Assembly: GCF_004010195.1 (NCBI RefSeq)
Contig: NC_057728.1
Span: forward strand, 43,894,569-43,958,568
Length of the DNA: 64,000 nucleotides
Direction of reading: 5' to 3'
Source of the DNA: Chiloscyllium plagiosum
Lineage: Eukaryota
Shown here: positions 1 to 64,000 of the stretch, in pieces
How the letters are laid out: each line of letters starts with the position of its first letter
Position numbering within the stretch: position 1 is the stretch's first letter
Notes under the pieces: generated by a model
Database searches by the model: none
What the model saw: only the letters and a program-made list of their open reading frames with translations
Told to the model about the DNA's origin: nothing
Position numbers and translations under genes: made by a program

Positions 1-281
1 CCTGAGATCTTCTTCCCGACCTCTCCGCCCCCACCCCAGTCTGACCTATCACCCTCACCTTGACCTCTTTCCACCTATCACATTTCCAACGCTCCTCCCC
101 CAAGTCCCTCCTCCCTACCTTTTATCTTAGCCTGCTGGACAAACTTTCCCCATTCCTGAAGAAGGGCTTATGCCCGAAACGTCGATTCTCCTGTTCCCTG
201 GATGCTGCCTGACCTGCTGCGCTTTTCCAGCAACACATTTCCAGCTCTGATCTCCAGCATCTGCAGACCTCACTTTCTCCT
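1..281 (+). mobile_element. Penelope-like element (PLE) 3' pseudo-LTR with minimal hammerhead motif
   Basis: Close reverse-complement match to 36472-36720, which is attached to a GIY-YIG C-terminal remnant (RRLEEERLIF). Contains CTGAAGA-A-GGGC-TTAT-GCCC-GAAACGTC at 156-183. Confidence 0.8.
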
Positions 282-1788
282 CAATGTTTTCTATTGATGC
301 CCTACAGTGGTTGTAGGAAGTTATGACACATAAGGTCCATCTTCTTTCAACAGGTCTTTAATGATCTAACCAGCAATCCTAAAGGGCAATCTAGGAAATG
401 CTCACAAAATGGCCACACAATTGTTTTCAAAGCTACGTCTTTGGGAGTCTGTCCTGAGTAGATGTGTTCCTGCTGGGTTCGCAAAAGTGATTAACACTAG
501 CTTGGGTGAAGCATCCTTGGAATTGCTACTTCCATCTAGTTGTCTCCTGCAGGTTTTAAGCCGGCCTACTTGGTGTGAGAGTAGCTGAAAAATCATCAGG
601 CCTCTATTGGTGAGCTGAATAAAGAACATAATGCATTGTTTCCTTTCAAATGAGTTTCATGGATGAGCCTGTCAAAATGTTGCATCATACAATAAAATAA
701 CAGAGAGACAAAAAGCTGGAGAATAGGCAGAAAAGATCATGGGACCAGCTAACGAGATTTCAATATATGCAGAAAATGATTGTAAAAACAAGAAAAATAC
801 TACATTTGTACAAGTATATATTAGGATACAGACAAGAGTATGATTGTAGCTGTCAACACCTTAGGATATTAGAACCATGGAGAAGGTACAACAAAACCCA
901 TTTGAACATTGAGGAATAAGAGTTTACAGTTACAAAGAAGAGCTTGAAATATTGCTTTTTTTTCACTGAGACAGACAGGTAATTGGGTGATCTAACAAAG
1001 ACTTTCAAAATTATGAAAGATTTTGTCAGGAAAAGTTGCTAAAGGTTATTTCTGCTGGTTACAAGAAATGCAGAGTGCAATCTTCCAATCCTTAAGGTGA
1101 TGGGAAAGCAACTTAAATGGCGGAATGGTGGTGGATCCGAACTTCACCACCTCTCACCTCAATTGGGACTAAATTTTAGTGGGAAGCTCTTTGTTTAAAT
1201 TTCCTGCACTGCCTCCAACTGAGGTTCAAAGTGGTCAATTAATGAGCACTTAAGTGACTGTTTCCACTGATCAAAATAGTTAGGGTGAGAGAGACAGGGA
1301 ATGATTGTTGACAGCTAAAGCGCTGCCCTTGCTTCCAACCCCATGGTCCTCCCTTTGCCCGTGAGATCCAGCCACAATAACACTCACCTGTACATGGTCA
1401 GTCATCAATTCCAGGAGGCCAGGCAGATGTTTTACCAGTGGCTACCATAGTGCTGCCGAGTGCTGGAGCTGCTGGCCTCGACTTGAATGGCAGATTTTGG
1501 TTGGTGCTATTCCTTCACTTGGGGTCACCAAGATCTGGTAGAAATTACACTGGCCACTCATTAGATGCCTGAACGTGGAACAGGCTTTCTAATCCTAATA
1601 GGGAATGAGGTTCTTTCCACTAACCTTTCCCAGTTTCAGACAATCAGAAAATTGAAGGATGCCGGCCATAGTTCCAAAATCATCAGTAGGAGAAAAGTTA
1701 GTACAGATTGCTCTCATAAGGTCATTACAACTAATGGATACAGATGGAGAGAATATATTTTTAAAGGAAATTGGTCAAGTATTTGAAA

Positions 1789-2014
1789 AGCTGAAAATGT
1801 GTTGCTGGAAAAGCGCAGTAGGTCAGGCAGCATCCAAGGAGCAGGAGAATCAACGTTTCAGGCATGAGCCCTTCTTCAGGAATCATTCCTGAAGAAGGGC
1901 TCATGCCCGAAACGTCGATTCTCCTGCTCCTTGGATGCTGCCTGATCTGCTGCGCTTTTCCAGCAACACATTTTCAGCTCTGATCTCCAGCATCTGCAGT
2001 CCTCACTTTCTCCC
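1789..2014 (+). mobile_element. Fold-back PLE pseudo-LTR insertion with TSD
   Basis: About 95-bp inverted arms centred near 1884 plus a ~35-nt tail. Flanked by direct repeat CAAGTATTTGAAAAG at 1776-1790 and 2015-2029. Confidence 0.85.
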
Positions 2015-2120
2015 CAAGTATTTGAAAAGGCAAAACAAAGTAGGTGTGATTAAATGATAAGAAAATGGTGAAAGGAACATAGATAGCAGTTCAATAAATC
2101 CATATGAGCCAAATACTTTC

Positions 2121-2335
2121 CCACTATGCAATAATTTCACCCACTATGCAGTAATTTCTCCCACAATGCAGTAATTTCTCCCACAATGCAGTAATTTCTC
2201 CCACAATGCGGTAATTTCTCCCACAATGCGGTAATTTCTCAATGCGGTAATTTCTCCCACAATGCGGTAATTTCTCCCACACTGAAGTAATTTCTCCCAC
2301 AATGCAGTAATTTCTCCCACTATGCGGTAATTTCT
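2121..2335. repeat. 20-bp minisatellite, ~11 copies (CCACAATGCAGTAATTTCTC)
   Basis: Directly visible tandem array; one 16-nt truncated unit at 2241. Confidence 0.95.
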
Positions 2336-2349
2336 ATGATTCTACTCAC

Positions 2350-2439
2350 AATGCAGTTTGTAACCGCTTTGGATTGCTTGAACTTGTAGCCGCTCATAAA
2401 AATAAAACACATATAGGCACAGAGAGCCTTAGAATCCAC
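2350..2439 (-). CDS. Tandem-CH-like protein, coding exon 8 (VDSKALCAYMCFIFMSGYKFKQSKAVTNCI); gene continues
   Basis: Poly-T..GAAG acceptor, GTGAGT donor, 90 nt, phase 0/0, open frame; resembles the C-terminal helix of a CH domain. Confidence 0.85.
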
Positions 2440-2537
2440 CTTCATAAAAAAAAAATTTAAAAACATTACATGACAGTAAAAGGAAATGTAGCTTTATTTT
2501 CTGTTTTTCTTTTCCCTTACAATTTTCATATTGTTAC

Positions 2538-2619
2538 CTCAAGCAGATCTTGTGATGTAAAAGAGGTCGATGTACAAATCAATTCTTCCATTGTTTTTAA
2601 AGCAAGATTTGTTATCCAT
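2538..2619 (-). CDS. Tandem-CH-like protein, coding exon 7 (WITNLALKTMEELICTSTSFTSQDLLE)
   Basis: TTTTATAG acceptor, GTAACA donor, 82 nt, phase 2/0 matching both neighbours. Confidence 0.85.
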
Positions 2620-2703
2620 CTATAAAATCAATCACATTCAAAAATAAAATAAGAGCAGAGAGAAATAAGAAGCCATGCTATAATTTATAGTGAGGAGCCT
2701 GAC

Positions 2704-2831
2704 CTGTCACATGGTAGCATTTCCACAATGAACGTGCCAGGCATGAAGGAGTTTACCAGATAGCACCAGACATGACTATCTATCAAGTCACTTAAATCTT
2801 TCACGAGGAGTTTGTGGCCTTCTGATGCAAT
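2704..2831 (-). CDS. Tandem-CH-like protein, coding exon 6 (IASEGHKLLVKDLSDLIDSHVWCYLVNSFMPGTFIVEMLPCD)
   Basis: TTTACACAG acceptor, GTCAGG donor, 128 nt, phase 0/2. Part of ORF 2685..2867; CH-like VKDLSDLIDS..C.LVN..P pattern. Confidence 0.85.
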
Positions 2832-3409
2832 CTGTGTAAATGATAGAAAAAAGGGCGTGAATTTCAATAGATTGAAATTAATTTGATAATTATTATATTA
2901 TGGAGAAGGAACTGATAACCACTTTGGGTCAGAACCCAGTGGCATTGAATGTGAACAGCATCTATGAGTATTGAGGGGGAACAGGGACTAGGAACTTTGA
3001 GGAGGGCAACAGTTTAGCAGCACTGAACAAGAGCAAAGATTTACATCAGGCAATATTTTTTGTTTTGGCCTCCTTCAACTCTTTGGCCACACAAAGATCA
3101 AAACTAAAACTTTCTTGAGCTGTTTCCTTTGACTTAGCTCAAACCGTTGAATAACAAATAATATTTTTTCATGAAAAATACCTTGCTTGGCATCAGCTAA
3201 AATGATGGTAAGATCATGAATCGTCAAAATGAATTTCCATAACAATTTAAAATTTACTTCTGATCAACTTTTCTTTTCATAAACTATCCATTGATATACT
3301 CTCATTCATATTGCAACAGGAATAATATTTTATATTGTTTCAGTTATGGTATTGATACTGCATTCTGTGACTCTACAAAAAATAAGTCTTCTGTGTTGAA
3401 TAAAACCAC

Positions 3410-3516
3410 CTGTAGATGGGCATTAATAAGATCCAGGATGCATTCAACACCGGAAGGGTAGTAATCCCAGCCTTCTTTAGGAATCTTCCTGTTAAAAATT
3501 TTAGCTACCTCACGAC
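3410..3516 (-). CDS. Tandem-CH-like protein, coding exon 5 (REVAKIFNRKIPKEGWDYYPSGVECILDLINAHLQ)
   Basis: TCTCTAAG acceptor, CAG|GTGGTT donor, 107 nt, phase 1/0; ILDLINAHL resembles CH helix A. Confidence 0.8.
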
Positions 3517-4390
3517 CTTAGAGACAGAATACAATAAAAATTAGTTTTTTTTTCACTTTTATCATCACAAGACAACTAACATTTTTGTAAAGAAATAGTA
3601 TGATAACTTTTGAAATGTTGCACTCCTGATTGTTGCCTGAAAACTCAGCAGGTGAAGTTGCTTGTCAAATATTCTATGCTGTTTTCAAGAGAGACTCCAT
3701 AGCCACAGTCTTTTACCTCACTAAACATAATCACCAAAAATAAATTGAAGTTATTCTGGATACAGTTTATCCTTTTCATTGCTCTGAGATAATAGTAAAT
3801 GATATTTCGATATAAAATGTTGCAATAAGGTCCCAAGACTAGTCTAAAGACCTAAATAATGTTTTAAATGCAGTAATTATTCATTTCAATTGTTCATGTT
3901 TTGAAAGTTAACCACAGTAACATTAAACTATAATGACATTTCATAAGTAGGAATTTCTAATGTTTAGGCTAAGATTTGGAGCAAAAATTGTTTTAATTAA
4001 CATGTCTTAACATGCTTTCAAGAAAAACATAATACAACTATACTGCAAAACAATTCTTCCCTCAGAGTTAATCTATTTATATCTATTTATTATAAATTTC
4101 TATTTCTCTCTTCACAGATGCTGCTGAGTTTCTGCAGCACTTCCTGTCTTAATTTCAGATTTTCTGCATCCGCATTATTTTGCATTTATCGGACACTACA
4201 GGAGATTGTTTTCTCTACTGGTGAATCAAAAACAGGAGGGTATAGTTTCAGGGTAAGATAGTGTCTGCCATTTAAGACATATTTTGTCAGAGTTTGTTGT
4301 ATAATCTGAATGTGGAATGCCTCAGGATGCTTTACTGTGTTAATACTTGTATAAATATGAGTATTTAAAAACTAAGATGGTGATAATTAC

Positions 4391-4556
4391 CTGGAAAAGG
4401 TTCAAAATCCTGCAATTGTAATGATTCAATCAGGGAAGAAATAGAAGATTGTTCTGTGGAACCTATTAATGTCTCAAGATCATCAAAAAATGACAGAGGT
4501 GTGCTTGTTTGTTGTATAGAATTCTCCTGGTCTGGTGATCGAACCTTTGGGGTCCA
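4391..4556 (-). CDS. Tandem-CH-like protein, coding exon 4 (WTPKVRSPDQ...QDFEPFP; Ser/Thr-rich linker)
   Basis: TTCAG acceptor, CAG|GTAATT donor, 166 nt, phase 0/1; supplies exactly the phase change needed between its neighbours. Confidence 0.8.
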
Positions 4557-4714
4557 CTGAATTCAAGACATAAAACAATGTTCTTAGCTTGAATTCCTAG
4601 TCCACAATTACCACATACATCAGTCACATAATTACAAGCTATGTGTACTACTTTGCTCTTAACTACATTGTTTCAAAGTTATTTCACTATTGTTTATCCA
4701 CATTGTTTGAAGAT

Positions 4715-5100
4715 GGGAGATGATAGATATATTGGTAATGTCAGTGGACTAGTAATCTCGAGGGCCAGACTAATGCTATGGGGACATAGGTTCAAACATG
4801 GCAGCCAGTGGAAATCAAATGCAATTAATAAATTTGGAATATGCAACTACTTTTGGTTATGAGAATAAATATCACTTTATTTTAACAAAAGGTCCAATTC
4901 ACTTGCATCCTTTTGGGGAGGAATTCTGTCATCCTTCCCTGGTCAGACCTCATGTGATTCTAGAATCACATGCAACATGGCTGACTCTTAACAGCTCTTT
5001 GAGTGGCCTTGTAAACCATTCTGTTCACAGGCAATAAGGGTTGGATAACAGATATTAGCCTTGCTAGCAATGCCTCCCTCCTATAAATGAATAAAGGAAA
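4715..5100 (+). mobile_element. tRNA-headed SINE-like repeat (family also at 27490-27810)
   Basis: Two related copies sharing ggactagtaatc..ggttcaaa head, ccttacctggtc..tgtgactctaga core and an A-rich 3' end. Confidence 0.55.
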
Positions 5101-5444
5101 AATGTATTTCTTAAAATGAGAACAGGATTGGCTTTAATGTGAGTGCTGTTAGCAGTAATATTTTAATAACAAAACTAAATTTCATTTCAAAGAAATCCTT
5201 TTGAAGAATTATAGCAACATTTATATCAAGTAAAGTCAAGAATAATGTTGCAACGTTCCGTTTAAAATCAATCATATAAGGATTCTGTCAGTTACAATCT
5301 CAAACTACATTATCCCAATTTAAAAGATCCAATAAAAGGAATAAATTAAACATTCCAGAAACAAATTGATTATATCCCTTTTCTATTATAGCAATATGGT
5401 GAATGCTGTGAAAACATAGAGAACGTAAATAGTAACCCTCATAC

Positions 5445-5555
5445 CATGAAGCAAACAGAGCAGACCAGTTTATCATTGTCAAGCTGGAGTTGGCTGGATC
5501 GTTCCCAGGTGAATTGAATATCATGCACTATTAACCTCCACAGTAGTTCCTTTAT
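5445..5555 (-). CDS. Tandem-CH-like protein, coding exon 3 (IKELLWRLIVHDIQFTWERSSQLQLDNDKLVCSVCFM)
   Basis: TACTTTAG acceptor, GTATGA donor, 111 nt, phase 0/0; LLWRLI matches the CH1 C-terminal helix pattern. Confidence 0.85.
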
Positions 5556-5989
5556 CTAAAGTACAAATCAAATGCATTCCTCACAACATAAGTCATCATG
5601 AAATCCAAATATTCATTGCCAAGAATTACTAAATAACACTGTAATCATCTGATGCATTCAAGAAAAATAATTGCACATTGGCTGGCCTTTGCAATTTTAA
5701 TCATGGTAAGACCATTAGCATTCATATCATAATGCCTAGTACCAGCACATGCATAGTTATATACTTAAATCCAAAAACAATTGTAATGAATCCATGGATA
5801 GCCTTGTGGTATCCTGTTTCGTATTTATAAATGACTGAACTGATAAAAAAAACTACCTTTTAAAATGTAATATTAATCCATACTAGTATCTTACCCCAAT
5901 CCCAAAAAACTCTCATGTTGTTTATGAACATCCTGTGTGGGATCCAGTGATGAGAGGAATGAATGTTGAATGTGATGAATGGGGTGCCA

Positions 5990-7140
5990 GTTTTATCCAG
6001 GGTAATGTTAAACTTCTAGAATATTGAAGTGGTCTCATCCAGGGAAGAGAAACGTATTTACAATGCTATCAGGGAGGAAATTTCAGGATTTTGATCCAGC
6101 AGCATTGATAAAACAGTGATATATTAAACGAGTCAAAACCCTGCCTAATAGCATTGTGGGTCAACCCATGACAAGAAGGCAGCTCACATTACTTTCTCAA
6201 GGGCAGCAAAGGATCTTCAATAAATGCTGGGCCCAGCCAATGATGCCCACATCTCATGAATGAATTTAAAAAATTCCAAATCAGGATGGTGTGTGGCTCA
6301 GAGGGAAACTTGCTGGTAGTGGTGTTACCATGTTGTCTTTGTCTTTCAAGATGAGTATTGTTTATGCATTTGGAAGAAACTGTGAGGAACCTTGGTGAAT
6401 TTCCTCAATGCATCTACTAAGTGTCCATGGTGAATGTTTATGGCTGGGATGCCATCAAGTGGACTCCTTTGACCTGAACGGTATCAAGCTTCTTGAGCAT
6501 TGTTAGGCTGCAATCAGCCAGCCAAGTAGGGAGTATTCCATCACCATGTCTTCTAGATGGTAGACAGGCTTTAGCAAATCAGGAGGTGAGTTAATTGCTA
6601 CTGCATTCCTAGTCTTTGATCGGCTGGTGTAGCTGCTGAATTTAGATGGCTAGTCCAAATTGGTTTATTTTCAATGGTAACCCCAGGATGTTGATAGTGG
6701 GGGATTCTGTGATAGTAATGCCATTGAATGTCAAGAGGCAATGGTTAGATTCTCTCTTGTTGGAGATGGTTAGTGTCTGGCACTTGTGTGGCACAAATGT
6801 TCTTTGTCACTTGTTCGCCAAACCAGAATATTGTCCAGGTCTGGCTGCATTTGGACATGGACAGCTTCAGTATTTGATGAGTCATGCTTGGTGCTGAGCA
6901 TTATGCAATTATTAGCAAACATCCTCTTTTATGACTTTATGATGGAGGAAAGATCATTGATGAAGCAGCTGAAGATGTTTGGGTCTAGGAAACAACCCTT
7001 AGGTACTCTGCAAAAATGTCCTGGAGCTGAGATGACTACTCTCCAACAATCGAAACCATCTTCCTTTATGCTAGATGTGACTCAAAATAGTGAAAAGTTT
7101 TGCCCCTGATTCCCGAAGACTCCAATTTTTCTCGGGTTCT
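5990..7140 (-). mobile_element. Decayed LINE (CR1/L2-like RT 3' region)
   Basis: Shares degenerate blocks with 15570-16460 and, in opposite orientation, 40220-40750; many stop codons. Confidence 0.5.
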
Positions 7141-7919
7141 TTGAAATTCTAGTAGTCTCAAAATAAGGTTTAGTGAAAAAGGCTAATGCTCTTGGGCAGA
7201 CAGAAGGTAGTTCCAACAAATGGAACACTGTCTGATGAGAAGTAGTTAGTTATGAATCACAGCAGGTAAGTGGAACTAGTTGTAGTTTTAAGTTACTTCT
7301 GAGAGTTCATTTGATTTGTGACAGATGGACAACATCATAATATACAAGTATCTCAGGGACGATAATTGAAAAAATCATATTCCCTCTGCTTGGAGAGATT
7401 GACTATATAAATGTCAAATAATTTAAATAAATGCCAGTATCCTGCTTCAATTGAAAAATATATCAAATTCATTTAACCATTTTCATCATTTTTATTTCAA
7501 ACTTGAATTATCTGACAGTTCCAACACTGGCTAGTTCTAAATCTTGTCAAGCTAATTGAAGGTCTCTCCTCCACTATAACCACTGGTTAAACTGTTCTTA
7601 ACAATATTTTCTCTTAAAATATAAATAATTAACTGAAATATAGAACCAGTGCCATCTAGCCTGAAACAACAGAGTAAAAATGTGAATTTAATGTAACAGA
7701 ACTTACGAGGTGAACATGATGAACATTTGTAATGTTGGAGAATTGTTCTAAGTGCACAGTACCAACAAAAGAAAAATGATTAAAGATAACGCAGAATAAC
7801 ATAATTGTTTGCTCTGAATTTGATTTCTATTCTATCCAGGTGTACCACTGTCATCAACCTCAGATCAATAATTGTATGTGTGATGCACAGTCAGCACATC
7901 AGAGATACATTGTATTTGT

Positions 7920-8590
7920 AAAGGCTATAATAGTAGAATATTTGGAAATATTATATATCCACATGGAGTCTTGTTGGCTTTGTAAATGGGAAATCATATT
8001 CTTTGAGAAGTTAACAAGCAAGTTAGATAAAAGAGGACAGTAGATGTAACATATTTGGATTTCCAAAAGGCAATCATAAGGTACTTCAGAGGCTACTTTA
8101 TAAGATGAGGCCATGGTGTTAGGGGTCATTGCTTTATCATAGATAGAAGATTGGCTAACTAATAGACGACAGAGAGTTGGGATAAAAGGGGTAATTTCAG
8201 GATGGCAACCTGTAACCAGGGCAACACCACAGGGATCAATGCTATGGCCATAGTTATTTACAACATATACTAATGACTTGGCTGAAGGAAGTGAAGTTAT
8301 TATTGCCAAGTTTGCAGATTGCACAGAAATAGGTGGTAAAGCAAATAGTGAAGATGATACAAAATCTACAGGTAGATATAGAAAAGTTGACTGAGTGGGC
8401 ATAAACTTGGCTGAATGTAATATTGGAAAATGTGGGGTTATGCACTTTCTATGCACTTAGAATGGAAATGCTGAATGTTATTGAAATGGAGAAGGACACA
8501 GAAATCTGCAGCACAGATTAATTTGGGAGTCCTGTGAATGATTTAGAAAAAGCTAGCATTCAAGATCAGCAGGTGATTGGGAAGGTAATT
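7920..8590 (+). mobile_element. Decayed CR1 LINE RT fragment
   Basis: Remnants of DV.YLDFQKA, PQGSMLWP, YTNDL, KFAD.T and KCGVMHF motifs. Confidence 0.8.
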
Positions 8591-8996
8591 GGAGAGTGTA
8601 GAACCAGAAGGTATACTCTGAGAGAAAGGTGCCCAACTAAGACAGCTGATGAGGAATTTCTTCTCTCATGACAGCAATTCTCTACTACAATAACTGAAAA
8701 TATCTCGGTCACCAGGAATAAAGAGAATAAAGGAAGGTATCCAGCCTGGTCAACAACTTGCAGTGAAGTGCTTTTGAACTTCAGCACAAATATATCATCA
8801 GATCGGATGTAATGATTTGCTTGACCAAAATGGAGATGAGCTGCTTGTGAGTCCATGAAATGCAGACCATGTCTACCGATTCAGAATATAGTTCAAAGAA
8901 GACATTTCCTGTTCTGATAGTTCAGGATATTATTGAGAAGAAAGGGTCTAGACTGAAAATTCAGGACACTGCAAGGAAAAAAATATTAGTTTAACA

Positions 8997-9862
8997 ATGA
9001 CGTGCAGGGGTTGGTGTTGGACTGGGGTGGACAAAGTTAAAAATCACACAACACCAGGTTATAGTCCAAAAGGTTTATTTCAGAGCACTGCTCCTTCATC
9101 AGGTGGTTGTGAAGTATAACATCATAAAACACAGAATTTATAGCAAAAGATTACTGTGTCATGAAACTTAAATGATATATTGAACAAACCTGGATTGTTA
9201 AGTCTTTCATCTTTTAGAACGGGTTGCGTTTCGGTTCATTAATATGTAAATTCCAGAGCTTCTTTTAAGTCACCTTCTCAAGATAACTTGAGGTTTTATA
9301 TGCACATCCACAAGCACACACTCACTCACTCTCTCTCTCTCATGCACACATATAAGTCTATGGGTGAATTTGTATTTACAGAATTATATTTGTAGATACA
9401 TTATATTTTGCTCAAAACATGCACAGTCTGCAGGCAGTCAATGCAGGCAGTCAAGCCATGTAATATTTTGTAAATTCCACTTTGAAAATAGAACCAGTGT
9501 GACTCAAGATTGGGATACAGACAGACTCTGACCTCATACCTTTAATGCATTGTCTGAGCTGAGATGTCACCTTTTGTAATAAAACCTTAAATTATCTCGA
9601 GAAGGTGACTTAAAAGAAGTTTTGGGATTTACATATTAATGAAACCAAACTTTCAACCCATTCTAAAAGATGAAAAACTTAACAATCCAAATTTGTTCAA
9701 TATATCATTTCAGTTTCATGACACTGTAATCTTTGATGATAAATTCTGTGTCTTATGATCCTATACTCCACAACCACCTGATGAAGGAGCAACGCTCCAA
9801 AAGCTAGCGCTTCCAAATAAATCTGTTGGACTATAACCTGGTGTTGTGTGATTTTTAACTTA
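8997..9862 (-). mobile_element. Large fold-back PLE-derived element (second pseudo-LTR family)
   Basis: About 270-bp inverted arms (~9035-9300 and ~9575-9862), a ~37-nt tail on one arm, near-TSD TTAGTTT(T)AACA, and degenerate hammerhead cores in both arms. Confidence 0.7.
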
Positions 9863-11628
9863 GTTTTAACAGTGCAGCTGTCTTCTATAAGAGATATTGA
9901 TGAGATTAAAAATCCTCCAGATGATATTGGGGACAACTGCATGAGTTGTCGGAAGGAGTTCCTTTTGAAGGTAATTCAGATCAAAAGCTTGCAGATGGAC
10001 TGAAAGGTCTGTTTCCATGCTGTACAAATCTATGACTCCATATATGAATATGAAGAGTTTAGAGGTATATGGGCCAAATGTTGGCAAATGGGACTAGATT
10101 AATTTAGGATATCTGGTCAGCATGGAGAAGTTAGACCGAAGGGTCTGTTTCCATGCAGTACAGCTCTATGACTTAATTACTCTATAAGGTAAGGAGACAA
10201 CTACAAGGTTTAGCAGGAGCAACATTCTCCAGGAAGGACATTCAAGGGATAAAAGATTCTACCAGTGGAGAAATAATTTACAAAGATCACAGTCAAGATC
10301 CATAATCCTCAGGCCAAATCCTTGTCAGTCCTAACAAGTCTATGGGAACATGTTCTGAGAAGATTTGAAAAACCTTCAGGCAGCCTGAATTTGTGAAGTC
10401 AGAGACTTGGGGGGAAATGGGTTAAATGGGAAGTTTAAGAATAAAGTATGGAAAGAAAGACTGGTTCCTGTTAGCTGCTTGATAACGCTTTTGTTTCAGT
10501 GTTGTGTCAGGCTGTTGAACTCGTTGTTAATTTGTTTTTTAAAAGAGGAACAAGAAGGACTAGTGACAGCATTCTATCCCAAACACAAGCTGCCAGTGGT
10601 AGTAATGAAAACTATGACATGGTGATTAGCAGTGGATTTGTTCCATAAATAGCTCAAGGTAACCAGAGAGGAATAAAAATTCCATTTGACTCTAAAGCAA
10701 AAAATTAACCGCTTTAACAGCATCACCAATATAACAACTAATGCAGCAACACAACATGCAGAATTCATGGACAGAATGGACTGTTATAACTGTTACAATC
10801 ACTGTGTAAGGTGGAGCCATGGAGCAAATTGAAAATACGAATGAGCAATTTCAAGTCTTAAAGCGAATATCGAAAGGTTTGCTGAAGCAACCTTACAACT
10901 TCTAACATCAGTCCATCTAAGAATCTAATTTCTACGACTTTCCATTTAATGAATTCTCCAAACAGCTTCTCACCAAAGCATGAAAAATAGCACCTTTTAA
11001 TAGCAGCTTGAGCTGATTTTATTCTGTTTCCTGTCAGCAAAAGAGTGCTGTTTAAAATCAATTTATGTGCACTGTCCAACTTATGCAATCTAAATGTTAG
11101 CAAAATTCTTAATTTTTGAGGAGAACCTTTGGTGCATTAAACATTAAAGCTAAACTAACTTTTACACTCTAAAACTAAATTGATTGTAATACTGCATGAA
11201 TTGCAACCATATCACAAGAGGTGCAAAGCCAACACAATAATACATGATTACCTTAAGGTGTTGGCACATTGTTTTGAAATCATATCATACAGATCTCTGT
11301 AGTTATGTATCAGATTCCAAATCTAATTTTTCAAATTTATTTGAACACCTGACTACTAATTCTCCAAGAGGGGAGCCAACACTCAATGAATAGAGCTGAT
11401 TCCGTGATCAACCATACCTGTGAGCTCAGCTCTCTGCTCGAAGCACAATTATCCCTCTCAGCCATATACTGACTATTGATTATGATTTCAATCAACCCCA
11501 ATAGCATTGAAAGAAATTATTACATGTTTGCTAGAATTATCAAAATATCAATTCTCAAGTGTTAATGTTATTTAATGCAGTGTCACCCAAGCAACAGAAT
11601 TAAAGTTGGAAGAGATCTTGGTACATAC

Positions 11629-11798
11629 ACGTTTAGTATTTTTCTTGGCAATTATGCCACAATCAATTTTGCTATTCTCTGGTATAATGCCTGCTGTCCG
11701 CAGTTCGACCAATAACAACTCAAACTGTGCAGCAACTTGTCGGCTTGAGTGGCAGCAAGTCATGCTCTGCATATTCTTTGGTGACCGTCCAGTGAAGC
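11629..11798 (-). CDS. Tandem-CH-like protein, coding exon 2 (GFTGRSPKNMQS...IDCGIIAKKNTKR)
   Basis: TTTTATTAG acceptor, GTATGT donor, 170 nt, phase 1/0; overlaps ORF 11572..11772. Confidence 0.85.
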
Positions 11799-12364
11799 CT
11801 AATAAAAAGACAATAACCTTTTTTCAATAACTCTCAATCAACAATTAGCAGAAATAAAACTTATATTTTGGAAAATCAGGGCTCAAAATGTGTCTTTATC
11901 AAAGAAAAATAATTACATAAATTCTGTCAAATTCCTTACTTACGTGATTAAATCAATGTTTACAATAGTTAAATAATGCAAACATTAAATTTTCAATTCA
12001 GGAATATTTGTCATAATATTATTCCTTAAAATCTTCTCAAGAGAAGGTGCAACAATTATTTTTAAGTAAACGTGGGAATTAACAGTAAATTCTGCCTCTT
12101 CGCTTGTTTCTGTCAATAACATTGAATATGCTAATCAATGTTCATAAAAGTACATATGAAGATGTGGCCTATATGGTAGCCACTCAGCAGATTAAAATTG
12201 ATTTAATAATGTTTATGCAACAGCTTTTCAAGAAAAGATATCAAGTCATACTTCATACATTTCATAGAAATATTTACAGTGGCATTAACCCAGTACATCT
12301 ATTATTCCAATTGTCAAATTCTATGGAGACATTTTAAAAAAAAACTTGATTTATTTGAACTTAC

Positions 12365-12494
12365 CTTCTACCAAGGATTTCAAATGAGTATTTGTGAATA
12401 GATCTGTAAATACATTACTGAGTGGTCGATCAAGTGATGAACATCGCACATTTGCCCAGGCTGTGTAACATGTTATTTTTGATTGTTGAGGCAT
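12365..12494 (-). CDS. Tandem-CH-like protein, coding exon 1 (MPQQSKITCYTAWANVRCSSLDRPLSNVFTDLFTNTHLKSLVE)
   Basis: Exon 12540-12365 with TTTACAG acceptor and AG|GTAAGT donor. The ATG is directly preceded by an in-frame TAA. YTAWAN..DL....L..LVE is a CH1 N-terminal signature. Confidence 0.85.
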
Positions 12495-13599
12495 TTAATT
12501 ATATGTTTTCCAAAGTGTTAGTCTGAAATTCCTTCAATATCTGTAAATAAAGAAGTAATTAACTGAAATGTTCAACAATAACTATTCTACTTCTCAATTT
12601 CACTCTTAAAACCAAAACTTGTCTTCTTGGGCAACATGGACAGAATAACCTAATCAATTGCTTGTAGCTATGTTACTAGATACTTTCACTGACACTGGCA
12701 GCTTAGTGGTAAGCATACATGGCAATAAAGATGGTACAGCCTGCTCAGCTCTTTTTTAATGCGGTGATCTTTTACTATTCCCCAGGCCTTGATGTGTTTC
12801 CTAAAAACTACCAATCACAATTCAATACTGTCCTCATTTAACATATAAATCCTCTGCAGGAACATATTGTTCAGGTTACCAGGTGACAATCTAAATTTCC
12901 GAAAACCTCTGAACATGACTTGCACCGGTCATCATAGGAGATTGTTGGATTAAAATACTCAAGCCATCCAGCAGAACTTTCATAGATAGTAAGGAGGATC
13001 ATTTCAGAAAGTCTCTCTCTTCATATACAAATTCCAGACCTGACAAAGAAACAATATCTACTTTATATGAGTTTTTGCTTTCAACCGACCATGTATGCCC
13101 AGGAACCTTACGTTCCCTTCAATCTAGTCTCGAGCTCTATCCTCACCATTTCTCACCTTTTGCTTCTAGTACAAATAGTTTACTTCTTTTCTTTACTGCA
13201 ATACAACAATCCTCTTGTACAATGTGCATGAAGTACCTTGCGGATGTTTACTTATCAACACAAATAATACACAAATATATCAGCACAATAATAAGTACGT
13301 GATCCAGCAATCAAGCCAAAAGACTTGAGTGAAATTTCATGGAGACAAGTATTTACAGAGGTAAAATAAACAAAATGTATAATTCCATCGAGGTTATGAT
13401 GCGATGACCATTATTGAAATATGGCTGCAAGCTAGGCATTATTGGAAGTTAAATATTCCATGTTATAAGGTCTTTAGAAAGAGTATAGAATCAGCTAGAG
13501 GAAGAAGTGAAGTTTTATTCATTGAAGATACGGTTACAAAATTTGTAGCAGACATTATGGATAAGAGAGACCAATTAGCAGTCAGGTTAAAATTATGCA

Positions 13600-14725
13600 T
13601 AGAGTCATAGAGTTATAGAGATATACAGCATGGAAACAGACCCTTCGGTTCAACTCGTCCATGCCAACCAGATATCCCAACCCAATTTAGTCCCACCTGC
13701 CAGCACCCGGCCCATATCCCTCCAAGCACTTCATATTCATATACCCACCCAGATGTCTTTTAAATACTGCAATTGTACCAGCCTCCACCACTTCCCCTGG
13801 CAGCTCATTCCATACATGCATCACCCTCTGCGTGAAAAAGTTGCCCCTTAGGTCCCTTTTATAGCTTTCCCTTCTCACCCTAAACCTATTCCCTCTAGTT
13901 CTGGATTCCCCCACCTAAACCTATTCCCTCTAGTTCTGGATTCCCCCACCCCAGGGAAAAGACTTTGTCTATTTATCCGATCCATGCCTCTTCCGATTTT
14001 ATAAATCTCTATAAAGTCACCCCTCAACCTCCAACTCTTCAGGGAAAACAGCCTTAGCCTATTCAGCCTCATCCTATAGCTCAAATCCTCCAACCCTGGC
14101 AACATTCTTTCAAATCTTTTCTGAACACGTTCAAGTTTCACAACATCGTACCGATAGGAAGACCAGAATTGCATACAATATTCCAAAAGTGGCTGAACCA
14201 ATGTCCTGTACAGCCACAACATGACCTCCCAACTCCTATACTTAATGCTCTGACCAGTAAAGGAAAGCATACTAAACACCTTCTTCACTATCCTATCTAC
14301 CTGCAACTCCACATTCAAGGAGCTATGAACATCCAAGGTCTCTTTGTTCAGCAACACTCCCTAGGACCTTACCATTAAGTGTATAAGTCCTGTTAAGATT
14401 TGCTTTTTCAAAATGCAGCACATTGCATTTATCTAAATTAAACTCCATCTGCCACTCCTCAGTCCATTGGCCCATCTGATCAAGATCACATTGTAATCTG
14501 AAGTAACTTTCTTCGCTGTCCAGTACACCTCCAATTTTGGTGTCATCTGCAAACTTACTAACTATACCTCCTATGTTCACTTCCAAATCATTTATATAAA
14601 TGACGAAAAGCATTGGACCCAGCACTGATCCTTGTGGCACTCCACTGGTCACAGGCTTCCAGTCTGATAAACAACCTTCCACCACCACCCTCTGTTTTCT
14701 ACCTTCGTGCCAGTTCTGTATCCAA
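13600..14725 (-). mobile_element. 5'-truncated CR1 LINE
   Basis: GVPQGSVLGP, YINDL, KFADDTK, LEYC.QFWS, RGNFFTQRV..WN.LP and an octamer-repeat tail. Internal 35-bp tandem duplication at 13879-13948. Confidence 0.95.
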
Positions 14726-15004
14726 GCAAAAAAAGACTTCCATATCAGCAATTCTATAAGCCACAGCTTTGGGGCTTGGGAAGTGGTGGGGGCTCACTTT
14801 GTCCTTTCTGTGTCTGTGTGTGTGTGTGGGTGAAGGGGGCAGGGGATTAAAACAGTAATGTGCGTTATCTACAGGACTTCTAATAATAAAAATGAAGTGG
14901 CAGAAAGTATTAATTCAATGATTAAAGAGGCTTGCACAGGATTTTAATGGGAGATTTTAATTTCCACAAAGTTTGTTTTAAATTACTCATTCATAGGATA
15001 TGGT

Positions 15005-15550
15005 TCAACATTGAGTACTGTGTGCAGTTTTGGTCTCCTAGTCTGATGAAGGACATTCTTGCTCTTGAGGGAGTCCATCGAAGGTTCATGAGACTGATTC
15101 CAAGGATGGCAGGACTGAAATATGAGGAACGACTGGATCGATTGGGCTTCTATTCACTGGAATTTAGAAGAATGAGGAGGGATCTTACAGAAACATATAA
15201 AATCCTGATAGGACTGGACAGGCTAGATGCAGGAAGAATGTTCCTGATTTTGGGGAAGTCCAGAACTAATGGTAACAGTCTAAGAATAAGAGGTAAGTCA
15301 TTCAGAGATGAGGAAGACTTTCTTCCCTCAGACCTGTGAAATTCTGTCCCACAGGAAGATGTTGGAGCCAGTTCAATAGATATATTCAAGGGGGAGCCGG
15401 ACAGGTTCCTTGCAGCTAAAGGGATCAAGGGGTAGTGGGCGAAGGTGGGAATGGGATACTGGGATTGCATGATCAGCCAAGATCATACAGAATGGTGGTA
15501 CAGGCTTGAAGGGCTAAATGGCCTACTCCTGCATCCATTTTCTATGTTTC
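15005..15550 (+). mobile_element. CR1 LINE 3' end
   Basis: EYCVQFWSP..LEGVHRRF..YEERLDRLG.YSLEFRRMRRDL plus 3' UTR. Confidence 0.9.
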
Positions 15551-17079
15551 ATTAACGTCAACATGTATTTCAGACTGTAACTGCTCCTTGAGAAGATGGT
15601 GCAGTGCCATCTTTCTAAACGGTTCCAATCTCACAATGAAGTATTCTCCCAATGCTGTTCGGAATTTGACACAGCAAAGATGTGGGAATTGTGATATAGT
15701 TCGGGGTCATTAGTGTATGATTTGGAGTTGTTACCTTGTTTACCTCGTTCTGTCTAAGCAGTCTGTGATCTGTATTTCCTTGTTTACTATGATCTACCTG
15801 CATTGCTCGCAAAACAACATTTTCACAGTACTTAGGTAAATGTGACTACATCAAAACAAATCAAAATCAAAATCAAACATGCTTACTACTCTGTTCTTCT
15901 AGTTGGGAGAGACCATGGGTTGGAAGTTGTTGTAGAAAAAGTCTTGACAAGTTGCTAGACTACATCTTGTAAATGGTGCACACTGCAGCTATGGTGTTCC
16001 AATGATAGGGGATTGAGTGTTGATGATTTTGAATAGATGCCAATCAAATCAAATCAGCTTTTTGGGTCTGGATGGTATCATATTCTGACATTGCTTCTAA
16101 GACACACTAATCCAGGCCCGTGGAGAATGTTTCATCACACTCCGACTTGTGTCTTTTAGCTAGTGAAAAGGCTTTCAAGATTCAGGAGCTGGTTCATTTG
16201 ATAATGAATATCCAACATCTGATCTGCTCTTGTAGCCACACTACATGGTTGGTCCAGTTATATTTTTGGTCAATATTGAGCCCCAGAACATGCATGCTGG
16301 GAAACTCAGTGATATCAATGCTATTGAATGTCAAAAGACTGTGATTAGACTTGCTCTTTTCCGAGATGGTCATTGTTGGGCACTTTTGCGGCATTAATTC
16401 CACTTGCCACTATTCAGCCAAAGTCTGAATGTATTTCAAGTCTCACCGAATGTGATGCAGATTATTTCCTTAAGACCATAAGATATAGGAACAGAATTAG
16501 GACATGTGGCCCAGCAAGTCTGCTCCACCATTTGATCACATTCTCCTGCCTCCTCCCTGTAAGTCTTGATCCCCTTACTCATGGCTCCTCCATTCTCACC
16601 CTTTTGAACCTGCATAGATAACCTGCAAATAATCCTAAAACACCTAGGTCCCTTTGTGCTTCAGACTTTCCCATTTTTTCCCATTTAGTAAGTAGTCTAC
16701 ACTTCTATTCTTCAGACCAAAGTGCCTAACCTCAACACCTTCGCACATTGTATTCCATCTGCCATTTCTCTTAGCTTGTCTAAGTCCTTCCACTGTCTCC
16801 ATGCTTTCTCAACATTACCTGAACCTCCTTTGTCATCTGCAAACTTAGCAACAATACACTCAGTTCCTTTGTCCAGATTATTAATGTATAGCGGAATAGT
16901 TTCATTATATGAGGAGTTGTAATTGGAACTGAACACTCAAGTTGTCAGTAAGTATTCCTATTTCTAACCTTACTGAACATGGGTGCATAGATTGTTGGTG
17001 AAAAGGTGTAACCTTTTACTACAGACAACATCTTACATCATTTTGCTGATGACATAGTTGACTCATGGTATGTTTTTTT

Positions 17080-17420
17080 ATAGAAACCCTACAGTGTGGA
17101 AACAGGCCCTTTGGTCCAACAAGTCCACACCGATCCTTCAAAGAGTATCCCAAACAAACCTATTCCCCATTACTCTACATTTACTCCTGACTAATACACC
17201 TAACCTACCTATCCCTGAACACTATGGGCAATTTAACATGGCCAATTCACCTAATCTGTACACTTTTGGATTGTAGGAGGAAACCAGAGCACCCTGAGGA
17301 AACTCATGCAGACACAGGGAGAATGTGCAAATTCCACACAGACAGTCGCCCAAGGCTAGAATTGAACCCAGGTCCCTGGCGCTGTGAGGTGGCAGTGCTA
17401 ACACCATGCTGCTGTGCCAC
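17080..17420 (-). mobile_element. HE1-type V-SINE
   Basis: Same sequence as copies at 28892-29235 and 59765-60088: tRNA-like head, V-domain core, CR1-like tail. Confidence 0.85.
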
Positions 17421-17804
17421 TCTCCTATACTCAAAACACTGACCAATAAAGGAAACCATACCAAACACCTTCTTCATTAACCTATCTACCTGTGACTCTA
17501 CTTTCAAGGAACTATGAACCTACACTCCAAGGTCTCTTTGTTCAGCAACACTCCCTAGGACCTTATCATTAAGTGTATAAGTCCTGCTATGATTTGCTTT
17601 TCCAAAATACAGCACCTCACATTTATCTGTCGATTGCCTATATTAGATAATTCTGATCAGGAATTTTCAAATCAGCAGTGTTTTGGGAAGTTCTGATTAT
17701 TGAATGACAGACTTTCTTACTGTAAGACTGAAATTAAACTTTGAAACCTGGGCTAGCTTCTTCCTGATTGATTGAGGTTTTGGGGGATGGGTGTAGGTGC
17801 CTCT

Positions 17805-19070
17805 CACTTCACATCTCTACCTATCGCATTCTCAGCTATCTTCCACCCAACCTCACCCCTCTCCCATTTATTTGTCAGCCCCCAGCCCACAAGTCTATTC
17901 CTGATGAAGGGCTTATGCATGAAACGTTGATTGTCCTGCTCCTCGGATGCTGCCTGACCTGCTGAGCTTTTCCAGTGCCACACTCTCAACTCTGATCTCC
18001 AGCATCTGCAGTCCTCACTTTCTCCTAGTTGATTTCAACCCTATTGCGAAGTCTCTTCCAAGGATGCCTACCTTGAAAAAGTTCTCCTCTTCCCTCTACA
18101 ACGATCTGAGTGTCTCTCTCACTGCACCCTCCAGATCATCTCCTCTGCCCCCAAGCTCTTAGCCACGTCCTGAAGCAGACTCGCTACCACAGCCACATCG
18201 CTTCCTCAGTGCCTGCCTACAGAACCAACTGATCCCACATGGACTCGGGACTACATTCAAACCAACAGAATTTGGACCTGAACAGGACAACCAGTACGTA
18301 CTACAAATCCGAAACCTTCAGCAACGATTCTCTTTCTGGCTCCTCTGCTCCACACAAGCACCTCCACATACATCAAATCATCCTCCCCCACTTCCACCAC
18401 CTACAAACAGACCTCACTACCAGATATATTTTTCCCATCCCACCTTTATCAATGTTCTGGAGAGACCATTCCCTGTGACTCCCTTGTCAGATTTATGCCC
18501 CTCCCGACCCCACACCCCACTCCCGGCACCTTCCCATGCCATCGCAGGAAATGCAAAACCTGCGCCTACACCTCCCCCCTCACCTCTGTCCAATGCCCCA
18601 AAGGATCCTTCCACATCTGATAGAAATTTACCTGTACCTCCACCAATGTCATCTGCTGTATCCGTTGCACCCGATGTGGTCTCCTCTATACTGGGGAGAC
18701 AGGACACCAACTTGCGAATCATCTCTGGGACACCAGCACCCACCAACCTGACGCCACATGGCTGAACACTTCAACTATTTCACCAGTTTCCTCATTTCCC
18801 CTCCCAGTCCCAAGCTTCCAACTCAGCACAACCTTCCTGACCTATCCAACACCTTTCCCATCTACCCAATCCACCCTCCTTTCTGACCTAACACCTTCTC
18901 CCGCTCATTCATCTACCTGTGGTATTCTCAGCTACCTCATCCCCCAACCCCACCCCCTTCCATTTAACTCTCTGCTGCCCACCATATTTTTGATAAATAA
19001 GTCCCGACGTCGATTCTCCTACTCCTCGGACGCTGCCTGACCTGCTGTGCTTTTCCAGCTCCACATTGTG
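17805..19070 (+). mobile_element. Internally deleted Neptune-type PLE with two pseudo-LTRs and GIY-YIG remnant
   Basis: 18531-18716 translates to FPCHRRKCKTC...F.CTSTNVICCIRCTRCGLLYTGETG (Cys linker plus GIY-YIG, with stops). No RT core seen; related pseudo-LTR at both ends. Confidence 0.85.
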
Positions 19071-19308
19071 GTCTCTCACTAACACCTGATGTAGGAGCAG
19101 CGCGTCCAAAGCTAGTGTTTTCAAATAAATATTGGACTATAATGTAGTGTCGTGCGACTTTTGACCTTGTTCAGCCTACTACCTAGCAATTCAGAATGAC
19201 GGATTCCTATGTTCCCTATTCTTTCTCTTAACTGTCATTCATCGTTAAAAATACGCACTTCAAATTTCTCTTCAATCTTTAATAACCAACTGAAAGGACA
19301 GTGCCTAC

Positions 19309-19880
19309 CGGACGCTGACGTCCTCAGGAGAAAAATCCTGACTTTCGCCGCTGAGTCGTGCACCTTTTTACAGAGAAGACAACATTCGGGGCCTCCCGGC
19401 AACCGAGGGAATCCCGCCCTTGCGATTGGTGAACATCGCTGTGATTTTTCGCGTCAGAGAGTTGCAGCATTGTTTACAGTTTCTATGACTCCAAACGAAC
19501 CCGCTGCCTTAACTCGCGGTTTTCGAGACATTTCGCTCCAATCAACTCTTACACGGGGTGTCAACATCACCCTGTATCGATCAAACGGCTACGGCCCCAT
19601 TGTTTTAATTACACACCCATTCATGGTCGTTGTCATAGCTTTTGCATTAATCCAAGGGGAAAACAAAACTTGTGTTCTGGCAGCGGTCATTTCAGCCCTT
19701 ATTGTAAGATCTGGAAAGGCTCGAGTGATATCTTGAACTGTCAAAAATCCAACGACTTCGTTTAGAACCGTAGAATGGTTACAGCACAGAGGAGGTCATT
19801 CGGCATGTTTCTTTGCAAAAGCAACTCAGCTGTTGCCAGTCGCCCTTTTCGGTAGCCCCGCGTTTTTCGTTTTGGTTTGC
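19309..19880 (-). promoter_or_regulatory. CpG-rich promoter and probable non-coding first exon of the CH-like gene
   Basis: Local CpG enrichment in a CpG-poor background; donor CCG|GTAGGC at 19309/19308; CCAAT, forkhead-like TGTTTAC (19471) and RFX-like half-sites. Confidence 0.55.
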
Positions 19881-22800
19881 AGTGTCACCGGGTATACGCG
19901 ATTCAGAGTTGTCACAAAAGTTAAAGATTTTAAAACACTAAAACCCACAAACTAGGTTTCTGTCTAAAACAGTAATCACTGATTATTGCAGGTAATTTAA
20001 TTCTACCTACAGTAAATAATTAAGCTCAATTAAGTAAACTCTAATCCCTTTATCAACTATTCCTTATACAGACAAACAGGGAAATACATGGGTGTGGTGA
20101 AAACCAAAAAATAATGGTCGTATACTCTTTTGTTCACAAGATCAGGATTGATCTTCCTGATACAAAAGTTTCTCCTCAACCTTACAACCTCAACAGTGCA
20201 AATGCTTCCACTGTTTTGCAAGAGGCACAGGGTGGCAGTTTCACTTATAAAAAGTCTCTGAATCCTCCAACTCAGTCACAACTTGCAGCATCTGCTGAAG
20301 GAAAGATGAGCTAGTTTTCCTCAGCTTTAAGTGTCTGCTGGAGATCTGATGGGTTCCTTTCGGGTGTCACTCAATATCTTGCTCCACAGACCAATCACCT
20401 TATTACTGGCAGACAGAGGACCTGGTCATTGATAATTGGTTCCATTTACCACAAATTAATCATCTTCACTTGTAAGCAAACCCTTGACTCTGGTTCATCT
20501 GCACATTGTTGGAATCTACAGTTACAGTGTTCACAACAGGTACAAAATTATTTATTTTCAAAACATGCAGCCATCCTTGTGGCTTTCAAATAGTTATTTC
20601 TCATTTCAAATATTAAAAAGCAGAAAAAAAATCATAATGAATCTGGCTCTACTGCACTCTCAAAGTGTATTCCACATTCCTAATTAGTGCTTTCAAAAAA
20701 AAAACTTATGTGGCTTTTGATTCTTTTGTACCATTCACCTTAATCTGTGCTTTTTTGTTCTTATCCTTTCCACCAATGGAAAGCTTTTCCCACATCTGAT
20801 CTAGACAGTTAGCCAAACCCTGCATGGTTCTTAGTAACTTCATTATATCTTCTTTCAAAGTGCAGACATTTAGCCCTAAATTACTGCAGAAGGTAAGCAT
20901 TTGGTCCATCCAGATCATGCTAGCTCTCTGTTGCCCCTGCTTTAGCTTTTGTTTCTCTCAAGTACCCACCCACTTCCCTTTTGAAATGTTTGCTTTCATC
21001 ATTTTCAGAGGTAGCGAGTTCCTGTATCTGACATAGAGTGAAAGTCTTACAGCATGGACATAGACCCTTCAGTCCAACTTGTTCATGCCAATCAGGTTTC
21101 CCAAACTAAACTAATCCCACCTCTCAGCATTTGACCCATATCCCTCTACATATTTGTTCAAATGTCTTTTAAATGTTGAAACTGTACCTGCAATTACATT
21201 TTCAGGATATCATTACGTGCAAGGTTTGTAGCTCAGGTTGAGGTTTCGTTATGTGTCACATAGCAGTTGGATTGCATGATGAAATCTATTGTCAGTTTAC
21301 AGTCAAACATGATAGCTAGTTGTTCAAAAGAGCTGAGATAAATAACAAATCTTTTGTGAATGTTTTGAGATAGATGTTGGTCTGCAAACAGGCTGGATCC
21401 ACACATAATTGTGGTTCATCTTTGATGAATGTATGAAACTTTTTACATCATCTTAAACAGACAGGACTTTGTTTTAAGGCCTCAAGTGAATTGAGGCAGA
21501 ATGGTGCATTTCCTCAATAAAAAGAAAACCAATAGGAATTGAGCAAACAAATCTACCTCAAAGATATGCCATACCACTGAACAAAGACCCATCAAAATCC
21601 TTTGTTAAAGTTATCTTTTGACATGCAGCATTTTTATGAATGATCAGAAAACTATTTGTTGCATTCTTTCATAATATTTTGCTGTGTTCAAATTGGTGGT
21701 TGCACTTTCTCACAATCACTGCACTTTTGACATATTCTGGAACATGCTGATGTTGTGAAAAGTCCGATGAGAAATACAAGTCCTTTATTTCAAGAAACTA
21801 TTTTAATATCTTGTAGCAGCAATGCATATGCTCTGTTGGAATTGAATACCAAAATGTTAGAAGTCTAATGTCATAACTAGTGTACATTTTTTTTGTATCA
21901 GCAACGTTTAAACCCACTACACTGAAGAACATTTATTGCACAGCCTCTTTCTAGTTTTCTGTATTTTTAATTTCAAAGATTAAATCACATTGTTTACTCT
22001 ACAAATGATTGGAGACAGGATGTACCTTGGAAGATGAGCTAGAGGCCCCTCAGAAATGCTTTTTTGTTTGATTAGCATTGGAAATAGCACTTCCAATCCT
22101 GGAGGTCACCATGTTAAGATTACATGCTTTCCATTGGGTTTTTTAAAAACAGGACATATTCTGTCTCATTGTATAGATTTCAACATCTTTGCTATCTTTA
22201 ATACTTCAGACTTCATAAAATTAAACACAATTATGGATTTTATATAATCAGTAGATAAGGCTAAATAAACATAACAAAAATAAGCTAAAGTACAATCAGA
22301 GAACCAGGAAATGAATTATACTAATTTTGTCTATATTGTGCTTGAAACTAAAGATGCAAAGGATCTTAGCAATGATTTAGGCATTTTCTGAAGATATAAC
22401 TCAAATCTTTTAAAATAAAGCTTCCCCTGCAAGAACTGCCAGCAATGCACACCAACCATTTGGCAACTGGAAAACTGAGTAGCACTGTACAAACAAGTTA
22501 ATTTTGGAAGTTTAAATCCTTTTCCAGTGAACGCAAACTCAGCACAAAACTGGCAGTGACCAGTTTTCTCTCTCTCTCAGAAGATAAAAATACCTGATAT
22601 AAGAAATCAAAATATCAAAAGCTCTAATGAATTTGGCATTTTTGAATACATTGAGAAATAAAGTAAATTATTTTATATCTTAAACACAAACATACTGAAA
22701 AGGTTTTGTGATAATATATAGAAAATGAGAATCCCAGCATAATCATTGGTATTTATACTCACAAACAAAATATTACAAATCAAATAATGCCTGTCATTCT

Positions 22801-23714
22801 AGATTAGTGTAATATGCAGGCTTAAGCATATACACTTGCAAATTTTAAGTATTTGAAACTTCATTTTTGTATCAGCTCTTGTACTGCATCATTCAAAAAA
22901 AATAGTATTATGGCTTATAGGAGGATAAAATCTGAGCCTATTAAAATGAGTGGATGGTGTCTCTTCATGTTAAACAGAAACAGGTAAAAAGTGATCGCCT
23001 GAGGTTTGACATGTTCCATTTCCCTTTCAACTCAAATAACTGAAATCTAATCCAGATAGACGGAAATGAAAACTGTTTTTAGATCCTATGGAAAATAAAT
23101 GCATAGTTTTAATCAGTTTTGAGTGGCCTTTCTCAAGAGAAAAAAAAATCCATCCTTTTTTACAGATATAAAAAAGGATGGAAAAATTCAGACCGATTGT
23201 ATGAATGTTCTTTTCAGATTAGGTTTAAATCACACCTTAAGGTTCTTTTGCATCTAGCTTTGTTGAAGGTGATTTTCAACTACATCATTCCAACATGGTC
23301 TTGCAAATACAGGGTAGGTGCTACTTTCTTCAACTCAAGACATAGTTCAACTTCACAAGTATAAGATTAGCATTTGTATTGCATATCAAACTTTTAATAT
23401 CAAATAACAAAGAAAAGTTGCCCAACTCCCGTGGATTGTTTCTTATAACAATATCAACAATATTTTCCATAGAACAAATTGGCAGAAAACTCTTTGATCT
23501 TAGGGTAAATATTTAAATCAAATACTTCAAAACTTAGAAACATAAAACATATCCAGTACATCTCAAAGGTCCAGCAAGCTGATTTGATGAGCAGAACAAT
23601 GTTTTTTAAAAAAAAAAGGTAAATTTCCAGTTAAATAAATATAAAGAAATGCTGGAAATCTGAAATAAAAACAAAGCGCTGGAGAAACCTAGCAGGTCTG
23701 ACCTTTTCAGTTTC

Positions 23715-24396
23715 AATGTGCAAAGATGCAATACCTGCTGTATACCACCCTCCTCATCTCCATCCAGGGCTCCAAACAATCTTTCCAGATGAGACAGAGG
23801 TTCACCTGCCTCTCTTCCAACCTAGTTTACTGCATCAGGTGCTCCCTACATCAGGTAGACCAAACATAAACTTGGGGAATGTCTCACCGAGCATTGCAGC
23901 AGGGTCTGCAGGAGCCTGACCTCCCAGTCACTGCCAATTTTAATCCCCCCAACCACTCTCTTTCCAACAGGACCATCCTTGCCTCTTCCATTCCAAAACA
24001 AACCACAGCGCAAATTGGAGGAACACCACCTCATTTTCCACCTGGGCAGCCTAGAGGACTCAATATTCAGTTCTCCAATTTCAAATAACCTCCCTTTCCA
24101 TACCCCAACTCTCTTCCCAGCCCCTCCCCCTCCCTTCCACTGCTCCCTGCCACCAATCAGACTCATTCCCCCCATTGACCAACCAGGTCATACCCTCTAC
24201 CTGTCTTCACCTATTCCCACTTCCCCATTCTGACCCATCACCCCCTTTCTCTGCAGCTCCCTTCACACCTACCCCCAGTCCTGAAGGGTTATACCCGAAA
24301 CGTCGAATTCTCCACCTCCTGAAGCTGCCTGGCTTGCTGTATTCTTCCAACCTTCTGCCTGTCTATTTTGGATTCTAACATCTGCAGTTTTTTTGT
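23715..24396 (+). mobile_element. 5'-truncated PLE (GIY-YIG end plus pseudo-LTR) with 12-bp TSD
   Basis: QRKLEEHHLIFHLGSL remnant; direct repeat CTTTTCAGTTTC at 23703-23714 and 24397-24408. Confidence 0.8.
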
Positions 24397-24578
24397 CTTT
24401 TCAGTTTCTCCAGCATTTTCTACTGTTGTTATTTTTCGAGTTATAGTTTAGTCTTGTGTGATCTCTTTAGATTGGACCAACTTTAGTTGGAACAATACCA
24501 ATTACAGGGAAAATTTTGGGTATCAGAAATAGGGGAAGAGCAAAATAATGCCAATGTTGAGATCAAAAGTATGTAATT

Positions 24579-24749
24579 TTATTTTATGCCTTGATTCTCC
24601 TGTATTTTTTTAAGCAGGTATTCCATCTGTAGATTCAGGTTTGGCTGTCCTTTTCTTGTTTTTTTGCTGAGTATTCTGTACCTCTCTAGTTTATCTTCCT
24701 TGTATTTTCTCTGCGCCTCTTCCTTTTCTCGTTGACGTTTTTCAGCTGC
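24579..24749 (-). CDS. CCDC59: CCDC59 (TAP26) exon 4, terminal
   Basis: [56 protein letters not shown], the conserved [20 protein letters not shown] end; AG acceptor, phase 0. Confidence 0.95.
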
Positions 24750-24789
24750 CTTTATGAGAAAATTACAAAGTTACCAATTAGATCTCAAG

Positions 24790-25160
24790 TAGAGTCATAG
24801 TCATACAGTCAGACAGCATGCATGCATACAGATTCTTCGGTCCAACTAGTCCACGATGAACATAAGCTCAAACTAAACTAGTCCCACCTACCTACTCCTG
24901 GCCCATATCCCTCCAAATCTTTCCTTTCTTTCCTATCATGTACTTATCCAAATGCCTTTTAAATGGTGCAATTGTACCCATATTCACCACTTGCTCAGGA
25001 AACATCCACACGCAAACCACCCTCGGGAAAGAATTTGCCCCATATGTCTTTTTTTAAATCTCTCCTCTCTCACCTTAGAAATGGGCCACCTAGTCTTGAA
25101 ATTCCCCATCCTAGGGAAAAGACGACTACCATTAACTCTATCTACACCCCTCATTATAGT
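24790..25160 (-). mobile_element. CR1 3' end
   Basis: MRGVDRVNGSRLFPRMG and a CR1 3' UTR/tail as in 13600-13990. Confidence 0.85.
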
Positions 25161-26435
25161 CTGCAGTGGGATTAAGAGATTTATGACAATCCTTTGCAAG
25201 AACTCTCTGGCAAAACATATAGTACATCAGTATAATTCAGAGTCTCAAAAGCAGTTGTTGGAGGCTGTTGTTCTTCTTAAATTCTTTTTTATGGGATGTG
25301 TGCTCCACTGGGAAAGTTTACATTTATTGCCCATTGATGGTGAGTTGTATTCCTGAACTACTGCAATCCACATGATGTGGTTATGCCCACAGTGCTATGC
25401 AGGAGGGAGCTCCAGCTTAGTTGTTGATTGAAAGGATTCCATAGATGCTTCAAAGTTGGGAGAGAGCAGTATGTTTAAACAGATAGCAGATGTTGGCTAC
25501 TAATGAGGTCAGCACCTGGGAACTGGTTCCAGCAAGTCTGGGAGAAAATCTTTGCTCCAGCAGAGGCAGATGTTGAATAGTAACTGGGATCTCATGAGGA
25601 GACAGTTAGTTTGTCAGGAAGAGGCCAGAGTTTTGAACTGGGTTTGAACTAGTTCTGGGTGAAGGATATTGATGCAGCAGTGTGAAGATCTGAAAGGTCT
25701 CTGCCTATCTGCCTGTTATGAGCTATTGGAAGTTTAGAGAAAAGAAAGTAAGTTATAAGTATTAATGACTTCCTTTGAATGAGTTGAAAAAGTTACCTTG
25801 ATCCACAATTTCAGAAAATCAACCAAGAGATAATCATATATGGCTGTGGAACAACACATCATGAAAACCACTTAAGTACCTGGCCAGATTTGTTATTTTC
25901 TTTTATTTATCCCTTAACTGTAGTTTGTCTGGCTTTTGTTCAAGTTACAAATTAGCATTGAGAATTTGAGATTCCCCAGAGTCTGGGATTGATTATTCAA
26001 AAAAAAAGTCTGGTTAGCAACCTTTTTGATCAATTTTGAGGGTCTATGAATGTTTTAATTTCACTGTGTCCTGAATGCAGAGGGAGAAAGGCTGATTTCG
26101 TTGGCTGTATCCTTGTCATAACATGACCATATTCATTATGGTACTGTTGATTTGAATTCTTACAAGAAGAATATTTGATATATTAATTCAGAACCATAAG
26201 TACATATATGAGTACCAGCAAAAACACTTAATTCAAAATATTCACATTTTCTTTCTAGTTATCATAAAACTATTTCAATAAATGATTGCTGGTTATGTCA
26301 ATGAAATATGTATTAATCCTACACTTCAAAATCCTGGGGTATTCTTGCTTTTCTAAAACCATGATTAGAAATGTAATCTAAATGATAGTTCATAGAATCA
26401 CAGGTCAGATCCAGGAAACACTGTATGACACTTAC

Positions 26436-26514
26436 CTCTTTCTGTTTTAATTTTTCCGCCTGCTTTCTTTCAAATTCTTCTATGATCTTTTGATATGATG
26501 ACTTAATCTTTTTC
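26436..26514 (-). CDS. CCDC59: CCDC59 exon 3 (KKIKSSYQKIIEEFERKQAEKLKQKE)
   Basis: TTTTAG acceptor, GAG|GTAAGT donor, 79 nt, phase 2/0. Confidence 0.92.
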
Positions 26515-27489
26515 CTAAAATCAGAAAGTAAGGGATATTGTCTGCATTTAGATAAAGACATCCACCAGATTTTACTTCCAGAACTTTAGTCAACTCTGTC
26601 CAATTTTACAGATTTGTCCAATGTCAGAATCATGGAAATTTCAGTAGATGGCTATCAACTGTCCCATTCTGCTAGGTCCATATCAGAATTACTGAGTAGA
26701 AACCCATCTTTTGTGTTATCTCATAAAAAAAATCTTACTGCACTCTAAAATAACACCATGAGAGACAGAAGCAGAAGGAGGCCATTTAGTCCACTGCTCA
26801 ATGAGATCACAGATGACCTGAAAATCCTCAACTCCACTTTTCTGTCTTCTCCCTTAACCTTCGATTTCCTTATGATTAAAAAGCTACCCCTGTTTTGAAT
26901 CATGAGTGGTTTAGTTTCAAACAGCTGCTGTTGCATATTATACTGACTCTTCTACATAAGAGCCCTTCTAAGATATTTCTGTGTGATTCTAGTAATAATC
27001 ATGCACTTACACTATATTATCAATTCTTCAAAAGTTGAAGCTAACTTCTACTCTTTCCCCTCTGAAATTGTTTCAAAATGTTGATCACACAAATAAAGCT
27101 TCATTTCTGCCCTAATGAGCACAGACCTAGCTCCTTAAACCTCTTATTTGGTAGTAATCCCTGGAACCATTTTAGTGAGTTTATGTGCTCTTCTTCCACA
27201 GCTTTAATGTCCATTGGAAATATGCTGCCCAGAAGTGCACATGACGACATAAGCTGTTTTGCAGATATTCCTCATCTGCATTGCTCTTATATTCAACATT
27301 CCTTCAAATAAAGTGCAGAATTCTGTTTACCCTTATGTTTTTCTCAATTTTGTTTTGGCTTCTCCCATTTTACACGAGATTGCCACACTGTTGGTAATCA
27401 CCCTTCTCTATGTCCTCCAGTCAGTTACGTCTTTCTTTTCCAATCCTGTGTTTCAATCTCTTTTAAAAAAAAAAGGGAGATAATTTTCT

Positions 27490-27810
27490 AGTGATACTGT
27501 GCTGGACTTTTAATCCAGAAATGCAAGTAATGCTCTGGCGACCTGGGGTCAAATCCTGGCATGGCAGATGGTAGAATCTGAATTCAACAAAAACCTGGAA
27601 TTAAGAGTCTAATGATGACCATGAAACTTTTCTATTGTCAGGAAAAACCACCCATTAGAGAAACAAACTGCTGTCCTTACCTGGTTTGGCCTACATGTGA
27701 CTCTAGACCTACAGCAATATGGTTGACTCTTAACTGCCCACTGGGCAATTAGGGAACTGGCAATAAATGCTGGCCTAGCCAATGATGCACTCATCCGGTC
27801 AATGAAAAAT
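27490..27810 (+). mobile_element. tRNA-headed SINE-like repeat (same family as 4715-5100)
   Basis: Collinear similarity to 4715-5100. Confidence 0.55.
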
Positions 27811-28891
27811 ATCTTTTTATGTGGTCCTAAACCATTATAATCTTCTTGACCATGCCATCACCATTTACTTACTTCAATTTTCTCTCTCCTCACAAAGGTA
27901 GCATACCATTTTCAATTTCTTCGTGTTATTTCTCTAACTAACCTATAGCCCAGCTGTTCTTCTCAACTACGGTTATTATAGGTAATAAGTGGGTTTCTTC
28001 ACCGTTGGTATGAAGTTTTTTATTAGATTTTAGCATGGTTTAATATTTATTACCAGTTGGTAAGGCATGGCAAACTAGAGTATCTTAGTTCCTTTGTTAT
28101 TTGCTTCTCCAAAACCATGACCACCAAGGATAATCTAATATCTTACCCTTTCACCACCCCTCCCTCAAAGTGTCCACTTCGGTCATTTGCCACCATTAGC
28201 CCGAATTGCTTCGTAGTGTTTAAATTGTTTTGACCATCTGTTCCCCGAATTGTTTTCAATACAATAATACATGTTATTTTTTAAAAAGTGCCTTAACAGT
28301 AGGTCCAGAGCTTTCAGTTCCTCAACTCCAGTGAATTTTAATCTTCTGCTCTCATTGTGCTTTCCCCTCCACAAAATATACTTTATCTATTTATCTGAAT
28401 TGAGTTACATTTGCCATATTTAACATTTGCCCAATTTGCTTAGGTTTTCCTTTAATCTATCAAAATAAAAAAATACTTAATGACATAACTTGCATAGTTA
28501 AGACTATTTATAAACCTGCAGATGACACAAGAATATGCAAATAATCTAGACCAAATTAATAAACCAGCCTCTGACATAAATGGTATTAAATGATTAGGTT
28601 CACATCTGGCAGATGTCATTCAACATGGGCAAATGCAATATTTTGAACTTTGGACAGAAATCTCCAAGCCCATTTTAAACTACTTCATTGGTAACAATAG
28701 TCCAACACTGTAATATGTCACTGCAGAATACTAATTGCCAAGTATTATACGGCAACGGTTAAAGTAAAACAAAAGTTCAAACAGTTCCTACATTACAACA
28801 ATGAACACACTTCAAAGGTAATTAATTGATTATGAAATGCTTTGGGTCAACCTGAGATTGCAAAAGGCCCAACAGAAAAGCGAGGTTTTTT

Positions 28892-29235
28892 TTTAGATTA
28901 GATTACTTATAGTGTGGAAACAGGCTCTTCAGCCCAACAAGTCCACACTGACTCGCCGAAGTGCAACCCAATTCAAACCCATTCCCCTACATTTACCCCT
29001 TCACCTAACACTACGGGCAATTTAGCATGGCCAACTCACCTAACCTGCACATTTTTTGACTGTGGGAAGAAACCGGAGCACCCGGAGGAAACCCACGCAG
29101 ACACTGCGAGAACGTGCAAACTCCACACAGTCAGTCGCCTGAGGTGGGAATTGAACCCAGGTCTCTGACGCTGCGAGGCAGCAGTGCTAACCACTGACCG
29201 TGCCGCCCATGCTAACCACTGTGCCACCGTGCCGT
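28892..29235 (-). mobile_element. HE1-type V-SINE
   Basis: Near-identical to 59765-60088; TAATC tail and a short duplication of the 5' head. Confidence 0.9.
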
Positions 29236-29290
29236 TCTTTCTTTTCACATTAATTTCACAACTTTGGTGTTCTTTTAAAAAAAAACATAC

Positions 29291-29528
29291 TTTTTTCCCC
29301 CCTCTGCTTGTAAAGTTGGTTGATCATTTGTTTCAACTTCTTTCTTTTTGGATTTCTCTGATTGTTTTTTAACAAGCTCTTCTTCAGCTAGATACAGGTG
29401 CCGCAAATGATCTGGGTAATTCTCAGTAAACCGTACTTCTTCAGTACGCTGTGCTTTCCTTTCTTTTCTCAATATTTTCTTATAGTCATGCTTGATCTTC
29501 TCCTTCTGGTGGAAAGCAAAGCCTTGCC
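29291..29528 (-). CDS. CCDC59: CCDC59 exon 2 ([25 protein letters not shown]...[14 protein letters not shown]...)
   Basis: Recognised GQGFAF and [12 protein letters not shown] motifs; TTACAG acceptor, GTATGT donor, 238 nt, phase 1/2. Confidence 0.95.
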
Positions 29529-29946
29529 CTGTAAGAAGATAATACTATTAGAAGTGTATTAGCATCCTGATTATCTTCTTTCATCTGCTATCAACCTGAT
29601 AGTAATACTGAATTTATAATTTCCTTAGTCATCACAATTTATAGAATTAACATGACTTTTCCCATTTCTGAGAAGATAATGAGAAACTTGGAAGGACAGC
29701 ACAATAACACACATTTCATAATGAACTCACGTAGTGAGCACCAATATTTAAATAAAGGGAAAAGATTAATCGCTAACATTTTAGACAATGTGCTTTTAGG
29801 AAACAATTTGACAGGCTACTGAAGTTTCTGAAGGAGTTCACCCAGTTTGAATAGAACATAATTTTACTTTGTTGATCCTGTCAGTCCAGTTAAGTTAAGG
29901 TAGTGGATAAAATAAAGGAAGCATGCTTGAATAGGACCTTAAATAA

Positions 29947-30665
29947 TAGTCATAGTGTCATACAGCATGGAAACAGACCCTTAGGTCCAAGTAATCCACA
30001 CCAACCATGTTCTCAAACTGAATTAGTCCCACTTGCCAGCATTTGACCCATATGCCCCCAAACTGTTCCTATTAAATGACATTTGGATAAATGCTTGAAA
30101 TGTTGTAACTGTACCAGCATTCACTATTTAACTCCAGACATGAACTATTCTGTGTAAAAAGGTTGCCCCCCTCGTGACCCTTTTAAAACTTTCTCCTCTC
30201 ACCTTAAAAGTATGCCCCCTAGTTTTGAACTCTCCTACCTTAGGAAAAGATCCTTGTCAGTTATTTTATCCATGCCTCTCATGATTTTATAAACCTCTAA
30301 GGTCACCTCTCAACCTCTTACACTCCAGTGAAAAAAGCTCCAGCCTATTTTTATAACTTAAACCCTTCATTCCCGGCAGCATCTTGTAAACTTTTCCAAA
30401 CTCTCTCCAATTTAATAATATCCTTCCTATAACAGGATTACCAAAACTGCATACAATACTCCAGAAGAGGCCTCACCAATGTCCAGTACTACCTCAAATG
30501 TGATAACCCAACTCCTGTGGTCAAATATCTGAGCAATGAAGGCAAGCATGCTAAATGCCTTATCAACCATCAAAGAATTATGAACTTGAAACTCCTAGGT
30601 CTCTGTGTTCTACAACACTACAATGGCCCTACTATTAATTGTATAAGTGCTGACCTTGTTTGTTT
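29947..30665 (-). mobile_element. Decayed CR1 3' portion
   Basis: Collinear with 13600-14400. Confidence 0.85.
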
Positions 30666-32751
30666 TAATTTTAATTGTAACTTCAGTTTTAAATTTAGAC
30701 ATTTGTCACATCTCATTGGGTAATGCATTGAAAATCAAGCCCTACAATTCCCAGAGTCATCGCAAGTTAAAAGATTTTAAAAGTACTCAGAACTCCCCAA
30801 TTAACGTCTTTCAGATTAACGTTGACAGAAAGCATGAACCAGTTTCTGTACATGAGAATTGCTATTTATTACAAATTAATACTTTATTTGCACATAAACA
30901 ATTATGAACTGTCAGCAATAACTCTACTCATTAAAACTCTAATCCCCTTATAAACTCACCCCTACACAGAGACAGCAAAACAAAATGTGTGATGGGCAAA
31001 GGGAAAGTCGAGGAATAGTTCCTATTCACAGGACTCACTGAGATGGTCCTTTTTTTGACTTGACAGTGCATGCAGCTCCTTGATTCTCTCCCTCAAGATA
31101 CTTTCTCTTGCTTTCAGGGGGCTGGTTCACACTTAATAAGTAAGCTAAGGACTTTATAAGAGCCACACCTTACAGCAGCTGAAGGAAAAAGGAAATACCC
31201 TTCAATTTTTAATCACAGAGAAAAGAGTTCCCTCCTGTCCTTTCTGCAATGCCATGACATTTCCCAAATATACACACTACCAAGTCATTCAGCTATCTGG
31301 GAGCCAATCACACAGTGTTGGCAAAGGCAGAAGACCTTTGTCATTGATAGCTAATCAGTAGTTTACAGACAAATCAGCTATTTATTGCTGGCCAAATTTT
31401 AATGTATACACAGATGCTGGCTCCACTTCATCTGGAACTAGGAAATCACTACTGACTGAATCAGCAGCTGTGTAAATAGCACTTACAATATATGTCAGGT
31501 TACTTCCTTTTAAAGTATGAACTGCCTGGGGTTTTAAAACAGTTTATTTGCCCAATTTCATCCACAAAGTACAAAAAAAGGTCTGTATACATTTGATGTT
31601 CATTTTTACAATAATTTATTTTAAACTATTCAGACAAAAAAATCCCCTGCTCCTACCAAAATTACATGGCTCCCTTTGCCCTCACCCAGTAATGTTCATA
31701 TTCAACTGATCTTCCCTTCTGATTTCCCTCAACTTATAGCTTGATGGCATCACTGCATAGATTTTTTCCTCATTACCCACAAAACTCTTTCCTATCGAAG
31801 AAATGCACAGGAAACGCAGCACCTTTCACCCACTCCATTCACACCATTCACATACCCAGTAATTGGCCCAGGTGAAACAGTAATTTACTTTACTACATTC
31901 AATTTAGTATACAGTTAGTCACTACTCAGAGTGGAATCTTTCAAACATTGGGGAATACGTATTGGGAATACATACTTTGCTATTGAGAAACATTTTTGTT
32001 CAGTTTCAGGGTGACTAATGCTTTCAGCGACCTCTGATTTTAATTATCCACTGCATTCCCAAACTGGCCTGACTTCAGCTTCCAAACTTCAAGTGGAGTT
32101 CAAAGTAAATCTGAACAGCACCTAATTTTTCCATTAAAGACTGCAAAGTTTCTTTGGACTCAACATTAACCATAACACTTCTGATGAAGGACTTATGCCT
32201 GAAACGTCGACTCTCCTGCTCCTCAGATGCCACCTGACCTATGCTTTTCCAGTGCCACACTTTTTGACATTATTAACCATAACTGTTTCATATCCTAACA
32301 ACTGCCCCCAGTTTTTCAGCCAACAACTGCTGGCAAAAATATTACTACTCCTGATTTCACTAGCACTGGGCATTATTTTTTGTTTCTGTACTTGTCACAT
32401 TATTATCTCCTTTTACTTTTGTTATTTAATCTCTTCTGTATCCCATGCTATCACAGACCTTCATTTTTGCTCTTTTCCAATAGGAAATTATGTAATGCCC
32501 TAACAGGTATCTTGAATTTCTTTACACAATTATAGTGACATGAAATATTTAGAGTGCCCCAAGGTAACTGATTTTAAGTAAGTCATAAATGGGGTCACCA
32601 GGCTAAAGAGGGGGTGAAATCATCCAATGTTCCTCAACCTGGTTGTCATCAAATGAAGCAATGCTAATAGGGATTTATAATCAATCAGTTCAGTTGTTAA
32701 TACACTTCTTTGAGGCAAGTCTTAAACCTTGGCTCAGAATTTAGGGCCATT

Positions 32752-33189
32752 TTTTTTTTCTTTACACCCGGGTGGCCAGTGACAAACACTGCCCTTCACA
32801 TCAAAGGGCAGTACTGCGTGACCCTCAGTTCATTTTTTTTTTCTTTTTTTTTTCCATGGTGTGTGTGTGTGCAGGTGTGAGACACAGTGAAAGACACAAA
32901 GTGCACGAATCTTTATTCAAATTCCACCACCAGGAAGATAGGAAAACACCCGGGTAGCCAGTAACAAACACTGCCCTTCACCTCAAAGGGCAGTGCTGTG
33001 TAATCAAAACAGTGAAGGGGAGGGTAGGGACTAAATCAAAATAGAGTTGGAGGGAGAAATAATGCACTCCAGTCCCTGCGGCAACCACCTCTCCCTGAAC
33101 AACTCCAGGGTGTTGGTGGACACCGCGTGCTCCTTCTCCAAGGACACCTGGGCCCTAACGTAACCGCGGAAGAGAGGCAGGCAGTCGGC
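32752..33189 (-). mobile_element. 5'-truncated Tx1/L1-clade LINE 3' end with 14-bp TSD
   Basis: Encodes DCLPLFRGYVRAQVSLEKEHAVSTNTLELFRERW...*, then AATAAA and poly-A. TSD AATTTAGGGCCATT at 32738-32751 and 33190-33203. Confidence 0.8.
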
Positions 33190-33574
33190 AATTTAGGGCC
33201 ATTAGCGCTGTGCTGCAAGATACCCATTGGAGGACTGCAGGGCATGATGATGGCATTAATAACCTGAACTATTTACTATCAATGCCTAAGGTGAAAATGG
33301 TCACTTGGGACAAATTCCTAAGGAGATAATGGCTAGGAGAGACTGGTAATTTTCGATATTTTTAGCAGTTGCAATTAACCACGTGCAGCCTCCGAGCTTG
33401 TTCCAGCAATCAATAAGATGATGCTAAATCTTCGAGCTTCAGCTCCACTATCCCCTAACCGCCTCGGCGGGGAAAACTGGTGGGTTTGCTGTGGATTGAT
33501 TGTTCTGATTATAAGTTTTAACCCAGTTATTATTATCGTTAATGCAAGTGAGTGAAGGTTCAATCAAAAACAGA

Positions 33575-33712
33575 AACTTCTGAAGAAGGGTCACTGAACC
33601 CGAAACGTTAACTCTGCTTTCTCTGAGCGAGTTTTGAGAAGATTTGTCTGCTTTCTCTCCACAGATGCTGCCAGACCTGCTGAGTTCCCTCAATAATTTC
33701 TGTTTCTGATTT
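33575..33712 (+). mobile_element. PLE pseudo-LTR fragment with intact minimal hammerhead core
   Basis: CTGAAGA-A-GGGT-CACTGA-ACCC-GAAACGTT at 33580-33609, followed by the usual gatgctgccagacctgctgag tail. Confidence 0.7.
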
Positions 33713-33815
33713 GTTCGGGGATTTTTTTTCCCTGAAGTGAAGAGTGAAACGGGCGGATCTCGTGCCTTTGAACCGGCGCTGCGGCCACAAAAGAAAACGC
33801 AAAGGGAGTCCTCAC

Positions 33816-33963
33816 CTTCTCTGACATTGCCCCAACCTTTCTTGAAGTGACTCGCTCTCCACCGCTGCTTTTGTTGCGATCTCTGCCGGCCGCCGGGAGC
33901 CGGGCCGCGGAGAACCTTCTTCCGAAAGGAGCCGCCGTCTCCGTTCCTCGAGCTGGGCGCCAT
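33816..33963 (-). CDS. CCDC59: CCDC59 exon 1 (MAPSSRNGDG...KKGWGNVRE)
   Basis: ATG in a CpG island; AG|GTGAGG donor, phase 1; joins exon 2 to give G.VREGQGFAF. Confidence 0.92.
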
Positions 33964-34216
33964 GATGGGAACGTCATCAACCTGCGACCGGACGCAAGGG
34001 AAAAGGGAGACGGCGGCCGCGAGCGATCAAACCATCCCTGACTCGAGGGGGGACGAAGTACGGGGACCGTGGAGCATCGACCCTCTGATCTTGTGTAACG
34101 ATTACTGTAATAGATTTACGGACTGCGTTCCTCATTTTGCTGCCCCCCCCGGTGCCTTGGTTAGTCTGTGTCCTGGGAGGCCGAGGCCGGGCCCGCAGCC
34201 ACCTCCACCACCGACG
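33964..34216. promoter_or_regulatory. Bidirectional CpG-island promoter between CCDC59 and METTL25
   Basis: 253 bp between divergent start codons, CpG-rich. The same head-to-head pair is known in human. Confidence 0.8.
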
Positions 34217-34421
34217 ATGCTCTTCCCCGCGGATGTCGGTTTAGACCTGGTGCAGAGCAAAATCAAAAGCCTCACCGAGTTCCTGGACGTTTACCTCAAG
34301 ATAGCAAACGTGCACACAGTCGATTTTTACACCAACGACGTTTGGAATCAGTTCGTGGCCCTGCCGCCTGAAGCTGTCATATCGCAGCTACTCTGTGAGC
34401 AGGGGGGACGTGCTGCAATGG
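34217..34421 (+). CDS. METTL25: METTL25 exon 1 (MLFPADVGLDLVQSKIKSLTEFL...ANVHTVDFYT..VW...VALPPE.V)
   Basis: N.HTVDFYT..W..V.LPPE motif. Donor G|GTAAGG at 34421 (phase 1); an alternative same-phase donor exists at 34490. Confidence 0.88.
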
Positions 34422-35204
34422 GTAAGGAGCAAGTTGCATCAACTGACCATCAGCAAACGGAACAGAGTTTTGCTGATAACGGAACATCTGGTGATGTTTG
34501 CGATTAACAAACACTCAAGAAGTCTGCCATTTATAAACCACAGCTTAAGAATACCCCTGACTGTTTCACAAAAGCACTTTTGGAGTGTAGTCACTTTAGT
34601 AACGTAGGATGCAAGACTTAAGGGGCTGGATTTTCTTGTGGGTTTTGGGACCTCAGTGTCAAGACCAAATGGAGAACCTCCATCTGCACTTGCTGGTGGC
34701 ACTAATGGCGCTGCAATCTTCTGCTTCAATTTCCAGGAAGCAGCAGTTTATATACTTGCCATCCTTTTAAGGAACAGAATCGGTCTTTAAATGGTGCAAG
34801 TTCAATCAGAGGGCAATCTGGAGAAGTGGGCTTTGCTGAGCCAGGCTTTCCTCAACATGGAAAGGAGCCAACAAGGAGTGTCGCTCTGAAACTTTTTGAC
34901 AGATATTAGAAACCTTTCCACAAGATTTGATCAGATCGCCACTGCAGCCCTTTGTCCCCACAACATTGTCATTCACCCTACCATCTCCATGGAGGCCATC
35001 TCCAAAAATCTGGCTTCCTCTGCATAAAATGGGTGGGGAAACTGTGCCTGTGGGAAATTTCCAGCAATGCCTTAAAACTACCTCTACTTAAGCCCTTCAC
35101 CACCTTAATTGACTACATGTATTCACAGAGCTGGGACAATCCAGCATAATTGTACACAGCAACATTCCACAAAGAACAGTTAAATAAATTAATCTTCAGC
35201 ACCT

Positions 35205-37745
35205 TATTTGAAGTTGTTCGCAGGTAGAGGGACGGCTGGAAAATGGGAAGCTTTTAGAAATGAGATAACGAGAGTCCAGATACAGGTTATTCCTGTTAGG
35301 GTGAAAGGAAAGGGTGGTTGGTGTGGGGAATGCTGGATGATGAGAGAAATTGAGATTTTGGTTAAGAAGAAGAAGGAATCATACATCGGGTAGAGACAGG
35401 AAAGATTGAGTGAATCCTTAGAAAAGTATAAAGGCAGTAGGAGTATACTTAAAAGGGAAATCAGGAAAGCAAACAAGGCACATGAGATAGCTTTGGAAAA
35501 TGGGTTAAGGATAATCTAAAGGGTTTTTATCAATACATTAAGGACAAAAGGGTACCTAGGGAGAGAATAGAGCCCCTCAAGGTCAGCAAGGCAGCCTGTG
35601 TGTGGAGCCGCAGGAAATGGGGGCGATACAAAATGAGTATTTTGCATCAGTGTTACTGTGGAGAAGGACATGGAAGATATAGAATGTGGGGAAATAGAAT
35701 GTGATATCTTGAAAAATGTCCATATTACAAAGGAGGTGGTGTTGGATGGCTTGATACACATAAAAGTGGATAAATCCCCAGGCCCTGATCAGGTATACCC
35801 TAGAACTCTGTGAGAAGCTAGGAAAATGATTGCTGGTTCCCTTGCTAACATATTTGTTTCATCAATAGTCACAGGTGAGGTGCCAGAAGACTGGAGGTTG
35901 ACTAACGTGATGCCACTATTTAAGAAGGGTGGTAAGGAAAAGCCAGGGAACTATAGACGGTGAGCCTGATGTCGATGGTGGGCAAGTTGTTGGAGGGAAT
36001 CCTGAGGGACAGGGCTTACATGTATTTGGAAAGGCACAGACTAATTAGGGATAGTCAGCATAGTTTTATGCATTGGAAATCATGTCTCATGAACTTGATC
36101 GAGTTTTTTCAAGAAGTAACAAAGAAGTTTGATGAGGGCAGAGCAGTGGACGTGATCTATATGGACTTCAGTAAAGCTTTCAACAAGGTTCCCCATGAGA
36201 GACTGGTTAGCAAGGTTAGATGTCATGAAATACAGGGAGAATGAGCTATTTGGATATAGAACTGGCTTTAAGATAGAAAACAGAGGATGGTGGTAGAAGG
36301 ATGCTTTTCAAACTGGAGGCCTGTGACCAGTAGAGTGCCACAAGGATCGGTGCTGAGTCCATTACTTTGTGCCATTTATGTAAATGATTTGGATGTGAAC
36401 ATAGGAGGTATAGTTAGTAAGTTTGCAGATGACACCAAACTTGGAGGTGTAGTGGACAGTAAAGAAGGTTAGAGCTGAAAATGTGTTGCTGGAAAAGCGC
36501 AGCAGGTCAGGCAGCCTCCAAGGAACAGGAGAATCGACGTTTCGGGCATAAGCCCTTCTTCAGGAATGAAGAAAGTGTGTCCAGCAGGCTAAGATAAAAG
36601 GTAGGGAGGAGGGACTTGGGGGAGGGGCTTTGGAAATGCGATAGGTGGAGGGAGGTCAAGGTGAGGATGATAGGCCGGAGTGGGGTGGGGGCGGAGAGGT
36701 CAGGAAGATGATTGCAGGTTAGGAAGGCGGTGCTGAGTTCGAGGGATTTGACTGAGTCAAGGTGGGGGGAGGGGAAATGAGGAAACTGGAGAAATCTGAG
36801 TTCATCCCTTGTGGTTGGAGGGTTCCCAGGCAGAAGATGAGGCGCTCTTCCTCCAACCGTCGTGTTACCATGGTCTGGCGATGGAGGAGTCCAAGGACCT
36901 GCATGTCCTGGTTACCTCAGAGTACAACAGGATCTTGATCCGATGGGCCAATGGGCAGATGGAGTTTAATTTAGATAAATGTGAGGTGCTGCATTTTGGA
37001 AAAGCAAATCATAGAAAGACGTATACACTTGATGGTAAGGTCTTGGGAGTGTTGCTGAACTAAGAGGCCTTGGAGTGCAGGTTCATAGTTCCTTGAAAAT
37101 GGAGTCGCAGGTAGATAGGATAGTGAAGAGGGCATTCGGTCTGCTTTCCTTTATTGGTCAGACTATTGAGTATAGGAGTTTGGAGGTTATGTTGCGGCTG
37201 TATAGGACATTGGTTAGGCCACTTTTGGAATATTTTGTGCAATTCTGGTCTCCTTTCTATCGGAAGGATGTTGTGAAACTTTGAAAGGGTTCAGAAAAGA
37301 TTTAAAGGATGTTGGCAGGGTTGGAAGATTTGAGGTATAGGGAGAGGCTGAATAGGCTGGGGCTGCTTTCCCTGGAGTGTCGGAGGCTGAGGGGTGACCT
37401 TATAGAGGTTTATAAAATCATGAGGGGCATGGAAGGACAAATAGACTCTAGGGTGGGGGAGTCCAGAACTAGAGGACAGAGGTTTAGGGTGAGAAGGGAA
37501 AGACATAAAAGGGAACTAAGGGGCAACTTTTTCACACAGAGGGTGTTGCATGTATGGAATGAGAAGCCAGAGGAAGTGGTGGAGGCTGGTACAATTGCAG
37601 CATTTAAAAGGCATCTGGATAGGTATATGAGTAGGAAGTGTTTAGAGGGATATGGGCCACGTGCTGGCAAATGGGACTAGATTAGTTTGGGATATCTGGT
37701 TGGCGTGGACGAGTTGGACCAAAGGGTCTGTTTCCGTGCTATACA
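35205..37745 (+). mobile_element. CR1 LINE ORF2 3' ~2.1 kb, interrupted by a PLE
   Basis: KSPGPD, DVIYMDFSKAFNKVPH, PQGSVLSP, KFADDTK, QFWSP and WN..P motifs with frameshifts. Confidence 0.95.
36472..36909 (-). mobile_element. PLE 3' fragment nested in CR1
   Basis: Splits the CR1 just after KFADDTK; GGTTA duplicated at 36467-36471 and 36910-36914; intact hammerhead core at 36563-36536. Confidence 0.85.
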
Positions 37746-38488
37746 CCTCTCTGATTTTAAGTGCAGGGAAGGTCTCTGTTGTCGCTTCAGACATATTACT
37801 CCTCAATCTTCACCACACAACCAGATAATCGGGTTATTTATTTGGGACTTCAGTGTGTGCAAATAGGTTGCTATGTGGTATAAAAATTGAGAATCATCAA
37901 AACATTGCACAACAAAGGGAATAAAGTGTGACACTACTTACACTGGATTTGAACTCAGAATCAAATTTAGATCAATGACATTTTATTACCATGCTTACTG
38001 GAAAAAGCCTTATACCTGGTTTGGACTACAAAAGGAAGTCACTGGGAATGAAATAGGCAGTCTGAAATCAAATCTGAAAATAAAACTACAAATGCTGAAC
38101 AGGTCAAGCATTTGTGGAGGGCGAAACATTTCAGATCCACGTCCTTTTAGCAGAACTAGAAGCAGTTAAAGATGTTACTACTGTTCTTAAGATTACCGCA
38201 CAGCTGCACATACACATATTTTAAAGGAACCAGTGCTTCTGTGTGGCGTTTTGTCCATTGCTCATCACATTCCCAACTGTGTGGCTGTGAAACTTAAAGG
38301 AAATGTTAGGTTTGTTTAAGCAAATATGGAGGCAGGGAAGGTAGGGTGGGAAGGGCAAGACAGAAATATGTGGTAAAATGGAAGACAGGAGAGCAATTAA
38401 TTGACAACAGTGATAATGCTTCGGATTTCTAAAAACATTTGTGCCTCCATTTCTATGTCTAGTATAAAAAGATTAATTTGTATACCTT

Positions 38489-39171
38489 TGAGGATCTGAG
38501 ACCTGAATATAGGCTGAGGTAGCTAGTTATTGTCAGGAATGACCACTTAATACATGCTCTTACTAACTTAGGTGGCAATAAAATGGCTTCTTAATGCAAA
38601 TAACATGACAAAATGGCTTTGAGGCTGCAAATTGACCATTCTACTTAAAGCTGCATAAAATGGCTTTTAACCATGCTAAAGGTGCATAATTGATTTGACC
38701 ACAATCTGCCTCTACGGAGATTAGCAGACAATGCTTCCTTTACCACACAGAAATAACTAGACTAGATAAGACATGACTGGCCATTCTCACTGACCTTCAA
38801 GTGCAGGAACTAGGTTCGTGTGATAAGAGAAACTTGAATATTGGAAACCAAGATTGGTTCCCAGGAAATATCATTGGGCTCAATTACTGTCAATAAAACC
38901 ATTTCATTAAGTTGATTAGTAATTGTTTGAATGAACTGTACGATTGTGGCCTGTACCTCTATTTAAGAAAAGTATAAAAATGTCTTTGTTTTAAGCCATG
39001 TGCGCAGTTCCAATGGGAAACAGAGGTTAAGTGTTTAATCTCTGTGTTTCTGGATGATCTGTGCTTGGCTATGTTAAATAAGTGTGAAATCTTAAAGGAC
39101 CAGACTGATTGTGAGTGGTTATTGACCGATCACGGAACAGAGCCCACCCCCCAACCTGGTCCAGATATTCA
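38489..39171 (+). mobile_element. Solo LTR (683 bp)
   Basis: TG...CA termini with imperfect inverted ends, 4-bp TSD CCTT (38485-38488 and 39172-39175), TATA-like GTATAAAA near 38972. Confidence 0.7.
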
Positions 39172-41270
39172 CCTTTACTATGTTATTAATTTAGACAAAT
39201 ACCAACTCCTGTGGAAAAAATTGTTAAAGTGTAATTTATCTTGAACTGTCTTTTGAGATTGACATCCCTACCAGATATAGTTTCATGTTTGGTAGTGTAA
39301 TGACTTCATACTGTGCGTACTTTCTGCTGTGCTACCTCATTCTTAAACTGACTTTTTAACCTCTTCCAAAATTATACTAAAGAGGAGTGTCGCCATTGCA
39401 ATATGCCATCCAGATGCTTAACCATTCTGAATGGGCAAGCGGGTGATTGGAGATCTGAAAACGTGAAGTACACTAAGGATGCCAGCAATTTTGTTAAGTG
39501 TAGTGGGGCTCCAATTCTAGAAAACTAAGTTAATCTATCAGGTATTACATGTTATAAACATATGCTCAGTGGTATTTGTATTCCAGGAAAATTACAAAAT
39601 ATAATCTTTTTCAAGGGCCACAGAGGTACTTAAAAGAGTAACAGAGGCTTTTAAAGGATGTATCTTGAAAGCAGGGCAGATAATTAATGAAAGTTACAAA
39701 TAGCATTGTGAAATAACTTTAAATTATTCACATATGAATTTTCTTGGGGGACAAATGTGCTCTCACATTGTATATTTCAAGGTAAAGTAGGAGTTGTTTT
39801 TCTGGTCACTGCCATTCAGTTAAAGGTATACTGATTGTGCAGAGAAAATACATGTAGGTACAGATATTGGAGATCATTTGGTACTGGATAAAAAACAAAC
39901 TTTCATCAATTAGTGCTTGAATTTTCCACCATAAGAAACCTAAAATAGTCACTTGTATAAAAATATATACATCTTAAAATATAATCCAATATCTGTACCT
40001 ACAATTTTTTTTTTCAGTATTACATTTTAAGATGTATTTATTTTTACAACAAATTTCTTACATCTGGCCTTTTGGTAAACAAAAAATCCATTTCTTGACT
40101 GTCATAACAGTCCTAGACACAAACATCTTTAACTGCTTAATCAATGCCTATTTCTCCATTCCCTAACTTTGAAGTAGTGATGTTTGTTGGTGATTGTAAA
40201 ATTTTCAGATTAAATTAGGCCATGCAAGTGTTCTGCAAAATCTGGACAACACTCAATCTGAGGTTCGCAAATGACAAGCAACAATCATGTCACCAGATGA
40301 CAAGCAATGACTGTCTTCAACATGGGAGAGTCTTAAAAATCTGCCACTAGTATGAAAAATACTTTAACTGAATCCCCAACCATCAACAGATGGCATTTAT
40401 CATTGACCAGAAAGTTTATGTAAATAGTATAGTTACAGGAGCCAGTCAAAGCCTGAGAATAATTTACCTTCTGACTCTCCAGAGCATGTCCACCATCTGT
40501 GAGATAGAATTAAGAGTGTGAAGGAAAACTCTAGCTAGCTGTCTGGATTAGTGCAGTTTTCCCTACACTCAAGAAGCTCAACTCCATTCAAACCAAGCAA
40601 GTTTGCTTGACTGGCATCCTACCTACCAGTTTTAATGTTTGCACCCCCCACTACTATCATGCAGTCGCAGCAGTCTATTCCATCTGTAAGTAATAATTAA
40701 CTAAACTTTATTTGACCACACCTCCTAAACCTGCAACCCATACCACTATAAAAGCAAATTCTGTTTTCCGTGATACACTCACATCATAAATTAAGTTAAA
40801 AATCTATTTATATTTTAATTGGGCATAACTTACAGTTGTGCAGAGAATCTTTTTGTTCAATAATATTAGGTCATTTCATTCCCCTCTCTCATGTGTATTA
40901 ATGAGTTATATGAGACAAATACTAACTGAAGGTTATTAACCCAGAACCTTAATTTCAATAAAGCTTTGCTTTAATGTTGTATAACAGTATTTTACTCTGA
41001 ATGCTAAAATAATTTTTCATGCCCTTAATGTTTCTGGGAAATTCAATTTTCTACAGCTTTGTACTCTACATTCCTCATTGGATATGTAAAGAATAGTTAT
41101 TTAGACTCTTAAGCAGAAAAAATGTGGATTTGGTACTGTGAAAGATACAATAGAGCCAGAATACACAAAATACTTAAAACTTTCTTTTTGTATTTTTCTT
41201 CTCTAAGCAATAGTGGTAATTAGATCTAAGATTTAGTCTATGCTTAAACTTTATCTTTTCTCATGGCCAG

Positions 41271-41423
41271 AAAAAATCGATGCCTCGGTATGGGATGAGT
41301 CTGAAAAACTTAGAGATGTGGCTGCTTACAAGAGAGTTACTCAGGATCACTCCCTGCCAAACCTTGGAGTATGCACATCACTGAATGACCTGCTACAAGA
41401 GATGTGGGGAAATAAGCAAAAAG
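41271..41423 (+). CDS. METTL25: METTL25 exon 2 (KIDASVWDESEKLRDVAAY...SLPNLGVCTSLNDLLQEMWGNKQK)
   Basis: S..NLG.CT motif; CCAG acceptor, G|GTTTGC donor, 153 nt, phase 1/1. Confidence 0.9.
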
Positions 41424-42543
41424 GTTTGCAAATCTGTGTTGTTTTTTTTTTGTGTAATACGGATTGCTGCACGTATTTCATATGTACAGCACAGAAGTAG
41501 GCTATTCAATTTGGTCAATGTCAGTTTAATGCTGCTCAGAGTGCCTTCTTCCACCCACCTTCTTCTAATCCTATCAACTTAATCTTCTATTCCTTTCTGT
41601 CTTAAGTTCTAACTCTAGATTCATTTTAAATGTATTGATGCTATTCATCTCAACTTTGCCTGTCAGTAATGAGTTCTCAACCTAACCACTGTCTGAGGAA
41701 AGAAGTTTCTGCTCAATGTTTCACTAGACTTATTAGTGACTAGCTTATAATTATGAACCATAGTTCTGCTCTCCCCACATGGGAAAGTTCTTCTATACTT
41801 CTATTCTTCATAAACTTAAAAGCAGTTATTAGGTTATTCCTTAGCCTTCAATCTGTAGTTAAAAATGGTTTAGTTAAGTCATGCTCAACTTAAAATGATT
41901 TATTAGTTTTTATGTTATGATGCTTTTATTGTTATATTGGTTTTCCTGTTAATTCATTAAATTATAATTTTCACTTTGTTTCAGAATCTGATTAAATAAT
42001 CAATTTTACCATCTTGTCTTTAGTCCAAAACTCAATTTTAAGTTTTGACCCACCATGTCATTTTGCATATTTTCAGATTTCATATTTTCTGATTTATCTT
42101 GCTGAATATTTGATTTCTTTTTCACATAGTTTAGTTTTGAAACCTATTTCAACCTTTTCATGTGCCTTCTGTTCTATCATTTAATATTATATCACTGTCT
42201 TTTATTACAATCATAAATCACTAGCTTTCCAGTTACATATCAAGTCATCTTGTACAGCATACCATGTCTCTTCTGAACCTGGTGTGTTCTATGACATTGC
42301 CTATGGTTTCAAGGAGGGAATTTTGATTTACTAACGGATTGGATACTGAGGGATTTTGTTTATATGTTTTGCCTCATGCCCTTGTGATCTAACTGCACAT
42401 TGTAAGACTTCAGGCTCTTCACTTGAATGCCAACATGATTTGGCAGGCTTTGGCTATAGTTGGATGGGCATCATTCCGATAGAGGCTACAGGACCAGGTA
42501 GGCCCAATCCCTAAGCCTGAGGATGAGATTGGCCCCAAACTTG

Positions 42544-43552
42544 TGTTATGAAGTTGTAGGTATGCTGTACCTCTAAGAGAGTTGAAAGACTGGTAAGGAC
42601 TTAGCAAGCATACAGAGTGCTGGAAAATTTAAAATTAAAAATTCCCGCCTCAGGCGACTGACTGTGTGGAGTTTGCACGTTCTCCCCGTGTCTGCGTGGG
42701 TTTCCTCCGGGTGCTCCGATTTCCTCACACAGTCCAAAGATGTGCAGGTCAGGTGAATTGGCCATGCTATATTGCCCGTAATGTTAGGTAAGGGGTAAAT
42801 GTAGGGGTATGGGTGGGTTACGCTTTGGCAGGTCGGTGTGGACTTGTTGGGCCGAAGGGCCTGTTTCCACACTGTAATCTAATCTAATCTAATGTAATCT
42901 AATCTAATCTAATGTAACATTTGGTCGAACAGCTAGCAGTGACTGGGTTGCAATGAGACAAAAACGAATTCAAATTCGGCCAATCAATTTAAATTATGCC
43001 CCAAGATACCAAACCCCAATTAAGTTTGAATTTAGTATTTTGACAATATTAAAACCAATGAAACGATCCCAACTTTCGGTGTATAAATATCAGACATTTT
43101 GCACAGTAAGCCAAAGCGGCAAAGAGCAGCAAGCCACCAGCTAGAATAGACTGCCAGCAGAACTGCTGTCTAAAAGGTACCTTTATCTATCAAAGACCTG
43201 TGAATCAGAATCCCTAAGAAGCAGAGAAGAAGACAGAAAAATCTACAGAGGAAACTTGGCAATGCTGACTGGTTTTGAAATGTGACTTTTTTGTAAATCG
43301 TAATTAGGATTTTTTTGTCGGACTAGTATTGTAGAGGGAGAGGTAAAAGATAGGTTTAAGAGAAAGTAGTTGTAAATGGTTGTTAGTTAATATTCTCTGT
43401 TAGACTAAAGAATAAAGTTGTTAATTTTTACTTTAAATAGTGACTTTTGAGATAGCACTTGGCCTCTCGAATTTAAAGATTACAACACTGGATGAATCTT
43501 ACCTGTGTTGCTGGTTTAAATTAGCAGAGGGATTTACCCCTTTGTCTTAACA
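42544..43552 (+). mobile_element. Solo LTR interrupted by an HE1 SINE
   Basis: TGTTA...TAACA ends; 4-bp TSD CTTG (42540-42543 and 43553-43556); CCAAT, GTATAAAT (43081) and AATAAA (~43411) in LTR order. Confidence 0.75.
42641..42912 (+). mobile_element. 5'-truncated HE1 V-SINE
   Basis: Near-identical to 59825-60082, with a (TAATC)n tail. Confidence 0.9.
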
Positions 43553-44199
43553 CTTGGGAGAAAGGTGGATTGAGGTGCTTTTTACTGGTCTTTCATATAG
43601 TACGGTAGCATGGGGAGGAGAGTAGGGCTACCATCTCAGGACAACTTTGATCCCAATGGGAAGTCCAATCTTTGCTCTTCGCAATGTGGTTTCTGATTTC
43701 TGACACCAATTTGTGGTGGATGAACTGCATGTTTCTTTTGGGGTGGGGGGTGTGTGGGCAGCGGCAAGTGGTTAGTGGACACAGGGTCTGATTATAGGTG
43801 AACTTCAGGCCTGCGAAAGCCAGTTTAATTTGAAGGCTGCACAGGTTTAGAAAAGCTGAGTACACTTCGTGACAGAACAGTGAACTGGCACATTGCACTG
43901 TTTGATTTTTATATGTAATAAATATATATTTATTCATCAAATTACACAAAAGTGAAACAGAAACATGAAAAAAGACAAAATAAACGTTTATGCTGAAATC
44001 CTAATCTCAAGCACCCATTATGTTCTCATATGCATTTGCATCAACCAGTGTAAGCTGATCTTAAATGTTGTCATGATACAGAATCTTCCCAGGCCCTGAG
44101 CTATTTGGGCTATGGTGACAAATGTGGGCGAATTGCATGAGGTGTCAAGTGAGGCCAGTCTCGATGTTGAGACTGCCAAGTTACATTTTCGAACTAAGT

Positions 44200-45055
44200 T
44201 TTGTAGTGAGGAAATCTAACAAAGGATACAACAGAATGTAGACAAATTAGAAAGTTAGATGAGATGTGGCACATGGACTTGAATCTGGCCAAGTGTAAGC
44301 TGATGCATCTTGGGAGGTCAAATGCAAAAATAATGTATACAGTAAATGCCAGGATCATTAGAAGCACTGAAATACAGAGGGATCTTGGGTGCAAGTCCAT
44401 AGCTCTCTGGAAATAGGAGCACAAGTGGATAAGATGATAAAGAAGACATTTGGCATGCTGGCCATCATTGTTTGGGGCATTGAGTATAAAAGTTGACAAG
44501 ACATGATTCAGCTGAATAAGATTTTAGTTAGGCCTCATTTGGATTACTGTATACAGTTCTGGTCACCACATATAGGAAGGATGCGGGGGCTTTGGAGAAG
44601 GCGCAAGCGAGGTTTACCAGGATGTTGGATTGGAATGTAGTAATTATATGGAAAGATTGGGCAAACTTGCATTGTTTTTGCTCAACATTGAAGGCTGAGG
44701 GGCAACCTGATAAGAGTAAAAGTATGAGAGGCATGGATAGAGTAGATAGTCAGAGTCTTTTTCCCAGGGTGGAAATGTCAAATACCACATAGCATATGTT
44801 TAAGGTGAGAGAGGAAATGTTTAAAGAAGGTGTGCAAGGTAAGCTTTTTATACAGAGGGTAGTAGGTGCCTGGAACACACTGCCAGCAGAGGTGGGAGAG
44901 GCAGATATGATAGCAACATTTAACAGGCATTTAGACAGACTCATGAACAGACAGAGAACAGAGGGATATGGATCATGTGTAGGCAAATAGGATTATTTTA
45001 GAATGGCATCATGGCTGGCAAAGACATGTTGGGCGGAAGGACCTGTTCTATGTTC
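44200..45055 (+). mobile_element. Decayed CR1 3' portion
   Basis: KCKLMHLG, QFWSP, SLFPRVE, QRVVGAWNTLP plus 3' UTR. Confidence 0.9.
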
Positions 45056-45564
45056 TGTGAGACAAGATTCTTGCATGTGAGCATGAAAGGCTTGGTAACA
45101 GGAATTTTCACCCTCATTATAACTTTATCTCACCTGTTTAATACATATAGCACTGTCCTATTTTACCATCCGCTGTATAGAAACTAGACATCATTGCTGA
45201 TATGAAAGTCAGAGTAATTACCTGGTGATTAGATATTACTGCTTGCTCCTTTGGATGTCCAGCGGTTGCATGCACCCCATGTCCATAGATACTGGCATCC
45301 AGCATGTGCTAGCCCTTGAGCACCACTCCTCTGATCCACTTATAGTACACTGTACTTTAGTTCAGAATTTTGGAATACGAGCACCTTCATTGGAACTTTG
45401 CTGCAACATCATGTACCCAGCTCACAGACTGGAATGTTCATTCACTTTGTGTTTAACTAGATATTCAAAGCATCCCTGGGCAATGCCTAGCCTAATAGTA
45501 TTTTGCCCTGTAAGCTAAACTTTTAAGGCTTGCACCACTTCTGCCTTGCTGTATTCCTTAATTT

Positions 45565-45765
45565 AAAAGTTGCATAACCCAGGTTACAGTCCGACAGGTT
45601 TATTTGGAAGTACAAGCTCTTGGAACGCTGCCCCTCACTAGCTACCTGACGAAGGAGCAGTGCTCCGACAGCTTGTTCTTCCAAATAAAATTGTTGGACT
45701 ATAACCAGGTATTGTGTGACTTTTAACTTTGTCCACTCCAGTCCAGCACCGACACCCCCATATCA
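45565..45765 (+). mobile_element. Small fold-back PLE-derived element (same family as 8997-9862)
   Basis: Inverted arms plus tail; degenerate hammerhead core CTGACGA-A-GGAGC-AGT-GCTCC-GACAGCT. Confidence 0.7.
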
Positions 45766-46929
45766 CGGGTTCCTTAGTGTCAACACAATGACAGTCACTT
45801 TGATATGCTGGTCAACAGTCATCAGTTAAGAGCTGGATATGTTGCTGTATGTCACAGTGGTTTTTCAATCTCATAACCAAAATATGTGCCAGTAGACTAT
45901 GTGGCAAATGCTCTGTATGTCTGTTAACTAAATGGCTATAACTCAAAATCGAAGGGGATTTTCCTCACTCAGATCAAGGGGGATTGATGTTAGTCAGAGG
46001 TTTCTGGTACACTTAATCAACGGCAGCAGATGCTATCAGTCCAGAGGCATGAGCATGATTAGGCAGCTGCATGGAGCAGTCAGGATCCAGAGAGTCCATC
46101 TCACTCCAGTCTAGGGAGTGGCCATGGACAGTTCAGTAAGTCCTGTGCATGTGGTCAAGAGATTACTGAATCATCAGACAGGGAGAATCTTAGAAACACA
46201 GAGATCAGTCAGGGGTCTGGTCAGTCTTCAGTTCTTAGAGGTTTTATGTTGGGGGGAGAACCTGACAGTCAAACCTTTGGTGTCCAACAAGACTTATGTT
46301 GCCTCCCATGATCATTTGAGTGTTAAATATAACCTGTGAGGGGAAAATGGCTGCAATCACATGCAGAGTGGCTGTGCATTTGTTGGCCAGAATTGCAGGC
46401 TGTACTTCTGTTTGATAGGAGTATGTTCAAGGGTAATTGCATCAGTTGGACACTTGCAGAGTGCAGGTTGAAGTCGCTGGCAATCATATCATTATGCATA
46501 TGAAATAAATGCATTATACAACTGGGTCGTTGCAAATGCTGGTCGCAAGCAGTGTTGACTGTGTCATTTAACCTTGCAGATAAACATCCCTGTGAAGCAG
46601 AAGTGATCCCAGGCACCCTTAAAAGAGACATCTGTGGGCTTCAAAGCACCCACTTAATGCAAGGCTACCTAGGATGTACAATGGCACAGAACTGATTCCC
46701 TCTCAACCTAAACTACGGGTATTATGCATAGTGCTCTTATATGTAATAATTCCACTTGTGGATGATGTGGGACTGGAAGGAGGTGAGTTCAGTGCTCATG
46801 AAGCACCTGCACTCTCTGACTGTCTCTTTGCTACGTGATTGGTGGTGTGCATTAATTCGAATATAGCCCAATGCCATAGTTCTAAAAAAAAATCATTCCA
46901 TGGCCTTCCTTGTTAAAATGCTCCATATC

Positions 46930-47478
46930 ACACTCTTAGAGGAACATCTCTGAGACACCCGCACTCACCAATCCCACCGCCCTCTGGTTGAACTCCCTCT
47001 CTCACTCCGTCAAGGACATGCAGGTCCTGGGCCTCCTCCACCGCCAAACCCTTACCACCTGACGCCTGGAGGAGGAACACTTCATATTCTGCCTTGAGAC
47101 TCTGCAACCACATGGGATAAATTTGGATTTCAACAGCTTCCTCATTTCCCCTTCCCCCACATTGTCCCGGTCCCAAGCCACCAACTCGGCACCACCCTTC
47201 GGAACCATCCATTCCCCCCCCCACCCCATTCCCCCCCCCACCCGCTTGACCTATCACCCTCTCTCTCACCTTCATCCACCTATCACTTTCCCAGCTACTT
47301 TCCCCAAATCCCTCCCATTTGTCTCGCAGCTCCGACCCACAAGCCTCATTCCTGATGAAGGGTTTATGCCCGAAACGTTGATTCTCCTGGTCCTCAGATG
47401 CTGCCTGACCTGCTGTTCTTTTCCAAGCACTACACTGTTGACTCTGATCTCCAGCATCTGCAGTCCTCACTTTCTCCT
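46930..47478 (+). mobile_element. PLE 3' fragment (GIY-YIG end plus pseudo-LTR)
   Basis: DMQVLGL...RLEEEHFIFCL.TLQP.GIN.DF remnant; hammerhead core at 47352-47379. Confidence 0.85.
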
Positions 47479-47599
47479 CTTGGAGGAATGTTTTAAGCCA
47501 TCAGTTGTAAGTGATATGAATGGTGACTGCTCACATTGCTAATGACCTGTTTTGCTTCTTCTGGACTCCACACAAGTTAATTGTCAGGGGCTCCAGACT

Positions 47600-48690
47600 A
47601 TCCTTTTTTTTCTGCAATGCAATGATGGTGCAGAGAAATAGGAGAAGAACTGGTGTACCGGCAGGCCCAAGACCAGAGGTATCCTCTAGCAGAGATCCAA
47701 CAGCCTCCACATGAAGAGATTCAGCTAAAGGTCCCTGCGGAATGTCCAGAAGTTAGAAGCCATTTTCTCCCGATGAGTGAAGCACAGTGTTTGCACAGGC
47801 TGAGGATGTCAAGGGATACTGTCCCTAAACAATGCCGAATGCATGGCCATCCTACCCCAATGGTTGTCAGATGACAGCTGCTTTGAACATTCATGCAACT
47901 GACTTCTTTCAAGGAGCCACTGGGGACCTGTGTGGAATCTCTCACATATTCTCGCAGAAATACATCAAGGCTCTAACTGTTGTCATTTATGTCAGATCAC
48001 ATTGCTTCATCTCATTTCCCCTTGACGAGGTCAGTGTTGCAGTTGGGTAGTAGGCTGCAGCAACATAGCTGGCTTCCTCCAGGTGCAGGATACAAAAGAC
48101 TGTACACCATATCATAACGCAACTGAGTTCATCAATTGAAAAGGGTTTCATTCCATCAATGTGCAAGTCATCTGTGACGATTGGTACCACATCTTAGAAG
48201 TTTGCGACAAGCAACTGTCATGAAGTCATTATTCTTGAAATCTCTGATGTTCCAGCTGCATTTAAGTGTCTAGCCTTATAAGGATGGAGAGTAGGGCTAC
48301 CCACTGCAACTTTGGCTAATAATTCGTGCAATCCTTTGGCAGAAAAGGAGTGTAGAAACACTGCAGCCCATTTTTCAACCAGGATCATACTTGGAACAGA
48401 TGATAGGCCTGGTGCAGTTGAGGTTCTGCTGCTTGGACCAATCTAATGTTTTCTTGCAGTATATTCCAGACAAAATGTGCCTCATAACCCTCACAAGCTT
48501 TGTTCCGTACAACTCGAACAGGCACCAAGGAAATGTGTTCGATGCTGACAGACTAGGTGAGTTTAGCAGTCTTCTTCTGAGGGTAATTAGGACTCTGAGC
48601 AGGAGGAAGACCACCTTGCACATTATATACCACAGCACCATTTGGCAGTACACACCACACAGGACTTAATTGACATGCAGTTCCAGTAGA
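47600..48690 (+). mobile_element. Decayed PIF/Harbinger (HARBI1-like) transposase
   Basis: Frameshifted remnants MSEAQCLHRLRMSRDTV, ALNIHATDFFQGATGDLCGISH, FIN*KGFHSIN(VQVICD) and EQMIGLVQLRFCCLD. Confidence 0.8.
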
Positions 48691-50037
48691 TGAAAGCTGG
48701 TTTCAGTGATTCTACAAAAAATGTTAATGCTTAACATGCAAACAGTTTGTTTAGTTTCTGGAAGGTTAATATAGCTTCTGTTTGTTTGATTTCTGTTTGC
48801 TTTTGGTGCTTGCAAATAGAACCAAATATTTTGAAATGACTGAATGTTTCATTTATGTGATGGTCATTACGGAAATTGTGTTGCACATTACGGAAACCAA
48901 ATCACTGACACAGAGAGGATTGTAAGATAGGAGTTGGATCAGGACAGTTGACCTGTGTGGCGTGGTGCTCAAACAGCAATAGCAATAGGAATGTATAGGT
49001 GTCGTGCATTGAAGTGCCAGACATGCCAACTATTTGCTGTGAGAAGAGGTAGTTTGTGACTTCTGTGTCACTTTTCACAGTGAAAGCCAATGGCAGACTG
49101 CCTGTGCTTGACTGGGTGTGTAGCTGAGATTACAAGATCGTCCTGGCATCAAGGATGCAGGGATATCTTACAGTGGCAAGTACTTCCAGCTACTATGAGT
49201 ATGAAAAGTCTGACTCACATTTGACAATGGGGATACCAAGACTAAGTGGTAGGTCATTAACAAGGCAAGCTTCAGACAAACCTGCTGCCTCAGGCAGAGA
49301 AATCCTCAGTGAAACTTGACAAAAATGGCATTTTGCTAAAATTGGGACAATTCAGATCATTGTCACAGCTTCAATCAATAACCCTGTGTGTATTTCAAAG
49401 CATTACCACCCTCAGCAAAAATATTATTATTGCTTCCAGTCTTATATCTTCACATTGTATTTTTAGCTACTCAACCCCAGGTTTACATTGTTTCGTACAT
49501 TTCACTTCATCCTGCAATCAACTCTGTTCTTACAAAAACAGCATTTTCTCCATATTTTAATTTCTTCAAAGCAAGGGTCTTGGACCCTTGAGAATGGCTG
49601 AAAGGTGACTCAAAGTATGGTCCAACCAGGGAGAGCGTAAGCCCATTCCATTCACACTTGGATACCATAATTGCATTTTGCAACATCCACATTTGTATGT
49701 CGGTATGTAAGAAGCCTAACCACTGTTCTGCTGGAACACTGATGACGAAAGACAGCCCAAGGAAATATAGTGTCTAGTGCCTTTCTGTTGAAATCTGGCA
49801 CTACGGGTTGCAAAATTGAGAGACCTAATACCATTTTACAGGTTGTTGTAAAGTTAATTTCTTTCTCTATGTTGCTATAAAGTTATCTTTCATCTAAATA
49901 TTATTTCATTACATCATGTGATCACAAGTTTTTTTTTGAGATGATAAACATAGGAAATCTTCTTGTGTAAAGATGAGGCAATTTTAATTATTTTGGCAGA
50001 AGAGAAGACTTTGAGTTTTTTTTGTCTTTCTTCTCAG

Positions 50038-50144
50038 ATGTATTCTTAAAACCCAGCACATTTATGAGTTCAAAGAAGTCCCATGAGGTTGAGTTGATGT
50101 CTGAAGTCATTGTATCGTTTGCCAAATATTGCAGTATTCAACAG
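50038..50144 (+). CDS. METTL25: METTL25 exon 3 (VFLKPSTFMSSKKSHEVELMSEVIVSFAKYCSIQQ)
   Basis: FM..KKSHEV..MSE motif; long polypyrimidine acceptor, CAG|GTGAGA donor, 107 nt, phase 1/0. The next exon, with the SAM-binding motif, was not found in the window. Confidence 0.95.
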
Positions 50145-50984
50145 GTGAGAGAACTTCCAGTCATTCTAATCAGGTAATCACAGGACAATTTCCAAGTCTG
50201 TTTAAATAACCAGTTTTCTCAAAGCAGTGTGTCCTGGAAGTTACTAATCTGACATTGAATATGCAAGGAAAATACAATGCTTAATTTCTGAATTTATTTT
50301 TGCTTTCATTGAAGTTCTTTCCATATAGATATGAGATGGTGTGACAGTAATTTTGGTGGAATGCTTCAGCTTCCATGCAATTAATATGTGATACATTTTG
50401 GTGATGTAGCAGTTTAGTATCTAGTAACCATGCAAATTTAGAACTTGATGCAAAGGTGGTTGTACTATGAAATACTAAATCTGTTCTTTAAACTCTCCTT
50501 ATGCATTTGGGATGATTTTATCTATTGAGTGGGAACCATGTGTTGCAGCCTTGCTGATTTTAATAGCTAGCCCTAATTAGCATGCTGCTTCCTGATCAAA
50601 AGAGATGGGACGCGGCTACTCACATTTTAAAATCAGGAAGTCAGAGATGTTGCCAATGTAATGCCAACTCTATTTCTAGTTCTGGGCAATAATGGAGCTT
50701 TGATCATATGACAATTTGATTACATGACATATGATCACGTGAAATTTTGTTGTGCTATTTCAACACATGACCTTGATAAACACTATTATAGAATCATAGA
50801 AATGTTATGATGCAGAAGGAGGCTATTTGGCCCATTGCATCTGCACCAACTCATTAAATGAACATCATTACCAACTGCCAGTGTCCTGTTTTTTTCCCAA
50901 TATCCTTGTATGTTATTTTTATCCAAATAATCATCCAGTGTTCTATTGAATGACCTTTTACTTCTAAAGGTTGGATCTTGTAGA

Positions 50985-51400
50985 GTCATAGAGTCATACA
51001 GCACAGAAACAGACCCTTCAGTCCAACTTGTCCATGCTGATCGGGTTTTCCAAACTAAGCTAGTTTCATTTGGCTATGTTTGGTCCATATACTTCTAAAC
51101 TTTTCTATTTGTGTACCTGTCCAAATTGCTTTTAAATGTTATAACTGTAATTGCAACTACCACTTCCTCTGACATTTCATTCCACATGTGCACCACCCTT
51201 TGTGTGAAATAGCTGCTCCTCAGGTCCCTTTTAAATCTTCCACCTCTCACCTTAAACCTGTGCTCTCTAGTTTTGGACTCTCCTACACTAGGGAAAAGAA
51301 AAAGACCTTAGCTATTCACCTTATCTATACCTGTCATGATTTTATAAACTTCTATAAGGTCACTCCTCAACCTCCACCCTCCAGGGAAAAAAGATCTCAG
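50985..51400 (-). mobile_element. CR1 3' end
   Basis: RLRSDLIEVYKIM.GIDKV and an AGAGTCAT-repeat tail. Confidence 0.85.
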
Positions 51401-53154
51401 CCTCGCTGCTGAGATAGTAGATCCATCGGTTTTAATTTTCCAAAATTCCCCAGATTCTGAAAAGGTACCATTGCATTGGAAAATAGCAAATATCACGCAA
51501 TTACAGAATTATTTTGTTGCAGGAGGAGGCCATTCAGCCATTGTGCTAGTGACAGCTATTACTTAGTCCGGCTCTATTATCCAGGGCTAATTTCCTGCCT
51601 GTTCCCCATATCCCTGAAAGCCATTTATATCCAAGTAATCATCCAATGCCCCCTTGAATGCCTCAATTTAATCTGCCCACCACATTTCCTGACGGTGCAT
51701 TCTGTACCCTAAATACTCACTAAGTGAAACCGGTTTTTCTCACATCCTCCTTGCCTTGTTCAAATATGATTCATTTGTTTCAGAAAGAGGGGAAACAGAA
51801 ATCAGGAAACTACGGGTTATAGGGAATAGTGGACCTTTAGAAATTCTCGAGACTAATAGGCAAAGTCAACATGGTTCTGTGAAAGGGAAATCATGTTTGA
51901 TTCAATTAATGGGAGATTTTTGAGGAAGCAGCAAGGAATGTGGATATGGAGGAGCCATATCCACATTCCTAGAGCTCCAAACAGCACCTGACAAGATGCC
52001 ACATCAATGGCTTCTACACAGAAACAGTGCTCATTGTGTTGGGAACAACAATAGTGTAATAAGGAACAGGGTGTAGCGATAAGTCGGTCATTTTTGGATT
52101 GGCAAGAAGTAACAGGTGTTGTGCTACAGGAATGAGGTAGTGGCTCAACCATCTACAATTTATCTAAATGACTGGATAAAAAGACACATGTATAGTTTCT
52201 AAGTTTGTGGATGAGATAAAAATAGTTCTCAAACTAAATTGCGAAGAGGGCAGAGGGAGTGTACAAAGGGATATGGATGGTTTGCTGTGAGAGGCATGAG
52301 GCCACCCATAAAGAAGTGAATTGACAGTGGGCAAGACAGGAAACTGAGGATGAGGTAAAGGGCTTCCTCAGGAATCTGTCGTTTTAGAGAGCCCTGTTTA
52401 AATGCCCTGAGTGACAACATGACACATAAATAGCTTGATGTTTAATTTAAAATTCTGAGCAGTGCTTATCAAAATTCTAAAATATAATCTGATAATTGAT
52501 GATTGCCAACCTTATCCAATAGAATTAGAATTAGCTTTTTGAATTAGAATTAGCTTTATTGTCACATGTACTGAAATGAGTACAGTGAAAAGTTTATATG
52601 TCACCACTTATGGCATCATCTTAGGTACAAAGGTATCTAGGTATAGATTCTTGAGTACAAATTCCTACGGAAAAACATTAGAAAAATAAAGAAATGAAAA
52701 ATTCAGAGTAACAGTCTGTCCAACCTAGCCCTCGCTGGCACCTAGCCTCTCATCCACACCAGGCCTTGACCCCAGGCTGCACTGAACTTCGCCTCATGGT
52801 TCACGAGGTTGTGAGGCTGGAAGTTCATGCCCAGTCCATACCAGGCCAAAAGACCACCATGCCAAGCCGCCAAGAGACTGCTACGCTGCTACTACCACAT
52901 TGAACTGCCAAAAACTGCCAAACAGGTTGAGAGACTGCCATTCCGGGCTGAGAGACTGCCACACCAAGCCAAGAGATGGTCGGGCTGAGAGACTGTCACC
53001 CCAGACTGGGAAACTGCCATGTCAGGCCAAGAGACCATTACGATGGGTCTACGTTAAGGCTGGGAGTTGCCAGAAAAAAGAACGTAACAATAAAATAAAA
53101 ATAAATAGAGAAAAAAAAAAGAAACAGATGGAGCGGACAAGCTCCGGCTGAGAA

Positions 53155-54897
53155 GTCAAAGAACAAAGAAATAAAGAACAAAGAAAATTTACAGCCCAGG
53201 AACACGCCCTTCGGCCCTCCAAGCTTGAGCCGATCCAAATGTACTGTCTAAACCAGTCAGTCAATTACTAAGCATCTGTATCTGTCTGCTCCCCACCTAC
53301 TCATGCATCTGTCCAGACGCATCTTAAATGAATCTACAGTGCCTGCCTCTACCACCTCTGCTGGCAATGTGTTCCAAACGCACACCACCCTCTGTGTGAA
53401 GTACTTGCCGCATGTATCCCTCTTAAACTTCCCACCTTTCACTTTGAAAGCGTGACCTCTCATTATTGAATCCTTCACCCTGGGAAAAAGCTTGTCTCTA
53501 TCCACCTTGTCTATACCCTTCATGATTTTGTAAACCTCAATCAGGTCCCCCCTCAATCTCCTTTTTTTCTAATGAAAATAAACCTAACCTACTCAACCAC
53601 TCTTCATAGCTAGCACCTTCCATACCAGGCAACATCCTCATAAACCTTCTCTGTACCCTCTCCAAAGCGTCCACATCCTTTTGGTAATGCGGCGACCAGA
53701 ACTGTACACAGTATTCTAAATGTGGCCGAACCAATGTCTTGTACAATTTTAACATGACTTGCCAGCTCCTATACTCAATACCCTGACCAATGAAGGCAAG
53801 CATACTATATGCCTTCTTGACCACTCTATCCACCTGTGTAGCAAACTTCAGGGTACAAAGGACCTGCACTCCCAGATCTCTCTGCCCATCAACTTTTCCC
53901 AAGGCTCTTCCANNNNNNNNNNNNNNNNNNNNNNNNNNNNNNNNNNNNNNNNNNNNNNNNNNNNNNNNNNNNNNNNNNNNNNNNNNNNNNNNNNNNNNNN
54001 NNNNNNNNNNNNNNNNNNNNNNNNNNNNNNNNNNNNNNNNNNNNNNNNCACTGACCCCTGTGGAACACCACTGGTCACCTTTCTCCATTTCGAGAAACCT
54101 CCTTCAACTACTACTCTGTCTCCTGTTGCTCAACCAGTTCTTTATCCACCTAGCTAGAACACCCTGCACACCATGTGACTTCACTTTCTCCATTAGTTTA
54201 CCACAGGGGACCTTATCAAATGCCTTACTAAAGTCGATGTATATGACATCAACAGCCCTTCCTTCATCTATCAACTTGGTCACTTCCTCGAAGAACTCTA
54301 TTAAATTGGTCAGGCACGATCTCCCCCGCACAAAACTGATAAGCCCATTTTTTTCTAAATATAAATCAGTCCTATCCCTCAGTACCTTCTCCAGCAATTT
54401 TCCCGCCATTGACGTCCGGCTCACTGGTCTGTAGTTACCCGGAATATCCCTACTACTCTTCTTGTACGGGGGACAATATGAGCAATGCTCCAGTCCTCCG
54501 GCACCTCACCTGTATTTAAGGATGCCATAAAGATATCTGTCAGGGCACAAGCTATTTCCTCTCTTGCCTCCCTCAGCAACCTGGGATAGATCCCATCCGG
54601 TCCTGAGGATTTGTCCAACTTAATAACCTCTAGCCTACCCAACACGTCTTCCCTACTTATGTCAACGTGATCCAGACTAATCAAACTTCTACCTCTAACC
54701 TCAACATTCATCATGTTCCTCTCCTCAGTGAACACTGATGCAAAGTAATCATTCAGAATCTCACCCATTCACTCAGGTTCGACACACAGCCTTCCTTCAT
54801 TATCCTTTAGTGGACCAGTCCTTTCTCTAGTTACTCACTTGCTTCTTATATAAGAATAAAATGCTTTGGGATTCTCTTTAATTCTGCTCACTAAAGT
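53155..54897 (-). mobile_element. Relatively young CR1 LINE spanning an assembly gap
   Basis: KSSGPDGIYPRLL, DFSKAFDKVP, GVPQGSV, RPHLEYCVQFWSP, WNTLP; (AAAGAAC)n tail. Confidence 0.95.
53913..54048. other. Assembly gap (136 N)
   Basis: Run of N. Confidence 1.
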
Positions 54898-55324
54898 CCT
54901 ACTGCGCTGCTACCTTAGAAGATCTGAAAGGTGAATTTAGCAAGCAAAGCAGAACAGAGGAACCTCAATTATCCGAACAAGATGGGCAGGCACTGTTTCA
55001 TTCAGATAATTGATTATTTGATTAATCGATTCAATGCCTCTGCTTTGGGACTCAGAGTTTTCTATTAAGTCTGTTTCCCATTCAGGAGAGGAGACTGCAA
55101 CACACAGCGCGCGGGCCCCCGCCCTCCCCCAACACCATCTAACATCGCCCCCACCCCCGCCTAACCCCAATCCCGTCCGACATCGACCCCCCATCACTAG
55201 AGACTTGGGGAGTCAGGCGAGATTCAGAGAGAAATCAACTTTGATAACTCTGCTGCAAGTTGGGTTAGTCAAAACATCTGCAAGTACGTGCCAGTGGGAG
55301 TGGTGTATTTGAATTTTTAGAAGA

Positions 55325-55520
55325 CTTTTGATCCGTCAGAAATTTACCTGTACCTCTACCAATGTCATTTACTGCATCCGTCTCACCCTATGTGATCTCC
55401 TCTACATTGAGGAGACAAGACACCTTCTTGCAGACTATTTTCAGAGACCATCTATGGGACACAAACAAACACCAAGCACTCTCCATTGGTGGAACACTTC
55501 AACTCCCCCTCCCACACACC
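55325..55520 (+). mobile_element. PLE GIY-YIG remnant
   Basis: IRQKFTCTSTNVIYCIRLTLCDLLYIEETRHLLADYF. Confidence 0.8.
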
Positions 55521-57629
55521 TACAATGTTCCATTAATAGCTGTACATCAGAAAATGGAAATTGGTGAAAATTACAATCACCAGGGACATGATAATGTGCA
55601 AGCTGATGGAGTTATGGGCTGAAGTTCCTTGATTCTGATGGACTTCGGGTTGACTAATCAGGTAGTCACCTTGGTGTTAATTTTTCAAAAGTTCACCGTA
55701 TTCTGGAAAGTTTTCATCAACTTGTTAAATAGCAAATATGATCCATGTATTCAAGAAGGGAGGGAGGGAGAAAAGGAGAAATGAGAACCCAATTAGCTTG
55801 ATGTCTTTTATGGGAAAGCTGCTAGAATCGATCATTAAGGAGCTTAAACCCGGACAGTTGGAAACTTTTTAAGGTAAATTAGAAGAGTCAGCATAGTTTT
55901 GTGCTTGGGAAATCATACTTACCTGATTTGTTGGCATCCCTTGAAAGGCTACATAGTGCTGCAGATAAGAGGGGGCCCATGACAGATGTGCTTGGATTTC
56001 CAGAAGGCACTCAGTGAGTTGCCAGGTTAAAGGATATCGGCCAAAGTGGAAACATGTACTGTATGGGTTAATATTTTAGCAGGGGTGATATATTAGCATG
56101 TATAGAAGTTTGGCTGATTGGTTTAAAACAGAATGAATGGGACAAACCAAGTTCATGAATGTGGATGCACATATGGAAGCTGGTCATGGCTTGCCCAGGG
56201 AATCCAGTGGACCCCAGTAGGGAGATACAAGTAAGAAGGGGTCTCAGCCGTTAGTACACAGGTGAGAATGGTCAATAAGCACTCAGTTAGTGAAGGAAAT
56301 TGTCACCTTCTTGGAATTATGAACTCATAGAGGGAACAAAACTGCAAGGCACAAATTGGGTTGTGCATTGGTGTTCAGGGTCATCTGAGCATAAGGAAGG
56401 CAATCAGCCCTCTGCTTCTTCTGAGATATCTTTTCAACAGGAGGCAACTTGATGTACCTGCAGCCGTCCCATTTGTTATTTTTGCTGAAGTTGTTTTACA
56501 CTTGTACAGTAAAGCCTCCATTCCCATCACTCCTGTCCCTAATTGTCTGCCAAACCCAACTACAGGCCAATTAAGGGGATAATAAAGGGATGCCCTCACA
56601 AACATCGAAGCCAGTAACATTTTCCTGCATTGGTATATTTAAGACTTGGAAATAGACCCTATCCTAACTTTCTGCCCTGCCTCACAAGTCAGCTTAATTT
56701 AATAGTGGTTTATTGATCCATAATAAGCATTAAACTTATGTTTGATCTAACCCAAAATAATACCAGTAATATCCTCTAAATTTTAAGAATAGGGGCAAGA
56801 TTCTGAGCAATCATGAGCTGATGGTTGGAGCAAAAGATGGATGTTGAAACCAACTATTAAATGTTCAGAGATTATAGCTGATTAAGCAGCATGAGGTGAG
56901 GCCATTTAACTACAAAAAAAACAATCCCACAGTCTGTTTAAAACAATACTGCTTTTGGTGTGCTGTGGTAAGGTTTGTCAGTGAGATTAGTGGTTACTTC
57001 TAAGAAGTGTGATTTGAAAAGTAAGTAGACGACTGTAAAGAGACGAGGGATGTTCTAACTAGCCTGTGGTGTATGAATTACTTAAAATGATTTGAAGTTT
57101 AATGTGCTGGTTGCACTTATTTTGTGTAGTAACGTATGCCTCTCTGTGAGATCTAATGTGTGCAATTATACAAGATTTGTAAAAATGCTTTTATATTTCT
57201 AATGGCCAATATATTTCTGGATGAATAAAATGAAGAACTGAAACATGCTGGATATCTGAAACAAAATTAGAAATTTCTGGAGAAACTCAGCAGATCTGGC
57301 AGCATCTGTGGAGAGAAAAAGAGTTAGCATTTTGCATCCAGTGACCCTTCTTCAGAATATATGGATCTCACTGGGGCTTTTTATGTAAAGGTATTTGAAA
57401 ATAGATTTTCTGGCCATTGATACTGAATAATGCAGATGAAAAATGTATCCCTTATTTAATTGATTGGAGTAAACTTAATTTACAACATCAGATTTATGTC
57501 TCCCAGTCTGTCAATGGAAGTTGACAAATAGATTGAAGTTGCAGGTGTTCTAAATATATATTAACCAATCCTAGATTGTTAGCTAATGTGGAAAGATGAA
57601 GTGTAAAGTGAAGAAATTGGGTAATGCAG

Positions 57630-57955
57630 TAGTGCATGAAGGCTCAGTGGTTAGCACTGTTGCCTCACAGTATCAGGGACCCGGATTCAATTCCAGATTT
57701 GGGTGACTGTGGAGTTTGCATATTCTCCTTATGTCTGCATGGGTTTGTTCCCGTTTTCTCCCACAGTCCAAAGATGTGCAAGTTAGGTGGATTGGCTCTG
57801 CTAAATTGCCCGTACTGTCAGGGATGTATAGGTGAGGTGGATTAGCCGTGGGAAATGCAGGGTTACATGGATGGGGTAGAGGTGCTCATCAGACATTCAG
57901 TGTGGACTGTTTGGGCCAAATGGCCTGTTTCCACACTAGAGGGATTCTATGATTA
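57630..57955 (+). mobile_element. Older HE1-type V-SINE
   Basis: Diverged match to 59765-60088. Confidence 0.8.
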
Positions 57956-59764
57956 GCACACACCATTTTCTGTGGGGTGAACTGTCCTCTGTGCCAGCTT
58001 TGAAGGCTCTTACATAAAATGAAAAAGAGCAGTGCAGCCAAAGTTTGGACAAATTGTGAATTTTAATTATAAGAGTGCCTAAGGGTGTCTCATGGAAATG
58101 TCAGTGGTGCTACAAGAATGCCTTTTCTGATTGAATTGATGCAATTGGAACAATTTCACCCATAATCAGATAATGTTTCATTCTAATAATGGGTGGAAGG
58201 AGTTTTTAAAAACTGTCCATAGCACTGACCCTTTCATAAGCATTATACATTCCTCCAAAAACTTGCTATGATCAAAAAGAACTGTACATTTAAATTAACT
58301 TTGAAACTAGTATTAAAGGTCACCAAACTATAGCTGATGTATACATGTAATGACCAAATATATTCCAAAAAGTTTTTGAAAAACATTTCAACAAGAATTG
58401 AAGAAATTTATCGTGGTTCCAGATGTTTCAAATATATTATTCAAAGCTCTCATCTCCAGATGTGACCTCATCCGTGATATCATAACCATTTGCTAATATG
58501 CAATGTATACTCTTTTTTTAAGAAAATAATGGCTCTAATATCATTTGGCAGCACTTGTTATAAATTTGGCTGCAACTCTAATGATGACATCATTTTGTAT
58601 CTTCAGAGGAACAGACTGACTGTTGGGAAGCTTTCAGAAATTAAGACCCATCAAATATGCAAATGTGTATGCATTTTCTTAAAGCGTAGATAAATTGTTG
58701 ATGAAATTTATCGATGCAGGGGTTAGTCAATTTTGTTCAGCTTTTGAACAGAAAGAGTAAGTACATAGATGCAAGATGTATCTCCCACAGAAGGGAAATT
58801 GGAATGAGTTGCCAGAGACTAATCTTGCAGTCAGCTCAAAACTGACATTGATCATAGATAAATGGTTCCTTTCTCGCTGGAAACTTTGCTGTGCACGTAT
58901 ACAGCAGCCAGAAGAGAGGAAGGAATCAAACAATGCACATACTGCTCGGGTATCCTGTTTAAAAGGCCAGTAGTGAGTGTTGTCATTTTGATTCATTATG
59001 ATAGGACTTTTTCATTGGCAGACAATTTTTTTTTCCCTTTTAATCAGTTGATTTGTTTCAGGAGATTAGTCTTGAGATAAATTAATGCGAGGTATATTTG
59101 AAAAGTACTATTTTAGATCATCAGTTTATCATAATCATATAATGATAATGTGTAAGTTGGACCTTTACTCACTGGAGTTCAGAAGAGTAAGAGCCCTTTC
59201 ATGAAATAATATTTTGAAAAAGAAACTTTGAATTCAGCGTGAAAGCTTACAAATGCTAGACATTGATGAATTAAAGCTTTAGTAGATGGTTTACAGGACA
59301 TAACTGGAGATTTGATTTTAAACTTTAACATATTTCCATGTAATCTTTTCAAATTCTCCATTTTGTAACATTTTCCATGACTTTTATCTTTAGGCAATAT
59401 TTAATTCGGGTTGTAAAAATGGAAATGTGGCTGTAAGGAGCACTTTGACATGAAGAACAGAGGAGCTTTTTTAGATTAGATTCCCTACAGTGTGGAAACA
59501 GGCCCTTCGGCCCAACCAGTCCACACCAACCCTCCGAAGAGTAACCCACCCAGACCCATTTCCCTCTGACTAATGCATTTAACACTATAGGTAATTTAGC
59601 ATGGCCAGTTCACCTAACCTGCACACCTTTAAATGGAGAGAGACTGCAAAAAACTGTAGAAAAATTGGATTTGGGAATCTTCATGCATGAATTAGAAAAA
59701 TTAGCATCCAAGTTCAGCAGGTAGTAAGAAAGACAAAAGAGGGGGGGGGTTGAGAAGAAAAAGT

Positions 59765-60088
59765 GGGCGGCATGGTGGCACAGTGGTTAGCACTGCTGCC
59801 TCACAGCGCCAGAGACCCGGGTTCAGTTCCCGCCTCAGGCGACTGACTGTGTGGAGTTTGCACATTCTCCCCGTGTCTGCGTGGGTTTCCTCCGGGTGCT
59901 CCGGTTTCCTCCCACAGTTCCAAAGATGTGCAGGTCAGGTGAATTGGCCATGCTAAATTGTCCGTAGTGTTAGGTAAGGGGTAAATGTAGGGGTATGGGT
60001 GGTTTGCGCTTCGGCAGGTCGGTGTGGACTTGTTGGGCCGAAGGGCCTGTTTCCACACTGTAAAGTAATCTAATCTAATCTAAAAAAA
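59765..60088 (+). mobile_element. Full-length HE1 V-SINE inserted in a decayed CR1 (59630-60580)
   Basis: A-box TGGCACAGTGG, B-box-like GGTTCAGTTCC, V-domain core and TAATC tail; CR1 sequence resumes on both sides. Confidence 0.9.
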
Positions 60089-61129
60089 ATGTTGGTTATT
60101 TCAAAGGGAAAGCAAGGAACTGTACATAGCACTAGTCAGACCACAGCTGGATCACTCTGTGCAGTTTTGGTTCCCTTATCAAAGGAAAGATTGGAGACAG
60201 TCCAAAGAAAGTTCACTATTGATCCTGGATGTGGAGGGACTGCCTTATGAAGAGACGTTGTGTAAGTTGGACCTACACTCATTGGAGTTCAGAAGAGTAA
60301 GAGGCAACCTGATTGAAGCTTACAAGATACTTAGGGAATTTGACAAGGCAGGTACTGAGAGGTTGTTTCCCCTTGTCGAGTCTTAAGACCAGTGTTCTTA
60401 ATCTCAGAATAAGGGGTCACACATTTAAGACAGAGTTGAGGAGGAATTTAATAATCAAAGCTGAGGTAGACAGATTTTTAATCAGTAAGGAAAACAAATG
60501 TTATAGATAGAATTGATGATTATCAGATCAATTATGATCTCATTGGTAGAACAGACTCAATGGGCTGAATGGCCTACTTCTGCTTTAAGGAAAACTTAAT
60601 TCAGTGGGACCCTAATGATGGGGTGAAGTATAGGAATTAAGTCAGAGGTGGTTTGAGCCTCATATTGTTTTGTGGTTGCTATCTATTTTCAATCTGTCTG
60701 CATCCCGTGAATAGTCAGTACCTTAAATCCTTTTTCAAATTAAGTCTTACCTTCAAGGTTGAGTCAGAGGTGGACGGGAAACTTGTGGCATAGGTCGTTT
60801 GAAAGTTGGCATGCATCAATCCAATTCGTGCGTTTGGTTCTGGGATGAAGTTTTCTTGAAATTGTCACCAAACAGGGAAACAGGAGACTGCTAGCTTGGA
60901 TGGAAGGTCAGAAGACAGATATGCGGATAGGCAGTGAATTTCTGGGATCTGTAGATCTTTAAGAAAGGTACTTGGTACGCTTGGATACATAAATGTATTC
61001 CAGAAATGTCCTGTTGTCTTGTTAATGTTTGGGTAGGGATGCATTCTTACTCTTATACCTGGCCATATCAGCCTCAGTACCTCCAACTGCTAAACAATCC
61101 TCCTCTCCTCTGATCTTCAATGGGTCTTT

Positions 61130-61450
61130 CTCTGCAGGGAATGCTATATGGTTGAAAGTATCTTATTTCAGATGATATATTAAACTAAGGGCCCACCTAC
61201 TCAAGTGGATTTAAAAGGTCCTGCTGCACTATTTTGAGGAAGAGCAAGGAAGGAATCCTCAGTGTCCAGTGCAATATTTATCTATCATTCAACATCACAA
61301 AAAAGATATGAATATTATCACATTCTGTTTTTGGGGTTTTGCAGTGTGGCTGCATAATTTCCTACATTATAATACTGACTGCACTTCAGAAGTATTTAGT
61401 GGTTGTAAAGAATCCTGAAGTCATGAGAATGTAAATACTTTTCTATTTTT
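61130..61450 (+). mobile_element. Decayed Deu-domain SINE (SacSINE1/AmnSINE1-like)
   Basis: Resembles the recalled Deu core: aagtggat.taaaag.tcc..gcactattt..gaagagca..gtgtcc..caatatttat..ttcctacatta. Smaller fragments near 21680, 28790 and 37760. Confidence 0.6.
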
Positions 61451-64000
61451 AATTCTAGATGATTCAGTGGTGATAGTTGTTTGTAATGGAAGTGAGGGGT
61501 GTGGTGCTCTTCATTTGTACCCAATCAATTACTGGGCCCTGTTTGGTCTGCCTTAAGAATTAATGCTATGTTTTGAATCTGTGTATGTATCTCCATTTCA
61601 TGCCTTATCCATTGAAGGAAAATTCGTATGTATGAGTCAAGGGAATTTGGGTTGTGCAACAATTGTGGCCTTGTCAATTATGCCCATATCCCAAGAAAGA
61701 ACAAGAAAAAAAGAACTCAATAACCATATTATGTAAATTATAGAATCTATACCATTGTTCAAACTTAGCAGCTCCATGGACTCAGTATTTACTTGGTGTT
61801 TCCTTCCAAGGAAGCTCTTTTGTGGCATCAATTCCTTCATGTTTTGGGATACACCATCTGTTTTACTCCGTGCCTGCTGTTAGGTGTCAGATTTGATTAT
61901 AAAAATAACAGTTATAGCTACCTAGGCAGTGTTATTGTTACATAAAAATTTCCCCTTGCGGTATGTTTATATTATTTTTTGAAAACCATGCAGTCCCACA
62001 ATTTTGTTAGTACCTTCTACATTACAGTAAAGTCATACTAATTCCCATTTTTCATTTGTATCAAAATACAATCTATAGGTGTGATAGGTTGACTAAAACT
62101 CTGAAGTAGAATGTGAGGATGAAGGCATGCAATTTGAACAAGACCTGCGCAATGCCAGAAAAAGGAGAGAGTGCTGAGCATTTTAAGCAGAAACCAGAAA
62201 TAAAAACATTGTAGCCCAGAAACTTTGCAGGTGAGAGATTCTGTGAGGATGGATTATTTTTTGATGGAATTCATTCTCAGGATTTAAACTCCACTTGCAT
62301 CAAACCACATGCTGAGGAATTATCAGTGTATGTTAATTGGTCAGCGAGCTACTAACATTCTATTTAAAGTCCTTGTATAAGTTTCCAGATATTAATTTTA
62401 TAATTTAAGTACAATGAAGTCAGATTTTGTACTTTACCAACTTACAACATGATATCAAAGATTATCTTGATAGACTTGTCTTGAACAAAATTAGTCCCAC
62501 ACAATGACCTATTATGTTCTTTGAGGTACTCTTGAACAAATATGCAAAAAATAATTTGATTCATAAACCTTATAACCAGAAACAGTTTTTCAAATTAATA
62601 CACAATCTTCCAAATAAATCTGGTAATATTTATCTAACTGTTATTTTCCTTAAAGACAATGGTTCTAATACCAAACAAATGAAAAATATAGAAGAATGGA
62701 AACAATGACATAAACTTGCATGGTTTAATTATATGGATATAAGATTCCTGATCGAGACTGTTTTATGTCAGAGTTTTGTTGATAATGACCTTTGATTCAA
62801 CTGTAGTTAATTTTAATGCAATGTTATTTTTCATAATCTAAGGTGTTCCAACTCCTTTCTGTGCCACCCCAGGCTCTCTATTTCTGAGAGTTAACTAATT
62901 TTAAATCCAAATATACAACATACATTTAACCTTTCCAACAGTTTTCTTTATTGTTTCCGAATTGAATTTCAAATTCCCAAATGTTGTGGTTTAATCGGGT
63001 TACAACTGTTTCAAGGATGTAATGGTTCCATGTACCATGCTGCACCAGAACAAAAACAAATTAGGGGAGCATTTATGTAATGTCTTTTAGGTAGCCAAAT
63101 GTCCTAAGGCATTGTTGGACATATACTTTTGTATTGTGTATTTCTAATACTTCAGTTATTTTGGGAATATCGTCCATGGTGTCAGGTTTGCTGACAGACA
63201 TTGACACAAACCAGTCCTTGATCCCCTCAGCACAGCATTTAGATGATGCTGAAGGCAGGAACTAAATAATTGGTAGGCCATTTAAGATTGAGATGAGGGA
63301 GCATCTTCAATCAGAGGGTGCTTCATTAGTGCAATTTGCTACCACAGAAAGCTGTGAGTATATTAAAGAAAGAGATTGATAATGTTTTAGATATTAAAAG
63401 GCATCCAGGAGATTATAGAGAAAGCAGGGTTATGGCATTGAGATAGAGGATGAACCATGGTCAAGTGTCTTGAGAGTTGTTGGAGCTGTACCCATCCAGG
63501 CAAATGAGGGGTATTCCATTACACCCCTGACCAATGTTACCACAAATCATTTTTCTGCTCCATGGATCTTTAAGGGCACAGCTTTTATAAGTAGAAGCTT
63601 ATGCGTTAGCCCACCTTATGGCCTCCATGGAACCTTCTAGTGTTTGCAATGCACTTTAGAGGGAACATTGCTTTTGACTTGTTCCTTTTAGATGGTGGAT
63701 GGGTTTTGGGGAGTCAGGGGGTAAGTTACTCACTGCAGGATTATAAGATTGGGCAATCTAACGCTTCCCTCTGTTTAAGCAGTGTTGAATCACAGTTAAG
63801 GTTTCTTAAAAATCTCTAACTCTTGTAAGATTTCCCTTTTGAAGGAATTAATGGTCTGAAGATATTTTTGCACAACATGGAAAATTTACCAAGACTGGCA
63901 AGCTGTGTATCTCGACTATTCTAGCTTTTTGAAACTTTAAATCTTGAAACTAGTTACGTTGTGAATCCTTTTATTATGTGGCTAATGATTGGGGTTACTA

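Follow-up and report, generated by a model that had tools for sequence, protein, structure and literature searches.

Gene structure and transcripts at the locus

The window analysed here, 64,000 nt of Chiloscyllium plagiosum DNA (GCF_004010195.1, NC_057728.1 43,894,569-43,958,568; coordinates below are window-based unless stated), carries on its minus strand eight exons whose product is the first third of a protein of 1044 residues. An earlier note on this DNA had proposed an eight-exon, stop-free frame of 328 aa, and its coordinates, AG/GT ends and phases were all reproduced: the seven internal acceptors are AG, 8/8 donors are GT, the phases agree, and the splice yields 984 nt that translate into 328 aa with zero stops. 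When window segments of equal lengths were chained at random 20,000 times, none of the chains was stop-free. The features of the gene are as follows, with domain labels referring to the predicted fold described below.

12365..12540, minus strand: exon 1, first coding exon; 5' UTR 12540-12495, ATG at 12494, residues 1-43, CH1 helix A
11629..11798, minus strand: exon 2; CH1, residues 44-100
5445..5555, minus strand: exon 3; final CH1 helix, bearing Trp106 and His111, and start of the linker
4391..4556, minus strand: exon 4; variable CH1-CH2 linker
3410..3516, minus strand: exon 5; end of the linker and first helix of CH2
2704..2831, minus strand: exon 6; CH2
2538..2619, minus strand: exon 7; CH2
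2350..2439, minus strand: exon 8; last helix of CH2, continuing into a helical hairpin
C28106:515-641, plus strand of an unplaced contig: exon 9; canonical ends, correct phases
C19, from 43869565 to the stop codon at 43779814, minus strand: 17 further exons, all with AG/GT ends
19151..19850, minus strand: CpG island; candidate promoter and putative non-coding first exon

A ~20-nt short tandem repeat occupies 2110-2345, immediately past the exon 8 donor. Introns and intergenic DNA contain numerous decayed pieces of LINE reverse transcriptase as well as SINE copies (13700-16900, 35200-37700 and 53250-54770).

Splicing was assessed in three runs, X1-X3, which were taken as RNA by guess and whose source is probably a close relative, given that a few letters per exon differ from the window. 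The earlier note had asked for spliced reads across the predicted junctions, and one 1888-nt contig of X2 joins all eight exons consecutively; five of its joints have canonical intron ends, and the contiguous coordinates of the record imply the two joints upstream of these. Three of those five joints are present in X1 and two in X3, while the piece 12364-12541, containing exon 1, was found in contigs of X1 and X2. Two single-cell runs, X8 and X9, gave 0 reads here, a blank that has no bearing on splicing. Because the introns are removed exactly in these contigs, the sequences are transcripts. Upstream of exon 1 the spliced contigs have about 97 letters that align nowhere in window 1-13500. Observed/expected CpG reaches 1.11 and 0.94 in the two bins of the CpG island, while none of the 23 remaining bins of 12501-21250 exceeds 0.63, and the island may hold the promoter and a non-coding first exon. 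It ends near a minus-strand GT donor at ~19180 and lies ~5 kb from the last CCDC59-type exon.

With exon 2 as the query we retrieved RefSeq XP_043564823.1, an 'uncharacterized protein LOC122559439' of Chiloscyllium plagiosum with 1003 aa, whose residues 1-328 are identical to the 328-aa frame. The gene had been called unannotated, which is incorrect since this model already covers the frame; it had also been called uncharacterised, and RefSeq and UniProt indeed give the shark protein no name, function or CH annotation. Seventeen exons left of the window rebuild the model as far as the stop. It does not include 41 residues present in the other homologues of our first alignment; a 6032-N gap abuts window position 1 on the left, and the X2 contig continues from exon 8 into the 41-residue segment. 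Exon 9 lies on the unplaced 1248-nt contig C28106, which likely belongs in the gap, and XP_043564823.1 is thus short by 41 residues; we infer that it spans the gap through a donor shifted by four bases. The remaining exons that the earlier note had sought left of the window are these 17 together with exon 9. Including exon 9 the frame runs to 1044 aa and is identical to C. punctatum P0016 at 1017/1044 positions; without it, a stop is reached at codon 330.

The N-terminal 301 aa has seven matches in the genome, and a paralogue expansion is excluded since all seven fall at this one locus; this part of the gene is single-copy in the genome. A pseudogene or chance frame is ruled out by the spliced contigs, the 26 intact exons and the conserved family.

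The gene, which we refer to as the ABD-ankyrin gene after the domains of its product, lies downstream of a gene with a PF08524 match at 24597-24746, in agreement with its earlier placement beside CCDC59. Its neighbours are:

24597-33970, minus strand: CCDC59-type gene with the PF08524 match
from ~34210, plus strand: METTL25-type gene, with PF13679 methyltransferase matches just right of the window
L017:4300-4640, minus strand: liprin-alpha first coding exon, ~30 kb past the stop of the ABD-ankyrin gene and on the same strand

The first two are arranged head-to-head. We take the PF08524 gene to be CCDC59, the PF13679 methyltransferase gene to be METTL25, and the liprin-alpha exon ~30 kb beyond the stop to be PPFIA2; the PPFIA2-like exon had no match in the PDB, and Pfam found nothing above cut-off in four neighbour-gene frames. 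The human genome retains the order PPFIA2-CCDC59-METTL25 and is not known to have an ABD-ankyrin gene between.

Domain organisation of the encoded protein

The N-terminal part of the protein is predicted to adopt the fold of an alpha-actinin-type tandem CH1-CH2 actin-binding domain (ABD), as the earlier note had suggested from the sequence of the window. CH1 is of actinin type, a PDB sequence search placing it among utrophin, dystrophin and filamin; Pfam CH matches the second domain, and the predicted model of a homologue superposes on whole ABDs, with CH2 in tandem and packed on CH1. Pfam CH fell below cut-off in 5/5 shark proteins scanned and matched 0/8 single exons, and Atlas features of residues 1-330 clustered with CH at 0.88, which serves as a lead only. 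The full-length shark model in a fold search, and the Chromosphaera protein in a PDB sequence search, retrieved ankyrin proteins only. The confident model was built on a 36%-identical unnamed homologue and not on the shark protein, whose model, made from 10 sequences, had a pLDDT of 71 and a pTM of 0.47. A 583-residue unit was modelled as one rigid body (pTM 0.91), and within this rigid N-terminal unit CH1 and CH2 are predicted to pack in closed form despite a linker of ~95 residues.

Some 720 residues follow the tandem CH domains, in the order helical hairpin (~90 helical residues after CH2 in the predicted model), unmatched beta-rich domain and ankyrin repeats. The 328-aa view thus stood for the CH part, while two thirds of the protein, with the beta-rich domain and the ankyrin repeats, lay unseen beyond the window. 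Tandem ankyrin repeats were confirmed by Pfam (Ank_2, E 1e-47; eight Ank stretches), and their matches in fold and PDB sequence searches were generic. For the middle domain, the single PDB match had an E value of 1.3, the Atlas gave no usable match, and no Pfam family was shared by more than 1/19 members, with single-member hints at E 0.09-0.18. Ubiquitin-like and LysM identities found no support, with hhalign probabilities of 0.3% and 0.2%, respectively, against small own-genome sets; in these, 2/14 ubiquitin-like rows had probably been framed wrongly, and one 34-aa sequence stood for LysM. Such blanks would not by themselves establish a new fold.

Range and history of the family

The acoel homologue, searched against 1.84 billion representatives, had 131 matches, and 14 of the 20 that were looked up had a taxon: Chromosphaera, Pigoraptor, choanoflagellate UC4, Ephydatia, Rhopilema, Didymodactylos, Macrostomum, three echinoderms, Lampetra, Acipenser, Lepisosteus and Geotrypetes. 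Further members come from sharks, skate, Latimeria, Phallusia, Convolutriloba, bivalves, frogs and axolotl. The gene had been proposed to be retained in cartilaginous fishes, which proved too narrow, the family being holozoan-wide and present also in sturgeon, gar, coelacanth and amphibians; a recent shark novelty is rejected. A quick maximum-likelihood analysis of 26 rows gave a tree whose branching broadly matches the species tree, with the three unicellular rows on long, unsure branches, and the family appears to be single-copy and to have descended vertically from a holozoan ancestor.

Mammals, flies, worms and the bony fishes used as models appear to lack the family. A query with the N-terminal half of the caecilian protein (a word-indexed search, with 7998 candidates scored) gave 18 matches, of which the 13 with a taxon included no amniote, teleost, insect or nematode. 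Among the 125 matches outside the named set, the best match was a vertebrate in 16, and four of these (P0054, P0059, P0068 and P0071, at 55-68% identity) carry no taxon, so that losses in amniotes, teleosts and ecdysozoans are likely rather than proven.

Several orthologue models in the databases are split or misnamed (P0007, P0015/P0017, P0168/P0169). A basking shark 140-aa 'filamin-A-like' model is a piece of this family, as are lamprey and axolotl models named 'PP6 regulatory ankyrin repeat subunit-like'.

Possible function and relation to known proteins

That this holozoan-wide family of ABD, hairpin, beta-rich domain and ankyrin repeats serves as a weak, regulated adaptor tethering ankyrin-bound partners to actin is a proposal to which we give about an even chance. 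In such an adaptor CH1 would bind F-actin weakly, and only once CH2 swings aside. The choice of a partner, at the membrane or in signalling, would fall to the ankyrin stack, and the actin end would be linked to the ankyrin end through the hairpin and the beta-rich domain. We rank this actin tether ahead of a non-actin scaffold, a dimeric cross-linker and a ciliary protein.

Weak binding by CH1 is suggested by the start of the protein. The initial Met stands 12 residues ahead of the first CH1 Trp in 24/30 aligned rows, and given this short distance the N-terminal actin-binding flank ahead of CH1 is absent; on our numbering, the start site would equal that of utrophin minus residues 1-27. According to three papers (PMC8810934, PMC5676748, PMC6938246), CH1 of spectrin-family ABDs binds actin after CH2 opens, and the N-terminal flank helps. 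Utrophin minus this flank is given a Kd of 31 μM versus 13.8 μM, a roughly twofold weaker binding, in PMC6938246, and PMC5676748 describes beta-III-spectrin without it as having lost actin binding. The long linker may act oppositely to the loss of the flank, since an unstructured linker raised the affinity of utrophin (PMC6938246).

Within the ABD, the Trp equivalent to filamin A W142 is conserved in 30/31 rows and followed five residues later by His in 23/31; this conservation is no proof of actin contact, because the closed state of the two CH domains also buries W142 between them. Filamin A V122 and L104 we take to be actin contacts, and the V122-equivalent is Val in 9/31 rows and Ser in C. 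plagiosum. Nearly invariant, family-specific polar residues occur in both CH domains (R17, Q64, E75, D112, D270 and R271).

Several of these features would also suit a protein in which the tandem CH is locked by the long linker and hairpin and F-actin binding is lost, leaving a parvin-like docking surface in a pure scaffold, a possibility that we consider unlikely but the foremost of the alternatives. The missing flank, the single rigid body of the 583-residue model and the variability of one presumed actin contact (the V122-equivalent) are in keeping with it, and the family-specific polar residues could make a different binding site. On the other hand, the CH2 lysine that we assume to be equivalent to the alpha-actinin-4 K255 latch is K or R in just 10/30 rows. 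Moreover, isolated ABDs that do bind actin likewise crystallise closed (PMC5676748), so that a closed model would be expected under both readings, and filamin B binds actin despite its short flank (PMC6938246).

A hairpin-mediated dimer that cross-links actin filaments in the manner of alpha-actinin or cortexillin is quite improbable. Hydrophobic residues follow a heptad-like spacing at 324-345 and 361-375, and the structural alignment with a MACF1 N-terminal fragment continues past the ABD (287/334 residues, rmsd 4.7), but in the high-confidence model the helices fold back within a single chain, Pfam detected no spectrin repeat in the 21 proteins scanned, and the hairpin is the least conserved region of the protein, with a mean identity of 0.24. 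Very unlikely too is a protein of cilia, flagella or basal bodies, with its CH domains on microtubules, retained where cells are flagellated or the outer surface is ciliated and lost in other lineages: the named members are flagellated unicellular holozoans and animals with ciliated larvae or epidermis, and no named match is an ecdysozoan, teleost or amniote, but sequence and fold fit the actin-type tandem CH and not the single CH of microtubule binders, and motile cilia persist in teleosts and amniotes.

Beyond the actin-tethering adaptor, we put forward as a rather doubtful, wider proposal that the family is an undescribed pre-animal branch of the spectrin superfamily, uniting ABD, new fold and ankyrin stack in one chain as a single-molecule, spectrin-ankyrin-like link between membrane and actin, and lost independently in ecdysozoans, teleosts and amniotes. 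The inventory of tandem-CH actin-binding proteins was drawn from human, fly, worm and Dictyostelium, and the branch, if real, escaped notice because it is missing from human, mouse, zebrafish, fly and worm alike. The family would enlarge the ancestral cytoskeleton toolkit of animals by one member and provide a natural test of how an ABD is regulated with no N-terminal flank and a very long linker, with axolotl, frogs, sea urchin, Macrostomum and tunicate as tractable hosts. Since the gene was already in the databases, what is new is the recognition of the family and not the gene itself.

In structural alignments the family shares 16-20% identity with the tandem-CH proteins of the spectrin superfamily (alpha-actinin, utrophin/dystrophin, filamin, plectin and MACF1). 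It differs from them in the absence of the N-terminal flank, in a linker of ~95 residues and in having no detected spectrin, Ig or plakin rod, in place of which it bears the unmatched beta-rich domain and a C-terminal ankyrin stack. Parvin matched structurally through one CH domain at 7% identity, ranked below the ABDs, and was not among the 51 PDB matches; parvins stop after CH2 and possess no ankyrin repeats, whereas the shark protein has the ~720 extra residues that contain them, and is thus not a parvin.

Literature searches, which included six LOC ids and had supplements outside their scope, returned no description of the ABD-ankyrin family, and PMC9145010 makes no mention of it in its passages on ankyrin and CH. 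The family seems to be undescribed, and its combination of ABD, ankyrin repeats and an unmatched domain unreported. Ankyrin repeats are coupled to F-actin in ankyrin, by way of spectrin, and within one chain in espin, the actin module of which is not a CH domain. In contrast to both the ankyrin-spectrin skeleton and espin, the ABD-ankyrin family places tandem CH domains and ankyrin repeats in one and the same chain.
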